Source: an uncultured Chloroflexia bacterium (GTDB lineage Bacteria; Chloroflexota; Limnocylindria; Limnocylindrales; CSP1-4). From it: a stretch of DNA of 64,000 nt. The notes beneath the pieces are model-generated. The model did not search any database. It was given only the letters and a program-made list of their open reading frames with translations, and was not told the origin of the DNA. A program made the position numbers and the translations under genes. The stretch spans positions 69,481-133,480 of the forward strand of contig CAVUSH010000002.1 of the NCBI GenBank assembly GCA_963744095.1, in the 5' to 3' direction. Shown here one piece after another: positions 1 to 64,000 of this stretch (position 1 is its first letter; every line of letters begins with the position of its first letter).

Positions 1-1226
1 TGCGTCGCGTCGTGTTCCGCCCGGGCCGGTTCGCCGGCCGGCCCCTGTGGATCGACGACCCGGCCTTTCGAATCGAAGACCACGTCGACGAGGTCGCGGC
101 GCCGCCGCCGGGCGACGAAGCGGCGCTGCTGGCGCTGGCCGAGCGGCTCATGGCCCCGCTGCTGGATCGCTCCCGCCCGCTGTGGCGGATGTGGTTCGTG
201 ACCGGGCTGGAGGATGGCCGGGTCGGCGTGCTCGTCATCCTCCACCACGCGCTCGCGGACGGCCAGGCCGCGATGCGCATGGTTCGCTCGCTGCTCGAAG
301 CGCCGATGCCGGCCGCCGATGTGGCTCCACGGAACGCGTCCATCGCGGCGATCCCACCGCCCCGGGGCGTGCTCGTGCGCGACAACCTCCGGTCCATCAT
401 GGCCTCGGCGCTGCGGCTCGTCCGTCCCGCCACCTGGCGGCTCCTCGCCAGGGTGGCGCGTTCCGCCCGGCGGACCTCCGCCGTCGCCCGGCACGCCCCC
501 CGGACCTCGCTCAACGCGCCGGTCGGGCCACGACGACGGCTCGCGACCCTGCGCCTCGACCTGGCCACCGCCAGGCGCGTGGCGCGCGCGCAGGGCTGCG
601 GTGTCAACGACGTCGTCCTGACCCTGGTCGCGGGCGGCGTGCGAGCCCTGCTCGACGCCCGTGGGGAGCCAATCGCCCGGCTGCGACCGCGTGCCGGCAT
701 CGCAGTGGCGCTCTTCAGCGCGGGCCACGGACTCGAGGCCGGCAACGACGTGGGCACCCTCCACGTGCCCCTGCCGCTGGCCGAGCCCGACCCCGGCGCC
801 CGGCTGCCGCTGATCGCGGCCGTGAGGGCCCGCGCCAAGGGGGACCCCATGGTCGCCACCGAGCCGGTCCTCCGGGCGTGGCTCGGGCGTTTCGGGCCGG
901 TTCGGCGCTCGATGGAGCACCAGCGGCTCGTCAACCTCGCCGAGACGTACCTCCCCGGCCCGCCCGTCCCCATCGACGTCCTCGGCACGCCCGTGCTCGA
1001 CCTGCTCCCGATCGCACCCCTGGCCGGCAACCTGGGTCTCTCGTTCGTGGCGCTCTCCTACGCGGGACGCCTCGCGGTCACCGTGCGGGCCGACGCCGAC
1101 CAGTTTCCCGATCTCGAGGTGCTCTCGGCCGCCATGGAGCGGGAATGGCACGCGCTGGCCGGGTCGGTGGCGCCCTCTGATCGCTCGCGACGGACCAGGC
1201 GTTCTCGTTCCAGCTCCGGCGCGTGA
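1..1226 (+). CDS. Wax ester synthase/diacylglycerol acyltransferase (WS/DGAT) family protein, 5' end outside window
   Basis: ORF 12..1226 stays open to the window edge in the frame of base 3. The catalytic HHxxxDG motif is present as HHALADG, and the C-terminal half looks like WS/DGAT (LSYAGRLAVTV). Confidence 0.8.
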   Translation, partial: RRVVFRPGRFAGRPLWIDDPAFRIEDHVDEVAAPPPGDEAALLALAERLMAPLLDRSRPLWRMWFVTGLEDGRVGVLVILHHALADGQAAMRMVRSLLEAPMPAADVAPRNASIAAIPPPRGVLVRDNLRSIMASALRLVRPATWRLLARVARSARRTSAVARHAPRTSLNAPVGPRRRLATLRLDLATARRVARAQGCGVNDVVLTLVAGGVRALLDARGEPIARLRPRAGIAVALFSAGHGLEAGNDVGTLHVPLPLAEPDPGARLPLIAAVRARAKGDPMVATEPVLRAWLGRFGPVRRSMEHQRLVNLAETYLPGPPVPIDVLGTPVLDLLPIAPLAGNLGLSFVALSYAGRLAVTVRADADQFPDLEVLSAAMEREWHALAGSVAPSDRSRRTRRSRSSSGA

Positions 1227-1318
1227 GAGGCGTGCCTCTCGCTGTGCGCCCACGGTAGGGTTGGAGCCGCTGCCGCTCGAGCGCTTCCCGGGCCTCGCGC
1301 CTGCGAGCGATGTGCCCA

Positions 1319-1334
1319 TGGCGCCCCCGGACGG
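1319..1334 (-). repeat. Displaced copy Z of the tRNA-Arg(CCT) 3' end (16 nt)
   Basis: TGGCGCCCCCGGACGG is identical to bases 5232-5247 of the intact tRNA gene (CCA, discriminator, acceptor 3' strand, T-stem 3' strand). Confidence 0.6.
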
Positions 1335-1388
1335 GCTCCGGGCGCGCGATCAACCGCCGTCAGGCGTGCGGCGCGCCTGGCCAGGGGA

Positions 1389-1646
1389 TCAGGAGCGTGG
1401 TGGGTTGTTCTGCTGCTGCGCGAGTTGCTTCTGGACCTCCTGGTCGATCTCGTTCTGGCGGCGCTGTCGAACGCGCCTGACCACGATCAGGCCCATGATC
1501 CACGGCCAGATGAGCGCCACCACCAGGCCGACGAGGATCGCCAGTGCCCAGTTGGGCGTGGCCGGCGTCGCCATCCCGCCAGTGAGCCAGTACACGATCA
1601 AGAAGGCCACCACTCCGAGGATGATCCCGGTGATCCGCCGAATCAT
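1389..1646 (-). CDS. Small membrane protein (85 aa, two predicted TM helices)
   Basis: ATG is preceded by GGAGG at 7-nt spacing. The protein has hydrophobic segments (IILGVVAFLIVYWL and LAILVGLVVALIWPWIMGLIVV) followed by a basic tail. Confidence 0.65.
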   Translation of the reverse strand: MIRRITGIILGVVAFLIVYWLTGGMATPATPNWALAILVGLVVALIWPWIMGLIVVRRVRQRRQNEIDQEVQKQLAQQQNNPPRS

Positions 1647-1904
1647 TGCGAGCCCTCCATCCCTGGGGCAGCCCCGCCCATAGGGCGCAGCATCCTTGCC
1701 GTGAGCCTAGGCGCCGCGGGGTCGGCCCGTCAAACAAATCGAGCGTCATGGACATTCCGGTCTCCCAGCGGGGCGTCAACCTGCCGGCAAGCGCCGTGGG
1801 CCTGCTAGTCACCGCCGCTGCGACATGCGTCAGGCGCGCTTGAACCGGCTCCTCGAGATCACCGGCCGCCATGTTCTGGGGAGCGCTGGGATCATGAGGA
1901 GCGA

Positions 1905-2045
1905 CGCACCGTGTACCGCAATGGGTGACGCGAGACCCCTCGACGAGCAGGTCCGGCCCTTCCAGGAGGATCGGCGCTGCCTTCAGCTCATCGAAGAGCC
2001 GCACGCCGGAGCCGAGTTGCACGGGCACGAGGTCGATCGAGCGCC
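1905..2045 (-). pseudogene. Remnant of a RibD C-terminal/dihydrofolate-reductase-like gene
   Basis: Minus-strand translation IDLVPVQLGSGVRLFDELKAAPILLEGPDLLVEGSRVTH resembles the C-terminal third of RibD_C family proteins. There is no N-terminal part and no start codon. Confidence 0.35.
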
Positions 2046-2101
2046 CAGTTCGGGCTTGACGGCCCGGCAGTCCCGACCACGCTCGAAGGTTGGGAATGAA
2101 C

Positions 2102-2126
2102 TGGCGCCCCCGGACGGACTCGAACC
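2102..2126 (-). repeat. Displaced copy A of the tRNA-Arg(CCT) 3' end (25 nt)
   Basis: TGGCGCCCCCGGACGGACTCGAACC is identical to 5232-5256. The match diverges inside the T-stem 5' strand. Confidence 0.7.
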
Positions 2127-2198
2127 CCCAACAGCAACGCAGCGTCCTGGACTGGTATCTCGAGGTCGGGTAAGGCTTCCCGTGGCCAACTCGGCGGC

Positions 2199-3188
2199 TC
2201 AAGACTCGGGTTGGTTCCAGTGTGGGATGCCCGTCCATCCAGGCTCATCCCAGGGCATCCGGCCCATCAGTCCCGGCGGTAGCGGCAGCAGCCCCCGCGC
2301 CGCCTCGTTCTTCCGCATCGATCCGAGACCCCAGATGCCTGCCCGCAGTGTTGGGTGAGCGACGAGCGGCCGGAGGTCTTCCGGCGCGAGCTGGCGCATC
2401 CCGATGAGGAGGAGAACCTCCAGGTTCGGCGCGTCCGCGACCGGGCGGAGATCTGTGATGCCCTTCATCGTGTCGAGGGACACCCAGCGCAGCTCCCGGC
2501 TGGAACGGAACGACGGCAGCGTGGTGATCGAGCTCGTTGACTCGAGGATGAGCCAGCGCAGGTGCGGCAGCCGCGCGAGCGGAGCCAGGTCGTGGGGCCC
2601 GCGAAGACGGAAGAGTTCCACGAGCTCCAGGCGCCCGATCTCGGGCAGCAGCTCCAGGGATCGAACCGTGCCGAGCCCGCTGGTGAACCGATCGAGGCGC
2701 TCGAGTGGCCGGAGAAGCTCGACGTCGATCGAGCCGATTTCAAGCCGGCGCAGTCCGGTCAGCCGGCCAACGGTGTCGAGGTCGCTCCATGACCCGTTCA
2801 CGTACAGGCGCTCCAGCGTGTGGAGGTCGCCCAGGGGCCGGAGCGACACCCGCGGGATGGTGTCGCCGATCCCCAGCCGTAGCAGTGACCCGGCGACGTG
2901 ACGCAACCCGTCGAGCGACCGAAGGCGGAGTGACGTCGCGCCGAGGTCGCGGAGGCCCGGGAACCAGCGCAGCATCTCGAGGTCGTCGCCACGCTCCACC
3001 GATAGGTGCAACGAAGGGCGCTCGACGAACCACGCCGCGATGGCGCGCCACGCCACGTCGTCCAGCTCCGTCCAGACGCGGACGCTGGTCTCGTCGCCGC
3101 GCAGCGGAACCAGCTCGTCTGCCGTTCCGCGCTGGATCAAGCGGTACATGACAGCCATCGTAGTGGTCTCGACCGCGGACGGGAGCAC
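2199..3188 (-). CDS. Leucine-rich repeat (LRR) protein
   Basis: The 329-aa ORF has repeated LxxLxxLxL units (LRSLDGLRHVAGSLLRLGI, LERLYVNGS, LRRLEIGS, LRWLILES, LEVLLLIG). The start is uncertain; alternative ATGs are at 3158 and 3149. Confidence 0.7.
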   Translation of the reverse strand: MLPSAVETTTMAVMYRLIQRGTADELVPLRGDETSVRVWTELDDVAWRAIAAWFVERPSLHLSVERGDDLEMLRWFPGLRDLGATSLRLRSLDGLRHVAGSLLRLGIGDTIPRVSLRPLGDLHTLERLYVNGSWSDLDTVGRLTGLRRLEIGSIDVELLRPLERLDRFTSGLGTVRSLELLPEIGRLELVELFRLRGPHDLAPLARLPHLRWLILESTSSITTLPSFRSSRELRWVSLDTMKGITDLRPVADAPNLEVLLLIGMRQLAPEDLRPLVAHPTLRAGIWGLGSMRKNEAARGLLPLPPGLMGRMPWDEPGWTGIPHWNQPES

Positions 3189-3294
3189 CCGGAGATCGTC
3201 GACCTCGTTTCAAGCTCCCGCGACGGCACCGACTCGACCGCTGTCGGCGGGGCTCGACGTCGCCGAGCTGGAGGCGACCTCGAGAGTTGGTTGC

Positions 3295-3315
3295 TGGCGC
3301 CCCCGGACGGACTCG
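3295..3315 (-). repeat. Displaced copy B of the tRNA-Arg(CCT) 3' end (21 nt)
   Basis: TGGCGCCCCCGGACGGACTCG is identical to 5232-5252. Copy B also shares 10 further flanking nt (AGTTGGTTGC) with copy C. Confidence 0.65.
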
Positions 3316-3656
3316 GAGCCCTCGGACCCGCTGCCATGGTATTTCCCAATACCTGGGCGAGCCAGCCGGCCCCCTGGCATGGCTCGGCGGTGGACTGCTC
3401 CTGATCGTCTCGATGCCCGGACTCCTGCTGCTGGGGGTCTTGGCCATCGCAGGACGCACCTACCGGCGGCGGACGTGGCGGCCCATGCAGCCTCTGGCCG
3501 CGGGGCCGGCCGAGTACGAGCGACAGCTCGCGACCTCTAGAACCAAGCAGCCGACCCCGAAGACGCCGGGGGGACCGGGCACCTCGTGGTCACCTCCGAT
3601 GCTCGTCGGCCAAGGGCGGTTCGTTACATGCTCCACCCTCGAGGTCACCGTCACCC

Positions 3657-4034
3657 GTGGAGGCAGACCTTGACCGCACGGCGCAGGCGAGGGCAGCCCT
3701 GATCTCTCCTGGCTGGGAAGCCGCCGCAACCGACACGGTGGTGGACGCGCAGGGTGAGGTCTTGCATGTGACTCGCGCCCCGGCGGAGCTGGCTGATCGG
3801 GACGCGACATACCTCGGCCAAGAGGCCGTCGGTGGGTTGACCCGAAGCCCCCGTGCGATCGTACGAGCGTCGCTCCGAAGGGCCGGACCAGCAGAGACCG
3901 CAGTCACACTGTCGGGCGCCTGCAGCGCAACGATGTGGGGCGATATGCGGGCAGCCGGGCACCTGACCGACGCGCTGCAGACGCTGATCGACCGCGCCGT
4001 GGCGCTGGTCGGTGTGCAAACGCCGGCACGCTGA
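3657..4034 (+). CDS. Hypothetical protein (weakly supported)
   Basis: 125-aa ORF with moderately high third-position GC. It has no RBS and no recognisable family, and may be a remnant. Confidence 0.25.
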   Translation: MEADLDRTAQARAALISPGWEAAATDTVVDAQGEVLHVTRAPAELADRDATYLGQEAVGGLTRSPRAIVRASLRRAGPAETAVTLSGACSATMWGDMRAAGHLTDALQTLIDRAVALVGVQTPAR

Positions 4035-4155
4035 GAAGACTGCGTTGCAGCGCGCAGTCGCCGGGGTCTGAAAGGTCCTTCGCGAACTGCGGGAAGCACT
4101 TGGCCGCCCGGCCGCCGCGCCCGCCTGACTCCCACGAATCAGGTCCGACGCGAGG

Positions 4156-4740
4156 TCAGCCGATGCTGGCCTCCCCGTCATCCACGGCCCTAACGAGATC
4201 CAAGAGCGCGGATGTCGTCTGCCAACTGCGGATCGTCATCGACCGGTAGAGCGGGGACGACATCACCCGGTTTAGCCGGCTCTTCGTCCGCTGCGCGCTC
4301 AGCCGCTGCGAGTAGATGAGGCCATCGCCCGGCCACACCACGTCCACGCCTTCCTTGGGCGTGAACGCGGGCATCGCCTCGGCGGCGTCGACTCCCACCA
4401 GGAAGATCGCATCGCTGTGGTACAGGTCCGGCTGGTCACCGAACCCCTTCGGTCGCTTGTCGATCGCGGCTTCGAGCTCCGCGCGAGAGAGGACGAGGAC
4501 CCGGATGACGGAGGTGTCGAGCTTGAACCGCCCCGGCATCGCCTCTTCGATCCTCTGGGCGATGGTGTCCGGCTTCTGTTCCGACTGGAGGATCGCGTTG
4601 CCACTCTGGATGTACGTCCGGACGTTCCGAAACCCGAAGTCGGTCAGCAGCGCCCTCAGTTCGCCCATCGGCACCTTGTTCTTGCCGCCGACGTTGATGC
4701 CGCGGAACAGGATCACGTAGGTGGTCAGCGTCTCGCTCAT
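4156..4740 (-). CDS. DUF1697 family protein
   Basis: The N-terminus YVILFRGINVGGKNKVPMGELRALL...VRTYIQSGN is the characteristic DUF1697 signature. Full length is 194 aa. Confidence 0.85.
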   Translation of the reverse strand: MSETLTTYVILFRGINVGGKNKVPMGELRALLTDFGFRNVRTYIQSGNAILQSEQKPDTIAQRIEEAMPGRFKLDTSVIRVLVLSRAELEAAIDKRPKGFGDQPDLYHSDAIFLVGVDAAEAMPAFTPKEGVDVVWPGDGLIYSQRLSAQRTKSRLNRVMSSPLYRSMTIRSWQTTSALLDLVRAVDDGEASIG

Positions 4741-5012
4741 TCCTGCCTCACATCCTCTGCGTCTTCGATGGCATCCTCCGTGCCATCCCGCTGGTCCTCG
4801 ATGGCGAGATGGGAGTTACGACCTCTGCGAACCCGCTACCGTCGGGTGCGCCGGCCACTCCCCCTCGCTGTCTGGCACCCCCCGCGCACCAGCACCGCAT
4901 CATCCTGACGATCGTCGAGCGCGTGCAGGCGACGCCCTTCTTCGGGGACTACGTCGCCGGGGACGCGGCGACCGACGAAGAGGAGGCTCGGCTGTGGGCA
5001 GCAGTTGGTTGC

Positions 5013-5028
5013 TGGCGCCCCCGGACGG
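5013..5028 (-). repeat. Displaced copy C of the tRNA-Arg(CCT) 3' end (16 nt)
   Basis: TGGCGCCCCCGGACGG is identical to 5232-5247. With its flank, a 26-nt stretch is identical to copy B (5003-5028 vs 3285-3310). Confidence 0.6.
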
Positions 5029-5231
5029 GGAACGCGAGGGCGACATCGCCGTTCCATGCGTACCGCACCTCGAGTAGAGTCCCCGGGATCTCCAGGCCCA
5101 CCCGGCCGCAGCTCGCGGAGCTGGTCCGGCTTCTCGTCGAGAGCGTGACGGCAAGCGGTCGTGCCGTCGATCCAGAGTCCATCGAGTGGGCGCCGCCCGC
5201 TCGCCCGTTCTTCGGGGAAGCTGCGTTGCTG

Positions 5232-5307
5232 TGGCGCCCCCGGACGGACTCGAACCGCCGACGCAGGCCTTAGGACGGCCTCGCTCTGTCCACTGAGCTA
5301 CGGGGGC
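5232..5307 (-). tRNA. tRNA-Arg (anticodon CCT), CCA encoded
   Basis: The reverse complement folds as a cloverleaf. Acceptor is GCCCCCG/CGGGGGC, D arm GCTC..GAGC, and anticodon stem AGGCC/GGCCT with loop GTCCTAA. T arm is GGCGG-TTCGAGT-CCGTC, followed by G-CCA. Confidence 0.9.
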
Positions 5308-5396
5308 GCGGACCCCGATCGTACTCCACCCGGCCCCGCGGGCTGCCCGCCGCGGCGGTTCGCCCGGGCGTCCCGGGGTCGTCCGGCCGCTCACCG

Positions 5397-5402
5397 TACA
5401 AT
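5397..5402 (+). promoter_or_regulatory. Candidate -10 box (TACAAT), 8 nt upstream of the ATG at 5411; possible leaderless transcript
   Basis: TACAATcgccggcgATG. There is no SD between the box and the ATG, and no convincing -35. Confidence 0.3.
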
Positions 5403-5410
5403 CGCCGGCG

Positions 5411-5692
5411 ATGGACGCAGCCGCCCCTCCCCTCCCAGATCTCGTGCTCTGGCGCTCGGATCGCTGCCACCTGTGCGAGGAGACGACGGCGCTGGTGGAG
5501 CAGCTACTCGAGCAGCGAGCCGCGGCGGGTCGCGCCGTTCCCCGGCTCGTCGTCCGCCGGATCGCGGAAGACCCGGACGTCGAGCGCGCCCTGTTCGAGC
5601 AGGTCCCCGTCCTCGAGGTCCGCGGGCGCCGCCTCGCCCTGGCCGTCCGACTGGCCCCGATCCGGGTGTTTCTCGACGAGACGTACACCTGA
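5411..5692 (+). CDS. Glutaredoxin-like (thioredoxin-fold, DUF836-like) protein
   Basis: 93 aa with the CxxC motif CHLC near the N-terminus and a C-terminal VPVL motif. Its stop overlaps the ccdA start (ATGA). Confidence 0.7.
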   Translation: MDAAAPPLPDLVLWRSDRCHLCEETTALVEQLLEQRAAAGRAVPRLVVRRIAEDPDVERALFEQVPVLEVRGRRLALAVRLAPIRVFLDETYT

Positions 5693-6504
5693 TGGAGGGT
5701 TCGGACCTCAGCCTCCTGGTCGCCTTCGGAGCCGGCCTCCTCAGCTTCCTCTCGCCGTGCGTGCTGCCCCTGGTGCCCGCCTATATCGGGCAGCTCACGG
5801 TGGTCGCGGTCGTGGGCCGCGCGAACGCCACGCCGTCCCGCTGGCTGGCCGTCCGCCACGCGATCGCCTACGTCCTGGGCTTCGGGGCCGTCTTCACGAT
5901 CCTCGGCATCACCGCCACCTTCGTGGGCGGGCCCCTCGCGGACTATCTTCCGGCCCTGCGGACGTTCGGCGGCGTGCTCCTCATCGTGATGGGCCTCAAT
6001 CTCGCCGGCATCCTGCGGATCCCCGCGCTCGACCGAACCTGGCGGCCCCTCGAGGCGGGCGCGGCGGGTGCGCTGGCGGAGACGACGGGGACGATAGCGT
6101 TCGCCACGCCGGGCGCCGAGAGCGGGCCCGGGCTCGGCGAGCAGCTCGGCGGGCGCCTCGTGGGCGGTCGCGGGGGGATCGGGGCCTCGTTCGGCCTCGG
6201 CGTCGTCTTCGCGATCGGCTGGACGCCGTGCATCGGGATCATCCTGGGCAGCATCCTGACGGTCGCGGCCTCGTCGGGGACGACCCTCCAGGGCGGCCTG
6301 CTCCTCGTCGCCTACACGCTGGGCCTCGGCGTCCCGTTCATCCTGCTGGGCGTCGTCTACGATCGCGCGCCGGCGTTGGTACGCCCGCTGGTGCGGCACG
6401 GGCGCGCCGTCAGCTTCGTCGGCGGCCTCCTGGTCGCGACGATCGGCGTCTTCATGCTGCTGGACTGGCTCACCTGGTTCTCGCGCCTCGCCCCCGGGAT
6501 CTAG
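5692..6504 (+). CDS. ccdA: Cytochrome c biogenesis protein CcdA (DsbD-type thiol-disulfide transporter)
   Basis: Starts MEGSDLSLLVAFGAGLLSFLSPCVLPLVPAY. A second conserved Cys lies in GWTPCIG. Multiple TM helices. Confidence 0.85.
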   Translation: MEGSDLSLLVAFGAGLLSFLSPCVLPLVPAYIGQLTVVAVVGRANATPSRWLAVRHAIAYVLGFGAVFTILGITATFVGGPLADYLPALRTFGGVLLIVMGLNLAGILRIPALDRTWRPLEAGAAGALAETTGTIAFATPGAESGPGLGEQLGGRLVGGRGGIGASFGLGVVFAIGWTPCIGIILGSILTVAASSGTTLQGGLLLVAYTLGLGVPFILLGVVYDRAPALVRPLVRHGRAVSFVGGLLVATIGVFMLLDWLTWFSRLAPGI

Positions 6505-6511
6505 GCAGCGC

Positions 6512-7207
6512 GTGATCGGTCCCGACACCGACCCGCCGGAATCGCGTCGCGGCGTCATCGGCCCATTCACCGGCCGCCAGCTCGCCGCCGCGCTGATCGT
6601 CGTGCTCGCGGCGGCGCTCGTCCTCGTCATCGCGACCCAGCCCCTCGTGACGCCCGGCGCCACGCCCGCCCCGGTGGACCCTCGCGCGACGCAGTACCTC
6701 GTGGGCTCCGCCGGGGAGGGCCTCCGGGTCGGCGACCGTGCCCCGGAGCTGGAGATCGTCGGTCCGAACGGGTCGCCCGCGCCGCTGCTCGACCTCGACG
6801 GAAACCCGGTCCGCCTTGCGGACCTCCGCGGCCGCCCGGTGTGGATCAACTTCTGGGCCAGCTGGTGCCCGCCGTGCCAGGCCGAGACGCCGACGATCCG
6901 CGACACCGCCGCGGCATACGCACCGCAGGGCCTCGAGGTCGTCGGGATCAGCGTCCAGGAGGCGACCGAGGACGACGTCCGGGCCTATGCCGAGAAGTAC
7001 GACCTCGGGTACACGGTCGCGGCCGACCTCGCGGGCGACGTCTTCCGCCTCTACCGCGTGTTCGGGCTCCCGACGCAGTACTTCCTCGACCAGGAGGGGA
7101 TCATCCGCTCCATCGTCCAGGGCCCGGTGACGCCCGAGACCGCGGCATCCAACCTCGCCCTGCTCGACCTCGAGCCGCCGCCGAGCTCGCCGACGGACGC
7201 TCCGTAA
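6512..7207 (+). CDS. TlpA/ResA-like membrane-anchored thiol-disulfide oxidoreductase
   Basis: N-terminal TM anchor, thioredoxin fold with WCPPC, and the FGLPTQYFLD motif. Confidence 0.85.
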   Translation: MIGPDTDPPESRRGVIGPFTGRQLAAALIVVLAAALVLVIATQPLVTPGATPAPVDPRATQYLVGSAGEGLRVGDRAPELEIVGPNGSPAPLLDLDGNPVRLADLRGRPVWINFWASWCPPCQAETPTIRDTAAAYAPQGLEVVGISVQEATEDDVRAYAEKYDLGYTVAADLAGDVFRLYRVFGLPTQYFLDQEGIIRSIVQGPVTPETAASNLALLDLEPPPSSPTDAP

Positions 7208-7235
7208 CTTCCTGCTTCCGTAAGCGAGCGGCGCC

Positions 7236-8096
7236 CTAGACCACCGGCTCCCAAGCGAACCGGTCGCGCTCGGCGACCAGGCGGCCCACCGGGTGGCGCA
7301 GCTCGTGGGAGAGGACGACCGTCCAGCGCTCCTCCGCGGCCCGGGCGAAGAGCGTCGCCTTGCGGGCCACCGAGTCGAGTGGGAAGTCGTCGAACGACGG
7401 AATCCAGCGTGGGTTGGCCGACCAGGGGCGCATCGCGATGTCCCCGAAGAAGGCGAGCGTCGCGCCCGGCGCCCGCACGACGATCGCCTGGTGGCCCGCC
7501 GTGTGGCCGCCGGTGGGCGCCACCCGGACGCCCGGGACCAGCTCCACCTCGCCCTCGGCCGCGCCCTCGTCGCCCCACGACCGGACGAGGCGTAGCTCGG
7601 GCTGGTCGTAGGAGGCCGCGATGCGCGGGTTGTCCGACAGGGCGATCTCCCACTCGGCGCGCTGGGCGACGATTCGGGCGCGGGCGAAGGCACGCGTCCC
7701 GTCCGTGCGCAGGAGGCCGCCGGCGTGGTCGTAGTGGAGGTGGCTCAGGGCCACGACGTCGATCGATGCCGGGTCGAAGCCGGCCCGCTCGAGCGTCGGG
7801 ACGATCGGCTCGCCGCCGAGGCCCCGCCAGGCGCGGCTGCGCTCGTCGAGCCGCTCGCCGATCCCCGTCTCGACCAGGACGCGGCCGGCCGGGGTCTCGA
7901 CCAGGAGGCAGTTGAGGGCCTGCAGGAGGCGGTGCTGCTCGTCGAGCTCGTCGACGACGAGCCGGTCCCACAGCACGCGCGGCGCAGGCCCGAAGATGGC
8001 GCCGGCGTCGGAGCGGAAGGTCCCCGCCTGAACGAGTGCGACGCGGGTCCCTCCGCCGAGATCCGCCGACCAGTGGACCGCGTCGTTGAGCCCCAT
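7236..8096 (-). CDS. MBL-fold metallo-hydrolase
   Basis: HxHxDH motif present as HLHYDHAGG, with downstream GHTAGH. The start at MGLND (8096) was chosen because the longer ORF runs through dcd. Confidence 0.8.
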   Translation of the reverse strand: MGLNDAVHWSADLGGGTRVALVQAGTFRSDAGAIFGPAPRVLWDRLVVDELDEQHRLLQALNCLLVETPAGRVLVETGIGERLDERSRAWRGLGGEPIVPTLERAGFDPASIDVVALSHLHYDHAGGLLRTDGTRAFARARIVAQRAEWEIALSDNPRIAASYDQPELRLVRSWGDEGAAEGEVELVPGVRVAPTGGHTAGHQAIVVRAPGATLAFFGDIAMRPWSANPRWIPSFDDFPLDSVARKATLFARAAEERWTVVLSHELRHPVGRLVAERDRFAWEPVV

Positions 8097-8101
8097 CGCG
8101 A

Positions 8102-8695
8102 TCAGCCCTTCCCCGGGAGCTTCCGACGGGCGTCGAAGTCGCGGTGGAACGCCGAGGCCGTCGGCTGGCTCTGCCCCTGGTACTTCGAGCCCAGCTCCGA
8201 GGTGCCGTAGGGGCGCTCCACGGGGCTCGACATCTGGAAGAAGCTGATCTGCCCGATCCGCATCCCGGCGTAGAGGGCGATCGGGAGGTTCGCCACGTTG
8301 CTCAGCTCGAGGGTCAGCGTGCCCTTCCAGCCAGGGTCCACGTAGCCGGCCGTGGAGTGGATGAGGAGCCCCAGGCGGCCCAAACTCGACTTGCCCTCGA
8401 GCCTGGCGACGAGGTCCGTCGGGAGCTCCACCCACTCGATCGTCTGGCCGAGGACGAACTCGCCCGGGTGGAGGATGAACGGCTCGTCGTCGCGGACGCC
8501 CAGCAGCTCGGTCAGGTCAGGCTGCGCCTCGCGGGGGTCGATGAAGGCGTAGCGATTGTTGCGGAAGACCCGGAAGCTGCGGTCCAGGTGGAGATCGACC
8601 GAGGAAGGCTGCAGGTCGGCGGGATCGTAGGGTTCGATGCGGATCCGGCCGGCCTCGAGCGCGGCGCGGATGTCGCAGTCGGCGAGGACGCTCAC
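8102..8695 (-). CDS. dcd: dCTP deaminase
   Basis: [38 protein letters not shown] and the full-length architecture. The GTG start overlaps the nrdR stop (GTGA). Confidence 0.9.
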
Positions 8696-9174
8696 GACCG
8701 TTGGTCCTCCGTCTCGGGCTCGCGCTCCGCGTACAGGGAATCAACTTCGCGCTTGAGGGTTTCGAGGTCCTCGAATGACTGGTAGACGCTGGCGAAGCGG
8801 ATGTAGGCGATCTGGTCGAGCGCTCGCAGCTGCTCCATGGCGAGCTCGCCGATCCGCGAGGATTCCACCTCGCCGGCGCCGGCCGCCCGCAGAGTCGCCT
8901 CGATCTCGTCGGCGGCGCGCTCGGCCGCCCCGTCGGGGACCGGGCGGCGCGTCAGCGCCTTGCGAATGCCCGCGGCGAGCTTGTCGCGATCGAACTCCTG
9001 GCGGACGCCGTCGCGCTTCACGACGACCAGGCGGGCAGCTTCCACCCGCTCGTACGTGGTGAACCGGGCACCGCAGGCGACGCACTCGCGGCGGCGCCGG
9101 ATCGTCCCGGCGTCCTCGAGGTCCCGCGAGTCGACCACCCGCGTGTCGCGCTCTTCGCACGTGGGACAGCGCAT
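8692..9174 (-). CDS. nrdR: Transcriptional repressor NrdR
   Basis: Starts [17 protein letters not shown]...[12 protein letters not shown] (zinc ribbon), followed by an ATP-cone domain ([16 protein letters not shown]). Confidence 0.9.
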
Positions 9175-9195
9175 CCGGTACTCCCGCCCGCCGAC

Positions 9196-9213
9196 ACCAC
9201 AAGATCTTGTGGT
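9196..9213. promoter_or_regulatory. Candidate NrdR box 1 (perfect palindrome ACCACAAGATCTTGTGGT)
   Basis: Perfect 18-bp palindrome 22 nt upstream of the nrdR start. The inner 16 nt match the NrdR-box consensus acaCwAtATaTwGtgt at about 12/16. Confidence 0.6.
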
Positions 9214-9226
9214 CTGGGCGGACGAT

Positions 9227-9244
9227 ACCACGACATACAGTGGT
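9227..9244. promoter_or_regulatory. Candidate NrdR box 2 (ACCACGACATACAGTGGT)
   Basis: Imperfect palindrome with the same ACCAC/GTGGT arms. Centre-to-centre distance to box 1 is 31 bp, the usual tandem NrdR-box spacing. Confidence 0.55.
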
Positions 9245-9277
9245 TCGAGGCCCTTTGCAGCTCGAAGTCGGGGCGGC

Positions 9278-9835
9278 TCAGCCGCTCCCCGGCCGGTCCT
9301 CGTCCCAGCCGCCTGCCTCGGTGCGGCCGGAGCGCAGAGCCTCGGCATGGGACGCCAGCGCCTCGCGCGCGTGGAGCAGGTTCAGGTAGCCCCGCTTGAT
9401 CGACGTCTCGCCCTCGAGCCCGCGCGGCCCGCCGGGCTCGGCGCCGAGGAGGATGCAGCCGTGCCGAACCGTTGCGACGGCCCGGCCGGCCCGGTCGATC
9501 TCCTCGACGATCCGCGCGCCCGTGGTCGCGAGCGCGGCAGGCGGGACCAGCGCGTTCGCCTCCACGCCGAGCGCGCCGAGGTCCTCGACGAGCTGGGGGA
9601 GCACCTCGTGGAGCGTGGAAGGGGCTTCACTCCGGCGGCGGACGCGGTCGATCCGCTCGGCCCCGGTGGTGATGGCGGCCACGGCTCGGTCGGCCAGGGC
9701 GGCGCTGTCACGGCGAAACGTGTCCGCCTCGCGGGTGTCGGCGACGACGCGGGCCGCCCGGCGCAGCACGTACGCGAAGGCGATCGCGAGGAGGACGAAG
9801 AGGAGCAGCGACGCGACGGTCAGGACCTGCGTCAC
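9278..9835 (-). CDS. Hypothetical membrane-anchored protein (185 aa)
   Basis: GTG start is preceded by GAGG immediately after the etfA stop. It has an N-terminal TM helix (LTVASLLLFVLLAIAFAYVL) and no family recognised. Confidence 0.55.
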   Translation of the reverse strand: MTQVLTVASLLLFVLLAIAFAYVLRRAARVVADTREADTFRRDSAALADRAVAAITTGAERIDRVRRRSEAPSTLHEVLPQLVEDLGALGVEANALVPPAALATTGARIVEEIDRAGRAVATVRHGCILLGAEPGGPRGLEGETSIKRGYLNLLHAREALASHAEALRSGRTEAGGWDEDRPGSG

Positions 9836-9848
9836 GGTCGTCGACCTC

Positions 9849-10841
9849 TCAGGTGGCGCGGGCGTGGATGGCCGCGACGATCGCGGGGACGATCTCGAAC
9901 AGGTCCCCCACCACGTACAGGTCGGCGTGCTCGGCCAGGGGGGCGTCGGGGTCGCGGTTGATGGCGACGATCGTCCCGGCGTCCTGCATGCCGACTCGGT
10001 GCTGAATGGCGCCGGAGACGCCGATCCCGACGTAGACCGCCGGGCGGATTGTCTTGCCGGTCTGGCCGACCTGCACGGCGAAGGGCAGCCAGCCCGCATC
10101 AACGGCGGCCCTGGTGGCGGCGACCGCGCCCCCGAGAGCGGCCGCCAGCTCCTCGAGGAGCGCGACGCCGTCGGGTCCGCCGAGCCCCCGGCCCCCGGCC
10201 ACGACGATGGGAGCCTCCTCGATGCTCGCCGCCCGCGTGGCCGTATCGGCGCGGCCGATGACCCGGATGCCGCTCGGGGTCGCCGCCGAGGCGGCGACGA
10301 CGTCGATCGTTCCCGGCGCATCTGCCGGCGCCGCCGTCGCAGCGCCGGGGCGGAGCGTGATGATCCCGCACCCATGCGCGAACGCGGACGTCGTCAGGGC
10401 ACGTCCGCCGAGGACGCTCATCTCCACGCGCGGCCCGGCCGGCACGCCGTCCTCTCCCCCACTCCACGACAGCTTGGTGGCGTTGCCGAGGACGCCCCAC
10501 CCCAGCCGCGCGGCCACGATGCCGGCTGCCTCGCGACCGTCCGGCGTGGCCCCCATGAGCAGCACACAGGGCCCTTCGGCGGCGGCCGCGGCCGCGATCG
10601 CGGAGGCGGCCGCGACATTCGACCCGGCCGCCTCCGCGGGGAGGCGGACACTGATCACCCGCGCCGCATAGGCGGCGAGCGCGGCCGCGGCGGCGTCGGG
10701 GTCGGGCGCGGCGAGCATGGCCGCGGAGGAGGTGCCGGCGGCCGCGGCGAGCGTGCGTGCGGCGGTTGCGGCCTCCAGCGAGAGGCGCGTCGGAAGTCCG
10801 TCGAGCCCAAGCTCGGCGATCGCCCAGATCGGGCCGCTCAT
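9849..10841 (-). CDS. etfA: Electron transfer flavoprotein alpha subunit
   Basis: C-terminal FAD-binding signature PAVYVGIGVSGAIQHRVGMQDAGTIVAINRDPDAP. The start overlaps the etfB stop. Confidence 0.85.
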   Translation of the reverse strand: MSGPIWAIAELGLDGLPTRLSLEAATAARTLAAAAGTSSAAMLAAPDPDAAAAALAAYAARVISVRLPAEAAGSNVAAASAIAAAAAAEGPCVLLMGATPDGREAAGIVAARLGWGVLGNATKLSWSGGEDGVPAGPRVEMSVLGGRALTTSAFAHGCGIITLRPGAATAAPADAPGTIDVVAASAATPSGIRVIGRADTATRAASIEEAPIVVAGGRGLGGPDGVALLEELAAALGGAVAATRAAVDAGWLPFAVQVGQTGKTIRPAVYVGIGVSGAIQHRVGMQDAGTIVAINRDPDAPLAEHADLYVVGDLFEIVPAIVAAIHARAT

Positions 10842-11623
10842 CGAACCGCCCGCCGCTCCACGAGGAAGTCGACCACCTCGCGGGCGGCCACGCCGGGCTC
10901 CTCCCGGACGACACGCGCCGACGCCCGCGCGACGGGTGGCCGCTGGGCCACGACGACCGTGGTCGCCGACCCGCCGCCGACCGCCGTGTCGCCCAGGCCG
11001 AGGTCCGCCAGGGCTCGCACCGCGATCTCCTTGGCCCGCGCCCCCATGATCCCCTTGAGCGTCGGGTACCGCGGTTCGCCCAGCAGCTGCGTGCCGACGA
11101 CGACCGCGGGAAGCGGTGCCTCGACCGTCTCCTCGCCGGTCCCGACGATCCGCCTGACGTGGATCAGGCCCTGGCCCGCCGCGTCGATCGCCGCGGCGCC
11201 CGATACGAGCGGCAGACCGAGCAGCGTGGCGATGCCCGCCCCCACGACCCCGCCGCCGCCGTCCGCGCTGTCGGCGCCCGCGAGGACGAGGTCGAACTCG
11301 ATCGTCCGCAGGGCCGCGGCCAGGACCTGCATCGTCGAGAGTGTGCACGAGCCCGCGAGGAGGTCGTCGCTGACGAGGACCGCGCGGGCGGCGCCCATCG
11401 CCAGGCCCTTGCGCAGCGCGTCGCGCGCCTCCGCCGGCGCCATCGCGACCAGGGTCACCTCGCCGCCGTTGGCGTCGACCAGGCGGAGGGCCGCCTCCAG
11501 CGTGTACTCGTCGTTGCCGTTGAGCACCGGGGGCGCGGCGGAGCGATCCAGCCGGCCGTCGGGGCGCAGCTGCTCCTGTCCGGTGGCGTCGGGGACGGGC
11601 TTGACGAGCACGACGATGCGCAC
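10838..11623 (-). CDS. etfB: Electron transfer flavoprotein beta subunit
   Basis: VRIVVLVKPVPD...LNGNDEYTLEAALRL. A GGAGG lies 10 nt upstream of the chosen GTG. The longer ORF start at 11656 is possible. Confidence 0.85.
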   Translation of the reverse strand: MRIVVLVKPVPDATGQEQLRPDGRLDRSAAPPVLNGNDEYTLEAALRLVDANGGEVTLVAMAPAEARDALRKGLAMGAARAVLVSDDLLAGSCTLSTMQVLAAALRTIEFDLVLAGADSADGGGGVVGAGIATLLGLPLVSGAAAIDAAGQGLIHVRRIVGTGEETVEAPLPAVVVGTQLLGEPRYPTLKGIMGARAKEIAVRALADLGLGDTAVGGGSATTVVVAQRPPVARASARVVREEPGVAAREVVDFLVERRAVR

Positions 11624-11761
11624 GGGCACGCAGCCTCCATTGGCGCCGGGGGGCACCGCGCCCCGACCCGACGGTGCCGAGTGTACACAGCGGATACGGC
11701 CGGGAGCCAGCCACCCCGTTGCGCGGGACCGGACTCGCGCCTGGTCGGCCGGCCGGGGCGC

Positions 11762-13876
11762 CTACTGCAGGATCGGCAGCTCCCGCCCTGACCGCCGGGC
11801 GCTCGGGCCCGCCACCGCCACCGGCGCGAGGATCTCCGCGAGGTCGAGGGTCGTGATGCCGGCCGCGTTCGCCGGGTCTGCCGCCAGGCCGTCGCCCAGC
11901 ATGGTCATGCAGAAGGGGCAGCCGACCGCCACGGCCTCGGCGCCGGTCGCGAGCGCCTGGCGCGCTCGCTCGGCGTTGATCCGGGTCCCGCGGCTCTCCT
12001 CCATCCACATCCGGCCGCCTCCCGCGCCACAGCAGAAGGACTGGCGGCCGTGGAGGTCCATCTCGGCGAGCTCGAGCCCCGGAATGGCGCCCAGCACGTC
12101 CCGCGGCGCGGCAACCACGCCGTTGTATCGCGCCAGGTAGCAGGCGTCGTGGAAGGTGACGCGCCGCGCCGCGCCCGGGGGCCCGACGAGCGTCGCCAGG
12201 CGACCCTCGCCGAGGAGCTGCGCGAGGAACGCCGAGTGGTGGATGACCTCGAACGTGCCGCCCAGCTGAGGGTACTCGTTGGCGATCGTGTTGAAGCAGT
12301 GCGGGCAGGCCGTCACGATGCGCGGCGGGCCATACCGCCGCAGCGTCTCCACGTTCTGGGCGGCGAGGAGCTGGAAGACGTACTCGTTGCCCATGCGCCG
12401 GGCCGGGTCGCCGGTGCAGGCCTCGTCCTGGCCCAGGACGGCGAAACGGACGCCGGCGGCGTGGAGGCATGTCGCGAAGGCGCGTGCCACGCGCCGGTTG
12501 CGCTCGTCGAAGGCCGCCGCGCAGCCGACCCAGTAGAGGATCTCGAGGCTGTCGAGCGCGCCCGCCCGCGCGACGTCGGCGGCAACCGGCACCTCGAACG
12601 GCAACCCCTTCGTCCAGTCGAGGCGGGCGCCCTTCGGCTGGCCCCAGGGGTTCTGGGCAGACTCCATCGCCCGGAAGGCGGGCGTCAGCTCGGCCGGGAA
12701 ACGGCTCTCCTCGAGGACGAGGCTGCGCCGGATCCCGACGATCTTGTCGACGTGCTCGATGAGGACGGGGCACGCCTCCACGCACGCCCCGCAGGTGACG
12801 CAGTCCCAGACGGCCTCCTCCGAGATCGCGCCGGGGATGAGCGGGATCGCCATCGTGGCCGGCGCCAGGCGGTCGTCGAGGAGCCCGCCGCGGGCCCGCA
12901 CGTCGGGCGAGTTCGGGATCACGGGCAGCCCGTGCTCAGCCGAATCCGCGACGCGGCGGATCCCCATGACGAGCTCCTTGGGGTTGAGCGGCTTGCCCGT
13001 GACGTGCGCCGGGCAGGCGTCCTGGCAGCGGCCGCACTCGGTGCAGGTGAACCCGTCGAGGACGTCCTTCCAGGCGAGGTCGGCAAGGGTCCGCAGCCCG
13101 TAGGTGGCGTCCTCGGCCTCGAGGTCCATCGCCGGGAGCGCCCCCCGCGGCTCGAGCTTCCGCAGGTAGACGTTGAAGAAGCTCGTCACGACGTGGAGGT
13201 GCTTGGTCGTCGGCAGCCACACCAGGAAGAGGGCCACGAGGGCGACGTGGGCCCACCAGTGGGCCGCGAAGAGCGCTGCCAGGAGGTCGGTGTCGACGCC
13301 GGCGAGCGCCGCCCCGATGGCGTTCGTGACGACCGCCCCCGGCAGCGGCCCGTAGAGGGCGGCCTCGTACGAGAGGGCCCCGAGCTCGGCCGCGACGATC
13401 CCACCGATCAGGAGGAGGATGGCGATCCCCGACCGGCTCAGGGTCAGGCGGGCGGGCCGGGCCACGACCCGGCGGACGAGGAAGTAGGCCACGGCGGCAA
13501 GAGCCAGGACCGCCGCGACGTTGCGGCAGAGGAGGACGGCTGCCCAGATGGCCCCGTCCAGCGGGGCTGCCAGGATGGCCTCGACGAGCCCGCCGGTCGC
13601 GGCGTTGGCCAGGCCGACCGAGAGGAAGACGAACGCCAGGAAGATCGCGTAGTGCATGACACCCGCCCGCGGGTCGCGGAACATCCGCGTCTGCACGAAG
13701 GCGTAGCGGACGAGCGCGGCGGTGCGACGCGGGACCTCGGCGAAGGGGCGGACCGGGCGAGCGGCGGCGAAGACCCGGAGGTGACGGGCCATGAGGAGGC
13801 CGAAGACCGCGAGTGCACCGTAGAAGAGCGGGAAGACGAGCGGGTACCAGGGGACGCGGGCGAGCGACTCCGTCAC
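11762..13876 (-). CDS. Membrane-bound (Fe-S)-binding CCG-domain oxidoreductase, EtfD/HdrD-like
   Basis: N-terminal polytopic membrane domain. Two 4Fe-4S motifs (CTECGRCQDACP, CVTCGACVEACP). Two CCG-type Cys-rich domains (CPHC..., CCGAGGG). It lies directly upstream of etfBA. Confidence 0.8.
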   Translation of the reverse strand: MTESLARVPWYPLVFPLFYGALAVFGLLMARHLRVFAAARPVRPFAEVPRRTAALVRYAFVQTRMFRDPRAGVMHYAIFLAFVFLSVGLANAATGGLVEAILAAPLDGAIWAAVLLCRNVAAVLALAAVAYFLVRRVVARPARLTLSRSGIAILLLIGGIVAAELGALSYEAALYGPLPGAVVTNAIGAALAGVDTDLLAALFAAHWWAHVALVALFLVWLPTTKHLHVVTSFFNVYLRKLEPRGALPAMDLEAEDATYGLRTLADLAWKDVLDGFTCTECGRCQDACPAHVTGKPLNPKELVMGIRRVADSAEHGLPVIPNSPDVRARGGLLDDRLAPATMAIPLIPGAISEEAVWDCVTCGACVEACPVLIEHVDKIVGIRRSLVLEESRFPAELTPAFRAMESAQNPWGQPKGARLDWTKGLPFEVPVAADVARAGALDSLEILYWVGCAAAFDERNRRVARAFATCLHAAGVRFAVLGQDEACTGDPARRMGNEYVFQLLAAQNVETLRRYGPPRIVTACPHCFNTIANEYPQLGGTFEVIHHSAFLAQLLGEGRLATLVGPPGAARRVTFHDACYLARYNGVVAAPRDVLGAIPGLELAEMDLHGRQSFCCGAGGGRMWMEESRGTRINAERARQALATGAEAVAVGCPFCMTMLGDGLAADPANAAGITTLDLAEILAPVAVAGPSARRSGRELPILQ

Positions 13877-13879
13877 GGC

Positions 13880-14383
13880 TCAGTCGCCGGGGCCGGACCA
13901 GCCGGCGTGGTCGAAGGGGCCTCCGATCGTCTCGAGCGCGTGCTCCAGGACAGGCTCCAGCGACGCCAGCGACTCCAGCGCTCCTCGCGGGCTCCCGGGC
14001 AGGTTGACGATCAGGCTCCGCCCGCGCACGCCGACGACCGCCCGGGAGAGGATCGCCATGGGCGTGGCGACGCGACCGTCGGCGCGCATCGCCTCGGCGA
14101 AGCCCGGGACCTCGTAGTCGATGATCGCGAGGGTGGCCTGGGGCGTCACGTCGCGCGGGGTCAGGCCGGTGCCGCCCGTGGTGACCACGAGGGGATGGCG
14201 CGCCGCCGCGCCGACCAGGGCAGGCTCGATGAGGGTCCGCTCGTCCGGGACGATCCCCCGCTCGACGTCGAACCCGAGCCCGGCCAGCCGTGCGGCGAGC
14301 GCGTCGCCCGTCGCGTCCGCCCGGTCGCCGGCGGCCCCGCGATCCGAGACGGTCAGGACGTACGCGGTCGGCCGCCCGGCCAC
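13880..14383 (-). CDS. mog: MogA/MoaB family molybdopterin adenylyltransferase
   Basis: VVTTGGTGLTPRDVTPQAT and NLPGSPRGA motifs; 167 aa. Confidence 0.85.
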   Translation of the reverse strand: MAGRPTAYVLTVSDRGAAGDRADATGDALAARLAGLGFDVERGIVPDERTLIEPALVGAAARHPLVVTTGGTGLTPRDVTPQATLAIIDYEVPGFAEAMRADGRVATPMAILSRAVVGVRGRSLIVNLPGSPRGALESLASLEPVLEHALETIGGPFDHAGWSGPGD

Positions 14384-14387
14384 GCGC

Positions 14388-14999
14388 TCAGCCTCCGGGC
14401 CGCTTCGTCGGGCGCCGGATTCCGCCGCTGCGGGCCGGCCCGCGGACGGCCCGCGGCTTCGGGGCGCGCGGCCCGACGGTCTCCGCGGGCTCCGCCGGCC
14501 GGCGCCATTCGCCGGAGGCTCCGCCGCTCTTGGCCACGAGGCGGATCGACCGGATCTCGACGCCGCGCTCGACGCCCTTGACCATGTCGTAGAGGGCCAG
14601 GGCGGCCACGCTCGCGGCTGTCAGGGCCTCCATCTCCACGCCGGTGGGCGCCGTGGTCGCCGCCTCCGCGTGGATCCGGAAGGCGGAGGCCCCGCGGTCG
14701 GGAGTGATCTGCACGACGACGTCGGTGAGGGGCAGGGGGTGGCAGAGCGGGATCAGCTCGGACGTGCGCTTGGCCGCCATCACGCCGGCCAGCTCGGCGA
14801 CCGTCAGCACGTCGCCCTTGGGTCCGCCGCCGTCGATGACGAGCGTCAGCGTCTCCTGGGAGCAGGCCACCTCCGCCTCGGCGACGGCGCGGCGCGCGGT
14901 CGGGACCTTGCCCGAGACGTCCACCATCCGCGGCCGCCCGCGGCGGTCGACGTGGGTCAGGCGGCGGCGCTCCGTGCGAGGCTGCGAACGGTCGTCCAT
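14388..14999 (-). CDS. moaC: Cyclic pyranopterin monophosphate synthase MoaC, with a ~49-aa basic C-terminal extension
   Basis: LTHVD..GRPRMVDVSGK, LIPLCHPL and GVEMEALTA motifs. ATG is preceded by GGAGGAG. Confidence 0.9.
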   Translation of the reverse strand: MDDRSQPRTERRRLTHVDRRGRPRMVDVSGKVPTARRAVAEAEVACSQETLTLVIDGGGPKGDVLTVAELAGVMAAKRTSELIPLCHPLPLTDVVVQITPDRGASAFRIHAEAATTAPTGVEMEALTAASVAALALYDMVKGVERGVEIRSIRLVAKSGGASGEWRRPAEPAETVGPRAPKPRAVRGPARSGGIRRPTKRPGG

Positions 15000-15037
15000 G
15001 GCTCCTCCGGGGCGTCGCGGCGGGTCGCCGGGGCCGG

Positions 15038-16378
15038 TCACGGGCGGTCGAGCCACCAGAGCTCGACCGGCGCTCCGGCCGGGAGCGCCTCCACCGATTC
15101 TGGCACGATGGCGAGACCGTCGGCGGCCGCCAGCGCCGAGAGCACGTGGCTCCCCTGCCCGCCGGCGAGGCGGACGCGCACCCGTCCCTCCGGGTCGCGC
15201 AGCGCCGCCCCGCCCATGGGCTCCCGCAGGGCCGTGACGCGCACGAAGGCCCGCCGGTCCGGCGCCTTGTTCACCGGCTCCTCGAGGATCGCGCGATCAG
15301 CCGGGCGCAGGAGGTCCGCATCCGGACGGCCGGCGAGGCGCCGCAGGGCGGGGCGCACGAAGAGCTCGAACGTCACGAACGTCGAGACGGGGTTCCCGGG
15401 CAGGCCCAGGAGGAGGACCGGGTTCGCGGTGTCGGCCCCGGGCGGTCGGTCCGCGACGCCGAAGGCGAAGGGCTTGCCGGGCTGGACCGCGACCCGCCAG
15501 AGGGCCACGGAGCCGACGCGCTCGAAGGCCGGCCGGACCACGTCGTACGGCCCCACGGAAACGCCGCCGCTGACGACGACCACGTCCGCCCAGGCCACCG
15601 CCTCGCCCAGCATCTGCGTCATCGCCCCCAGCTCGTCGGGGGCGATCCCGAGGTGGCGCGCGTCGGCGCCGGCCGCGGCACAGAGGGCCACGAGCGTGGG
15701 CCCGTTGGAGTCCGGGATGCCGGCGGGGCCGAGCGTCGTACCCGCGGGCCGCAGCTCGTCGCCGGTCGAGATGACGGCGACCCGCGGCCTCCGGTGCACG
15801 GTCACGACCGGGACGCCCGATGCGCTGACCACGGCCACCTCCGCCGGACCGATGGCGCGGCCGGGCTCCAGCAGCGTCGCGCCGGCTCGCAGGTCCTCGC
15901 CGCGGGTCCGCACGTTCGTGCCGGAGCCCGGGTCGGCGTGCACCAGGACGAAGGCCGGCAGCGGTCCAACGGCGTCGCGGCCGCGTGCACCGACGGCACC
16001 CTCGGCGTCCACGGGCGTCGTGAGCTCGACCTGGACGACGGCGTCGGCACCGGCCGGCAGGGGGGCGCCCGTCGCGATCCGCACGGCGATTCCCGGGGCC
16101 ACCGCCACGTCGGGCGCACGCCCCGCGACGACCTCGCCGCGGACGGCGAGACGCACCGGGGCCGCCTCCGTCGCGCCCGCCACGTCGGCGGCTCGCACCG
16201 CGTAGCCGTCCATCGCGCTGTTGTCCCACGGCGGCAGGTCGGTCGCGGCAACCACCGGCTCGGCGAGGACGCGGCCGCGGGCGGCGATGACGGGCAGCCG
16301 TTCGCCCGGCAGCGAGAACGGAACCGCTCCGAGGACGGCCGCCAGCGCCTCCTCGACCGACAGGAGCTCTGCCATCAC
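15038..16378 (-). CDS. moeA: Molybdopterin molybdenumtransferase MoeA
   Basis: PPWDNSAMDGYAV, the ISTGDEL region and LPGNPVS motifs; 446 aa. Confidence 0.9.
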   Translation of the reverse strand: MMAELLSVEEALAAVLGAVPFSLPGERLPVIAARGRVLAEPVVAATDLPPWDNSAMDGYAVRAADVAGATEAAPVRLAVRGEVVAGRAPDVAVAPGIAVRIATGAPLPAGADAVVQVELTTPVDAEGAVGARGRDAVGPLPAFVLVHADPGSGTNVRTRGEDLRAGATLLEPGRAIGPAEVAVVSASGVPVVTVHRRPRVAVISTGDELRPAGTTLGPAGIPDSNGPTLVALCAAAGADARHLGIAPDELGAMTQMLGEAVAWADVVVVSGGVSVGPYDVVRPAFERVGSVALWRVAVQPGKPFAFGVADRPPGADTANPVLLLGLPGNPVSTFVTFELFVRPALRRLAGRPDADLLRPADRAILEEPVNKAPDRRAFVRVTALREPMGGAALRDPEGRVRVRLAGGQGSHVLSALAAADGLAIVPESVEALPAGAPVELWWLDRP

Positions 16379-16962
16379 CCGCGGGCCGCTCGTGCGGCAC
16401 GTGCCTCGGCTCGCTCGTGGAGCGTCCGTCCGACCGCCAGTCGGGTGAGGATCCCGGCGAGCGAGCCGTCGCGGACCACCGGCAGGCCCGACAGGGCGCC
16501 CAGGCGCTCGACGGCCGGCCCGAGCGCATCACCGGGATCGAGAATCGGCATCAGGCCCGAAGCAACCATGGCCTCGGAGGCGCGCACCGACGCCCACCGT
16601 TTCCGGGGCACGCGGTCGATCTCGCGTGATCCCACGAGCCCGAGCAGGTCATCGCCCTGCATCACGCGGGCGATGGTCGACTCGCCGCCGCCGTCCAGGG
16701 CGGGAGCGAACGTGTCGAGCGTCGCCTGCGGGGTGACGACGAACGGGACCGTCTCCATCACCGCGCCGACGGTGAGACCTTCGATCAGCCGTTCGAGCTC
16801 GTCGCGCCGGCGCGACTTCCCGACCGCGAACCGGGCGAACCAGCCCGCCACCAGCAGGGCGAGGCCGACAACGAGGTTGCCCATGAGGATGAGGACGAAA
16901 CCGCCGCCGAGCAATGCCGAGCCGAGGGCCAGGATCCCCCGCTGGCGGGGGGGCGTGTCCAC
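16375..16962 (-). CDS. Membrane-anchored CBS-domain protein
   Basis: The GTG start overlaps the upstream gene's stop. It has two N-terminal TM helices, then a CBS pair (VMETVPFVVTP..., LPVVRDGSLAGILT). Confidence 0.65.
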   Translation of the reverse strand: MDTPPRQRGILALGSALLGGGFVLILMGNLVVGLALLVAGWFARFAVGKSRRRDELERLIEGLTVGAVMETVPFVVTPQATLDTFAPALDGGGESTIARVMQGDDLLGLVGSREIDRVPRKRWASVRASEAMVASGLMPILDPGDALGPAVERLGALSGLPVVRDGSLAGILTRLAVGRTLHERAEARAARAARG

Positions 16963-16963
16963 G

Positions 16964-17680
16964 TCAGGGCTCGACGGGCGCCGGCGCCGGGTTCTGTCCG
17001 GCCGGCGAGCGGCGTGGGCGCGCCGGCCGCCGGGCCACCGCCCACACCCCGATCGACAGGACGAGGCCCACCACGGCGATCGCCACCGAGGTCTCGGTCC
17101 AGAACTGGTACGGGAAGAGCTGGACGAGCCGGTCGGTCGCCGGGTCGAAGGTCCAGGTCCCCGCGGCGAAGAAGAGCGTGTGGAAGAGCGTGAACGCGCT
17201 GTCGAAGAAGACGAAGAAGGCGCCTCCGACAACGACGGTGCCGATCGCAAGGCCGCCGGCACCCAGCGCCACCGCGCGCCGGAACCACGGCGATCCCCGT
17301 GACCCGAAGCCGGCCACGACCAGCACCGCGAGGGCGGCCACCACCAGGGCATAGAACGAGAGGGTGACGCCGCGCACGTCGGCCATGTGCGACCGCTCCC
17401 GCGCGTCGAAGACCGGCCCCCCGGCCACCTCCTGGTCGAACGTGCCCGGCCCGAGCCAGACCTCCAGGACGATGTCGCGGGTCACGGCGTCGACCTGCTC
17501 GGCCGTCCAGCCGGTGAAGGCGGCCGCGTCGGCGCGCCCCTGGGCGAATGTGACCCAGGCCGGGTTGAAGAAGAGGGCGATCGACGCCCCGGTGATCACG
17601 AGGGCGGTGGCGACCTCGACCGCAGCCACGGCGAGGCCGCGCCTGAGCCCGGTTCGGCCCTCCCCGCCGGTGGCGCTCAC
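16964..17680 (-). CDS. TIGR01906/DUF1461 family integral membrane protein (Lit-like)
   Basis: Conserved FDSAFTLFHTLFFAAGTWTFDPATDRLVQLFPYQFW block. The GTG start overlaps the DUF4332 gene stop (GTGA). Confidence 0.75.
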   Translation of the reverse strand: MSATGGEGRTGLRRGLAVAAVEVATALVITGASIALFFNPAWVTFAQGRADAAAFTGWTAEQVDAVTRDIVLEVWLGPGTFDQEVAGGPVFDARERSHMADVRGVTLSFYALVVAALAVLVVAGFGSRGSPWFRRAVALGAGGLAIGTVVVGGAFFVFFDSAFTLFHTLFFAAGTWTFDPATDRLVQLFPYQFWTETSVAIAVVGLVLSIGVWAVARRPARPRRSPAGQNPAPAPVEP

Positions 17681-18105
17681 TCGTCCTCGAGCGTCCGGGC
17701 CTGCTCCCACCACGTCTCGATCATGAGATCGCTGGGTACCTCGACCTGGAGCCGCACCGCGGCGCGGGAAACGGCAACGCGGAACGTGTCGAGGTCGACC
17801 GCGAGGAGGGCGCCGAGCCCTTCGAAGCCCGCGAACCGGAAGAGGTCGTGCTCGGGAGCGCCGAACCCCGCCAGGTTCAGCATCAACGCCTCGTCACGCC
17901 AGGCCAGCACGTCGTTCGTCGAGGCGACCGTCTGGTCCGCGAGCGCCTGGCGACGGGCGACCGTCTCGGAGACCTCCAGGAGCAGCCCCGTCGTGAAGAT
18001 CCCCTGGTGGGAGAGGCGCTGAAGGTGGATCGGCTCGATCCGGGTGAGCTCGGTGATCGGCGGCACGTTCGGGGGCTCCTCCTCCGGTGGTCTGGCGGCC
18101 GCCAT
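17677..18105 (-). CDS. DUF4332 domain protein
   Basis: VLAWRDEALMLNLAGFGAPEHDLFRFAGFEGLGALLA matches the DUF4332 helix-hairpin-helix-like repeat. Confidence 0.65.
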   Translation of the reverse strand: MAAARPPEEEPPNVPPITELTRIEPIHLQRLSHQGIFTTGLLLEVSETVARRQALADQTVASTNDVLAWRDEALMLNLAGFGAPEHDLFRFAGFEGLGALLAVDLDTFRVAVSRAAVRLQVEVPSDLMIETWWEQARTLEDE

Positions 18106-18177
18106 TGTACGGTCCAGTGCGGTTGGGCTGCCCCGGATCGGCTACGCTGCCCGCATCCAGGGAAGGAGGCGCGACAC

Positions 18178-19353
18178 GTGAGCGAGGAACAGCCCGCCCC
18201 GACCGGCATCCCGAGCGCGGCGCCCGGCGTGCCCGAGTCCCAGGCGCCGGCGGCAGATGGCGCCGTGACCGCAGCCGCTCCGCCGAGCCGCCGGGCGGCG
18301 CTCCTGCGGTCCGGCCTGATCGTCGGCGTCCTCGTCGTCGTGTTCGGCATCATCCTGCCCCAGTTCATCGACTACGCGGACGTCATCGCGGCCTTCAAGG
18401 AGCTCACCCTCCAGCAGATCGCCGTCATCACCGTGCTCGGGGCGATCGCCTGGTTCGCCAGCGGCCTGATCTTCAGCGCCCTGATCGAGGGCCTGTCGGC
18501 CATCCGGGGCACGATGTCGTGGCTGATCCTCGGCGGCATCGGCGCGTCGGTGCCGTTCGGCCCCTGGAACATGGGGGTCCTGTGGGTCGTCGTTCGCGGC
18601 TGGCGCGTCGGGAACGCGCCCGCGACGTCGGGCATCGCCCTGTACGGCGTCGTGAACGAGCTCAGCCGGCTCGCCCTGCCGCTGTTCGCGATCGTCGTCC
18701 TCGCCGCCACGGGGGAGCTGTCCGGGGCCCAGGACACGGGAAAGGCCTGGACGATCGCGATCATCTGCGCTGTCGCCTTCGTCGTCGTGACGGCGCTCAT
18801 CGTCGGGATCGTGCGCTCGGAGCGGATCGCCGACTGGTTCGGGCGGACGGGCCAGCGGATGGCCGACTGGATCCTGAAGCGGCTCGGCCGGAGCGGATCC
18901 CCCGACGTGGCCGGGGCCATCCACAAGTTCCGCGACCAGCTCGGTGAGGTCATCCGGCGGCGCGGGTTCGCGGCGCTCGCGCTGGCCATCGTCTCCCAGT
19001 TCGCCTGGGTCGTCGTCCTGACCGTCGCCCTCCGGATGGTCGGGGTGCCCGACAGCGCCCTGCCCACCGGCGAGATCTTCGCCGTCTATGCGCTCGTCCT
19101 CTGCATCACGATCCTCCCGCTCTCGCCGGGCGGGGCGGGCGTCACGGAGCTGCTCATGATCTCCGCGTTCTCGACGCTCGCCGGCCCGCAGTACGAGGCG
19201 GCGGTCGCCGCTGGGGTCCTGCTCTACCGGATCTACTTCTGGTTCGTGCCGATCCCCATCGCCTGGATCCTCCTCAAGGTCACCCGCCGGGGGAAGTCGA
19301 TGCTGCCGGGGACCTCGGAGCTCCGCGCCTACGCCAAGGGCGACGCCGCCTGA
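18178..19353 (+). CDS. Lysylphosphatidylglycerol-synthase TM-region / flippase-like (UPF0104) membrane protein
   Basis: GTG is preceded by GGAAGGAGG. Polytopic, with the conserved PLSPGGAGVTELLM motif. Confidence 0.8.
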   Translation: MSEEQPAPTGIPSAAPGVPESQAPAADGAVTAAAPPSRRAALLRSGLIVGVLVVVFGIILPQFIDYADVIAAFKELTLQQIAVITVLGAIAWFASGLIFSALIEGLSAIRGTMSWLILGGIGASVPFGPWNMGVLWVVVRGWRVGNAPATSGIALYGVVNELSRLALPLFAIVVLAATGELSGAQDTGKAWTIAIICAVAFVVVTALIVGIVRSERIADWFGRTGQRMADWILKRLGRSGSPDVAGAIHKFRDQLGEVIRRRGFAALALAIVSQFAWVVVLTVALRMVGVPDSALPTGEIFAVYALVLCITILPLSPGGAGVTELLMISAFSTLAGPQYEAAVAAGVLLYRIYFWFVPIPIAWILLKVTRRGKSMLPGTSELRAYAKGDAA

Positions 19354-19407
19354 CAGCCCAGCGCCCCAGGGCGTTCTCGCCCAGCATCATCTCGACCACC
19401 CGGGAGG

Positions 19408-19932
19408 ATGAACGTGTTCAGGCGCCATGACCAGGCCGGGAGCGCGCCGGCCAACGTCTACCAGATGCACCAGAAGGTGTGGGCCATCGGCGATGACTTC
19501 TGGATCGAGAACGGCGCCGGCCAGCAGGTCTACAAGGTCGACGGCAAGGCGCTTCGCCTCCGCAAGACGCTCCTCCTCGAGGATGCCGCGGGCCGGGAGC
19601 TCTACCACATCCAGGAGCAGCTGCTGACCATCCGCGAGGTGATGAAGATCGAGCGCGCCGGCCAGACCGTGGCGACCGTCAAGAAGAAGCTCATCTCGCC
19701 GTTGCGTGAGCGCTACGACGTCGAGATGGCCGGCGGTGACTGGAAGGTCCAGGGCAACATCACGGACCACGAGTACCGGATCGAGGGGCCCGCGGGTTCC
19801 ATCGCCACGGTCGGCAAGAAGTGGTTCCGCGTGCGCGACACCTATGGGGTCGAGATCGCTCCGGGCCAGGACGATGCCCTCGTGCTGGCCGTGGCCATCG
19901 TCGTCGACCAGATGGCGCACCCGACCCGCTGA
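19408..19932 (+). CDS. LURP-one-related (DUF567, tubby C-terminal-like) protein
   Basis: YQMHQKVWAIGDDFWIENGAGQQVYKVDGK... is typical of DUF567. The GTG at 19414 has better spacing to GGGAGG than the ATG at 19408. Confidence 0.75.
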   Translation: MNVFRRHDQAGSAPANVYQMHQKVWAIGDDFWIENGAGQQVYKVDGKALRLRKTLLLEDAAGRELYHIQEQLLTIREVMKIERAGQTVATVKKKLISPLRERYDVEMAGGDWKVQGNITDHEYRIEGPAGSIATVGKKWFRVRDTYGVEIAPGQDDALVLAVAIVVDQMAHPTR

Positions 19933-19971
19933 GGCGCGCGGCCGGACGGTCGAGCTCGGCTTCGGTCCCGG

Positions 19972-21939
19972 TCAGGGGATCGATATGCCCCAGGTGCCGA
20001 ACGAGCTGAACGGCCGGCCCGGTCCCGCGCAGGGAACGCTGCTGTTCACCGGCAGGTCGATATACGCGTTGTACGGGCCGCCCGGGGCCGGGAACACCGA
20101 CAGCTCGAAGCCCTCCCACAGGAACAACATCCTCGTCCGTCCGGCGGCCGTCGCCCCGACCCGGCTGCCCGCGTCCCTGCCGGGCCCGCTGTCGATCGGC
20201 TGGCCGGCGTACCAGAGGCGGACCGTCCCAGCGGCGGGTCCGGAGGCCACGCACGGGCGCCGCGCCGACAGTCTCACCTCGAGCAATGACCCCGCCGGGG
20301 CATCGACAGCGGGCACCGGCACGGTGAGCAGCACGGCATTGGCAAACCCGACGCCGCCGATGGCGACGTTGCTCAGCCGCCCGGGACTCGCCGGGACGCC
20401 GTCGACGAACACCTCCGCCAGCAGGTCCAGGCGGAGGGTCTTGTCGGCATTCGTCTTCGCGCCGAGCCAGAGCTTGACGAAGCGCGGGTACTCGATGGCC
20501 CCGATGTCGGCCGCCCCGATCCGCGCCTGCCCGATCTGGTCGGCGGTGGTCGAGTCGGGGCTCCCCGTGTCGATGGCCGGACTGCCCGCAAGGAGCGGCA
20601 GGTAGACGCCGCCTGGCGTTCCGTCGACCTCCAGGGTTCCAAGCTTCAGGTCGGCGACGTTCTGCTGGTCGGTCGCCTGGATCAGACTGCAGGTGACGTC
20701 CGTGGATCGGTTGTAGCCGGCCGAGGCGACGCTGCCGCCGGGAATGCCGAACGCGCAGCTGCCGCCGGCCGGGTTCTGGAGGAGCGTGTTGGAGATCGTC
20801 ACCAGTCGCTTGTTCGCCGCGAAGACGCCGCCCCCCGCCGTTGCCGAGTTCCCGGCCAGGGTGCTGTGCCTGACGATCGTCCTGCCGACGCCGGCGTTGT
20901 AGATCGCGCCGCCGTTGGCGGCTGAGTTGTGAAGGATGCTGGTGTTCGTGAGCCCAGCCGTCCCGTGCTGGTTGAAGAGGAAGCCGCCATTGGTCGCCGA
21001 GTTCACGTAGACGCTGGCTCGATTGACGTAGAAGGTCGCGCCGCCGTTGTAGACGCCGCCTCCGCTGACGCCCGAATTCTGGGCGACGGTCGAGTCGGTG
21101 ACGTTCGTCGTGCCGCCGTTCAGGCCGATGCCGCCGCCGGCGCCATTGGGCAGGCAGGACCTGATGTACAGGGATTCGACGCAGACGGCCCCGGGTCCGC
21201 TGCCCGTCGCGGCGTTCTCGATGATCGTCGAATTGTTGATCCGGACCGTGCCGGTCCGGACGTAGAGTCCTCCGCCGGCGACGGCCGAGTTGCCGACGAG
21301 CGCCGAGTCGTTCAGGACCGTGGTGCTCTCATGGGCCAGGATCCCGCCGCCCACGACTGCCCGGTTGTTCGTGACGGTGACGCGGTTCAGCTCGAGGTCG
21401 TGGCCCTCGTAGAGGAAGCCCCCGCCGCCCCATTCGTCCGAGCAGCCGTTCCTGATCGTGGCGTCATTGAGCGTCAGGTTCCCGCCCGGATAGCCGACGT
21501 GGATGACCCGGAACCTCTCGCCATCTCCGCTGCACGGATCGGCGCCGTCACCTCCGTTGGCCGCCGAGAACAGCTCAGGGTCCCGCTGGATCGTGTGGCC
21601 GTGAGCATTGATCGTGACGTGGCCCTCGATCTCGGGCAGCCCGTTCGGTCCGTGTTCCTCGTCCTCGTCCTGGCCAGCGTTGAGGTCCCTGGTCGTGAGC
21701 GTCACGTCGTACGTCAGCTCGATCGTGTCGACCATGGACGTGGGGCCGACCGCCAGGCAGCCGCCCGTGTTCACGTTGTCGTTCGAGGTGAGGATCGCGT
21801 CGGCGAGTGTGCAGGTGATGCCGTCGGCGGTGATGACCGGACCCACGGCCGCCGACGCCGGCGGCGGGACCAGGAGAAGCGAGGCCCCCGCGACCAGGGC
21901 GATAGCACGGACACCGTCAAGGAGCTTCAAGGCCGCCAC
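19972..21939 (-). CDS. Secreted right-handed parallel beta-helix repeat protein (Pmp-repeat / choice-of-anchor-Q-like)
   Basis: Signal peptide (ALVAGASLLLVPPPASA). Many N-x-GGG/GGA repeats (NSAVAGGGLY, NSGVSGGGVY, NSAANGGAIY, NSATAGGGVF). The start may be the TTG at 21930. Confidence 0.8.
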   Translation of the reverse strand: MAALKLLDGVRAIALVAGASLLLVPPPASAAVGPVITADGITCTLADAILTSNDNVNTGGCLAVGPTSMVDTIELTYDVTLTTRDLNAGQDEDEEHGPNGLPEIEGHVTINAHGHTIQRDPELFSAANGGDGADPCSGDGERFRVIHVGYPGGNLTLNDATIRNGCSDEWGGGGFLYEGHDLELNRVTVTNNRAVVGGGILAHESTTVLNDSALVGNSAVAGGGLYVRTGTVRINNSTIIENAATGSGPGAVCVESLYIRSCLPNGAGGGIGLNGGTTNVTDSTVAQNSGVSGGGVYNGGATFYVNRASVYVNSATNGGFLFNQHGTAGLTNTSILHNSAANGGAIYNAGVGRTIVRHSTLAGNSATAGGGVFAANKRLVTISNTLLQNPAGGSCAFGIPGGSVASAGYNRSTDVTCSLIQATDQQNVADLKLGTLEVDGTPGGVYLPLLAGSPAIDTGSPDSTTADQIGQARIGAADIGAIEYPRFVKLWLGAKTNADKTLRLDLLAEVFVDGVPASPGRLSNVAIGGVGFANAVLLTVPVPAVDAPAGSLLEVRLSARRPCVASGPAAGTVRLWYAGQPIDSGPGRDAGSRVGATAAGRTRMLFLWEGFELSVFPAPGGPYNAYIDLPVNSSVPCAGPGRPFSSFGTWGISIP

Positions 21940-21978
21940 CTCGGATACGTGCCGTTCATCTCGATGAAAGGAGATTCG

Positions 21979-22006
21979 ACTGTACTGCGGTTAGGCCGGC
22001 CGTCAA
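21979..22006 (-). promoter_or_regulatory. Candidate sigma70-type promoter for the beta-helix gene (TTGACG-N16-TACAGT)
   Basis: Minus strand reads TTGACGgccggcctaaccgcagTACAGT, about 40-65 nt upstream of the ORF start, in a locally lower-GC stretch. Confidence 0.45.
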
Positions 22007-22039
22007 TGCGGATTCGGTCCCTGACACGATTTTTCGTGC

Positions 22040-23572
22040 TCAGATCCGGCTCTGGACGCCCGGCTTGTCCCCGAAGATCGTGTAGTGCCAGGGCTTCTCA
22101 GCCTCGCCGGTGAGCTCGATCATGACGTGCTTGACCCGGGTGTACTCCTCGAACGAGTACATCGACATGTCCTTGCCGAAGCCCGACTGCTTGAATCCGC
22201 CGTGGGGCATCTCGCTGGTCACCATCAGGTGGTCGTTCACGAGGACGTGCCCGAAGTTGAGGGCCTGCGTCGCCCGCATCGCCACCCGCAGGTCGCTCGT
22301 CCAGACCGAGCTCGCGAGGCCGTAGGGCGTGTCGTTCGCCATGCGCAGCGACTCCTCCTCCGTGTCGAAGGGGAGGACGACGAGGACGGGCCCGAACACT
22401 TCCTGCTGGACGATCTCGCTCTCCTGGGCGGCGTCCACGATCACGGTGGGCAGGTAGAAGGCGCCGTCCGGGAAGCCGGGCACCTCGGGCCGCTGCCCCC
22501 CGACGAGCACCCGCGCTCCGGCGGCCACGGCACGCTCCACGAATCCCGCTACCCGGGCGACGTGGGCGGCGCTGATGAGCGTCCCGAGGTCCGTGTCGGG
22601 CGCCAACGGGTCGCCCACCCGCACCGAAGCGAACAGCTCCACGAGGCGCGCCGTGAAGGCATCCGCGACGGACCGCTGGACGTAGACGCGCGTCGCCGCC
22701 GTGCAGTCCTGGCCGCCGTTGATGAGCGCGCCGGCGGTGGCGCCGCGGGCGGCGGCCTCCAGGTCCGCGTCGGCGTGGACGATGAACGGCGCCTTGCCGC
22801 CGAGCTCCAGGTGGAGGCGCTTCAGGTTGCCCGACGCGAGCGCCATGATCTTCCGGCCGGTCTCCGAATCTCCGGTCAGGGACACCAGGTCCACGTCCCG
22901 GTGCGCCGCCAGCGCCGCGCCCACCACGTCGCCGGGGCCCGTGACGACGTTGAAGACCCCCGCCGGGACCCCGGCCTCGGCCGCCAGCTCGGCCAGGCGG
23001 ATCGTCGTCAGCGGCGTGGCGGTGGCGGGCTTGAGGACGACCGAGTTCCCGGCGGCCAGCGCCGGCCCGGTCTTCCAGATCGCCATCCAGAGCGGGTAGT
23101 TCCAGGGGCTGACCTGCCCCACGACGCCCAGCGGCTCGCGGCGGACGAAGCTCGTGTGGCTCCCCGAGTACTCGTAGGCGGCCTTTCCCTCGAGGTGCCG
23201 GACCGCGCCCGCGAAGAAGCGCAGATTGTCCACGGTGAAGGGGAGGTCCGAATCCCGCCGGAGCTTGTAGGTGGATCCCGTCTGGGCGGTCTCGAGGCGG
23301 GCGAGCTCGTCCGCGTTCGCCTCGATGAGGTCGGCGAGGCGGCCCAGGATCTGCACGCGCTCGGGAAGGTAGCGGCGGCTCCAGCGGCCGTCCTCGAAGG
23401 CGGCCCGGGCGGCGGCGACGGCGCGGTCGACGTCCGCCGCGGTGCCCGCAGGCACGCGGCCGACGAGCGCCCCCGTGGCCGGGCTCCGCACCTCGAGCCA
23501 CGCCCCAGCCGACAATTCGGCCGGCGCCCCGTCGATGTGCATCGGGAAATCGCGGACGGCCTCGGCGACCAT
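22040..23572 (-). CDS. NAD(P)-dependent aldehyde dehydrogenase (aminobutyraldehyde/betaine-aldehyde DH-like)
   Basis: LELGGKAP (catalytic Glu region), GGQDCTAATRVYV (catalytic Cys) and FGPV motifs. ATG is preceded by GGAGGAG at 8 nt. Confidence 0.9.
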   Translation of the reverse strand: MVAEAVRDFPMHIDGAPAELSAGAWLEVRSPATGALVGRVPAGTAADVDRAVAAARAAFEDGRWSRRYLPERVQILGRLADLIEANADELARLETAQTGSTYKLRRDSDLPFTVDNLRFFAGAVRHLEGKAAYEYSGSHTSFVRREPLGVVGQVSPWNYPLWMAIWKTGPALAAGNSVVLKPATATPLTTIRLAELAAEAGVPAGVFNVVTGPGDVVGAALAAHRDVDLVSLTGDSETGRKIMALASGNLKRLHLELGGKAPFIVHADADLEAAARGATAGALINGGQDCTAATRVYVQRSVADAFTARLVELFASVRVGDPLAPDTDLGTLISAAHVARVAGFVERAVAAGARVLVGGQRPEVPGFPDGAFYLPTVIVDAAQESEIVQQEVFGPVLVVLPFDTEEESLRMANDTPYGLASSVWTSDLRVAMRATQALNFGHVLVNDHLMVTSEMPHGGFKQSGFGKDMSMYSFEEYTRVKHVMIELTGEAEKPWHYTIFGDKPGVQSRI

Positions 23573-23684
23573 CGTCGTCACTCCTCCCGGGCGCCCGTCG
23601 GGCGCCGCCGCTACGGTCGATCGTCTCCCGGCCGAGCCTAGCACGGCTTCGGCGGGCGCCATCCCGCCCGTCGCGCCGGCCGGC

Positions 23685-25229
23685 TCACGCCCCCAGCGTC
23701 CTCGCCTCCCGGCGGAGCAGCTCCCACGCCCGGTCGACGTGCCGTGCCTCGGTCCGCAGGTTCCCGATCGCCACGCGGATGGCGAAGCGGTCGTGGAGCC
23801 GCGTGTGCGAGAGGAAGACCTCGCCGGTCGCGTTGACCGCCGTCATCAAGCGCTCGTTGGCAGCGTCGAGCCGGGCCCGCACCTCGGGCTCGTCCTCCTG
23901 CCCGCGCAGGGCCGCCGGTCGCCAGCGCAGGCAGACCGTCGAGAAGGGCGCCGGGGCCAGTCGCTCGAAGTCGGGCTCCGCGTCGACGGCCGCCGCCAGC
24001 TCGTCGGCCAGGCGGCAGTGGGCGTCGATCCGGCGGCGCAGGCCCTCGAGGCCGAAGTAACGGATGAGGATCCACAGCTTGAGGGCGCGCATCCGGCGCC
24101 CGAGCTGGGGCTGGTACTCCGTGAAGTCGTGGACGGGGCGCTCGTGATCGAGCGTGCGCAGGTACTCCGGCACCAGGCTGAACGCGAGGCGGACGGTCTC
24201 CATGCGGCGGCTCAGCAGAAGGGATGCGTCGAGCGGGGTGAAGAGCCACTTGTGGGGGTTCACGACCAGCGAGTCCGCGCGCTCCCAGCCGCTGAAGGGG
24301 TCCCGGCGCGCGGGCACGAGGGCAACGGCGCCCGCGTAGGCGGCGTCGACGTGCAGCCAGACGCCTTCGCGGGCGGCCACGTCCGCGATCGCGGCCACCG
24401 GGTCCACCGAGGTCGAGGACGTCGTCCCGATCGTCGCGACGATGGCGACCGGGACGCTGCCCGCCGCGCGATCAGCGGCGATCGCGGCCTCGAGGCCGTC
24501 CACCCGCATCGCATAGTCGGCATCCACGGAGATTCGCCGCAGGGCGGCCCGACCCAGGCCCAGGGTCATGCAGGCTTTCTCGATGCTGCTGTGGGCCTCG
24601 GCGGAGGCGTAGACAACCGGCAAACCCCCGGCGGCGCGGGCGGCCAGCCCGTCGGCCGCGGCCCGCAGCCCCGCCGCCTCGCGGGCGGCGGCGAGGGCGA
24701 TCAGGGTGGACGTGGAGGCCGTGTCGGTGAGGAGGCCGTCGAACGCGTCCGGCAGCCCCAGCGCGACGCGCAGCCACCCCACGACCACCTGCTCGAGCTC
24801 GGTCCCGATCGGCGACGTGCGCCAGAGCATCGGGTTCTGACCGAGGGCCGCCGTCCACATCTCGCCGAGGATCCCGGGAGCCGAGGCCGTGGTCGCGAAG
24901 TAGGCGAGGAAGCCCGGGTGCTGCCAGTGCGTGGCATTGGGCACCACCAGGCGTTCGATATCGCCGAAGATCGCGGCGAGCGGCTCCGGGCCCTCGGGAG
25001 CCGCGACGGGGAACGCCGGCCGGATCGACCCGGGCTCGATCGCGGGCAGGACGGGACGCGTCTCGACCGTCGCCAGGTAGTCCGCCATCGCGTCGACGAC
25101 CGCGTGGGCGGCTGCGCGGAACCGCTCCGGGTCCATGTCACCGGCACCGCCGGCCTGTGCTTCGTCGAGGGTCTCGAACGGGTCGGGATACTTGTTGCCC
25201 CGGCGGCCCTCGGGCGCTCGATCGGTCAT
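23685..25229 (-). CDS. Group II pyridoxal-dependent decarboxylase (aromatic-L-amino-acid/tyrosine decarboxylase-like)
   Basis: HWQHPGFLAYF, and HVDAAYAG...SLVVNPHKWL with the PLP-binding lysine. The start at MTDRAPEG has no clear RBS. Confidence 0.88.
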   Translation of the reverse strand: MTDRAPEGRRGNKYPDPFETLDEAQAGGAGDMDPERFRAAAHAVVDAMADYLATVETRPVLPAIEPGSIRPAFPVAAPEGPEPLAAIFGDIERLVVPNATHWQHPGFLAYFATTASAPGILGEMWTAALGQNPMLWRTSPIGTELEQVVVGWLRVALGLPDAFDGLLTDTASTSTLIALAAAREAAGLRAAADGLAARAAGGLPVVYASAEAHSSIEKACMTLGLGRAALRRISVDADYAMRVDGLEAAIAADRAAGSVPVAIVATIGTTSSTSVDPVAAIADVAAREGVWLHVDAAYAGAVALVPARRDPFSGWERADSLVVNPHKWLFTPLDASLLLSRRMETVRLAFSLVPEYLRTLDHERPVHDFTEYQPQLGRRMRALKLWILIRYFGLEGLRRRIDAHCRLADELAAAVDAEPDFERLAPAPFSTVCLRWRPAALRGQEDEPEVRARLDAANERLMTAVNATGEVFLSHTRLHDRFAIRVAIGNLRTEARHVDRAWELLRREARTLGA

Positions 25230-25300
25230 GCGCGCGAGTGTAGGCGACGAGCCGCGTCCGGACTCGGGAGGTCCGGCTCTTGTGCCGGCCGGGCAGGCCA

Positions 25301-25316
25301 CGCGATGATCATCGCG
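25301..25316. promoter_or_regulatory. Perfect 16-bp palindrome CGCGATGATCATCGCG (candidate operator)
   Basis: Lies in the 118-bp divergent region between the decarboxylase start (25229) and the ORF starting at 25348. Confidence 0.35.
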
Positions 25317-25347
25317 ACCGACGACGATCCGCGGTCGGAGGTTCACG

Positions 25348-25608
25348 ATGCTCGTCGCCCGCTGGCACCCGATCCCCTGCCCCCCCGGTGTCCGGATGGC
25401 CTTTGCCACGCACCTGCACGGCCGCGATGCGGAGGTGACCGTGGACGAGGGCGCGCACCTGTGGCACTGGTGCGTCGTCTCGCCGGCCGGCCACGTCCTC
25501 GCGGAGGGCGTCGCCGACGATCGCGCCACCGCGGAGCAGGCGGCCGAGAACGAGGTCAGCTCGGTGCATCCACCGTCGCCGCACCTGATCGACGAGCTGG
25601 TCGGCTGA
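25348..25608 (+). CDS. Hypothetical small protein (86 aa)
   Basis: ATG is preceded by GGAGG at 6-nt spacing. No family recognised. Confidence 0.5.
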   Translation: MLVARWHPIPCPPGVRMAFATHLHGRDAEVTVDEGAHLWHWCVVSPAGHVLAEGVADDRATAEQAAENEVSSVHPPSPHLIDELVG

Positions 25609-25789
25609 TCGCCTGGCTGCGGACTATCCGGCCGTGCGGCCGGTCATCGACGCCGGCCCCCGCCCGTTTGCGCGCCCAAGCGTTGCCGGCCCAGGCAACC
25701 GGCGAGGCCGCGGGGCGCCGCCCAGCGCGGCCCCCCGCGGCGCGGGCGGTGCAGGCGACCCGGGTCCCGCGGGCGCTACGAGCCCAACG

Positions 25790-26119
25790 CTACCGAGATG
25801 ACGATGTCGTCCGCTGGGACGCGCGGCCGCCCGCCAGAAGGAGTGTGACGATGACGGCGGTCAGGCCCACGATCAGGCCACCGAGCAGCGACTCGTCGAA
25901 TGCGAGGCCGTCGATGATCGGTTGGAGCTCCTCGGCGGTCGCGCTGCCCCAGACGACCTCGCTGGCGAACAGGCCACCCAGGAACCAGGCCGTGGCCGCG
26001 ATCAGCCACAGCCAATGGGTGCGCGCCCTCCGACCTGCCACGACCTGGGCGACGACACCGAAGCCCAGGGAGATGACGATCAGCAGGCCCAGGCCCGCGA
26101 GTCCAAGATCGAGCTGCAC
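25790..26119 (-). CDS. Small membrane protein (109 aa, 3-4 TM helices)
   Basis: GTG is preceded by GGAGG at 7 nt. Hydrophobic, Gly-rich helices. Confidence 0.55.
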   Translation of the reverse strand: MQLDLGLAGLGLLIVISLGFGVVAQVVAGRRARTHWLWLIAATAWFLGGLFASEVVWGSATAEELQPIIDGLAFDESLLGGLIVGLTAVIVTLLLAGGRASQRTTSSSR

Positions 26120-26504
26120 CGGTACACCTCCGTCCGCGACGCGGGACGCCCACAGCCCATGATCGTCGGGAGTCAGAGCGCTCGGCCACTAGGGCCGTCG
26201 GGCCCAAAGGGGCAGGACACAACGCCGAATCGGCTCGGCGACGACCGGGGCGCAACGCCGACCTCTGCGGGCACCTCGCGCGCGATGCTCGTGTGGCGCT
26301 CCAGGTCGGCGCCGCGATCCTGATGCTCTACGTCGAGTGGTACGGGAGAAACACGGCGTCTCGGCGGCGTCATCGCGGTCGTACGCGCAAGGTGGCGTGC
26401 CGGAGGGGCGCTACGGCGCTGGGACAGACAGCGAGTCGGTGTAGGCTCGACCGGTGACAATCGACGGCACGCCGACACTTCAGGCACGACGCCCCGAGTC
26501 ACAG

Positions 26505-26921
26505 ATGAAGGAGACGACGGCAGTCATGAAGGGCTTCGTTGACGACATCGGGCGGCTGACCGAGAGCAACATTGACTTCCGCCGCGTGCTCTACACCGGT
26601 CAGCATCTCCAGCTCGTGCTGATGACCCTCGCGTCCGGCGAGGAGATCGGCTCGGAGGTGCACCAGGATCGTGACCAGTTCTTCCGCGTCGAGGCCGGCG
26701 ACGGCGAGATCACGATCGACGGCACGACGCACCGCGTGACGGCCGACTTCGCGATGATCGTGCCCGCCGGGGCGCGCCACAACGTGCGCTGCATCGGCTC
26801 CGCGCCGCTCAAGCTCTACACGCTGTACGGCCCGCCCGAGCATCGTGACGGTGTCGTGTTCCGGACGAAGGCCGAGGCCGAGGCCGCGCACGAGCATTTC
26901 GACGGCAAGGCCACCGAGTAG
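26505..26921 (+). CDS. Cupin domain protein
   Basis: GEEIGSEVHQDRDQFFRVEAGDGEITIDG...IVPAGARHNV is a two-motif cupin signature. Start uncertain (26454, 26505 or 26526). Confidence 0.8.
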   Translation: MKETTAVMKGFVDDIGRLTESNIDFRRVLYTGQHLQLVLMTLASGEEIGSEVHQDRDQFFRVEAGDGEITIDGTTHRVTADFAMIVPAGARHNVRCIGSAPLKLYTLYGPPEHRDGVVFRTKAEAEAAHEHFDGKATE

Positions 26922-26974
26922 CGGCTGCGATTGGCGCGCCAGCGCAGAGTCGCGACCGAAGGTCGGCACATAGC

Positions 26975-27013
26975 CGAATGAGGCCCTCGGGTCGCTCCCG
27001 AGGGCCTCATTCG
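26975..27013. terminator. Strong GC-rich hairpin (17-bp stem, 5-nt loop); likely bidirectional terminator for the cupin gene and originally for tRNA-Pro
   Basis: CGAATGAGGCCCTCGGG-tcgct-CCCGAGGGCCTCATTCG. The right arm lies inside the 79-bp direct repeat. Confidence 0.6.
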
Positions 27014-27072
27014 TGCTCAGCGAGTGGTCGGGGTGCCGCGATTCGAACGCGGGACCTCCTGAACCCCATTCA
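26994..27072 (-). repeat. Left 79-bp direct repeat: displaced 3' 48 nt of tRNA-Pro(GGG) plus 31 nt of its downstream flank
   Basis: Base-for-base identical to 30838-30916. Identity stops inside the anticodon stem-loop. Confidence 0.85.
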
Positions 27073-27120
27073 CCACGACGGGTCGATTCAGACCGTCCTC
27101 ACGCATCGGCTAGCAGGGGT

Positions 27121-27192
27121 GCGCCCCGGTCGCCCGGTGCGCGTCCCATCCCGCAAACGGAGCGGAGCGCCCGGTGCGGAGGCGGGGGCCGT
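27121..27192 (-). repeat. R repeat copy R1
   Basis: Minus strand: GGCCCCCGCCUCCGCACCGGGCGCUCCGCUCCGUUUGCGGGAUGGGACGCGCACCGGGCGACCGGGGCGC. It directly follows the stop of the lipoprotein gene. Confidence 0.7.
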
Positions 27193-27203
27193 GGTGAACG
27201 GCC

Positions 27204-27821
27204 CTATTGGTTCGCCCTGATCAGTGCCGTGACCATGGCCTTCGCGTCTTTCGCCGTCGTCCCGAAGACCGCGACGACACCCTCGCCCCGTTTGTAGATG
27301 GCAAAGTACTGTCCCGACGTGCTGACCAGCCTAACCGGCTCTGCGAGGATCGTCGCCTTCGTGACGGTGCCGTCCGAGCCCCCCATGCTCGCGGCCATGG
27401 AGTCGAGAAAGCCCGGCTGATCGAGGATCGCGCCAGCCCCCGGGAACTCCAGGACGAGGGCATATCCCACGGGCGTCGTGCCATTCATGACCTGGCGCAT
27501 ACCGATCCTCAGCACCTCGGCCAGGCTGCCGAGGCTCGTCGCGAACCCGGTTTCCAGCATGGCCGCCGTCGCCTCGTCCAGTGGCGCGAGGATGTATGGG
27601 GCCCCGATCTTGAGATTGGCGCTCGGGTCAACCTTCGGTGTCGGCGTCGGTGTCGGTGTCGGCGTCGGGGTGGGTGTCGGCGTCGGCGTCGGTGTCGGGG
27701 TGGGTGTCAGCGTCGGGGCTGGCGAAGGGGTCACCGCTGGACTTGTCGCCCCACACGCGGCGAGCAGCGCAATCACCATCAGAACGACGAAAGACGCCCT
27801 GGCCTTGTCGCGCCGGTTCAT
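27204..27821 (-). CDS. Lipoprotein with (Thr-Pro)n linker
   Basis: ATG is preceded by GGAGGAG. Signal peptide with lipobox LLAAC, then [25 protein letters not shown] and a globular domain. Confidence 0.75.
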   Translation of the reverse strand: [205 protein letters not shown]

Positions 27822-27960
27822 GGCACGCTCCTCCACCGTGCCCGCAGGTCGGACTCGGCAGTGGCTCGGCGCGGTCCCGGCGGGCAAGTCGTGAACCACG
27901 CGTCAATCCCGCTCCCGGGCACGATCTCCGACTGCGGCGCAGTCCGTCGAGAGCCAACCA

Positions 27961-28031
27961 GCCCCCGGTCGCCCGGTGCGCGTCCCATCCTCCGAACAGA
28001 GCGGAGCGTCCAGTGCGGAGGCGGGGGCCGT
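27961..28031 (-). repeat. R repeat copy R2
   Basis: Minus strand: CGGCCCCCGCCUCCGCACUGGACGCUCCGCUCUGUUCGGAGGAUGGGACGCGCACCGGGCGACCGGGGGCUG. It sits between the 82-aa ORF stop and the lipoprotein gene. Confidence 0.75.
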
Positions 28032-28040
28032 CAGGGTTAC

Positions 28041-28289
28041 CTAGGTGCGCCTCTCGCCGCCTCCGCTCGGCGCGTCCAGATCGCCGTCGATGATCCGGAG
28101 CGCTTCGTCCCGCGTGATGACGTCAAGCGGCGGATCCCCGCCGAGCCCGGTGAGCTTCCCGTACATGCCGGGGAAGTCGACCCACTTGTCGATCGAGCGA
28201 TCGTAGATCGCGATCGAAAGCGCGTCGGGGGTCCGGACGATGCGGGCGACCGAGCTGCGGAACCGGTAGAACGTCGTCGAGTCCGGCAT
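28041..28289 (-). CDS. Hypothetical small protein (82 aa)
   Basis: ATG is preceded by GGAGG at 9 nt. No family recognised. Confidence 0.55.
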   Translation of the reverse strand: MPDSTTFYRFRSSVARIVRTPDALSIAIYDRSIDKWVDFPGMYGKLTGLGGDPPLDVITRDEALRIIDGDLDAPSGGGERRT

Positions 28290-28300
28290 CTCGATGTTCC

Positions 28301-28351
28301 TCCCGGTCGCGCCGCCGGCGCGGGAACGCGACGGAGCGCCGGGGTGCGAAG
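28301..28351 (-). repeat. R repeat copy R3 (diverged)
   Basis: Minus strand: CUUCGCACCCCGGCGCUCCGUCGCGUUCCCGCGCCGGCGGCGCGACCGGGAGG. Its 3' end supplies the GGAGG RBS of the 82-aa ORF. Confidence 0.55.
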
Positions 28352-28388
28352 ACGAGTAGATCGAGTAGATCGATAGGTGATGCCTACT

Positions 28389-29399
28389 TCAGCAGCCGCA
28401 GGCCATCTGTTTGTACGCGAACTTGACCGCGTCAGTCTTCGTGGAGTCGGCGATCGACCTGATCGTGATGAGGCGGGTCATGTTGCCACCCCCCGACGCG
28501 ATCCTGGCGCGGATGGCGTAGGTCGCGCCGGACGCCAATGAGGCGGTGCGGAAGCTGCCTGCGACGATCGACAAAGTGATGTTCGTTGTGCCGTGGAAGT
28601 AGGCCACCTTCCAGCCGCCGGTGGCGGCGCCGGTTGCCTTGATCTTGAAGCGGTCGGCCTTGGAGCCGTCATTCTGGATCGTGATGTCGAAGGTGTAGAA
28701 CGACCCTTCGACCTCGGCGAAGTTCTGGACCAAGGCCTTCTGGCCGGCGCCCGTCGTGTTGTAGACGTCGTCGCCGACGAACGTCTCGTGGTATCTCGTG
28801 GTCTTGCCGGGATAGCCGGAGGTTCCCAGCCGGATGCGGCCGTCGGGCTTGTGACCCGCCACACTCGCCGTGATCACGCAGCCTCCCGTCGAGATCTGCC
28901 ACCCTGCGCTACCAAGGGTCAGGCCCACCGTGATCTTGTATGGCTCCCCGAATACCTCGGTCACGACTACGGTGGCCGCAGTCCCGGAGATGGCGGCAGC
29001 GCCTGCCGTGACCGAATCCGGGATGGCCTGGGCGCACAAGACCGGGTCGGCCCCGCCGAACATCTGGCCGTCGTTGTAGTGCTCCGCCCAGTCGACAAAG
29101 GCCGGCGTGAGGTCCGGCCGGCCGCGGAGGTTGACGGCGCCGCCCTGAAGCTCGGCGATGTACCACGTGTAGAAGGACTGGACGACGGCCTGGGGGCCCG
29201 GCTCGGCCCCGTTCACGACGGGGATCTGGGACGAGGCGAGGATCGCGGCGGCCAGCAGGCCGACGATCAGGGAACGCCCGCGGGACGCTGTGACACGCAC
29301 TCGGGTGACGGCTCCCGACGCGGGGCGCGGCGGCGGCGCATGGACGTCCGTGGCATCGCCGCTCGCTGAGGCGCGTCGGATACGGCTCGTCACTTCCAA
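28389..29399 (-). CDS. Secreted hypothetical protein (336 aa)
   Basis: N-terminal basic region plus TM/signal segment (LIVGLLAAAILASS), beta-rich C-terminal domain, ending in ACGC. The start may be the GTG at 29393, after GAGAGGGGGG. Confidence 0.7.
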   Translation of the reverse strand: MEVTSRIRRASASGDATDVHAPPPRPASGAVTRVRVTASRGRSLIVGLLAAAILASSQIPVVNGAEPGPQAVVQSFYTWYIAELQGGAVNLRGRPDLTPAFVDWAEHYNDGQMFGGADPVLCAQAIPDSVTAGAAAISGTAATVVVTEVFGEPYKITVGLTLGSAGWQISTGGCVITASVAGHKPDGRIRLGTSGYPGKTTRYHETFVGDDVYNTTGAGQKALVQNFAEVEGSFYTFDITIQNDGSKADRFKIKATGAATGGWKVAYFHGTTNITLSIVAGSFRTASLASGATYAIRARIASGGGNMTRLITIRSIADSTKTDAVKFAYKQMACGC

Positions 29400-29585
29400 G
29401 CCCCCCTCTCTCTGGCATGCTCATGCCCGAACGGGGGGCCGGTCTCGCCATTGGCCAGCACGACGGTCGTGGCGACCGCATAGGACGCCGTGCCGATGGA
29501 GCCCGTGCTCCGCGCCTCGCTCCCGATCGGCGGAGTGTGCGCGCCTCGCCGCGGAATAGATAGCCGTCGATTTCACCGGCTCCGG

Positions 29586-29634
29586 GGCCCCTAGAGGCGC
29601 CCGGCGCGCGTCCATCCCACCGCTCGCGTGCGGC
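29586..29634 (-). repeat. R repeat copy R4 (internally deleted variant)
   Basis: Plus strand GGCGCCCGGCGCGCGTCCATCCC...GTGCGG aligns to both ends of the R element. The middle part is missing. Confidence 0.45.
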
Positions 29635-29695
29635 ATCGTCCACGGGCCCAGCGTACCGCCGGCGCGCCCCGGGGCGCGGAGCCTGGGTGGAATAG

Positions 29696-29760
29696 CCCGG
29701 CCCCCGGACGGAACGCCCCGTCCCCATCCTCTTGCGAGAGCGCGCAGGGCGGCCCGGAAC
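29696..29760 (-). repeat. R repeat copy R5 (diverged)
   Basis: Plus strand CCCGGCCCCCGGACGGAACGCCCCGTCCCCATCCTCTTGCGAGAGCGCGCAGGGCGGCCCGG aligns along R6. Confidence 0.5.
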
Positions 29761-29894
29761 CGAGGGCCGCGGTGAGTCAGAGGCGGCGGCAAGTCGTGCC
29801 AGCGGTCGGGCGCAGCCCGGAACATGCCCTGGCGCACCACGAAGAGGACGGCGGATCCGCTCCCACTGCGCCGGCGCCTCGCCATGTTGGTGGG

Positions 29895-30209
29895 TCAGGG
29901 GAGAGACGTCGGGACCAGGGTTTCCGTACCCCAGTTCGCCAACACGATCGCGACCTCGACCACGATGACGGCGAACAGCACCAGGGCGACGATGATGAGG
30001 ATGGTTCCGAGCCTGCCTGCGTTCGCGCCGCCTCCCAAATGCAATAGACAGCCCACGCCGAGCGCGAACGCTGCCAGCACAGGGAGGCTGGACCAGCTGG
30101 ACGTCTCCCCGTGGAGGACGGGCGACAGTGTGATGACCAGAACGACCAGCGCCGCGATGGCACCGCCCACCGTGATCAGCCGTGGCCAGGTCTCCCGCAC
30201 GATTCTCAT
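29895..30209 (-). CDS. Small membrane protein (104 aa, 3 TM helices)
   Basis: Starts MRIVRETWPRLITVGGAIAALVVLVITL. The longer ORF start at 30263 lies inside repeat R6 and is less likely. RBS is weak. Confidence 0.55.
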   Translation of the reverse strand: MRIVRETWPRLITVGGAIAALVVLVITLSPVLHGETSSWSSLPVLAAFALGVGCLLHLGGGANAGRLGTILIIVALVLFAVIVVEVAIVLANWGTETLVPTSLP

Positions 30210-30234
30210 GGTGCCACGGCTACAGCCCTTCGTC

Positions 30235-30300
30235 GGCCCCCGGACGCCCGGCGCGCGTCCCATCCTCCGAGGAGAGCGGAGCGCCCGGTGCGGAGTCCGC
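30235..30300 (-). repeat. R repeat copy R6
   Basis: Minus strand: GCGGACUCCGCACCGGGCGCUCCGCUCUCCUCGGAGGAUGGGACGCGCGCCGGGCGUCCGGGGGCC. It ends 23 nt upstream of the membrane-protein ATG. Confidence 0.7.
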
Positions 30301-30472
30301 TTTTGCGCTACTTGATGCAGTCGGAGACGCCCTCCGAACCCTTCGCGACAACGACCGCATCGGGACCGAGCACGCCCCAGCTGTTGTGTTCGTTCGCAAC
30401 GCTACTCACCGCTAGGGATGCTTTCGGGGTGAGCCACCAAGAGCCCCGGAGTTCGTGGATGCGTCGCTCCAA

Positions 30473-30787
30473 TCATGCGGTTGCGCGGAGATCGGGCGAG
30501 GGATCGCTCACGAAGGCGCGACTATGCGACGCTGGCGCGCTCGAGGTCGGAGACGTCGCTCCCCTCGGGCGGGACTCGAACGCCTCGAGGCCGCTCTCGT
30601 CGATCAGGGCCCGCTCCGCGTCGCTGATGGGCACGAGCATCAGCACGTGGCCGACGATGCGCGAGCACTCGACGTGGAAGAGGGCCCCGTCGCCCAACTG
30701 GGGCGCGGTGAGCCCCATCGCAGTCTTGCCGAAGCGCCGGGCGATCTCACCCAGAGACTCGCGACCGCTGAACGTGTTGCCGATCAC
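30473..30787 (-). CDS. Hypothetical protein (104 aa), possibly a remnant
   Basis: GTG start with GGAGGAG 12 nt upstream. The low-complexity Ser/Pro C-terminus suggests decay. Confidence 0.4.
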   Translation of the reverse strand: MIGNTFSGRESLGEIARRFGKTAMGLTAPQLGDGALFHVECSRIVGHVLMLVPISDAERALIDESGLEAFESRPRGATSPTSSAPASHSRAFVSDPSPDLRATA

Positions 30788-30837
30788 GAGCGCGGCCGGC
30801 TCCTCCGCGAGCTCGCCGGCGAGCGAGGCCTCGGGTT

Positions 30838-30916
30838 GCTCCCGAGGGCCTCATTCGTGCTCAGCGAGTGGTCGGGGTGCCGCGATTCGAACGCGGGACC
30901 TCCTGAACCCCATTCA
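30838..30916 (-). repeat. Right 79-bp direct repeat (3' 48 nt of the intact tRNA-Pro plus 31-nt trailer)
   Basis: Identical to 26994-27072. The hairpin left arm here is imperfect (one C missing), so this copy looks element-supplied. Confidence 0.85.
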
Positions 30917-30945
30917 GGTGCGCTACCAAGCTGCGCCACACCCCG
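30869..30945 (-). tRNA. tRNA-Pro (anticodon GGG), CCA encoded
   Basis: Reverse complement: acceptor CGGGGTG/CACCCCG, D arm GCGC-AGCTTGGTA-GCGC. Anticodon stem CCTGA/TCAGG with loop ATGGGGT. T arm CCGCG-TTCGAAT-CGCGG, then A-CCA. Confidence 0.9.
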
Positions 30946-30984
30946 ACAGGTCGAAGAATAGCAGAGCGCCGCGCGGCGCCTGCG

Positions 30985-31701
30985 TCAGCGCGGGTCGGCG
31001 TGGGCGTCACTCGCATGGGCGCCCGCCTCCTCGGTCAACCGCACCGGATCGACGATCGCGACCTCGTCGCGCGAGATGTCGATCAGCCCTTCCTCGTGGA
31101 GCTGGCGGAGGTTGCGGGTCACGACCTCGCGCACCGACCCGATGGTGTCAGCCAGCTCCTGCTGGCTCGCGTGAACGACCAGGTTGGGGCCATCGCCGGC
31201 GGTCGCCAGCAGCAGCAGCTGATGAGCCAGGCGCTGGCGGACCGTGAGGAAGGCCTGCTCCGAGATGTCGTCGAGGGCGCGGTACAGCTGCCGCGTCAGC
31301 TCCTCGGCGCAGGCACGGGCGACGCCCGGATCGGTCGCCAGCAGGGTGCGCAGCGACTCGACGCGAAGGGCCACGACCTGCGCGCTCGTCATCGCCTCGA
31401 TGCTCATGGGCGCCGGGCCGCCCAGCACCAGCGGTAGCCCGGCCACGTCGCCGCTGTGCGCGTAGCGAACGGTGACCTGCCGTCCGCCGACGGACGTGAG
31501 AAAGACCCGCAGGAGCCCCTTGACGACCACGATCAGGCGCGGGCTTTCCTCATCGCGGTAGACGAGCGCCCCTGCCGGCAGGTTGATGCGGATCGCCTCG
31601 TGCAGCAGGCGCTCGGCGGCCTCCCGGGGGAGCGCGAAGAGGAAGCCGCCCTCGAGCCCTGCGAGAGCCAGCTCGTCGAGCGCGCCTGCCTGGTGCTCCA
31701 T
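30985..31701 (-). CDS. Crp/Fnr family transcriptional regulator
   Basis: N-terminal cNMP-binding fold (LIVVVKGLLRVF...GRQVTVRY), C-terminal HTH (SQQELADTIGSVREVVTRNLRQLHEEGLI). Confidence 0.85.
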   Translation of the reverse strand: MEHQAGALDELALAGLEGGFLFALPREAAERLLHEAIRINLPAGALVYRDEESPRLIVVVKGLLRVFLTSVGGRQVTVRYAHSGDVAGLPLVLGGPAPMSIEAMTSAQVVALRVESLRTLLATDPGVARACAEELTRQLYRALDDISEQAFLTVRQRLAHQLLLLATAGDGPNLVVHASQQELADTIGSVREVVTRNLRQLHEEGLIDISRDEVAIVDPVRLTEEAGAHASDAHADPR

Positions 31702-31801
31702 CGTCCGGGCCGCGCGGGCGGCCGACTGCGAATTCCGCGCCCACGATACGCCGGCGCACGGCCGAGCCCAAGAGCCGGATGGGTCGAACTGCCGTCGCCT
31801 G

Positions 31802-31817
31802 TGTGACCCAGGTCACC
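31802..31817. promoter_or_regulatory. Candidate CRP/FNR-type operator TGTGA-N6-TCAC(C)
   Basis: TGTGACCCAGGTCACC contains a perfect GTGAC/GTCAC inverted repeat. It is about 100 nt upstream of the crp-family start and about 115 nt upstream of the divergent DUF4177 gene. Confidence 0.5.
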
Positions 31818-31930
31818 CCTGCCGTGCACCTGCATCACCGACGCGCGCTCACGGCCGGCCCATGCTCACGTGGTGGTCGCAGGACGCGGAGGGCCCGCGG
31901 CCCGACCGCGGAAGAAGGCCAGGGACCAAC

Positions 31931-32371
31931 ATGGTCATGACAGGGAAGGTGATGCCGTCGGCCCACGCGGTCGACTATCGCATCGAGCGCCTGGCGATCC
32001 TCGAGCACCCGGAGGCCCACCTCGCGGAGGTCCTTGATCGGCTGAACGAGATGGGCAAGCAGGGCTGGCGCGTCGTCAGCGTCGACTTGACCCACCACCC
32101 GTCGTACTCGCCGGCGGCCCAGCCGACGATCCCGCTGCCCGTCCTGCTGGAGAAGCCTATCGGGGCGATCCGGCCCGTGGAGTACCGCATCGAGCGCATG
32201 CCGTTCCAGGAGCACCCGGAGGCGCACATCTCCGAGCTGGTCGAGCGGCTCACCGAGCTGGGGAAGCAGGGCTGGCGTGTCGCGAGCGTCGACCTGACCC
32301 ACCACCCGTCGTACTCGCCGGCGGCCCAGCCGAGCACGCCGTTGCCGGTGCTGCTGGAGCGCGAGACCTGA
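31931..32371 (+). CDS. Tandem-duplicated DUF4177 domain protein
   Basis: Two ~65-aa repeats (YRIERLAILEHPEAHLAEVLDRLNEMGKQGWRVVSVDLTHHPSYSPAAQP and YRIERMPFQEHPEAHISELVERLTELGKQGWRVASVDLTHHPSYSPAAQP). An alternative ATG at 31952 has a better RBS. Confidence 0.7.
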   Translation: MVMTGKVMPSAHAVDYRIERLAILEHPEAHLAEVLDRLNEMGKQGWRVVSVDLTHHPSYSPAAQPTIPLPVLLEKPIGAIRPVEYRIERMPFQEHPEAHISELVERLTELGKQGWRVASVDLTHHPSYSPAAQPSTPLPVLLERET

Positions 32372-32444
32372 CGGAGGCCCCAGCGTCCCCGGGACAGCCA
32401 CACGAGAGCCCGGCCGTCGGCCGGGCCCTCGTCGTGATCGGCGC

Positions 32445-33959
32445 TCAGCGGCGGCGCGTGCTCCCGGACCGTCCTCCCCCACTCCGCGAAGCGGGACGGT
32501 TCCGCCGCGGCCGCTCGGCGCCGCGGTTGCGGAAGACGAGCTTGAGGGGCGTTCCGTTGAAGCCGAGCACGTCGCGGATCCGGTTCTCGAGGTAGCGCCG
32601 GTAGCTGAAGTGGATCAGCTCGGCGTCGTTGGCGAAGAAGATGAACGTCGGTGGCTCGATCGCGGCCTGCGTCGCGTAGAAGAGCTTGGGCCGGCGGTTC
32701 TTGGCCACCGGGGGGACCTGGCGAGCGGTCGCCTCCGCCAGCAGCCGGTTGAGCTCCCCGGTCCCGATCCGCTTCCGTCGCTCGCCCCAGACGTCCACGG
32801 CCATCTCGAGCACCCGCTCGACGCGCTGGCCGGTCCTGGCGCTGATCGAGACGACCGGGGCGAACGAGAGGAACGGCGCGTCGCGCCGGATCCAGGAGAC
32901 GAACTGGTCGAAGGTGCGATCGGTCTTGCCCTCGACGAGGTCCCACTTGTTGACGGCGATCACGAGGCCCTTGCCCGCGTCGATCGTGTACCCGGCAACG
33001 TGGGCATCCTGCGCGGTGAGCCCCTCGACCGCGTCGATCACGAGAACCGTGATGTCGGCCCGGTCGATCGCCTTGAGCGCCCGCAGCGTGGAGTAGCGCT
33101 CGGCCGCCGGACCGGACGCGACCTTGCCCCGCCGCCGGATCCCCGCCGTGTCGACGAGCACGACCTCGCCCTGCCCGTAGGCCAGCCGGGTGTCGAACGC
33201 GTCTCGGGTGGTTCCCGGAATCTCCGACACGATGGCCCGTTCTTCCCCGAGGAGGGCATTGAGCAGGCTCGACTTCCCGACGTTCGGCCGCCCGACGAAC
33301 GCGATCGTCACCGGCCCGGGAGGGATCCCCTCGTCGAAGCCACCATCTTCGGGCTCGAGGCCCTCCGCCAGCTCGTCGGCGATCAGGTCCGCCTCGCGAT
33401 CGGTGGCGACATCGCGGGCCTTCCGGGCGAGCTCCGCCTCGCTCTCCGGTGGGAGGGACTCCACGATCTCGTCGAGGAGATCGGCGACGCCGCGGCCGTG
33501 AGCCGCGCTGATCGGCCAGGTCTCGTCCCAGCCAAGCGCCCAGAACTCGGCGGCATCCAGCTCCCGCTTCGCGTTGTCGGCCTTGTTCACGGCGACGAAG
33601 ACGGGCGCCGTTGCCCGGCGGAGCGTCTCGGCGGCCTCCTGGTCGGCCGGGGTGAGACCAGCCGTCGCATCGACGACGAAGACGATGACATCGGCCTCGG
33701 CGATCGCGATGCGCGCCTGATCCTGCACGCGCTCCTCGATCGCGTCGCCCGGAGCAGCCTCGAGGCCGCCGGTGTCCACGGCGAGGTAGCGGCGCCCGTT
33801 CCACTCCCCTTCCCCGTAGATGCGGTCGCGGGTGGTCCGGGCGCGGTCCTCGACGATGGCCGCCCGTCCGTCGCCCACGACACGGTTGAAGAGGGTGCTC
33901 TTGCCGACGTTCGGGCGCCCGACGATGGCGACGACGGGGAGGAAGCCGATCCCGGTCAC
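32445..33959 (-). CDS. der: Ribosome-biogenesis GTPase Der (EngA)
   Basis: Two GTPase domains, each with GRPNVGKS plus a DTAG/DTGG motif, then a KH-like C-terminus and a basic tail. The GTG start overlaps the ispH stop (GTGA). Confidence 0.9.
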
Positions 33960-34927
33960 CGGGCGGTCGCGACGGAGATGCCGTTGCGCGGGAGCGAGCT
34001 GGTCCGGCCGGCCGGCGTGGCGGCGGCGCCGAGCGCATCGAGGGCGATCTCGCGGGCGTTCGCCCGGGCGTCGGCGGTCCCCGCCAGCTCCAGGATCCGC
34101 TCGGCCACCAGCTGGAGGTCCTCGATCGGCGTCGAGGTGCCGCCGGTGATGCCGACCACGGCGGCGTCGCCGAAGACCGCCGGGTCCAGGAGGTCGCGGG
34201 CATGCTCGATCTGGAGGACCGGCGTCCCGACGATCTCGCACAACCTGGTCAGCTCCTTCGTGTTGGCGCTGCTGCGACCGCCCACCACGACCATGAAGTC
34301 CGCCTCGCGGGCTGTCACCACGGTGTCCTCCTGCCGGCGAATCGTCACGGGGCAGACCGTGTTGACGATCTTGAGCTCGTGGGCGAGGTTGACCATGCGC
34401 GCCGCGAGCCGCTCGAACTTCCAGGGTGGCTGCGTCGACTGGGTGATGAGGGCCATCCGCTTGCGCCGGGGGATCCGGTCCCAGTCGTCCTCCTCGTCCA
34501 CCACGATGGCGTCCGGGGCGAAGCCCAGCAGCCCCACGACCTCGGGATGGTTCGGCGTCCCCAGCAGGACGATCGTGTAGCCGTCCTCGACCAGCTTCTG
34601 GAGCTCGCGCTGCTCGGCGATGACCCAGGAGCACGTGCCGTCGATGACGTCGAGGCCGCGTTCGGCGGCGTCCCGCCGCACCATCGGGGTCACGCCGTGG
34701 GCGCGGATCACGACCGTGGACCCGGCCTGGGCCTCCTCGAGGGCCTTGATCGGCTGCACGCCGCGGGCGTGGAGGCTCGCCACGACGCCCTCGTTGTGGA
34801 CGACCTGGCCGAGGGTATGGGTCACCCGGCCGGCGTCGGCCGCTTCCTTCGCCTTGTCGACGGCCTCGCGAACGCCATAGCAGAAGCCGGTGCGCTTCGC
34901 GATGCGGACGTCCTGGACCATTCCCAT
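33956..34927 (-). CDS. ispH: 4-hydroxy-3-methylbut-2-enyl diphosphate reductase IspH
   Basis: [25 protein letters not shown] and SSNTKEL-type motifs; 323 aa from MGMVQD. Confidence 0.9.
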
Positions 34928-34934
34928 TGCCCGA

Positions 34935-35717
34935 TTATTGCACGGATTCCGACGAAACCCCGACGGCGGAAGACGCGGGCGAAGCATCGAGGAGCGGCCC
35001 GTACACCCCGCGGTGCCGTTCCGGGAGGAGCTCGGCGATGTGCAGCATGAGGCGGGTCGTGACCTCCTCGAGCGCCTCCTTCGTCCCGTCGGGCGCCATC
35101 CCACGCTCCAGGACGAACGGCTCGCCGACCCGCAACGCGATGTGGCCCCCGAACCGCCACACCTTCCTGCCCCGCGGCCAGAAGCGGTCCGTGTCGATGG
35201 CGCCGATCGGGAGGATCGGGGCCCCGGTGCGCAGGGCGAGGAGCGTCACGCCGTCCTTGGCCCGCTGGAGCGCGCCGGTCGGGCTCCGGGTGCCCTCGGG
35301 GAACGTGCCGAGGACCCGCCCATCCACGAGGACCGCGCGGGCGAGCCGGAAGGCCTCGGTGTCGGCGGCGCCGCGGCGGATCCCGAAGGCGCCGTTCTGG
35401 CGCATGAACCAGCCGGCCAGCGGCCAGTCCAGCGCCTCGGCCTTCGCCATCCAGTGGACCGGCCGCCCCAGGACGGGCGTCAGCCAGCCGGAGACGAGTG
35501 GCGGATCGGCGTTGCTGATGTGATTCGTGGCCAGGATGAGCGGCCCGGTCGCCGGGACGTGCTCGAGCCCTTCCACCGAGACGCGGGTGAAGCAGCGGAA
35601 GATGGTGCGCGCGACGACCTGGCTCGCCCGGATGAAGAAGGGCAGGCGGTCCGCCGGAAGGGCGAACGCGACGGCCTCGCTCTCCGTGCGCCGGCGTCGC
35701 GGCGTCGCGTCCGTCAT
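34935..35717 (-). CDS. plsC: 1-acyl-sn-glycerol-3-phosphate acyltransferase
   Basis: Acyltransferase motifs NHISNAD and FPEGTRS. Confidence 0.85.
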   Translation of the reverse strand: MTDATPRRRRTESEAVAFALPADRLPFFIRASQVVARTIFRCFTRVSVEGLEHVPATGPLILATNHISNADPPLVSGWLTPVLGRPVHWMAKAEALDWPLAGWFMRQNGAFGIRRGAADTEAFRLARAVLVDGRVLGTFPEGTRSPTGALQRAKDGVTLLALRTGAPILPIGAIDTDRFWPRGRKVWRFGGHIALRVGEPFVLERGMAPDGTKEALEEVTTRLMLHIAELLPERHRGVYGPLLDASPASSAVGVSSESVQ

Positions 35718-36418
35718 GCGGATCCCTCGGTCACGGCCCCGGCGGCGCGGACCACCGCCAACACGGCCGCCACCGTCGCCTCGAAGGCGTTTCCGTCGGT
35801 GCGAACGTGAACCGCGTCGTCCGCGGCGCGGGCGGGCGAGACGTCGCGCGACCCGTCGGCCTGATCGCGGCGGCGCAGGTCGTCGAGGATGGCGGCGCCG
35901 GCGGGCGATCCCGGGTCGATCCCGCGTTCCCGGGCGCGCCGCGCAGCCCGCTCCTCCGCGGAAGCGTCCAGCCAGATCTTCACGTCGGCGTCGGGCAGGA
36001 CGACGCTCCCGATGTCGCGCCCGGCGACCACGATGGCGCCGGAGGCCGCGATCGTCCGCTGGCGGCCGAGGAGCGCCGCCCGGACCTCCGGTTGCCGCGA
36101 GACCGCGGACACCGCCCGGTCCACGCGCGGAGTGCGGATCCGGTCGGCCACGTCACGCCCGCCGACGATGACGCGGGTGAGGCGGCCGGCCGCGTCGGGC
36201 TCCAAGTCGATCTCCGCGGCCAGCGGGGCGACGGCGGGCCCGTCCTCCGGGCGCACGCCCCGCTCCAGGCAGAGCCAGGTCAGCGCCCGGTAGAGGAGCC
36301 CGGTGTCGAGGAAGCGGGCGCCGAGGGCGGCGGCCACGGCCGCGCCGACGCTGCTCTTGCCGGACGAACCCGGCCCGTCGAGGGCGACGACGGGGCCTCG
36401 ATCGCGCATCGCGGCCAA
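35714..36418 (-). CDS. cmk: Cytidylate kinase
   Basis: VVALDGPGSSGKSSV P-loop and DTGLLYRA. Overlaps the plsC start. Confidence 0.9.
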   Translation of the reverse strand: MAAMRDRGPVVALDGPGSSGKSSVGAAVAAALGARFLDTGLLYRALTWLCLERGVRPEDGPAVAPLAAEIDLEPDAAGRLTRVIVGGRDVADRIRTPRVDRAVSAVSRQPEVRAALLGRQRTIAASGAIVVAGRDIGSVVLPDADVKIWLDASAEERAARRARERGIDPGSPAGAAILDDLRRRDQADGSRDVSPARAADDAVHVRTDGNAFEATVAAVLAVVRAAGAVTEGSA

Positions 36419-36420
36419 GC

Positions 36421-38097
36421 CTACCAGCCGAACGAAGGGTCAACGTGGACGGCGACCCCCTGCGAGAGGGTGAGGAGGACGCGGGCGTCGCCGATCTCGC
36501 CGGCGCCACGATCGAAGACGTCGCGGTCGAGCACGACAAGGTCGGCCAGCCTCCCGCGCTCGAGCGTGCCGGTCTCGCCCTCGAGGCCGTTGGCCCAGGC
36601 GGCGCCGACCGTGAAGGCCCCCAGCGCGCTCGCCAGGTCCAGGCGCTCGTCCGGGAGGAACGGCGGCTCGAGCCCGCGACTCTGGGGGGCCACCCGGTTC
36701 ACCGCAACCTCGACCTCCTGGAGGACGTTCGGCGTCGAGACCGACCAGTCGCTCCCGCCCACGAGGCGGGCGCCGGCCCGCTCCAGGCTTCGGAAGGGGT
36801 ATTGCCGGCCGCTCCGCTCTGGGCCCAGGAACGGGACGGTGAGGTCGCGCATCTGGGCCTCGAAGGCTGCCCAGAGGGGCTGCATCGTGGCGCCGACGGC
36901 GAGGGTACGGAAGCGTGCGATGTCGTCCGGGTGGACCACCTGGATGTGGGCGACGTGGGGGCGCCGATCACGCGGTCCATGCGCCCGGCGAACGGCCGCG
37001 ACGGCGTCGAGCGCGGACCGCACGGCGCGGTCGCCGATGGCGTGGAAGTGGAGCTGGAAGCCGGCGGCGTCGAGCGCCGGTGCGATCTCGCGGGCGAGTC
37101 GCTCCGGGTCGATGAAGTCGATCCCGCGGTTGCCGGTGGCGCGGCCGGCCGCGTCCAGGTAGGGCTCCAGGAGGGAGCCGGTGAAGTTCTCCAGGACGCC
37201 GTCGAGCATCAGCTTCACCGAGGAGGCCCGCAGCCGCCCGATAGTCGCCGTGCGGCGAGCCTCCTCGAACCAGGCGAGCTGGTCGAGGCCTCCGGCGCGG
37301 TCCCACCAGAGCGACAGCGCGGTCCGCAGGGTCAGATCGCCTCGTTCCGCCAGCGCTCGATACGCCGGGAGGTGCTCGGCCGTGACCCACGCGTCGGTGA
37401 TCGCGGTGATCCCGAAGCCGTGGAGGTACGCCTGCGCGGCGAGGATGGCCTCCTCCCACCGCGCGGGCGTGAAGGGCGGGACGAGCCGCCGCACCAGGTT
37501 CGCCGCACCCTCGTGGAGCGTCCCCTGCGGTGACCCGTCCGCCTCGCGCTCGATCCGGCCGTCGGCGGGGTCGGGCGTCGCCGCCGAGACGCCGGCCAGC
37601 TCCAGGGCCCGGGAGCTCACCCAGGCCCCGTGGCCGTCGCGGTTCTCGAGGAAGACGGGGCGACCCGGGACGGCGGCGTCCAGGTCTCCCCGGGACGGAG
37701 TGCCGCCGGGGAAGGCGGGCATCCCCCAGCCGCCGCCGATGATCCACGGTTCGGCGGGGTGGGCCGCGGCGTAGGCGCGGACCCGGCCGAGGTAGGCCTC
37801 GCGATCCCAGGGGAGGTCGTGCAGGTCGCACGTCAGCATGGCCCATCCCCCGATCGGCGGATGCACGTGGGCGTCCTGGAAGCCGGGCAGCAGCGACCGG
37901 CCCTCGAGGTCGACGACACGGGTGGCCGGACCGGCGAGCGGTCGGAGGTCGCGGTCCTGCCCGACGGCCGCGATCCGTCCGGCGCGGACCGCGAGCGCAC
38001 TCGCGACCGGCTGGGCGGGGTTCATGGTCCGCACCGCGCCATCGACGAAGAGCAGGTCCGCCGCGCCACCCCGCGGATTCGCGGCGCCGGTCGTCAT
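36421..38097 (-). CDS. Amidohydrolase family 3 (YtcJ-like) metal-dependent hydrolase
   Basis: LLPGFQDAHVHP metal-binding motif, HFHAIGD, SDWSVS. The ATG overlaps the rluB stop (ATGA). Confidence 0.85.
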   Translation of the reverse strand: MTTGAANPRGGAADLLFVDGAVRTMNPAQPVASALAVRAGRIAAVGQDRDLRPLAGPATRVVDLEGRSLLPGFQDAHVHPPIGGWAMLTCDLHDLPWDREAYLGRVRAYAAAHPAEPWIIGGGWGMPAFPGGTPSRGDLDAAVPGRPVFLENRDGHGAWVSSRALELAGVSAATPDPADGRIEREADGSPQGTLHEGAANLVRRLVPPFTPARWEEAILAAQAYLHGFGITAITDAWVTAEHLPAYRALAERGDLTLRTALSLWWDRAGGLDQLAWFEEARRTATIGRLRASSVKLMLDGVLENFTGSLLEPYLDAAGRATGNRGIDFIDPERLAREIAPALDAAGFQLHFHAIGDRAVRSALDAVAAVRRAHGPRDRRPHVAHIQVVHPDDIARFRTLAVGATMQPLWAAFEAQMRDLTVPFLGPERSGRQYPFRSLERAGARLVGGSDWSVSTPNVLQEVEVAVNRVAPQSRGLEPPFLPDERLDLASALGAFTVGAAWANGLEGETGTLERGRLADLVVLDRDVFDRGAGEIGDARVLLTLSQGVAVHVDPSFGW

Positions 38098-38924
38098 GCC
38101 GTCTCGCCGCCGCCTGGCCGCCCCCGCGCGGACGACAAGCGCGGGCGATCCGGTGGGCGGGACGCCGCCAGCCGACGCACCTCGGCGGGTGTCAGCAGGC
38201 GGGCCTCGCCCGCGGGGAGGTCGAGGCGCAGGGTGCCGACGCGAACCCGCACGAGGCGAAGCACGGGTGCGCCGACGGCCCCGAGCATCCGCCGGATCTG
38301 CCGCTTCCAGCCGTGGGCAAGGACCACCCGGTACCACGCCAGCCCCCGGCCCGGCGGCGGGTCCACCTGGGCCGCGAGGAGCGCCGTTTCCGTTCGCGTT
38401 GCCGGCCGCAGGGAGACGAGGCGGGCGATCCCCTCCTCCAGCGGGATCCCTGCCGCCAGCGCGGCGCGCTGCTCGTCGGCGAGCGGGACCGCCACCGCGA
38501 CCGCGTACTCCCGCTCCACCCCGTGGCGCGGGTGGAGGACCCGTTCCGTCCAGGCACCGTCGTTCGTGAGGAGCAGGAGTCCCTCCGATTCGAGGTCCAG
38601 GCGCCCGACCGGGTAGAGGCGGGTCCCCCGCGGAACCAGGCCGACCGGGAGAAGGTCGAGGACGGTCCGGGCGGCGTGGCGGTCGGCCGCGGTGGAGGTG
38701 ACGCCGGCCGGCTTGTGGAGCGCGACGTGAACCGGCGCCGCGGCGGACACCCCGATCGGACGACCGTCGACGGCCACGACCTGGAGGGCCGGATCGGCCT
38801 TCTCTCCGAGCAGCGCCGTCCGGCCGTCGACGGTGACCCGCCCGGCCCCCACCAGCGCGTCGGCGGCGCGGCGGCTCGCGATGCCGGCCGCGGCGAGCAC
38901 CTTGCCGAGGCGCTCGGCCGGCAT
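38094..38924 (-). CDS. rluB: Pseudouridine synthase, RsuA/RluB family
   Basis: N-terminal S4 domain (RLGKVLAAAGIASRRAADALV). Catalytic GRLDLESEGLLLLTNDG. Confidence 0.85.
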   Translation of the reverse strand: MPAERLGKVLAAAGIASRRAADALVGAGRVTVDGRTALLGEKADPALQVVAVDGRPIGVSAAAPVHVALHKPAGVTSTAADRHAARTVLDLLPVGLVPRGTRLYPVGRLDLESEGLLLLTNDGAWTERVLHPRHGVEREYAVAVAVPLADEQRAALAAGIPLEEGIARLVSLRPATRTETALLAAQVDPPPGRGLAWYRVVLAHGWKRQIRRMLGAVGAPVLRLVRVRVGTLRLDLPAGEARLLTPAEVRRLAASRPPDRPRLSSARGRPGGGETA

Positions 38925-39598
38925 CAGGACATCCCGGCCGCGCCGGCATCCGGGTCGGGATCACCGTCCGTGTCCGGCGCGGCGCCGGATCCCTCGGGCG
39001 TCGCGAGACGCTCGGCCACCGCGGCGTCGAGCAGGGGGAGGTCATCGAGACTCGTGAGGCCGAACCGCTCCAGGAACTCGACCGACGTGCCGTAGAGGAT
39101 GGGCCGGCCCGGCGCCTCGGCGCGGCCGAGCTCCACGACGAGCCGGCGGTGGAGAAGGCTGCGGAGGGCATACTCGGCGTCCACGCCGCGAACCCGCTCG
39201 ATGGCTGCCTTCGTAGCAGGCTGGCGGTAGGCCACGATCGCGAGCGTCTCCAGCGTGGCGGCGGACAGGCGCGTCGGCTCCCGCCCCACGTACCGGCCGA
39301 TGAGGAAGCCGGCCTCGGGCGCGGTCGCCAGGGCCACGCGATCGCCATCGACGAGGAGCCGGATCCCGCGACCGGCCAGCGTCACCTCCAGGTCGCCGAG
39401 CCGGGCGTTGATCGTCTCCGCCGACGCGCCCGTCAAGGTGGCGAGCTCGCGCCGGCCGAGGGGTCGCTCGGCGACGAAGAGCAGGGCCTCCAGCAGCGAT
39501 TCGGTAAGCCCGTCGCCGGGGAGATCCATGGCCGCCGCATCCTCGGGCCGCCCCTCTTCCGCGTCGGTGGGGGCGGCGCGGTGCCCGTCGTCGATCAC
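38924..39598 (-). CDS. scpB: Segregation and condensation protein B
   Basis: LEALLFVAERPL..., LSAATLETLAIVAYRQPATKAAIERVRGVD. Confidence 0.85.
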   Translation of the reverse strand: MIDDGHRAAPTDAEEGRPEDAAAMDLPGDGLTESLLEALLFVAERPLGRRELATLTGASAETINARLGDLEVTLAGRGIRLLVDGDRVALATAPEAGFLIGRYVGREPTRLSAATLETLAIVAYRQPATKAAIERVRGVDAEYALRSLLHRRLVVELGRAEAPGRPILYGTSVEFLERFGLTSLDDLPLLDAAVAERLATPEGSGAAPDTDGDPDPDAGAAGMS

Positions 39599-40455
39599 GC
39601 GTCCTCCTCGCCCGGATCGGCCCGGCCGCGGGCCCGATCCGGGGCGGCTGCGCCCGGCACCGCCCGGACGATGATGGGACCCCAGGGCACGATCTGCTCG
39701 ACGACGACCTCGCGGGTCTTCACGAGCTCGAGCATGGCGAGGAAGGTGACGGCCACGACGACCCGATCGCGGACGCCCGCCAGCAGGTCCTGGAGGACGA
39801 CGGGACCCGCGCCCGCCAGCGCCGCCCGGATGAGGTCCGCTCGCTCGGCCATGGACACGGTACGCGGGAAGGCCTCGGGAAGCGGCACCACGGCCGGGGT
39901 GACGGCCGCCAGGCGAGCGAGGGCGCCGACGAGCAGCGCCGGGTCGAGGCGCGGCGGGAGCGGCTCCGCCGCCCCGGCGCGGGCCATCGCGACGGCCACC
40001 GATGGCTCGCGGCGAACCGCTTGTCGGCCGGCCGCCGCCGGCCCCGCCAGTCGATCCGCCGCATCGCGGAAGGCCCGGTAGGCAATGAGCCGGGCGCGCA
40101 GAGCGGCCTCCGCGTCAGGCTCGTCGTCCAGCGGGACGGCCGGCTCCGGCGGACGCGGGAGAAGCTCCCGGCTCTTGATCAGGATCAGCTGGCTCGCGAC
40201 GGCGACGAAGGTGGAGAGGTTCCCGAGCCGGTCGCCCTCGAGGCCGGCGATGGCGTCGAGGTACGCCTCGGCGAGGGCCCCGAGCGGAACCGTCATCACG
40301 TCCAGCCGCCGCGCCTCGACAAGGGCGAGCAGCAGGCCCAGCGGGCCCTCCCACTCGGGGAGCCGCACGCGCGTCGCGTCCTCCGGTCGGCGGCGGTCCG
40401 TGAAGGCGATCGCGGGCGTCTCGCCGGCCCGGTGCGGTACGTCCCCGAAGGTCAT
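39595..40455 (-). CDS. scpA: Segregation and condensation protein A
   Basis: FEGPLGLLLALVEARRLDV-type N-terminus (WEGPLGLLL...), LVASQLILIKSRELLP. Confidence 0.85.
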   Translation of the reverse strand: MTFGDVPHRAGETPAIAFTDRRRPEDATRVRLPEWEGPLGLLLALVEARRLDVMTVPLGALAEAYLDAIAGLEGDRLGNLSTFVAVASQLILIKSRELLPRPPEPAVPLDDEPDAEAALRARLIAYRAFRDAADRLAGPAAAGRQAVRREPSVAVAMARAGAAEPLPPRLDPALLVGALARLAAVTPAVVPLPEAFPRTVSMAERADLIRAALAGAGPVVLQDLLAGVRDRVVVAVTFLAMLELVKTREVVVEQIVPWGPIIVRAVPGAAAPDRARGRADPGEEDA

Positions 40456-40958
40456 CAGCTCGCCTCGTCGGCGGCGCGGAGGGCCGCGAGCGCCGCGTCA
40501 CCGCTGCTGCCGGCGTCGCCGCGGATCAGGGCCACCGAGCGCGGCGGGCAGCCGACCGCGGCCGCCAGCTCGGCCGAGCGCTCGGCATGGTCCCGGAGCC
40601 GCGCCATCGCGTCGCCGCCGCCCGGCAGCCGTGCCGCCATCGCGTGCACCCACGGCCCCAGCAGCTCGCCGAGCGACCAGGCGACGCGATGCCAGAGCCG
40701 GATGGAACGACCCTTGCCGGCATCGTGGAAGAGCCCCGCCAGGTGCACGTCGCCGTCGTCGACGCCCGCGGCCCGGAGCGCCGCGACGACGTCGAGCCCG
40801 TGCCGGCGATCCGCCACGGGCATGGCGTCGAAGAGGACCAGCTGCGCCGGCGTCAGCAGCTCGGCCAGCGCCGCGCGCTCCACGGGTCGAACCCGCGCCG
40901 CGACGTGCCGGCCGAGCTGGCGCGCCTTACGTGCCCACCAGGAGGCTGACGAGGCCAT
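40455..40958 (-). CDS. HD domain protein
   Basis: H...HD motif present as GLFHDAGK. The annotated start overlaps the M50 gene by 32 nt, so the true start may be further downstream. Confidence 0.6.
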   Translation of the reverse strand: MASSASWWARKARQLGRHVAARVRPVERAALAELLTPAQLVLFDAMPVADRRHGLDVVAALRAAGVDDGDVHLAGLFHDAGKGRSIRLWHRVAWSLGELLGPWVHAMAARLPGGGDAMARLRDHAERSAELAAAVGCPPRSVALIRGDAGSSGDAALAALRAADEAS

Positions 40959-41586
40959 CCATCACCGGGATAAGGACTCGGCCGCCCAGGGACGTGCCGC
41001 CGATCGGGATGAACATCACGACGATGAGGATCAGGAAGCCCCACTGCTGAAGCAACGGCCGGACCTTCCACGTCAGTCGAGGGTTCAGGAAGGCGAAGAG
41101 GACGTGGGAGCCGTCGAGGGGCGGGATCGGGACCAGGTTGAAGATGAACAGGGCGACGTTGATGTAGACGAAGTAGAGCAGGACGTTGAAGGCGAAGAGG
41201 ACCGGATCGGACGGCTGGTGCACGACCTCGACCATGATCCGGATGATGATCGCTGCCACCGCGGCCATCACGAGGTTCGAGGCCGGACCGGCCGCGGCCA
41301 CGAGCGCCTCGCCCCGGTGACCGTAGCGCAGCATCGATGGGTTGACCGGGGTCGGCTTGGCCCAGCCGATGAAGAACCCCCCGAAGAGTGCCGACAGGAC
41401 GAGAACGAGTGCCCCGAGCGGATCGAGGTGCACGAGAGGGTTCAGCGTCAGGCGACCGAAGAGCCTTGCCGTTCCGTCGCCGAGCCGCGAGGCCGCGAAC
41501 GCGTGGGCACACTCGTGGACGGGGAAGCCGACGACGAGGAAGATCGCGACCGCGGCGAGCGCGTAGATGGTGTTGTCGTCGAGCAC
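40927..41586 (-). CDS. Site-2 protease family (M50) zinc metallopeptidase
   Basis: HExxH present as HECAH. Also NLVPIPPLDGSHV. Polytopic membrane protein. Confidence 0.8.
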   Translation of the reverse strand: MLDDNTIYALAAVAIFLVVGFPVHECAHAFAASRLGDGTARLFGRLTLNPLVHLDPLGALVLVLSALFGGFFIGWAKPTPVNPSMLRYGHRGEALVAAAGPASNLVMAAVAAIIIRIMVEVVHQPSDPVLFAFNVLLYFVYINVALFIFNLVPIPPLDGSHVLFAFLNPRLTWKVRPLLQQWGFLILIVVMFIPIGGTSLGGRVLIPVMDGLVSLLVGT

Positions 41587-41657
41587 GCTGCGGCGGACTC
41601 CGGCTGCGGGGATGGGACCGGCGTATGGTACCGCGCCGGCCTCCCGGCGCCCCGCTC

Positions 41658-42374
41658 CTACAGGTCCTCGAGCAGGTCCGCCTTCTTGGCCTCGAACTCC
41701 TCGGAGGTGAGAAGACCGTCGTCGCGGAGCTTGGCGAGGCTGCGCAGCTTCTCCTCCGCGGTCGGGGCGAGCGGAGCCGGTGGCGCCGGCGGGGCGACCG
41801 GTACCGGCATGGTCACCTGGGGGGCGGCGGCCACCGGCGCAGCGGCGCGCACGGCGTCGGCGATGTTACGGGCGTCGGCCTGCTCGAACTCCATCTTCTG
41901 GTCGAGCATCGCCCGCCGGAACTCGGCCGGCTTGCGCATCGTCTCGTAGGTCAGATCGCTGCTGTCGGAGGCGGTGCTCACCTTGAGCGTCCCGTAGCCG
42001 AGCATCCGGCCCAGCGGCCCCTGCTCCATCACGACGTCGTTGATCTTCTCGAGCGCGGCGCCGCTGGTCCGCTTCCTCAGCAGCCCGGCGACCTTCATGA
42101 CCTTCTGGTTGGTGACGGCGTAATCCTCCACCCACCACTGGATGTACGAGTAGCCGACCATCCCCACGCCGACCACGAGGAGGGCGAGCGAGACCCAGAA
42201 GGCGACGTCCCGGAGGAAGCCGCTGTTCATCGTCAGGTGGAGGGAGAACAGCACGACCCCGCCCACGAGAACGAGACTGCCGGCGATCGTCCCGAAGATC
42301 GGCGCCATCCAGTGCTGCTTCGTCCGGTAGAGGATCTTCTCGTTCGTCGCCAGCAGCGACTCGGTGTAGCCCAC
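41658..42374 (-). CDS. Bacterial PH (YdbT-like) domain membrane protein with C-terminal SHOCT domain
   Basis: Two TM helices followed by a bPH fold (YAVTNQKVMKVAGLL...). The C-terminal LAKLRDDGLLTSEEFEAKKADLL is a SHOCT motif. GTG follows GAGGAAGAGGG. Confidence 0.7.
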   Translation of the reverse strand: MGYTESLLATNEKILYRTKQHWMAPIFGTIAGSLVLVGGVVLFSLHLTMNSGFLRDVAFWVSLALLVVGVGMVGYSYIQWWVEDYAVTNQKVMKVAGLLRKRTSGAALEKINDVVMEQGPLGRMLGYGTLKVSTASDSSDLTYETMRKPAEFRRAMLDQKMEFEQADARNIADAVRAAAPVAAAPQVTMPVPVAPPAPPAPLAPTAEEKLRSLAKLRDDGLLTSEEFEAKKADLLEDL

Positions 42375-42393
42375 GCCCTCTTCCTCTCTTCCG

Positions 42394-43428
42394 CTACGCC
42401 CGGGGATGTGACCGGGCATACACGTCACGGATCCGTTCGCCCGTCAGGTGCGTGTAGATCTGCGTCGTGGAGATACTGGCATGGCCGAGCAACTCCTGTA
42501 CGACGCGCAGGTCCGCTCCGCCCTCCAGGAGGTGCGTCGCATACGAGTGGCGCAGGGTGTGCGGCGAGATCCGGCCGCCCAGGCCGGCGGCGGCCGCCGC
42601 CCGCTTCACCACGATCCAGGCGTGGTTGCGGCCGAGGCGCCGCCCGCGATCCGACAGGAAGACCGGGCCCCCGCGCGCCCCGCGAGAGCGATCCGCCGCG
42701 GCGAGCACGGGACGCGAGGTGGCGACGTACCGCCCGAGCCAGTCGATCGCCACGTCACCGACCGGGACCACGCGCTCGCGGTCCCCCTTGCCGACCACCC
42801 GTACGCTCCCACCCTCGAGGTCGAGGTCGTCGCCATCGAGGCGGAGCGCCTCGGTGATCCGGAGGCCCGCCGCGTAGAGCAGCTCGAGGAGGGCGCGGTC
42901 ACGGAGCGCCGCCAACGGCGTCGGCGAACCCCCGCGCCGCCCCGGCCCCTCGCCCACGCCCGCCGCGAGGTCGGGGTCCACGGCGCGGAGGAGCCGGTCC
43001 ACCTCGTCGACCGTCAGGGGATCCGGCAGGATCCGCGGCTCGCGCGGGAGGTCGAGATGGCCGGCGACGTCGACCGCGATGAGATCCTCCGCCAGGGCGA
43101 AGCGAAAGAAGGACCGCAGCGCCGCCGTTCGTCGTCGCAGGCTCGTGGCCCGCAGCACCCGTCCCGACGGGCCGGCCGCTCCCGCGAGGCGGGCCAGGTA
43201 GTCGATCGCCGCCTCCGGGGAGAGCCCCCACCGCGGCGCCTCTGGCGAGCGGCCGAAGTCGGCGAGGTCCGTGCCGTAGCTCGCGATCGTGGCGGGCGAG
43301 AGGCCACGCTCGATCCGAAGGTGGACGAGGAACGACTCCGTCGCGGCGGCGAGGTCCGCGGGAACCGGGACGTCGCCCCGTCCCGCGCCGCGCCGACGGC
43401 GGACCCGCGGGCCGGCCGCCCCCGTCAT
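42394..43428 (-). CDS. xerD: Site-specific tyrosine recombinase XerD
   Basis: The N-terminal SAM-like domain starts at FLVHLRIERGLSPATI. The catalytic domain carries HTLRHSYATHLLEGGADLRVVQELLGHASISTTQIYTH. The ATG overlaps the recN stop, and the gene context is conserved housekeeping. Confidence 0.85.
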   Translation of the reverse strand: MTGAAGPRVRRRRGAGRGDVPVPADLAAATESFLVHLRIERGLSPATIASYGTDLADFGRSPEAPRWGLSPEAAIDYLARLAGAAGPSGRVLRATSLRRRTAALRSFFRFALAEDLIAVDVAGHLDLPREPRILPDPLTVDEVDRLLRAVDPDLAAGVGEGPGRRGGSPTPLAALRDRALLELLYAAGLRITEALRLDGDDLDLEGGSVRVVGKGDRERVVPVGDVAIDWLGRYVATSRPVLAAADRSRGARGGPVFLSDRGRRLGRNHAWIVVKRAAAAAGLGGRISPHTLRHSYATHLLEGGADLRVVQELLGHASISTTQIYTHLTGERIRDVYARSHPRA

Positions 43429-45200
43429 CGGCCGGGCGAAGGGGTGCCGCGGCTGGACCGGAAGCGGGCCGCCCGCTCCAGCAGCTCGCGGGCCGCTGCC
43501 TCCGCCGTGGGATCCCCGGCCCCTCCGCCGAGCATCGCCGCGAGCTCCCCGACCCGCTCCGCGTCGTCGAGGCGACGCACCTCGGTGACCGTCCGCCCGG
43601 CGCGCTGCACCTTGTGGATCGCGAAGTGGGCGTCCGCGTGGGCCGCGATCTGGGGCAGGTGCGTGACGCACAGCACCTGGTGACGGCCGCCGAGCACCCA
43701 GAGGGTCCGACCGACGGGGTCGGCACTCCGTCCGCCGATCCCCGCGTCGATCTCGTCGAAGACGAGGGTCGGCGTCGCGTCTGCGTCAACGAGGACCTCC
43801 TCGATCGCCAGCGCGATTCGCGAGAGCTCGCCGCCGGATGCGATCTTCGCCAGCGGGCGAGCCGGCTCCCCGGGGTTCGGGGCGATCCGGAAGACGACCA
43901 CGTCGATCCCGGCCGCGTCGAAGGCCACGGCGTCGCCGCCGACCTCGACAGCCGGCTCCTCGCGGCCGGCCGGACGGCGCCCGACCGCGATCTCCACCCC
44001 GGTCCCACCGAGGCCGAGATCGCCGAGGACCCGCTCGACCCTGGCGCCCAGGTCCGCCGCGGTCACTCGGCGGCGGGTCGAGAGCACTTCCGCGGCGGCG
44101 GCGACAGCCTCGAGCAGCCGCGTGGCGTCGCTTGCCCGCCGGGTCCCCTCCGCCTGGAGCCCGTGCAGTCGCCCCACCTCGTCGGCCGCCCGTTCCGCGC
44201 GCTCCACGAGACCGTCGCTGTCGGTGCCGTACTTGCGCTCCAGGGTGAAGAGGAACGAAAGTCGCTCCTCCATGACCGCCAGCGCCGTCGCGTCGTGCTC
44301 GACCCCGTCGGCCATCGACCGCGTCTCGAAAGCGACGTCCTCCAGCTCTGCGGCGAGTCCGGCGAGTCGTCCCGCGAGGGGTTCGTACCGCGGGTCGAGC
44401 CGCCCCAGGGCCGCTGCCTCGGCGGCCGCCCGGGCGGCCTGCTCGCGCGCGCCGGACGCCGTTGCCTCCCCCTCGTCACCGGCCAGGAGCGCCACGATCG
44501 CCCCCGCCCCGCGGGCGATCGCCTCGCCATGGCGCGACGCGGCGAGACGCGCCCGCGTCGCCGCGACCTCGCCCGGCTGGATGCGCGCGGCCGCAATCTC
44601 CGACGCCTCGTGCTCCACGAGGGCGATCTGCCGCTCCAGCTCACGCGGCTCGAGCGCGAGAGCCTCCCGCGCTGCCTCGTTCTCCCGCCAGGCGGCGACC
44701 GCCGCCGCCATGGCGGCCCGCTCCGGCTGGTGCCCGCCGAACGCGTCGAGGAGGTCTCGCTGCCAGCGCTCGTCGAGCAGCCGCGCCTGCTCGTGCTGAC
44801 CGTGGATCTCGACGAGCGGCCCGACGGTCGCCGCCAGCCGGCCGGCGGTCACCGTCTCGTCATCGACGCGGGCGACGGACCGGCCCGACGCCGCGACTTC
44901 GCGCACGCAGACCAGCGGCTCCGGCAAGCGGTCGAAGAGCGCCTCCACGCGGGCGGCATCCGCGTCATGCCGGACGAGCCCCGGGTCGGCCCGCGCGCCC
45001 AGGGCCAGCCCGAGGGCGTCGATCAGGAGGCTCTTGCCGGCGCCGGTCTCGCCGGTGATGACGTTGAGCCCGTCGGCGAACGTGATCCGGACGCGCTCCA
45101 GCAGGGCGAGGTCCGTCACCGTCAGCTCCAGGAGCCTGCCCGCGGCGGGGATGCCCGGTGTGGCCGGGGTGGCGGGCCCGCCGGGCTGCGGTTCGTTCAC
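43425..45200 (-). CDS. recN: DNA repair protein RecN
   Basis: Walker A ITGETGAGKSLL, coiled-coil middle, C-terminal signature SGGELSRIALA and LVFDEIDAGIGG. Confidence 0.9.
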   Translation of the reverse strand: MNEPQPGGPATPATPGIPAAGRLLELTVTDLALLERVRITFADGLNVITGETGAGKSLLIDALGLALGARADPGLVRHDADAARVEALFDRLPEPLVCVREVAASGRSVARVDDETVTAGRLAATVGPLVEIHGQHEQARLLDERWQRDLLDAFGGHQPERAAMAAAVAAWRENEAAREALALEPRELERQIALVEHEASEIAAARIQPGEVAATRARLAASRHGEAIARGAGAIVALLAGDEGEATASGAREQAARAAAEAAALGRLDPRYEPLAGRLAGLAAELEDVAFETRSMADGVEHDATALAVMEERLSFLFTLERKYGTDSDGLVERAERAADEVGRLHGLQAEGTRRASDATRLLEAVAAAAEVLSTRRRVTAADLGARVERVLGDLGLGGTGVEIAVGRRPAGREEPAVEVGGDAVAFDAAGIDVVVFRIAPNPGEPARPLAKIASGGELSRIALAIEEVLVDADATPTLVFDEIDAGIGGRSADPVGRTLWVLGGRHQVLCVTHLPQIAAHADAHFAIHKVQRAGRTVTEVRRLDDAERVGELAAMLGGGAGDPTAEAAARELLERAARFRSSRGTPSPGR

Positions 45201-45207
45201 GACCGCA

Positions 45208-46056
45208 TCACGAGGGAAGCAGCTGGGCCTTCTGCCGCAGCAGGTCCCAGAACGGAATCGCCCCTTCTGGCTCCAGGAAGCGGATTGGCTGCGGGAGGGC
45301 AGCGACGGTCACCGTGTCCCCGACCCCGATCGGGTAATCCTCGCGCCCGTCGACGGAGACCAGGGCCTCGAGAGCCTGGACGACACGACAGCGCACGACC
45401 TGGTCCGGGCTGACGACCACCGAGCCGAGGGCCGAGAGATAGGCCGCGATGGGCGTCAGGATCAGGTTCCGGCTCACGGGGTCCAGGATCGGCCCGCCGG
45501 CCGAGAAGCTGTATCCGGTCGACCCGGTGGGGCTGGCGACGATCAGCCCGTCGGCAACGTAGGTGGCGAGGTGCGACGGCCCGATCTCCACGTCCAGGTG
45601 GACCACCCGCGCCAGCGCGCCCCGGGCGATGACGACGTCGTTGAGGGCGACGAACGAGTGCCGTGCCGCGTCGCCGTGCTCGCCGTGGATGGCCCCGCTC
45701 AGGGCCATCCGGTCCTCGAGCCGGTACCGCCCCGCGTCGATCTTCGCCAGCAGGTCCTCGAGCTCGTGCGCCTCGGCCTTGGAGAGGAAGCCGACCTTGC
45801 CGAGGTTGACGCCGACCATCGGCACCCGGGTCTCGGCCACGGCCCGGGCGGCCCGCAGGAACGTGCCGTCGCCGCCGAGGACCACGAGGAAGTCGACGGC
45901 CGGCAGGGCGGCGAGGAGGGCCGGCGTGTCCGCGGCCGGCACTGTCCAGCTCTCGATGCCGCGCCGGGCGCACCACCCGGTCGCGCGCTCGGAGAGCTCG
46001 ACCGCTTCGTCCTTCGTGGGGTTGTAGGCGAATCCGATCCGCGGCGCGTCGCTCAT
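45208..46056 (-). CDS. nadK: NAD kinase
   Basis: LGGDGTFL, NDVV and ASPTGSTGYSFSAGGP motifs. Confidence 0.9.
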   Translation of the reverse strand: MSDAPRIGFAYNPTKDEAVELSERATGWCARRGIESWTVPAADTPALLAALPAVDFLVVLGGDGTFLRAARAVAETRVPMVGVNLGKVGFLSKAEAHELEDLLAKIDAGRYRLEDRMALSGAIHGEHGDAARHSFVALNDVVIARGALARVVHLDVEIGPSHLATYVADGLIVASPTGSTGYSFSAGGPILDPVSRNLILTPIAAYLSALGSVVVSPDQVVRCRVVQALEALVSVDGREDYPIGVGDTVTVAALPQPIRFLEPEGAIPFWDLLRQKAQLLPS

Positions 46057-46877
46057 CCGGGCACCAGGTCGGCGATCCGGGCGGCCCAGCTCACGGGTTC
46101 CGCTCCATGGGGCGCGGCACCGGCGAGGAGGAAGAACTCGCGGTTCCCGGCCGGACCGAGCAACGGCGAGTCGACGAGACCCTGCGGGGCCAGCCCGGCG
46201 GCGCGCGCATCATCGAGCGCCGCCCGGAGCACCTCCCGATGGACGGCCGGGTCGCGGACGACGCCGCCGGGGGCGCGGCCGCGGCCGGCCTCGAACTGCG
46301 GCTTCACGAGCGCGACGATGCGACCCCCGGGCGCGAGGCAGGCGGCCGTCGGCAGGAGGACGAGGCTGAGCGAGATGAAGCTGACATCGATCACGGCCAG
46401 GGCAACGAGCTCCCCCAGCAGAGCGGGGGTGAGCCCCCGGGCGTTCGTCCGTTCCCGGGAGACGACGCGCGGATCGCGACGGAGCGCCTCCGCCAGCTGG
46501 CCACGGCCCACGTCGATCGCGTGGACCCGCGCCGCGCCGCGCTGGAGAAGCAGGTCGGTGAAGCCGCCCGTCGAGGCCCCGACGTCGAGGCAGACGAGCC
46601 CGGCGGGGTCCACGGCGAAGGCGTCCAGGGCGCCGGCGAGCTTCTCGCCGCCCCGCGAGACGTACGGCAGCGGCTTCTCGACCTCCAACGCGACGGAGGC
46701 CTCGACGAGGTCGCCCGCCTGGCGGTTGCTGCGCGCCCGGTCGCCCGCGCCGACCCTGACCTGGCCGGCCATGAGGAGCGCCTGGGCGCGCGACCGCGTC
46801 TCGGCCAGGCCGCGCTCGACGAGGAGCTGATCGAGGCGGATGCGGGGTGCGCGGGGCGGCGCGCTCGTGCGGCTCAC
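46053..46877 (-). CDS. tlyA: TlyA family rRNA (cytidine-2'-O)-methyltransferase
   Basis: S4 domain (RLDQLLVERGLAETRSRAQALL). SAM-binding motif DVGASTGGFTD. Also KPQFE. Confidence 0.85.
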   Translation of the reverse strand: MSRTSAPPRAPRIRLDQLLVERGLAETRSRAQALLMAGQVRVGAGDRARSNRQAGDLVEASVALEVEKPLPYVSRGGEKLAGALDAFAVDPAGLVCLDVGASTGGFTDLLLQRGAARVHAIDVGRGQLAEALRRDPRVVSRERTNARGLTPALLGELVALAVIDVSFISLSLVLLPTAACLAPGGRIVALVKPQFEAGRGRAPGGVVRDPAVHREVLRAALDDARAAGLAPQGLVDSPLLGPAGNREFFLLAGAAPHGAEPVSWAARIADLVPG

Positions 46878-46928
46878 GCCGCGATCATGCCACGGGGCGC
46901 TTCACCGCGGCTCATCGGGCGCCGCCGG

Positions 46929-48983
46929 TCAGGCGCTCGCGGCCTGGCCGCGTCGCCGAACCGCCGCCCCGGGCCGCGCCCCGAGGGTCGCCAGCGTCTC
47001 CCGGATCTGCTCCGCGATCCCCGGGGTGTCGAGCCGGACCAGGGCCCGGAGGTCGGCGACCGAGCCGTGCTCGACGAACCTGTCGGCCGGAATGCCGACG
47101 ATCCGGAGGGCCACATCGCGGAAGGCCGCGTCTGCCAGCCGGGCCTCCTCGAGCGCCTCGAGGACGCCCGAGCCGAAGCCGCCAATCGTGGTGCTCTCCT
47201 CGACCGTCACGACCAGGCGCTTGCCGCGGGCCTGGTCGAGGATCAGCTGGCGGTCCAGCGGCTTGGCGAAACGGGCGTTGATGACGCCCACCGACCAGCC
47301 CTCGTCGATCAGGGCGTCGGCGGCTTCCTCGGCTCGCCGCACGATCGGCCCGAAGCCCACGATCAGGACGTCGGTGCCCTCGCGGAGCACTTCGCCTCGA
47401 CCGACCAGGAGGATCTCGGGCTCGCGCTGGGGCACGCCGAACCCGGCGTCGCGCGGGTAGTTGAGGGCGAAGGCGTGATCCTGGGCAAGGGCGGTGCGGA
47501 CCATCGACCGCAGCTCCTGCTCGTCCTTCGGCGCCGCGATGACGAGGTTGGGAATCTGGCGGTGGGCCGGGAAGGAGAACATCCCCTGGTGGCTGGTCCC
47601 GTCCTCGCCGACGAGGCCGGCCCGGTCGACCCCGATGAGGACCGGCTGATCATTCTGGCAGGCGTCGTGGACGATCTGGTCGAAGGCCCGCTGGAGGAAC
47701 GTGGCGTAGATGGCAACCACCGGCCTGCCGCCACCCATCGCGATCCCCGTCGCCAGCGCGACGGCGTGCGGCTCGGCGATCCCGACGTCGACGAAGCGGT
47801 CCGGGAACTCGTCCTGGAACCGGTTCAGGCCGGTGCCGGTCGGCATCCCGGCCGTGATCGCCACGATCCGCCGATCCTCGCGCGCGGCCGCGATGACCTC
47901 CTGGGCGAAGAAATGGGTGTAGTTCGGCACCTTGGACGCTGGCGTGCCGATCGCCGGCAACACGGCGTCGCCGTTCGCCCCCGGCACCGCCGATCCGGTC
48001 GCCGTCGCCGAGATCTCGCCCGCCCCGAGCGGGCTCGCAGCCCTCGCCCCCAGGCGCGCCTGGTAGGTGTCGGCCATCGGGGGCAGAGCGGCCCCGTGGA
48101 AGCCGACCTGGTCCTTCTCGGCCGGATGGTAGCCGCGGCCCTTCTGCGTCCGGACGTGAACGAGGACCGGCCCGCCGAGGTCGAGGGCGCCCCGGAAGGT
48201 GTGCTCGAGCGCCCTGAGGTCGTGGCCCGGCACAACGCCGACGTAGGTGATGCCGAGGTCCTCGAAGAGCTGCCCGGGCTGGGCGAAGCTGACGAACGAC
48301 TTCCGCACCCGCCGGGACAGCTCGAGCGCGGTGGGACCGACGATGGGGACTCGTTCCACGGTCCGGTCGTAGGCCGTCCGCGACTGCTTCCAGGCGTTCG
48401 AGAGCTTGATCTCCGACAGGTACTTCGACAGGGCGCCGACCGATGGGCTGATCGACATCTCGTTGTCGTTGAGGACGATCAGGACCTGGGTGTGGCGATG
48501 ACCGATGTCGTTGAGCGCCTCCAGCGAGAGGCCGCTCATGAGGGCGGCGTCGCCGACGACCACGGCGATCCGTTCCATCCCGTGCCGGATGTCCCGCGCG
48601 GTGGCCAGGCCGGCGGCGATGGAGAGGCCGGTACCCGCGTGGCCGCCGTCGAAGACGTCGTGCTCGCTCTCCGAACGCCGGGGGAAGCCGCCCACCCCGC
48701 CGAGCTGGCGGAGGGTGTCGAATCGTTCGTACCGGCCGGTGACCAGCTTGTGCGGATACGCCTGGTGGCCCGTGTCCCAGACGATCGGCTCACGCGGCGA
48801 CTCGAGCACGCGGTGCAGGGCGAGGGTGACCTCCACGACCCCCAGGGACGAGCCCAGGTGGCCGCCGGTCTTCGCGACCGTGGCGATGATCGTCTCCCGG
48901 ATCTCCTCCGCGAGAGAGAACAGGTCGCGCTGGGAGAGCCCGCGAACGTCGGCCGGACCCTGGATGTGCGGAAGGATGGCCAA
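46929..48983 (-). CDS. dxs: 1-deoxy-D-xylulose-5-phosphate synthase
   Basis: GGHLGSSLG, DTGHQAYPHK, GDAALMSG, AEPHAV. The inter-domain linker is roughly 30 aa longer than usual. Confidence 0.92.
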   Translation of the reverse strand: MAILPHIQGPADVRGLSQRDLFSLAEEIRETIIATVAKTGGHLGSSLGVVEVTLALHRVLESPREPIVWDTGHQAYPHKLVTGRYERFDTLRQLGGVGGFPRRSESEHDVFDGGHAGTGLSIAAGLATARDIRHGMERIAVVVGDAALMSGLSLEALNDIGHRHTQVLIVLNDNEMSISPSVGALSKYLSEIKLSNAWKQSRTAYDRTVERVPIVGPTALELSRRVRKSFVSFAQPGQLFEDLGITYVGVVPGHDLRALEHTFRGALDLGGPVLVHVRTQKGRGYHPAEKDQVGFHGAALPPMADTYQARLGARAASPLGAGEISATATGSAVPGANGDAVLPAIGTPASKVPNYTHFFAQEVIAAAREDRRIVAITAGMPTGTGLNRFQDEFPDRFVDVGIAEPHAVALATGIAMGGGRPVVAIYATFLQRAFDQIVHDACQNDQPVLIGVDRAGLVGEDGTSHQGMFSFPAHRQIPNLVIAAPKDEQELRSMVRTALAQDHAFALNYPRDAGFGVPQREPEILLVGRGEVLREGTDVLIVGFGPIVRRAEEAADALIDEGWSVGVINARFAKPLDRQLILDQARGKRLVVTVEESTTIGGFGSGVLEALEEARLADAAFRDVALRIVGIPADRFVEHGSVADLRALVRLDTPGIAEQIRETLATLGARPGAAVRRRGQAASA

Positions 48984-49102
48984 TGGTGGACCCTCGATAG
49001 GCCGCCGGTGCCGTGAACCCGGCGAGTCTACGCCGACCCGCCGCGCGCCGCCGTCGCCCCGTCGTCGCCCCGTCGTCGCCTCGCGGCGCTGCCCGAACGC
49101 GG

Positions 49103-49360
49103 TCAGCCCGCCTCGTCCTCCCGCAGCTCGGCTTCGGCAAGCGCGCCGCGGGCGCCCTCGACGAGACGCCGGACGCGCAGCTCCGCTTCGCCAAGGAGCC
49201 GCTCGCAGCGCTGCTGGAGAGCAACCCCATGTTCGTAGAGCGCCAGCGTCCGCTCCAGGGCCAGGCCGCCCGCCTCCAGCTCGGCCACCGTCCGCTCCAG
49301 CTCGGCAAGGGCGGCATCGAAGGCCAGCTCGTCAACAGGGCCGCGCTCCGGCTCACTCAC
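49103..49360 (-). CDS. xseB: Exodeoxyribonuclease VII small subunit
   Basis: FDAALAELERTVAELEAGGLALERTLALYEHGVAL. The GTG at 49360 is preceded by AAGGAGGAG at 9 nt. The ATG at 49381 would itself lie in that RBS. Confidence 0.8.
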   Translation of the reverse strand: MSEPERGPVDELAFDAALAELERTVAELEAGGLALERTLALYEHGVALQQRCERLLGEAELRVRRLVEGARGALAEAELREDEAG

Positions 49361-49514
49361 GGTCGTCCACTCCTCCTTCATCGACGGGATCAGCCGCCTC
49401 GACCTGGTTGCGCCGCTCGTCCCAGCGGGTCAGCCGCGGCGCGACGACCAGCCCGAGGCCGACTCCGACGACCGCAACGGCTGCCACCAGCACCACGAAC
49501 AGGATCGCGTCCAT
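49353..49514 (-). CDS. Possible small membrane protein (53 aa) between xseA and xseB
   Basis: MDAILFVVLVAAVAVVGVGLGLVVAP... is a single TM helix. The ORF starts 2 nt after the xseA stop, and its stop overlaps the xseB GTG by 8 nt. Confidence 0.4.
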   Translation of the reverse strand: MDAILFVVLVAAVAVVGVGLGLVVAPRLTRWDERRNQVEAADPVDEGGVDDRE

Positions 49515-49516
49515 CG

Positions 49517-50902
49517 TCAGGCCGGATCCTCGACCCGGGCCGCGATCTCGCCCCGGGCCACCCGGAGATGCAGCGCCGTCCCGGCCGGCGCCTCGCTCGG
49601 CTCCCGAACGATGGCGCCGTCGGCCGCTCGCCGCACGATGGCATACCCACGGGCGAGCGTCGCCCCGGGATCCAGCACCGCGAGCGAGCCGCGGGTCGCG
49701 TCGAGGCCGGCCCGGGCCGCGGCGAGTCGCGTCGCGACGAGCGGGTGGAGGCGGCCTGACGACCGCTCCAGCGCCCGGTGATCCGTCGCGAGGCGGCCGC
49801 TCACGACCCCGGTCGCCCGGTCGAGCAGGTGCCCGGCCCGCTCGCGTGCCGCCGCCAGGCGTGCCTCGGGACGAAGGCCCTCGAGTGCTCGGCGCTCGGC
49901 GGCGACCCGGCGGGCCCACTCGGTCATCTCCGCCCCGATGGCCGCGTCGGCCCGGGCCCCCTGGGCCCGGATGGCGGCGACCACCTGGAGGCGCTCCGGG
50001 ACGACCACCTCGGCCGCGGCCGACGGGGTGGGGGCCCGGATGTCCGCGGCAAAGTCGACCAGCGTCACGTCTGTCTCGTGGCCGATCCCCGCGACGACCG
50101 GGACCGGGTGCGCCGCGACCGCCCGCACGACGCGTTCGTCGTTGAACGCCCAGAGATCCTCCAGCGACCCGCCCCCGCGGGCGACGATCACCACGGCCGG
50201 CCCGTCCTGGGGACGTCCGTCGGCGTGGCAGGCGGCGCCGAAACGAGCCAGGCGGTCGAGCGCCGCGACGATCGTCTCGGCGGCTCCCTCGCCCTGCACC
50301 CGGCAGGCGCTCACGACCAGGCGCGCCATCGGCCAACGGCGTTCGAGGACGCGGCGGATGTCGTGGAGGACCGCGCCGGAGACGCTGGTCACGACCCCGA
50401 CCGTTGCCGGCCGGGCCGGGAGCGGGCGCTTGCGGACGGCGTCGAAGAGCCCCTCCGCGGCGAGCCGCGCCTTGGTCGCCTCGAAACGAAGGGCCAGGTC
50501 GCCCAACCCGGCGGGCTGGACGGCCGCGACGTAGCACTGGTAGACACCCTGGGCGTCGAACACGTCGATCCGGCCATGGACGACGACCCGCAGCCCCGCC
50601 CGCGCCTCGAACGGGCTCCGCAGCCGGTCGTCGCGGAACCAGACGCAGGCGAGCTGGCTGCGATCGTCCTTCAGGGTGAAGTAGGCGTGGCCGGCGGAGC
50701 TGACCGTGACCCGGCCGACCTCGCCCTCGACCCAGACGTCGGCGAGCCGAGGGTCCCCCCGCAGCGCGTCACGAACGACCCGCGTGACGTCCGAGACGCC
50801 GAGCACCCGGGTGACCTCGGCTTCGGGGGCGGACCTGCCGGCCACCGGCTCCCCGGCATCCCAGGACGGCAGGGCCCAGGCGGGCGGCTCGAGGTCGCCC
50901 AT
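49517..50902 (-). CDS. xseA: Exodeoxyribonuclease VII large subunit
   Basis: N-terminal OB fold (VWVEGEVGRVTVSSAGHAYFTLKD) and the central catalytic region (GVVTSVSGAVLHD, ARGGGS). Confidence 0.9.
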   Translation of the reverse strand: MGDLEPPAWALPSWDAGEPVAGRSAPEAEVTRVLGVSDVTRVVRDALRGDPRLADVWVEGEVGRVTVSSAGHAYFTLKDDRSQLACVWFRDDRLRSPFEARAGLRVVVHGRIDVFDAQGVYQCYVAAVQPAGLGDLALRFEATKARLAAEGLFDAVRKRPLPARPATVGVVTSVSGAVLHDIRRVLERRWPMARLVVSACRVQGEGAAETIVAALDRLARFGAACHADGRPQDGPAVVIVARGGGSLEDLWAFNDERVVRAVAAHPVPVVAGIGHETDVTLVDFAADIRAPTPSAAAEVVVPERLQVVAAIRAQGARADAAIGAEMTEWARRVAAERRALEGLRPEARLAAARERAGHLLDRATGVVSGRLATDHRALERSSGRLHPLVATRLAAARAGLDATRGSLAVLDPGATLARGYAIVRRAADGAIVREPSEAPAGTALHLRVARGEIAARVEDPA

Positions 50903-50911
50903 CGGTCGTCG

Positions 50912-51469
50912 TCAGAGCCTGGTCTGGTACTCGCCGGTGCGGGTGTCGATCCGCAGCGTGTCGCCCTCGGTCACGAAGAGCGGCACCTGGACCACCAGGC
51001 CGCTCTCCATCGTGGCCGCCTTGCGGGCTCCGGTCGCCGTGTCGCCCGCGAAGCCGGGCTCGGTTTCCGTGACGACGAGGTCCACGGTGATCGGCAGCTC
51101 CACGCCGAGGGTCTCGCCCTCGTAGGTGATCCGGTCGAGGGTCATGCCGTCCTTGAGATACGGCACGATGTCGTCGATCTGCGACGCCGTGAGATGGAAC
51201 TGCTCGTACGACTCCATCTCCATGAAGTGGAAGTCGTCGCCGTCGCGATAGAGGAACTGGATCGCGCGCCGGTCCAGCTGCGCCCGGGGCCACTTCTCGC
51301 CGGCCTGGAAGCTCTTCTCGACCGTGCTCCCCTTCTTCACGTTGCGGAGCTTGATGCGCACCTGCGCCGAACCGCGGCCCATCTTGATGTGGTGGTAGTC
51401 GAGGATCTGCCAGAGGTCGCCGTCGAGCTCGATGACGACGCCCTTGCGCAGCTCACCGGTGGAGATCAT
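50912..51469 (-). CDS. efp: Elongation factor P (Arg32 loop type)
   Basis: Full-length EF-P of 185 aa. The loop reads HIKMGRGSAQVR where Lys-type EF-Ps have KPGKG. The C-terminus is IDTRTGEYQTRL. Confidence 0.95.
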   Translation of the reverse strand: MISTGELRKGVVIELDGDLWQILDYHHIKMGRGSAQVRIKLRNVKKGSTVEKSFQAGEKWPRAQLDRRAIQFLYRDGDDFHFMEMESYEQFHLTASQIDDIVPYLKDGMTLDRITYEGETLGVELPITVDLVVTETEPGFAGDTATGARKAATMESGLVVQVPLFVTEGDTLRIDTRTGEYQTRL

Positions 51470-51597
51470 GCGATCGGGTGCTCCGTGCGGGGCCGGCGGT
51501 CACGGACGCGCCGGCGAGGGGTCGGGCTGTCGCGGGATCGTAGCAGACGGGTGGCGTCGGGCCGGAGTCCGGGCCGGAGACCGGGCCGGACGGCGGG

Positions 51598-53358
51598 CTA
51601 CGGGGCGTAGAAGTCGACGACGAAGTTCAGGTTTCCGCCGGAGACCCAGAGCCCGACGCCGGCCCTGTCGTAGGCGCGGTTCATCATGTTGACGTAGTGG
51701 CCGCCCACGGGGCTCCAGGACTTCTCGCTCTGGAAGAAACGGACGAGGCCGACGGCGGCGTCCCGGGGGTCGTCGTAGTACCGGCAGCCGATGTTCTCCG
51801 CCCAGTGGTAGCTCGAGAACCCGGCGGCGTGCAGCCGGTCACCCGGGTCGCCGCCGGAGAAGTGCGAGCAGATGCCGTTCGTGGCGAGCCTCTTCGCGTA
51901 CGGCCGGGCGACCGCATCGCTGATTCCCGCGTCGTACGCCAGCGGGGCGATGCCGCTCCCGCCGGGCTCCGAGCAGGATCCGTCGGAGAGGACCCATCCG
52001 CCGCCCCGGGTGCAGTTCAGGAGCGAGAGGAGGTACTTCTCGGCAGCCAGCCAGGTGCTCGCGGTCGGACGGGTCACCACCGGTCGCGGCGTGGGCTGCG
52101 GGTTTGCCCCGCCGCCGGAGCCCGGCTGCGGGGTGGCCTCCGGCGTCGGCGTCGGCGTCGGCGCCGGCTCGGGCTTCGCGGCCACGGTGAAGCGCGCGGC
52201 CCGGGGCCGATCCAGGGGCGTGCCGTCGGCCCCCAGCGCGCTCCCGGTGACCCGCAGGACGACCGTCGCCTCGTAGGGGAACGTGGCGGCCGGGTCGAAG
52301 ACGAGCACGGTGTCGTCCTCCGCGAAGTCGATGGTCCCCCGGACCTCGGTGCCGTCGACCTCGACGCTGAACGCCGCCGCCGTGGAAACTCGATCCATCG
52401 GCATCGTGAAGCGGACGGACACCGGAAGTCCGCGAGAGACGTCCCCGGTGCCGGCTCGGGGCCGGAATCGGACGACGGACGGCGCCCTGGTCGTCGTGAA
52501 CGAAAGCGGCTCCGGAAGCGCCACCGCGGCGCCCTCGGCGTCGACGAGCCCGGCGGCCAGCTCCACCGTGTACCGGGTGTCCGCCGCAAGGACGCTCGCC
52601 GGCTCCCAGACGAAGCTCGCAGCAACCGTGGGGTCCCGATCATCGGGCCCATCGCCCGCGACGAGGAGCTCGCCGGGCACGACGGGGAGGATCCGGAACG
52701 CCTGGAGAACGCCCGCGATCGGCACCGGCCGATCGAAGGAGATCGCGATGGACGTGTCGACGGCCGCGCCGCTGGGCAGCTCGTCGACCACGGCGAGGAC
52801 GGCGGTCGTCGCGGCCCGGGTCAGGAAGCCCGCCAGGAGGGGCGCCGCGAGCGCCCGGCCCTCACGGTCCCGGGCCGCAGTCCCCACCGTCACCGTGTAG
52901 AGCGTGGCGGGCTGCCAGGTTCCCAGCGGCTCCACGGCAAGGCGCTGCCAATCCTCAGACCAGCTGAGCCTGACCTCGGCCGCCGGGTCAACGTGGACCG
53001 CGCTCGCAACCGAGGCGGCGTCCATGGGGGCGTCGAAATCGACGAGCAGTGGCGAGGTGAGCCCGCGCCCCGTCGCGATGGGGGGTCCGAGCGCGCTCGC
53101 GGCGAGGGGCGCCTGCGTTGCCGCGGGCACGCCCACCGCGCCGCCGGGAACGGCGACGGCGGCAACCAGGACCAGGCCGCCGACACCCAGCGCCAGCGCG
53201 ATTCTCGTCGCCGGCCCGCGCCGGAGAACGAGTGCAAGATAGACGGCGGCGAAGACGGGCAGCGCGAGGACGGCGGCTAGCGCTCGGTGGACCGGCAACA
53301 GGGTTCCTCGTCGATTCCCGGGCGCTCGGACGGTGCGAGGCCGATCAGCTGGGGGCAT
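51598..53358 (-). CDS. Membrane-anchored protein with SbsA/Big_5-like Ig domains and C-terminal CAP/SCP domain
   Basis: N-terminal TM helices. Repeated ~100-aa beta modules (VSVRFTMPMD..., ISFDRPV...). A Pro/Thr linker leads to a CAP-domain signature (GHYVNMMNRAYDRAGVG). Confidence 0.75.
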   Translation of the reverse strand: MPPADRPRTVRAPGNRRGTLLPVHRALAAVLALPVFAAVYLALVLRRGPATRIALALGVGGLVLVAAVAVPGGAVGVPAATQAPLAASALGPPIATGRGLTSPLLVDFDAPMDAASVASAVHVDPAAEVRLSWSEDWQRLAVEPLGTWQPATLYTVTVGTAARDREGRALAAPLLAGFLTRAATTAVLAVVDELPSGAAVDTSIAISFDRPVPIAGVLQAFRILPVVPGELLVAGDGPDDRDPTVAASFVWEPASVLAADTRYTVELAAGLVDAEGAAVALPEPLSFTTTRAPSVVRFRPRAGTGDVSRGLPVSVRFTMPMDRVSTAAAFSVEVDGTEVRGTIDFAEDDTVLVFDPAATFPYEATVVLRVTGSALGADGTPLDRPRAARFTVAAKPEPAPTPTPTPEATPQPGSGGGANPQPTPRPVVTRPTASTWLAAEKYLLSLLNCTRGGGWVLSDGSCSEPGGSGIAPLAYDAGISDAVARPYAKRLATNGICSHFSGGDPGDRLHAAGFSSYHWAENIGCRYYDDPRDAAVGLVRFFQSEKSWSPVGGHYVNMMNRAYDRAGVGLWVSGGNLNFVVDFYAP

Positions 53359-53408
53359 GATCGCGCCAACCGTACCACCGCCTCGCCACCGGCGGCAACC
53401 GACGCCCG

Positions 53409-54623
53409 TCAGGCCGGCAGGACCAGGGGCTCCCGCGGGAAGCGGGTCAGGCGTTCGACCCGGCCGGCGGCGGCATCGAGCAGGACGAGGTCCTCGATCC
53501 GCACGCCGGTCCTCCCCGCAAGGTAGACGCCGGGCTCCACGGAGAAGACTGTCGGGCTCGGGAGCGGATCGTCTGGGGCCACCCGCGAGAGGCTCGGACG
53601 CTCGTGCGTCGCGAGCCCGATCCCGTGGCCGGTCCCGTGGCCGAAATGCGCACCGTGCCCGGCCGCCGTGATCTGGTCGCGCGCGGCGGCGTCGACCGCG
53701 CGCCCGGAGGGGAGCGACCCGCCTGCCGCGACGGACCGCTCCAGGAGGCTGATGGCCGCCTCCTGCGCCCGGGCCACGAGGTCGTAGACGGCGAGATCGC
53801 GGTCACCCGGCGCCCCCACGAAGAGCGTGCGCGTCATGTCGCTGCGGTATCCCCCGACCTGGGCGCCGAAGTCGACCAGAAGGACCCGGCCGGCGCGGAC
53901 CCGACGGGGGCCCGGCGAGCCGTGCGGCAGGGCCGCCTGCGCTCCGGCCAGCGCGGCGACGTCGAAGGCGAGCGCCTCCGCCCCGCCCTCGCGCATCAGG
54001 ACCTCCAGGCGCCAGGCGAGCGCCGCCTCCGTCAGCCCCGCCCGGATCTCCGGGAGGACCGCGGCGAGGGCCCGGTCCGCGACCGCTGCCGCGGCGGCGA
54101 TCCGTTCGATCTCGGGCGGCTCCTTGACGGCCCGGTCCTCGTCGATCCAGGGCCCGGCCGGGACCAGCTCCACGTCCGGCGCGGCGACGCGGAGAGCTTC
54201 CCACAGCGCGTGCGGCAGGTCCCCCGCGGGGATCGCGACCCGCCGCGCCCCGATCGAGGCGAGAAGGGACGGCCAGCGCGCCGGGAGGTCGTAGGTGACG
54301 TCCTCCACGCGGGCCCCCGGCGCCTCGCGCCGCGCCTGGAGCGTGTAGCGCGAGTCGGCGAGGACCACGAGCTCGTCGGCCGTGACGAGGAAGCGGCCCG
54401 AGTGGCCGGCGACCTTCTCCTCGCCCTCGCCGAGGGCCACGCCCGCCAGGTAGCGGATCTCCTCGCGGCGGAGGCCGACGTAGGCGTCGAGGCCGGCCGC
54501 GGCCAGTCGAGCGCGGAGCCGGGCCAGCCGCGTGGGTCGAGCCGCCCGGTCGGCGTCGTCCCACGCCCGCCGGCGGTGGGCGGTCGGCGGGGCGGCGAAG
54601 TCGGACGGGACGGGCAGGCGCAA
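53409..54623 (-). CDS. pepP: Xaa-Pro aminopeptidase (M24B family)
   Basis: The metal ligands lie in VDFGAQVGGYRSDMTRT, HGTGHGIGLATHE, VEPGVY and IED. Confidence 0.85.
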   Translation of the reverse strand: MRLPVPSDFAAPPTAHRRRAWDDADRAARPTRLARLRARLAAAGLDAYVGLRREEIRYLAGVALGEGEEKVAGHSGRFLVTADELVVLADSRYTLQARREAPGARVEDVTYDLPARWPSLLASIGARRVAIPAGDLPHALWEALRVAAPDVELVPAGPWIDEDRAVKEPPEIERIAAAAAVADRALAAVLPEIRAGLTEAALAWRLEVLMREGGAEALAFDVAALAGAQAALPHGSPGPRRVRAGRVLLVDFGAQVGGYRSDMTRTLFVGAPGDRDLAVYDLVARAQEAAISLLERSVAAGGSLPSGRAVDAAARDQITAAGHGAHFGHGTGHGIGLATHERPSLSRVAPDDPLPSPTVFSVEPGVYLAGRTGVRIEDLVLLDAAAGRVERLTRFPREPLVLPA

Positions 54624-54628
54624 GGTTC

Positions 54629-56014
54629 TCAGCTTCCGCCGTACTTCGTGATGTTCTTGCGGTGCTCCGCGTACGTCTTCGCGAACACCGTCCGGCCGTC
54701 CTTCGTGGCCAGGAAGTAGAGGTAGTCGCCCCGTGTGTCCGGCGCGAGGGCGCCGTCGATCGAGTCGACCGAGGGCGTGCAGATGGGCGCCGGCGGCAGA
54801 CCCTTGGACGTGTAGGTGTTGTAGGCGGCGAGCGCCGCGGGCAGGTCGGCCGGGAGGTCTCCCTTAGGCGGTGCCCAGAAGACGTAGGTGGGCCACTTCG
54901 CGAGCGGCAGCTTGGCGAGCTGAAGGGTGTCGTTGACGTAGAAGACGGTGGGATCCGCTCCCAGGAAGCCTGCCGTCTCGTTGCGCCCGCTCATCCGGTT
55001 CGTGAACACGCCGGCGATCGGTGCCCGCTCGGCGTCGTCCGCCGTCTCGCGCTCGACCAGCGACGCCATCGTGAGGACCTCGTTGAATGAACGGCCGCTC
55101 GCCTTCGCCGCTTCGATCCGCGCCAGGCCCACGTTCTCGATGAATCGGTCGAGCATCTTGCGGACCAGCTCGTCCGGCGTCGTGTCGGGGAGGACGCGGT
55201 AGGCGCCGGCCGCGAGGTACCCCTCCAGCGTGGCGCCCTTCGGCAGCTCGAGCCAGGGATAGTCGTCCAGGAGCTTCTTCGGCGGCTTGCGGACGAGGGC
55301 AAGGAAGTCGGCCGCGTCCATCTCGAGCATCGCGATCTCATCCGGCCGGGCCTCGATGTAGGCCGTCATCTGCTCCAGGCGAAGGCCGGGACGGAACTGG
55401 ATCACGAACGAAGGATCCTTCGCCTCCAGGAGGGTTCCGACGAGCTGGTCCGGGGTCAGGTTCCGGCGCAGGAGAAAGGTCCCGGCGTCGAGCTGCCCGG
55501 TCACGCCCCGGTCGATCGCAATGAGCAGGAAGGCGCGTGGATCCCGCAGGAGCCCTTCGTCGACGAGACGCCCCGCGATTCCCGCGGCGGTCTCGCCGGC
55601 GGTGACGGTGAAGTCGACCTCCGTCGCGTCGGTGCTCGCCGGCGCGGTCAGCGTGTCGCCCAGGTCCTCGCGCACGAACTCGGCCACGAACGGCAGCCCG
55701 AGCGCCCCCGGGTTGGCGTCGGCGAAGCCGACGACCACGCTGCGGGTCAGGGGGCGGAGCACGGTACCCAGGGCGAGCAGGACGACCACGGCCCCGATGC
55801 CGACGAAGACGAGGAAGCCGATCAGGCCCCGCGTCCCGGTGCGGCGGCGGCGACCGCGGGCCATCTCGTACCCCGAGATCGTCCCGGCGCGAGCCGGACC
55901 GCCGCCGGGGGCCGCGCCGGACGTGCCGGGGTCGTTGGAGCGACGGGCCATCGGCGGCCGTGCGCCCCCCGGCTCCCTGCCGTCGCGGGGCCCGGCCCCA
56001 CCGCGGATCGTCAT
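54629..56014 (-). CDS. mltG: Endolytic murein transglycosylase MltG (YceG-like)
   Basis: N-terminal basic region plus a TM helix. The YceG domain carries LTMASLVERE (catalytic Glu) and YNTYTSKGLPPAPI. The ATG overlaps the ruvX stop. Confidence 0.85.
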   Translation of the reverse strand: MTIRGGAGPRDGREPGGARPPMARRSNDPGTSGAAPGGGPARAGTISGYEMARGRRRRTGTRGLIGFLVFVGIGAVVVLLALGTVLRPLTRSVVVGFADANPGALGLPFVAEFVREDLGDTLTAPASTDATEVDFTVTAGETAAGIAGRLVDEGLLRDPRAFLLIAIDRGVTGQLDAGTFLLRRNLTPDQLVGTLLEAKDPSFVIQFRPGLRLEQMTAYIEARPDEIAMLEMDAADFLALVRKPPKKLLDDYPWLELPKGATLEGYLAAGAYRVLPDTTPDELVRKMLDRFIENVGLARIEAAKASGRSFNEVLTMASLVERETADDAERAPIAGVFTNRMSGRNETAGFLGADPTVFYVNDTLQLAKLPLAKWPTYVFWAPPKGDLPADLPAALAAYNTYTSKGLPPAPICTPSVDSIDGALAPDTRGDYLYFLATKDGRTVFAKTYAEHRKNITKYGGS

Positions 56015-56520
56015 GCGTCCTCCTGTTGCGTGCCGTCGTCCGGCGGCATCCCGACCCGTTCGCCGGGCGCCACCCGCAGGCGAGCGCGAAGCTCGTCTTC
56101 GAGGATGACGGCCGCGGCCTCGCGGTCGATCCGGGCCCGGTGTGCCGCCCGCCGGACCGGGCCCGGCGGCCCTCCTGCCCGGCCGCGACCGGGCGCTCCC
56201 ACGCGCGATTCGGCGACGTGGCTGGAAAGCCGCTCGTCCCGCAGACGGACCAGGAGGCCCGTCTGTTGCGCGACGGCCGTCGCCCATTGTCGCGCCGCGG
56301 CCGCCATCGCGCCCTCGGCGCCGCTCATGTCGAGGGGCAGCCCCACGATGATCTCGTCGATGCCGTTGGCCGCCGCGATCCGGGCAAGAGCCTCCGCATC
56401 CGCGGCCGTGGTGCGGCGACGGGCGAGGGTGGCCAGGGGCCGGGCCCGCTCCTCGCCTGCCTCGGCGACGGCAAGTCCCACCCGGCGCGTTCCGAGATCG
56501 ACCCCCAGGAGTCGGGTCAC
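56011..56520 (-). CDS. ruvX: Holliday junction resolvase-like protein RuvX (YqgF)
   Basis: LLGVDLGTRRVGLAV and IIVGLPLDMSG. The GTG overlaps the upstream gene stop (GTGA). Confidence 0.85.
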   Translation of the reverse strand: MTRLLGVDLGTRRVGLAVAEAGEERARPLATLARRRTTAADAEALARIAAANGIDEIIVGLPLDMSGAEGAMAAAARQWATAVAQQTGLLVRLRDERLSSHVAESRVGAPGRGRAGGPPGPVRRAAHRARIDREAAAVILEDELRARLRVAPGERVGMPPDDGTQQEDA

Positions 56521-58304
56521 GGGGCCGCCGACGAGGGCGGCGACCCGCTCGGACTCGGGGATGGTGCAGGGATCACCGGCTCGAGCGTCGGCGACGGCGC
56601 GGGCGTCGGCTCGGCGGGTGGCAGGCCCTCGACCGAGATCACGAGCCGGCCGTCGATCGTCGTGATCGTCGAGACCCAGTCGGGCCAGACGACGATCTCG
56701 ACGGTTCCGTAGTCCGCGAGGATCTCGCGCGCTTCGGCCGGCGTCTTGCCGCGGACCAGCGCCCGGACCTCGTCGGACGTGATGTCGCGCACGGACTCGG
56801 CCCGCGCCGCGACCGGATACCGGATCGTCTCGCCCTCGACGACGCCGGGCCCGACCTCGACGCGGACGGATCCTTCGCGAAGCTGCCTGCCTTCCGGCAC
56901 GGCCGCCGTGATCCGGGCCGCCCCGATCGCCTCGAGGGGCGCGGGGTCGGCCGCGATGACGGTCCCCTCGGCGGTGAGCGTCAGGTCGAAGGTCTCGGCT
57001 TCGCGGCCGACGATGTCGGCCACCGGCTCGGAGGGCACCGGCTCGCCGCGGCGCGCCGTCTCCGGGTACGCCGTGGCACCCGCAGCGATGCCGGGCGGTG
57101 ACGAGGCACTGCCGGCGAGCTGCTCGTCGAGCTGGGCGGTCAGGGCGGCCACGGCCGCCGCGACGTCCTTCTTCTCGACCTTCGGGAACTCCTCGCGCAG
57201 GCCCCCGCTCGTCGCGGCGGGGTTCGAGACGAGAACGAGCCCCGGATCGTAGATGCCCGGTACGAACCGGATGGCGCCCGCGGCGACGTTGCCGCCGGGG
57301 CCGCTGCGGACGGCGACGACGTCCACGCTCCGCACCTGGCACTTCACGCGCAGGTTGGGCGGGGTCCCCGAGAGGATCGCGACCGGGACGAGGATCCCGT
57401 CGGTCGTCGCGAATCCCAAGCCGCTCGCGGTACGCGCCACCGTACCCGACGGGATCGTGTAGGACCGGCTCGGATCGCAGTTCTGCCACTCGACCGAGCC
57501 CGTCGCGGGCGCCTGCTCGACGCGCCTGCCCGTGGCCGGGAAGGTGCCCGTCGCCGAGAGAGGCAAAATCATCCGGTCGGCCGGGATCGTCGCCGACGCC
57601 TCGTCGGCGGCGACGACATCGGGATCCGCCGTTCCGACAAAGGCGATCGGGCCGACGGGCTCGCTCGCGAGGGCCACGGTGACCGTCGCCGTCGGCAGGA
57701 GGACGTAGCCGGCGGCAGCGCCGGCTCCCGCCAGGAGGACGACGGCCAGGATGAGCGCCAGGAGCAGCGGCCAGCGCCGCCGCGGCGGCGGCGCGACGGG
57801 CCGCCCCGCCGAGAGGCCGGTCGACGCCCCGACGGCCGCCCGGGACCGGGTTCCCTCGCGCGGCGCGGACGAGAGGGCGTCCGGGGGCCCCGGAGCGGGC
57901 GGCTCGTCGTCGACGGGCAGGGGCGCGACGCCCGCCGGGACCGGGACCGGCGCCATCGCCGCCTCGACCGCAATCGCCGTGGCGGCAGCCGCGGCCGCCG
58001 GCAACGGGGCGCCCGACGTCCCGCCGTCGGGTCGGCCGCGGGCCTCCCCGTACTCCACCACCGAGGCGAAGACCGGCAGCCCGGCGGACGCCGCGAGCGC
58101 TCGCGTGGACGCCTCCGGGGCCACGATGGCGAGACGCCGGCTCCGCTCGGACGCCTCGCGGGCAAGGAGCCGGAAGTTGATCCGGCTCGTCGCGATCCGC
58201 GATCCGGCCGGCAGGACCAGGGCGACGTCGATCTCCTCGGCCGTCCTGATCCGGGCCGCCGCGGAGGTGATCTCGTCGTCGATGTCGAGGTAGACGATGG
58301 TCAT
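56517..58304 (-). CDS. Hypothetical single-pass membrane protein (595 aa)
   Basis: An ~85-aa cytoplasmic N-domain (MTIVYLDIDDEITSAAARIRT...) is followed by a Pro/Ala linker and a TM helix (WPLLLALILAVVLLAGAGAAAGYVLL). Then come an ~370-aa extracytoplasmic domain and a Pro/Ser tail. No family recognised. Confidence 0.65.
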   Translation of the reverse strand: MTIVYLDIDDEITSAAARIRTAEEIDVALVLPAGSRIATSRINFRLLAREASERSRRLAIVAPEASTRALAASAGLPVFASVVEYGEARGRPDGGTSGAPLPAAAAAATAIAVEAAMAPVPVPAGVAPLPVDDEPPAPGPPDALSSAPREGTRSRAAVGASTGLSAGRPVAPPPRRRWPLLLALILAVVLLAGAGAAAGYVLLPTATVTVALASEPVGPIAFVGTADPDVVAADEASATIPADRMILPLSATGTFPATGRRVEQAPATGSVEWQNCDPSRSYTIPSGTVARTASGLGFATTDGILVPVAILSGTPPNLRVKCQVRSVDVVAVRSGPGGNVAAGAIRFVPGIYDPGLVLVSNPAATSGGLREEFPKVEKKDVAAAVAALTAQLDEQLAGSASSPPGIAAGATAYPETARRGEPVPSEPVADIVGREAETFDLTLTAEGTVIAADPAPLEAIGAARITAAVPEGRQLREGSVRVEVGPGVVEGETIRYPVAARAESVRDITSDEVRALVRGKTPAEAREILADYGTVEIVVWPDWVSTITTIDGRLVISVEGLPPAEPTPAPSPTLEPVIPAPSPSPSGSPPSSAAP

Positions 58305-58312
58305 GCCAGTGC

Positions 58313-59575
58313 CTACAGCTTCATCGAGCGCAGGACGCGCCGCAGCGCGGCATCCAGCGGGTCGCGCTCGGCCTGGAGCTCGATGGCCTGGTTGGCCAGG
58401 CCCAGCGGCGTCACGTCCTGCTGGTCGACGAGCAGCTGCGTGGCGTCGTCCAGGGTCTCGACCATGTCGGGCCCCATGACGGTCACCTCGGGCGGTCGGC
58501 TGAACGGGAGGCGCTTCCAGAACGACTCCGCGCGGAGCGCGGCCGCCGTCTCCGGCAGGCGGGACCCTCCGCCGCAGAGGTAGATCCGCGAGGGAAGCAT
58601 GTCCCCGCCGCCGAGCTCGTCGAGGACGAGCTCCATGCCGGCCGCCCAGACCGCCACGTCGTCGGCCACGATCCCGGCGACCTGCTCCCGCTCCTCGATC
58701 GCGAGGCCCCGGGCGTAGTCGACCTTGAGGGCCTCGGCCCGCGGGAACGGCAGGTCGAGGCGATCGGCGAGCGACTTCGTGAAGGCCCGTCCGGCGAGGG
58801 CGAACATGCGCGTCCCCTCGATCCCGCCGGAGCGCACGAGGGCGACGTCGGTGGTGCCCCCGCCGATGTCGACGAAGAGCGCGCCCGCCTGGCGCACCTG
58901 CTCCGAGCCGATGACGCGGGCCACAGCGTAGGGCTCAGCGACGATCTCCAGCAGCTCGAGGTCCAGCTCGGCCGCCACGCTCTCGAGGGCGCCGAGGTGG
59001 ACGAGCGGGGCGAACGCGTTGAAGATCCCGATCCGCACGTGGCGACCCTGGAAGCCGACCGGGTTCGTCACCGCGTACCCGTCGATGCTCGCCGAGGTGA
59101 CCGCGGCGTGGACCAGGCGGACGTCCACGTTGGGGAGGCCGGTCTCCCAGGTGATCGCCCGCTCCGCCTCCTCGAGCGCTTCGCGCTGGACACCGTCGAT
59201 CAGCTTCTGGAGCTCGACGTCGGTGATGGGTATGTCGGGCTTCTTCCGTTCCTGCGTGTGCGACGTCGTGAAGCCCTTGACGAGCTCGCCGGCGATCCCG
59301 ATCACGACCTGGGTCGGACGGAAGCCGGCCATCTCCTCCGCCTCCTGGAGGGCCACCCCGCAGTTGTCGACGACCGCCCCGATGTCGGCGACGGTGCCCG
59401 ACTGCATGTGGGCGAGGCCCTGGCGCTTGCGCCCGACGCCCCGGACCGTGCCGTGGCTCCGCTCGTCGATCTCGAAGACCAGCGCCTTGGCGAACTCCGT
59501 CCCGATGTCGAGTGCCGTGCAGGCGGCGAGCTGGTCGCCGCCGTCGCGCTGCCAGAAGCGCCGCAGGAAGGCCAT
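58313..59575 (-). CDS. FtsA-like actin-fold ATPase
   Basis: Phosphate-1 LDIGTEFAKA, phosphate-2 FVDIGGGTTDVALV, adenosine motif IYLCGGGSRLP, and an FtsA-type LEIVAEPYAVARV segment. It is not in a dcw context. Confidence 0.75.
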   Translation of the reverse strand: MAFLRRFWQRDGGDQLAACTALDIGTEFAKALVFEIDERSHGTVRGVGRKRQGLAHMQSGTVADIGAVVDNCGVALQEAEEMAGFRPTQVVIGIAGELVKGFTTSHTQERKKPDIPITDVELQKLIDGVQREALEEAERAITWETGLPNVDVRLVHAAVTSASIDGYAVTNPVGFQGRHVRIGIFNAFAPLVHLGALESVAAELDLELLEIVAEPYAVARVIGSEQVRQAGALFVDIGGGTTDVALVRSGGIEGTRMFALAGRAFTKSLADRLDLPFPRAEALKVDYARGLAIEEREQVAGIVADDVAVWAAGMELVLDELGGGDMLPSRIYLCGGGSRLPETAAALRAESFWKRLPFSRPPEVTVMGPDMVETLDDATQLLVDQQDVTPLGLANQAIELQAERDPLDAALRRVLRSMKL

Positions 59576-59589
59576 GGCGGCTCCCTGCC

Positions 59590-62337
59590 CTACCCGTCGG
59601 GGGCCGCGGCGGCAAGCGCCGTGCGGATCGAGGCGAGCGCGTCGGCGAGCCCGGCGCGGCGGCTCCCCTTGCCCTGCGCCATCTCGGGGCGTCCGCCGCC
59701 CTTCCCGTCGAGTGATGCCATCGCCGTCCGCACGAGGTCGCCGGCGGCGACGCCGCGGGCGACGAGGTCGCCCGAGACCGTGACGAAGAGCTGCGGCTCG
59801 TCGGCGTCGAGGGCGAGGGCGACGACGCCCGAGCCGAACAGGGCCCGGACCTCCTTCGCGGTGCTCTTGAGGGCGTCGATCGACTCCCAGGGGCCGGCGA
59901 CGGCCACCAGCCTCAGGCCCGGCGCGATCTCCTCGGCCCTCCCGACGAGCTCGGCCGGCTTCGGCGCCCCGCCCCCGCCGTTGCGCAGCCGCCGCCTCGT
60001 CTCGCGCAGCTCGGTCTCGAGGGCGGCGATTCGGTCCAGGACGGCCGTGGTCGACGGGACGCCGAGCCGGTCCACGACGGCGTCGAGCAGCTGGGCGCGC
60101 TCCCGCAGGTGCGCGTCGGCGCCGTCACCGGTCAGGGCCTCGATCCGGCGCATGCCGGAGCCGATGCTCCGGTCGCCCGTGATGACGAAGCCGCCGATCT
60201 GTCCGGAGGCCCGGCAGTGGGTGCCGCCGCACAGCTCGAAGCTGTAGTCCGCGACGCGGACGGTGCGCACGGTCTCGCCGTACTTCTCGTCGAAGAAGGC
60301 ATCGGCGCCCGCCTCGATCGCCTCGGCCATCGACATGAAGGCGACGCTGACCGGGCGGTCCTCGCGGACGACGCGACGGACCTCGTCCTCGATGTGGAGC
60401 TTCTCGTCGTGGGTCAGGGCGCGGTCGAAGGGGTAGTCGAAGCGGAGGTAGTCCGGGGCGACCAAGGACCCCGCCTGGCGCGCGGACGGGCCGGCGACCT
60501 TGCGGAGGGCCCGGTGGAGCAGATGCGTGGCCGTGTGGTTGCGCATGGTCCGGGCTCGCCGCTCGGCGTCCACCGCCGCCGCCACCGTCGTCCCGACGCG
60601 CAGCCGGCCGTGGAGCGTACCCCGGTGGACGATCAGGCCGCCCGACGGCCGCTGCGTATCGGTCACGGCGAAGAGCGGGGATCCGCCGCCCGGCTCCGTC
60701 AGCTCGCCCCTGTCGCCGACCTGGCCTCCGCTCTCCGCGTAGAACGGCGTCCTGTCCAGGACCACCTCGGCCTCGCCGTGGCCGGTCAGCTCGTCGTAGG
60801 CGACCCCGTCGCGAACGATCGCCACCACGGTGGCCTCGGCGTCCGTCGTCTCGTAGCCGAGGAACGCCGTGTCGCCCGACCTCTGGGCGAGCGATGCGTA
60901 GAGCGCCGTCAGCTCGGCATGGCGGGCCAGCTCGGCCTTGCGGCCGCCGCGGCTGCGCTCCCGCTGCTCGGCCAGCGCCTCCTCGAATCCCGCCCGGTCG
61001 ACGCGGACCCCGTACTCGGCCGCAAGCTCGATCGTGAGATCGATCGGGAAGCCGTACGTGTCATGGAGCTTGAAGGCGAAGGTGCCCGCCAGCGCGGGAG
61101 CGTCGGAAGGGACGTCCTCCGGGCGGCGCCCCACGACGCGCTCCGCGCTCGTGAGCGGGACGAGCGCCTCCTCGAGCTGGGCAGTGCCCGCGTCGAGCGT
61201 TCGGGCGAACTGGGCCTCCTCGCGGGCAACGGTGGCCAGGATCCGCTCGCGCTCGTCGCCGAGGAGCGGATACGCCTCGCCCATGACCCCGATGACGGTG
61301 GCCACGGTATCGGCCAGGAACGGCTCATGGCGGCCCAGGAGCCGCCCATGGCGCACCGCCCGGCGCAGGATTCGACGCAGGACGTAGCCCCGCCCCTCGT
61401 TCGAGGGGAGCACGCCGTCGGCGATGAGGAAGGTCACGGCCCGGCTGTGGTCGGCGATCACCTGGTAGCTGAAGCGCTCCGCCTCGAACGACTCCGGGTC
61501 GTGGCCGAGGAGCCGGCGGAGTGTCTCGTGGATCGGCGTGAACAGGTCGGTGTCGTAGTTCGACAGGACGCCCTGGAGGACGGAGGCGAGACGCTCCAGG
61601 CCCAGCCCCGTGTCGACGCTGGGGAACGGCAACGGCACGCGCGGGCCGTCGGGGAGCTGGTCGAACTCCATGAAGACGAGGTTCCAGATCTCGACCCACC
61701 GCGGGCACGTCTCGGAATGGTCCGGCACGCACTCCGGCCCTTCCGAGAGATGGGCGCCGCGGTCGAAGTGGAGCTCGCTGCACGGGCCGCAGGGGCCCGT
61801 CTCGGCCATCCGCCAGAAGTTCTTGTCGTCACCCGCCTCGACATCACCCCAGCGGGCCATCCGCTCGGGCGGGAGGCCGATCTCGTCGCGCCAGATCGCC
61901 CAGGCCACCTCGTCCTCGGAGTAGGTCGTGGCCGCCAGGCGCTCGGCCGGGATGCCGAGCTCCTCCGTGAGGAACTCCCACGCCCAGTGGATCGCCTCTC
62001 GCTTGAAGTAGTCGCCGAAGCTCCAGTTCCCCATCATCTCGAAGAGGGTGTGGTGGCGCGGCGACCGGCCGACTTCCTCGAAGTCGTTGTGCTTCCCCGC
62101 CACCCGCAGGCAGCGCTGCACGTCGACGGCCCGCGTGTAGCTCCGCTTCTCGGCCCCGGTGAAGACTTCCTTGAACTGGACCATCCCGGAGTTCGTGAAG
62201 AGCAGGGTCTGGTCCCCGGCCGGGATCAGGCTGGCGCTGGGCACGATCACGTGGCCGCGCGCGGCGAAGAAGTCGAGGAAGCGCCGTCGGACCTCGGCGG
62301 CGGGCAGGGGCGTTGTTCGGGACTCGGGGGTCGCCAT
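59590..62337 (-). CDS. alaS: Alanine--tRNA ligase
   Basis: RRRFLDFFAARGH, FTNSGMVQFK, an editing domain with HTATHLLH and ELCGGTHC, and a C-terminal DHHA1-like domain. Confidence 0.95.
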   Translation of the reverse strand: MATPESRTTPLPAAEVRRRFLDFFAARGHVIVPSASLIPAGDQTLLFTNSGMVQFKEVFTGAEKRSYTRAVDVQRCLRVAGKHNDFEEVGRSPRHHTLFEMMGNWSFGDYFKREAIHWAWEFLTEELGIPAERLAATTYSEDEVAWAIWRDEIGLPPERMARWGDVEAGDDKNFWRMAETGPCGPCSELHFDRGAHLSEGPECVPDHSETCPRWVEIWNLVFMEFDQLPDGPRVPLPFPSVDTGLGLERLASVLQGVLSNYDTDLFTPIHETLRRLLGHDPESFEAERFSYQVIADHSRAVTFLIADGVLPSNEGRGYVLRRILRRAVRHGRLLGRHEPFLADTVATVIGVMGEAYPLLGDERERILATVAREEAQFARTLDAGTAQLEEALVPLTSAERVVGRRPEDVPSDAPALAGTFAFKLHDTYGFPIDLTIELAAEYGVRVDRAGFEEALAEQRERSRGGRKAELARHAELTALYASLAQRSGDTAFLGYETTDAEATVVAIVRDGVAYDELTGHGEAEVVLDRTPFYAESGGQVGDRGELTEPGGGSPLFAVTDTQRPSGGLIVHRGTLHGRLRVGTTVAAAVDAERRARTMRNHTATHLLHRALRKVAGPSARQAGSLVAPDYLRFDYPFDRALTHDEKLHIEDEVRRVVREDRPVSVAFMSMAEAIEAGADAFFDEKYGETVRTVRVADYSFELCGGTHCRASGQIGGFVITGDRSIGSGMRRIEALTGDGADAHLRERAQLLDAVVDRLGVPSTTAVLDRIAALETELRETRRRLRNGGGGAPKPAELVGRAEEIAPGLRLVAVAGPWESIDALKSTAKEVRALFGSGVVALALDADEPQLFVTVSGDLVARGVAAGDLVRTAMASLDGKGGGRPEMAQGKGSRRAGLADALASIRTALAAAAPDG

Positions 62338-62419
62338 CCGGGTAATGGTACCGAACGGGGCGCCCCGCACGGGACCGGGCGCGAGATCGCGGCCGGGCGT
62401 CTCAGTCCGGTGGCGCGCC

Positions 62420-62557
62420 TCAGCGGCTGGTCATCCTCCGCACGGCCGCCGAACCCGCCAGGAGCGCGCCCACGAAGGCGCCCACGACGAGGCCGCGGAG
62501 GAAGACGGCGAGTCGATCCTCGGGGCCGCGGAGTCGGGGGCGCGGCCGGCCGCTCAT
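62420..62557 (-). CDS. Possible small membrane protein (45 aa)
   Basis: The ATG overlaps the upstream ORF stop (ATGA). Single TM helix LVVGAFVGALLAGSAAV. Confidence 0.35.
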   Translation of the reverse strand: MSGRPRPRLRGPEDRLAVFLRGLVVGAFVGALLAGSAAVRRMTSR

Positions 62558-62862
62558 CGACCGCTTCCCGCGGAGCCGCCCGGCCCCGCCGTTCGCGACG
62601 GGCCGAGGACGGAGACGAGGACCACGAGGCCGATGCCGGCCCACGCCCCGAACGATGCGGCGAGGAGGCGGAAGTCGCCGATCCGCAGCAGGTCGAGGCC
62701 GAGCCGCCCTCCGAGGGCGTCCCCCGCCCAGGCGCCGAGGATCGCGAGGGCCAGGACGAACGGGAGCCGCGCTCCGGCGACGCCCGTCACGAGGACGGCG
62801 AACGCGGTCCAGAAGGCGCCGAGGAGGAGCGCCAGGACGAGCGACGGGCCGAGGAGCGGCAT
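62554..62862 (-). CDS. Small membrane protein (102 aa, 3 TM helices)
   Basis: Starts 1 nt after the mnmA stop codon. Hydrophobic helices throughout. Confidence 0.5.
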   Translation of the reverse strand: MPLLGPSLVLALLLGAFWTAFAVLVTGVAGARLPFVLALAILGAWAGDALGGRLGLDLLRIGDFRLLAASFGAWAGIGLVVLVSVLGPSRTAGPGGSAGSGR

Positions 62863-62865
62863 CGT

Positions 62866-63996
62866 TCAGGCCCCCGGACCGGGGCGGGCGATCCGCCCCC
62901 CGCCGAGAACGACATCCGGCTCGTCGGGGTCGAACAGGACGCAGGCCTGACCGGGCGCGGCCGCCCAGACGGGCGTGTCGGTCTCGACGGCCCAGGTGCC
63001 GCCGCCGCCCGCTGCCGGGCGCACCGTCGCCGCCACCGGGGTGGCCCGGTGGCGCACCTGCGCCAGCGCCCGGAACTCCGGAGGCGACGCCGCCGGCCGC
63101 GGTCGCCCCGGCGCTTCCCCCGCGACGAACGTCATCTCGTGGATCGCGAAGGCCCGCGTCTCCAGCTCGGAGCGCCTGGCCAGGACGATCGTGTTCGAGA
63201 CCGGGTCGACCCGGCTCACGTAGCGCGGCTCCCCGACGGCCGCGCCCACCCCGCGCCGCTGGCCGACCGTGAAGGCGGCGGCCCCGCCGTGCTCGCCGAC
63301 GACCCGGCCATCGGTCGCGTCCACCGTTGGCCCCGGCGCCGGCAGCCAGCCGGCCCGCGCCCGGAGCGCCGCGTGCACGTTGCCCTCGGGCACGAAGCAG
63401 ATCTCCATGCTCTCGGCCTTGTCGGCCGTGACCAGGCCCCTGGCCCGGGCGATGGACCTGACCTGGTCCTTCACGAGGTCGCCGAGCGGGAAGAGGGCGC
63501 GGGCCACCTGGTCCTGTCGAAGGCCGTAGAGGAAGTAGGCCTGGTCCTTCGCCCGGTCGGCGCCACGGAGGAGACGGTGGACCTGCCCGGCCGCGGTTTC
63601 GACGACGTCCGTGCGTGCGTAGTGACCGGTCGCGACGGCATCGCAGTCGTAGAGGTGCCGCGCCCGCCCCAGGAGCGCCCCGAACTTCACGTAGCTGTTG
63701 CAGTCGACGCAGGGGCTCGGCGTCTCGCCGTCGAGGTAGGCCGCCAGGAAGGGGCGGATGACGCCGGCGTCGAACTCGCGCTCCAGGTTCAGGACGTAGA
63801 ACGGGATCCCCAGCTGCGCCGCGACGCGGCGGGCGTCTTCGGCGGCGTCGGCGCTGCAGCAGCTCTTCCTGACCTCGGAGTACGCGTCGGCGCCGTCGTG
63901 GACGCGCATCCAGACGCCGACGACGTCGTGGCCGGCCTCGGCGAGCAGGGCGGCCGCGACCGACGAATCCACGCCCCCCGACATCGCCACGAGCAC
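62866..63996 (-). CDS. mnmA: tRNA 2-thiouridine(34) synthase MnmA (start at GTG 63996, or beyond the window edge)
   Basis: PP-loop [11 protein letters not shown], catalytic Cys region [15 protein letters not shown]. The frame remains open to base 64000. Confidence 0.9.
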
Positions 63997-64000
63997 GCGC

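Follow-up and report, generated by a model that had tools for sequence, protein, structure and literature searches.

An oriented hairpin element at the gene junctions of small tRNA-integrating islands in a soil and sediment Chloroflexota group

The repeats found between the genes of a small tRNA-Pro island are, as judged by sequence comparison, copies of an oriented inverted-repeat element of about 80 nt, which we call H; copies R1, R2 and R6, the decayed R5 and perhaps R4 belong to it. H is an undescribed hairpin element of one soil/sediment Chloroflexota group (Limnocylindrales-type genomes). We tentatively favor, at somewhat below even chances, the reading that H is a transcript-boundary hairpin that doubles as portable homology for gene shuffling. 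The window, that is, the whole stretch of DNA analysed, spans 64,000 nt (contig CAVUSH010000002.1 of GCA_963744095.1, positions 69,481-133,480 of the forward strand), and all coordinates given here are window-based.

Copies of H in the tRNA-Pro island

The 22-mer GAGCGGAGCGCCCGGTGCGGAG has, with at most three mismatches, three minus-strand matches in the window against 0.02 expected, and a repeat search of the window returned a 69-nt family at 27124, 27963 and 30238 with identities of 77-91%. A covariance model built from R1, R2 and R6 scores these three source copies at 91-97 bits and, when run with its filters off over the whole 64 kb, found no further copy, which bears out the initial annotation in that the repeat is absent from the window outside the island. 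The same annotation had counted six copies and placed one at every gene junction. This was an overstatement, as R1, R2 and R6 are solid, R5 is decayed, R4 is a possible copy and R3 is unsupported (Table 1). Both ends of R5 match the ends of the family, but its interior has diverged and the match is marginal overall. R4, located upstream of the second aptamer, matches in its 3' arm only, over about 25 nt; since 3'-arm-only copies of H also precede aptamers in other genomes (loci L006, L008 and L027), R4 may be a truncated copy. R3 was recovered from the window neither by the covariance model nor by nhmmer, and folds to -31 kcal/mol (z -1.3).

Table 1. Features of the island and its H copies in the window
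Feature	Position	Strand	Basis
Left direct repeat	26985..27072	.	tRNA-Pro 3' 48 nt plus 40 nt beyond the tRNA; 99% identical to 30829-30916
H copy R1	27118..27196	-	Covariance model 92.0 bits; nhmmer family profile E = 5e-17
205-aa lipoprotein cargo gene	27204..27821	-	Lipobox LLAAC, Pro-Thr repeat linker; ORF list
Aptamer resembling c-di-GMP-II-GCG variant	27838..27922	-	RF03170 44.2 bits against gathering score 47.9, E = 1e-5
Promoter-like linker after R2 (inferred)	27921..27950	-	Alignment with conserved TCGCCA-17-TACGGT geometry of other loci
H copy R2	27957..28035	-	Covariance model 96.8 bits; nhmmer E = 4e-19; linker alignment
82-aa ORF cargo gene	28041..28289	-	GC3 0.91
R3, unsupported as family member	28301..28351	-	Local hairpin overlapping ribosome-binding site of 82-aa ORF
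Cargo ORF of at most 336 aa	28389..29399	-	GC3 0.88; internal signal-/membrane-like segment; start codon uncertain
Diverged aptamer resembling c-di-GMP-II-GAG variant	29428..29512	-	RF03169 36.6 bits against gathering score 40, E = 2e-4
R4, possible H 3'-arm remnant (GGGATGGACGCGCGCCGGGCG)	29583..29638	-	25 nt at 80-84% to R2/R6; nhmmer E = 0.44
R5, decayed H copy	29696..29774	-	Covariance model 22.4 bits, E ~0.01; sequence-only nhmmer E = 2.4
104-aa membrane ORF cargo gene	29895..30209	-	Only weak Pfam matches
H copy R6	30232..30310	-	Covariance model 90.8 bits; ORF list
5'-truncated SUFU-like ORF	30473..30787	-	Pfam SUFU profile positions 75-157 of 172, E = 0.004
Right direct repeat and tRNA	30829..30945	-	Repeat 30829-30916 overlaps intact tRNA-Pro(ggg) 30869-30945

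The solid copies are closely tied to the ends of genes. R1, the last copy of the array, begins 7 nt 3' of the lipoprotein stop codon, and 45 nt separate its end from the left att repeat; R2 begins 5 nt past the stop of the 82-aa ORF, with the promoter-like linker and then an aptamer behind it; and the first bases of R6 contain the TAG stop of a possible 54-aa ORF, with the membrane ORF beginning about 22 nt downstream.

The island frame proposed earlier, with its 88-nt direct repeats (99% identical) and minus-strand tRNA-Pro(ggg), was confirmed. A Pfam search gave no match for the 205-aa, 82-aa or 336-aa ORFs, and the lipoprotein gene carries a 12-nt tandem repeat at 27623-27748. The SUFU-like ORF abuts the right att repeat, and its frame is open back to a stop codon within that repeat. 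No integrase is present near the island, which is best read as an integrase-less, 5'-truncated remnant of an H-array element. CIME-type elements are likewise integrase-less and flanked by att sites, and the island resembles them in its near-identical 88-nt att repeats and its want of an integrase that related islands encode, a likeness that concerns the whole island and not H.

The described layout, in which a conserved imperfect hairpin separates single, small, unrelated and co-oriented genes beside a tRNA att site, proved to be general across loci; grouping 50 ORFs that follow H or an aptamer gave 45 clusters. Direct repeats derived from tRNA genes flank the arrays of the window, of L012 (a 2.28-kb element between 43-nt tRNA-Arg repeats, with an integrase and two gene-plus-H units) and of L022 (1.97 kb, between tRNA-Val repeats). 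In L033, an integrase and the small and large terminase genes are followed by five H copies. Tyrosine integrases with 48-68% mutual identity adjoin the arrays of L012, L016, L033 and L144, and 2 of the 120 metagenome loci carry an integrase within the sequence examined. The tRNA-Pro locus of the window recurs as L029, whose flank is 79.5% identical; it too contains H and aptamer copies, but its genes differ.

Structure, spread and neighborhood of H

The gene-strand consensus of H consists of cACGGCCCCCGGCUCCGCACCGGGCGCUCCGCUC, a 4-bp stem with a YNCG loop, and GGAUGGGACGCGCACCGGGCG(A/U)CCGGGGGCCGUU. The long imperfect hairpin noted initially is predicted at -36 to -42 kcal/mol, but against dinucleotide shuffles it shows no excess stability (z -1.2 to +0.7) in this GC-rich DNA. 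Across the H alignments, pairing holds in 86-87% of cells against at most 54% with partners slid, and the apical pairs covary in both sets (UA 23/CG 17 and CG 25/GC 18 in the first; UA 66/CG 13 and CG 72/GC 19 in the second). The apical hairpin is better described as the 4-bp stem with a YNCG tetraloop than as UCCG/CGGA; the loops are mainly UUCG or CUCG, with a single GUGA. In the closing helix of R6, where a compensatory change had been suspected, the 3' strand is the unaltered family consensus CCGGGGGCC and only the 5' strand has been replaced, so that three of the five family pairs are broken. The inner helices are nearly invariant in sequence, which a plain terminator would not need. Pairing departures tolerated on the gene strand only (G-U) are no commoner than those tolerated on the opposite strand only (A-C), at 62 versus 55 and 32 versus 37 in the two sets, and these counts do not single out the RNA strand as the one that folds. 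No U-tract follows the stem, the tail being G, T, T and then mixed, with five or more T in 8 nt in only 2 of 118 copies; thus, H is not a canonical intrinsic terminator, and the earlier suggestion of a terminator or stabilizer fits in part only. The 3' end of H (...GGCCGTT) is sharply conserved and the sequence diverges directly beyond it. H contains GCACCGGGCG twice in direct orientation, about 37 nt apart; many copies of H are truncated or collapsed, one of them between these two repeats, and the divergence among copies of one genome is 10-25%.

Contrary to what had been considered, H is not confined to this island but is present across the lineage. One exact 22-base pattern retrieved 32 loci in 23 Chloroflexota assemblies (Limnocylindrales-type) and a second pattern at least 120 metagenome loci with H; the element also occurs on one IMG/VR contig. 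The covariance model matched 61 and 157 copies in the two locus sets, and no Rfam entry matched H in the window or the related loci searched. Loci with several copies carry them on the same strand in 59 of 60 cases, the remaining one being mixed, with the median spacing at 937 nt. The element is found between small genes and points in their direction, being co-oriented with 131 upstream neighbors against 33 that are not, and with 109 downstream neighbors against 38, and it typically begins 0-60 nt past the upstream stop codon. Array ends and gaps between convergently oriented genes carry copies as well (R1, the second H of L012, L027:765 and L010:6087), which agrees with H acting at the 3' end of the gene before it; the alternative of a shared 5' leader is rejected. 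Some downstream ORFs begin only 21-31 nt past H (R6, L012 and L033:8964), and transcription there must either run through H or begin at its edge.

In about a third of H copies, the element ends some 10 nt short of a promoter-like stretch (TCGCCA, 17 nt, TACGGT), which in most cases precedes an orphan riboswitch aptamer of the c-di-GMP-II-GAG/GCG variant type and a gene whose product is an envelope protein, a secreted protein or a lipoprotein. This linker, TCGCCA, 17 nt and TACGGT or CACGAT, ends 8-10 nt before the aptamer and drifts toward TTGACA without parallel change in the aptamer. Downstream of H copies, at distances of 19-42 nt, are aptamers that match RF03169 at 40-77 bits, and in the metagenome loci H is found upstream of 60 of 93 aptamers, most commonly at about 40 nt. 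Among the distinct downstream flanks, about half occur once only and lack a recognizable promoter. After R2, the putative promoter comprises a -35-like TCGACG (27950-27945), an 18-nt spacer and a -10-like GATCGT (27926-27921), while a strict sigma-70 scan predicted no promoter there or at the other loci scanned. Of the two c-di-GMP-II-type aptamers in the window, the first, in the 5' leader of the lipoprotein gene, scores 52 bits (E = 1e-14) with a lineage-specific profile, and the second, upstream of the 336-aa secreted ORF, 23.7 bits (E = 1e-5).

Homology breaks and competing explanations

Internal homology breakpoints fall in or within 15 nt of H in 37 of 98 cases against 5.1 +/- 2.1 expected, about sevenfold, and at aptamers in 9 against 2.6, in counts of events that are not independent and with BLAST tending to extend alignments into any conserved patch. 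Insertions and deletions between loci begin at H or aptamer copies, and one genome holds a duplicated 678-nt unit (L025/L027) whose homology stops exactly after ...GGGGGCCATT, in line with H as a module boundary. The breakpoints are scattered over the whole length of H, and this, together with the enrichment at aptamers, fits homologous exchange. As the same 80 nt recur at many junctions, they would constitute portable homology and let genes be swapped, duplicated or deleted among small tRNA-integrating islands. As a putative transcript-boundary element, the transcribed hairpin would damp read-through from the upstream gene and/or protect or define the 3' end of its mRNA, and with the adjacent promoter it would make each gene an expression unit of its own, following a logic known from phage morons and from the PeSL terminator/promoter cassettes of T4-type phages. 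Several of the observations above count against this reading: the missing U-tract, the balance of G-U and A-C departures, the nearly invariant inner helices, the hairpin's lack of excess stability, the flanks and scans that yield no promoter, and the ORFs that start right behind H.

The reading of the array as an integron fails on the defining features of attC sites. Like integron cassettes, H units have one gene each in one orientation, with the site placed directly after the ORF and shaped as an imperfect hairpin that has bulges and varies at its tip. Unlike them, they lack R''/R' core sites, IntI and an attI/Pc platform; the absence of the R box noted initially holds generally, with GTTRRRY / RYYYAAC at the ends of 0 of 65 copies. 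The integrases adjoining the arrays are XerC/D-like, one scoring 49.7 bits against the 265-bit cut-off of the integron-integrase model, and many units have their own promoter-like stretch and riboswitch and are thus not promoterless cassettes. A site attC-like in action and unrelated to integrons, at which a XerC/D-like integrase moves single-gene units with a fixed crossover near ...GGCCGTT, is improbable, and the missing attC core sites and the non-IntI character of the integrases count against it as well. In its favor are the unrelated gene in each array interval, the hairpin shape, the sharp 3' end with immediate divergence, the related integrases beside four arrays and the equality of G-U and A-C departures, which fits folding at the DNA level. 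Moreover, homology in the L025/L027 duplicate ends exactly at GGCCATT. The left edge of that duplicate, however, falls inside the upstream H and not at its 3' end, the breakpoints occupy no single position and extend to aptamers, the integrases are missing from most loci within the sequence examined and from the surroundings of the window island and are already accounted for by the tRNA att repeats, and the units bring promoter-like stretches of their own.

That H is a small selfish element which spreads by itself like REP/REPIN or MITE repeats, without host function, is unlikely, although this would suit the unit of two imperfect inverted arms, the arbitrary flanks on both sides of about half of the copies, the many truncated or collapsed copies and the lack of an Rfam match. 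REP/BIME, REPIN and ERIC elements, too, are imperfect palindromes that follow stop codons in transcribed intergenic space, and REPs stabilise upstream mRNA. The REP-like alternative raised earlier nevertheless fits in part only, as H has no conserved GTAG, forms one-orientation clusters co-oriented with genes where those elements are dispersed or alternating, keeps a fixed spacing to the promoter-like stretch and has within-genome copies that diverge from one another with no common master copy at their center. There is no enrichment of target-site duplications, and the locus sequences examined show no transposase, RAYT or other, beside any copy. A somewhat smaller chance attaches to H being an operator in the manner of mycobacteriophage stoperators, recognized at the DNA level by a regulator of lineage or island origin, whose binding at about -40 to -120 would control the promoter or block upstream elongation. 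The nearly invariant inner arms, the paired GCACCGGGCG copies, the end of H about 10 nt upstream of the -35-like box, the retention of 3'-arm-only copies upstream of promoters, the equal G-U and A-C departures and the single orientation relative to transcription would all agree with this. A duplex binding site would, however, have no use for a covarying apical stem with YNCG/GNRA loops, many copies have no downstream promoter or lie at array ends, and no candidate binding protein co-occurs in the locus sequences examined.

Comparison with known systems

For H as a transcript-boundary hairpin, the closest analogue is the composite terminator/promoter PeSL (promoter-early stem-loop) cassette of T4-type phages, whose terminator and promoter activities have been tested (Arbiol et al. 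2010, PMC2839356; Comeau et al. 2014, PMC4122927). Both are composite motifs repeated at gene junctions of hypervariable regions, in the same order of upstream stop codon, stem-loop, sigma-70-like promoter and next small, function-unassigned gene, and both mark the places at which relatives differ by insertions, deletions and replacements. PeSLs have a short stem-loop and belong to lytic phage genomes, whereas H measures about 80 nt, is far more conserved in sequence and resides in chromosomal/integrative islands of Chloroflexota, often with a riboswitch variant after the promoter and elsewhere with no recognizable promoter; its terminator and promoter roles are predicted from sequence.

The RNase III hairpins of T7 early genes, which after cleavage protect the upstream mRNA, resemble H in being long and imperfectly paired, with internal loops, and in standing at one junction after another in a run of small co-oriented genes, but T7 sites have no downstream promoters. 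Phage morons, reportedly described by Hendrix and colleagues in 2000, are self-contained promoter-gene-terminator units in prophages. H units are similarly small, putatively self-contained transcription units inside an integrative or phage-like element, and the array of L033 follows immediately on the large terminase gene. Morons end in ordinary intrinsic terminators with no sequence in common, whereas one conserved hairpin without a U-tract recurs at every H unit.

Repeat copies of the tRNA-Pro island

The island is framed as the initial annotation had proposed, by a tRNA-Pro(ggg) gene and by direct repeats on both sides, each of which consists of the 3'-terminal 48 nt of the tRNA and 40 nt beyond it, and which enclose 3.76 kb. 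At joints between its small genes lie copies of an oriented inverted-repeat element of about 80 nt (hereafter H), of which six had been counted (R1 to R6). In a repeat search of the window, a 69-nt family with members at 27124, 27963 and 30238 came out at 77-91% identity. One 22-mer of this repeat is present three times in the window, where 0.02 occurrences would be expected, and R1, R2 and R6, from which a covariance model for H was built, score 91-97 bits against this model of their own. These three copies are solid; R5 is weaker (22 bits at an E of about 0.01, with family resemblance at both ends), R4 matches the 3' arm alone, over about 25 nt (nhmmer E = 0.44), and R3 was not detected as a member by family searches of the window. 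The initial finding is real, but over-counted. Its statement that no copies lie elsewhere in the 64-kb window was confirmed with the covariance model, which with filters off found nothing comparable outside the island. The supposed compensatory change in the closing stem of R6 turned out to be no covariation, as the 3' strand of this stem is the family consensus and the 5' strand alone is replaced. The upstream stop codon lies 7 nt ahead of R1 and 5 nt ahead of R2, and in R6 it falls within the first bases of H.

Coordinates of the features in the window and in related loci (L numbers denote loci outside the window that carry H)
Feature	Location	Strand	Size	Remarks
R1	window 27118-27196	minus
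R2	window 27957-28035	minus
R3	window 28301-28351	minus
R4	window 29583-29638	minus
R5	window 29696-29774	minus
R6	window 30232-30310	minus
tRNA-Pro(ggg)	window 30869-30945	minus
att direct repeats	window 26985-27072 and 30829-30916		88 nt	99% identical
SUFU-like ORF nearest the tRNA	window 30473-30787	minus		about 75 N-terminal residues missing; abuts the att repeat
RF03170 match (c-di-GMP-II-GCG)	window 27838-27922	minus		44.2 bits (gathering score 47.9); precedes the 205-aa lipoprotein gene
RF03169 match (c-di-GMP-II-GAG)	window 29428-29512	minus		36.6 bits (gathering score 40); precedes the 336-aa secreted ORF
Tyrosine-recombinase match	window 42454-43350	minus		26% identity to the L012 integrase; not adjoining the island
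Integrative element	L012 3919-6239		2.28 kb	between 43-nt repeats, 5' half of tRNA-Arg
Element with two H copies	L022		1.97 kb	between 63-nt tRNA-Val repeats
H array	L033 (IMGVR_UViG_3300036761_004159) 353-11292			IMG/VR contig; span includes the integrase and terminase genes
Second downstream type	L030 1914-1960; L028 7889-7930; L008 4762-4800; L007 600-640

Because no integrase is present in or beside the island and the SUFU-like ORF is truncated at the att boundary, we regard the island as a remnant; it looks like a decayed element, which could possibly still be moved by an integrase supplied in trans from elsewhere. The sole tyrosine-recombinase match in the window is remote and is probably a housekeeping XerC/D. 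We also note a 12-nt tandem repeat (GTCGGTGTCGGC type) at 27623-27748, which on the gene strand encodes a Pro-Thr repeat linker of the 205-aa lipoprotein, and a perfect 17-bp hairpin at 26975-27013, flanked by the cupin gene on one side and the tRNA fragment on the other. The right arm of this hairpin belongs to the att repeat; at the right-hand att copy (about 30819-30857) its left arm is present only in degenerate form.

Spread, fold and gene context of H

H had been thought to be specific to the island, which is wrong: an exact-pattern search with GCGCGTCCCATCC-N9-AGCGGAGCG found it across the lineage, in 32 loci of 23 genome assemblies titled nearly all as Chloroflexota, 'Chloroflexia' or Candidatus Limnocylindrales, and a second pattern, taken from the 3' arm, matched at least 120 metagenome contigs. 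The covariance model detects 61 copies among the genome loci and, in the first 100 of the at least 120 metagenome loci, a further 157. Among the matches listed, all copies lie on one strand in 59 of the 60 metagenome loci that have at least two copies, and the start-to-start spacing in these arrays has a median of 937 nt (range 201-5412). Within the stretches of 8-13 kb or less that represent each locus, the copies cluster and differ by 10-25%. No Rfam 15 family was found at H in the window at E up to 10, nor at H positions at E up to 0.05 in eight loci or at the gathering score in 20 loci; blastn of H against cultured phage and plasmid collections gave no match, and a search for literature on H found none. 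H is an undescribed conserved element. Arrays of H also occur in two assemblies titled otherwise, viz., an Isosphaeraceae MAG (L004) and a Cellulomonas MAG (L024), the latter being likely mis-binned since it is 99.9% identical to a Chloroflexota contig from the same study (L007).

The gene-strand consensus of H comprises cACGGCCCCCGGCUCCGCACCGGGCGCUCCGCUC, a stem with its loop, and GGAUGGGACGCGCACCGGGCG(A/U)CCGGGGGCCGUU. It folds into a 9-11-bp closing helix, a middle helix that is bulged and has the 10-mer GCACCGGGCG in both arms, and a variable, covarying tip made of a 4-bp apical stem and a tetraloop; the bulged bases are A, A and C. The predicted hairpins of the window copies have energies of -36 to -42 kcal/mol, which for sequence of 70-80% GC is no more stable than dinucleotide shuffles. 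In two alignments, the paired cells amount to 86-87%, whereas sliding the partners leaves at most 54%. Covariation is mostly limited to the apical stem (UA 23 / CG 17 and CG 25 / GC 18 in the first alignment; UA 66 / CG 13 and CG 72 / GC 19 in the second), where few independent events lie behind the counts because two variants dominate; the outer closing helix covaries somewhat and the middle helices are near-invariant in sequence. The tetraloops are mostly UUCG and CUCG, with GUGA once, and these loop types hint at RNA. A strand asymmetry as proof of RNA folding was not observed, as pairing is kept on the gene strand only (G-U) about as often as on the other strand only (A-C; 62 versus 55 and 32 versus 37). 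The hairpin fold is supported, and RNA may be the folding strand. The consensus ends at its 3' side in GGCCGTT followed by C/T-G-C-C, and the bases after the stem are G (81%), T (64%) and T (60%), then mixed. H thus has the GC-rich stem-loop of a canonical intrinsic terminator without its U-tract: only two of 118 copies carry at least five T in the 8 nt directly after the stem, and a terminator scan picked up no copy of H.

The 5' flank is unique in each copy, with a stop codon often 0-60 nt ahead of H. By rough gene calls from third-codon-position GC content, the neighboring genes are co-oriented with H rather than opposed to it both upstream (131 versus 33) and downstream (109 versus 38), and only five copies are antisense to both neighbors. 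The ORFs that follow H or its aptamer (see below) are mutually unrelated, 50 of them falling into 45 clusters, and about 60% have N-termini resembling signal peptides, membrane segments or lipoboxes. Some start only 21-31 nt past H. A role of H as the source of a start codon or N-terminal peptide (GGAGG-AUG, 'MGRAPG...') was rejected, as the ORF from the internal AUG is not longer than others (median 31.5 codons versus 41-42 in the two other frames).

Downstream sequences, homology breaks and islands

H is frequently fused at a fixed spacing to a promoter-like stretch and an orphan riboswitch variant. The latter resemble the GAG and GCG variants of c-di-GMP-II (aptamers hereafter), which were reportedly described in a PNAS paper of 2017; no literature connecting Limnocylindria and riboswitches was found. 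In related loci, the RF03169 matches score 40-77 bits and lie on the same strand as H, 19-42 nt downstream of it. The window aptamer ahead of the lipoprotein gene can be aligned throughout to these copies, and the one ahead of the secreted ORF is more diverged. Aptamers of related genomes mostly precede envelope or secreted protein genes, and with lineage-specific profiles H was found upstream of 60 of the 93 metagenome aptamers among the loci listed, most commonly at a distance of about 40 nt.

The conserved linker between H and the aptamer, promoter-like in its geometry, consists of TCGCCA (TTGACA in some copies), 17 nt, and TACGGT, CACGAT or CAGCGT, this second box ending 8-10 nt ahead of the aptamer. 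Over 9 nt, the linker is complementary to part of the aptamer (UCUCGCCAG / CUGGCGAGA). Such a pairing, or a shared 5' leader as considered in the initial annotation, was rejected for lack of compensating changes in the complementary segments. Since the linker varies toward the -35 consensus TTGACA without a matching change in the aptamer, we infer from these sequences that it is a promoter and not a pairing partner; a strict sigma-70 scan reported no promoter in the H-aptamer linkers. Ahead of some aptamers there is no more of H than its 3' arm, and R4 may be such an arm. About a third of H copies are followed by a promoter-like stretch, either alone or together with a riboswitch. The 186 distinct downstream flanks comprise 56 of the promoter type, a few small clusters and 93 singletons; the idea of a universal promoter placed at the same offset behind every H holds for the main downstream type only. 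A second conserved type, GCGTGTCCGGCAGCG-W-TCGTGGC-W-GTCTGCGCCGACGTCC, follows some copies, and a third, CCCTCGG-N-GAGAAT or GATAAT, lies closer to the aptamer and looks like another promoter.

Homology between loci tends to break at H. Taking as breakpoints the internal ends of shared segments (at least 250 nt long and at least 88% identical; 98 in all loci), 37 of the 98 fall in H or within 15 nt of it, against 5.1 +/- 2.1 at random positions, and nine fall at aptamers, against 2.6 expected; these events are not independent, and BLAST extends alignments into conserved patches. For example, a 678-nt unit encoding a secreted protein with NEFRAGERASLTQ repeats is duplicated at two places of one 1.56-Mb contig (L025:788-1465 and L027:1440-764, 99.85% identical). 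The right edge of this duplicate lies exactly behind ...GGGGGCCATT and its left edge inside the upstream H, which in L027 has collapsed between two GCACCGGGCG repeats. An insertion/deletion between L043 and L056 begins at the 5' edge of an H, and one between L006 and L060 joins two aptamers. As the breakpoints are spread over the whole length of H, with no single site, and are enriched at aptamers as well, they are better explained by homologous exchange at conserved patches than by a fixed site-specific crossover.

The regions that carry H are plastic and often linked to tRNAs, which are present in 10 of the 32 genome loci and, among the matches listed, in 10 of 120 metagenome loci. In the minimal element of L012, a XerC/D-like tyrosine integrase is followed by two units, a lipoprotein gene with H and a small membrane ORF with H, and then by the att repeat. 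A second, 27-nt repeat (GCTCAGATGCACC...) lies immediately inside either end of this element. Its integrase scores 49.7 bits against the integron integrase model TIGR02249 (cut-off 265 bits) and fits XerC/D models better; related integrases, 48-68% identical, are found in L016 and L144. The L033 contig runs from tRNA-Val through an integrase, a replication-initiator-like ORF, a small and a large terminase (311 bits for the latter) to five H copies that separate lipoprotein and membrane ORFs. No portal or capsid genes follow the terminases, and L033 may represent either a remnant prophage or a satellite-like element.

Nature and significance of H

H is conserved, oriented and able to form a hairpin, and it occurs lineage-wide at joints of unrelated small genes. 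The resemblance of its arrays to integron attC cassettes, on which the initial annotation had drawn, extends to the imperfect hairpin, which has extrahelical bases and a tip of variable structure, a trait not specific to attC, and fails at the three features that define them. None of 65 copies has an R'' (RYYYAAC) or R' (GTTRRRY) box near its ends, in line with the R box absence already remarked upon; neither the window island nor L012 provides an IntI-type integrase with attI beside the array, the L012 enzyme not being of this type; and many of the units would not be promoterless and dependent on one shared promoter, a promoter-like stretch being discernible after about a third of the copies. 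Hallmarks of other known classes were likewise missing, and a MITE or a tRNA-like gene was rejected. The GTAG of REP/REPIN elements occurs within the first 45 nt in only 11 of the 65 copies and at no fixed position, flanking k-mer matches, as target-site duplications around the terminal inverted repeats of a MITE would give, are no commoner than in swapped-flank controls (at k = 6, 13 versus 15.8 +/- 3.0), and ARAGORN and Rfam were negative at H for tRNA-like or other known RNAs.

Among described systems, the closest is the PeSL cassette of T4-type phages, in which a stem-loop and a sigma-70-like promoter lie between an upstream stop codon and a downstream gene of unknown function; PeSLs are concentrated in hyperplastic regions, mediate insertions, deletions and replacements, and have experimentally demonstrated terminator and promoter activity (PMC2839356, PMC4122927). 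About a third of H copies show this stem-loop and promoter arrangement between stop and start, the others having no recognizable promoter downstream; insertions, deletions and replacements are likewise found at H. Unlike the stem-loop of PeSLs, H is longer and far more conserved. H is not an integron and would belong to the kind of element that forms conserved regulatory joints. On transcripts, it may serve as a boundary, by damping read-through or by protecting or processing the 3' end; combined with the promoter, it would turn every gene into its own expression unit, and its repetition would drive module shuffling.

The boundary reading leaves the length and conservation of H, the missing U-tract, the near-invariant middle helices and the equal G-U and A-C departures unexplained, and these four points leave room for rivals in which H is an operator acting at the DNA level, a selfish REP-like repeat or a site of site-specific recombination. 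The last would make H part of a non-integron cassette system served by the XerC/D-like integrases of small tRNA-integrating Chloroflexota islands, where single-gene units with their own promoter and riboswitch are excised and captured at a fixed point of the folded hairpin. We consider this improbable, both as to the site and as to the full scheme, as the breakpoints run along the whole of H and are enriched at aptamers too.

H delimits gene-sized modules in variable islands of Limnocylindrales-type Chloroflexota, which are abundant in soils and sediments, uncultured and without genetic tools, and it offers a handle on the gain and shuffling of envelope and secreted protein genes in their genomes. 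It carries the idea behind PeSLs, that conserved regulatory joints are also recombination points, over from lytic phages to integrative elements of bacteria. The orphan GAG and GCG variants are placed in a defined setting, in dozens of copies on mobile modules for lipoproteins and membrane proteins and with every copy behind one type of promoter-like stretch, which should aid the search for the ligand. The covariance model of H can mark module boundaries and plastic regions in the annotation of metagenome-assembled genomes.

The chromosomal locus of the window is recognizable in another species (L029), where 4.3 kb of flank align at 79.5% identity and the tRNA-Pro(ggg) recurs. H, an aptamer and another H lie downstream, and the genes in between share nothing with those of the window. 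An empty site in a sister strain was sought by an exact-protein look-up of the flanking Crp-like gene, which returned no record. Across the tRNA-Pro from the island, about 207 nt are duplicated in tandem inside a conserved gene (window 31959-32359), and this duplication is also present in L029 at 4513-4926.
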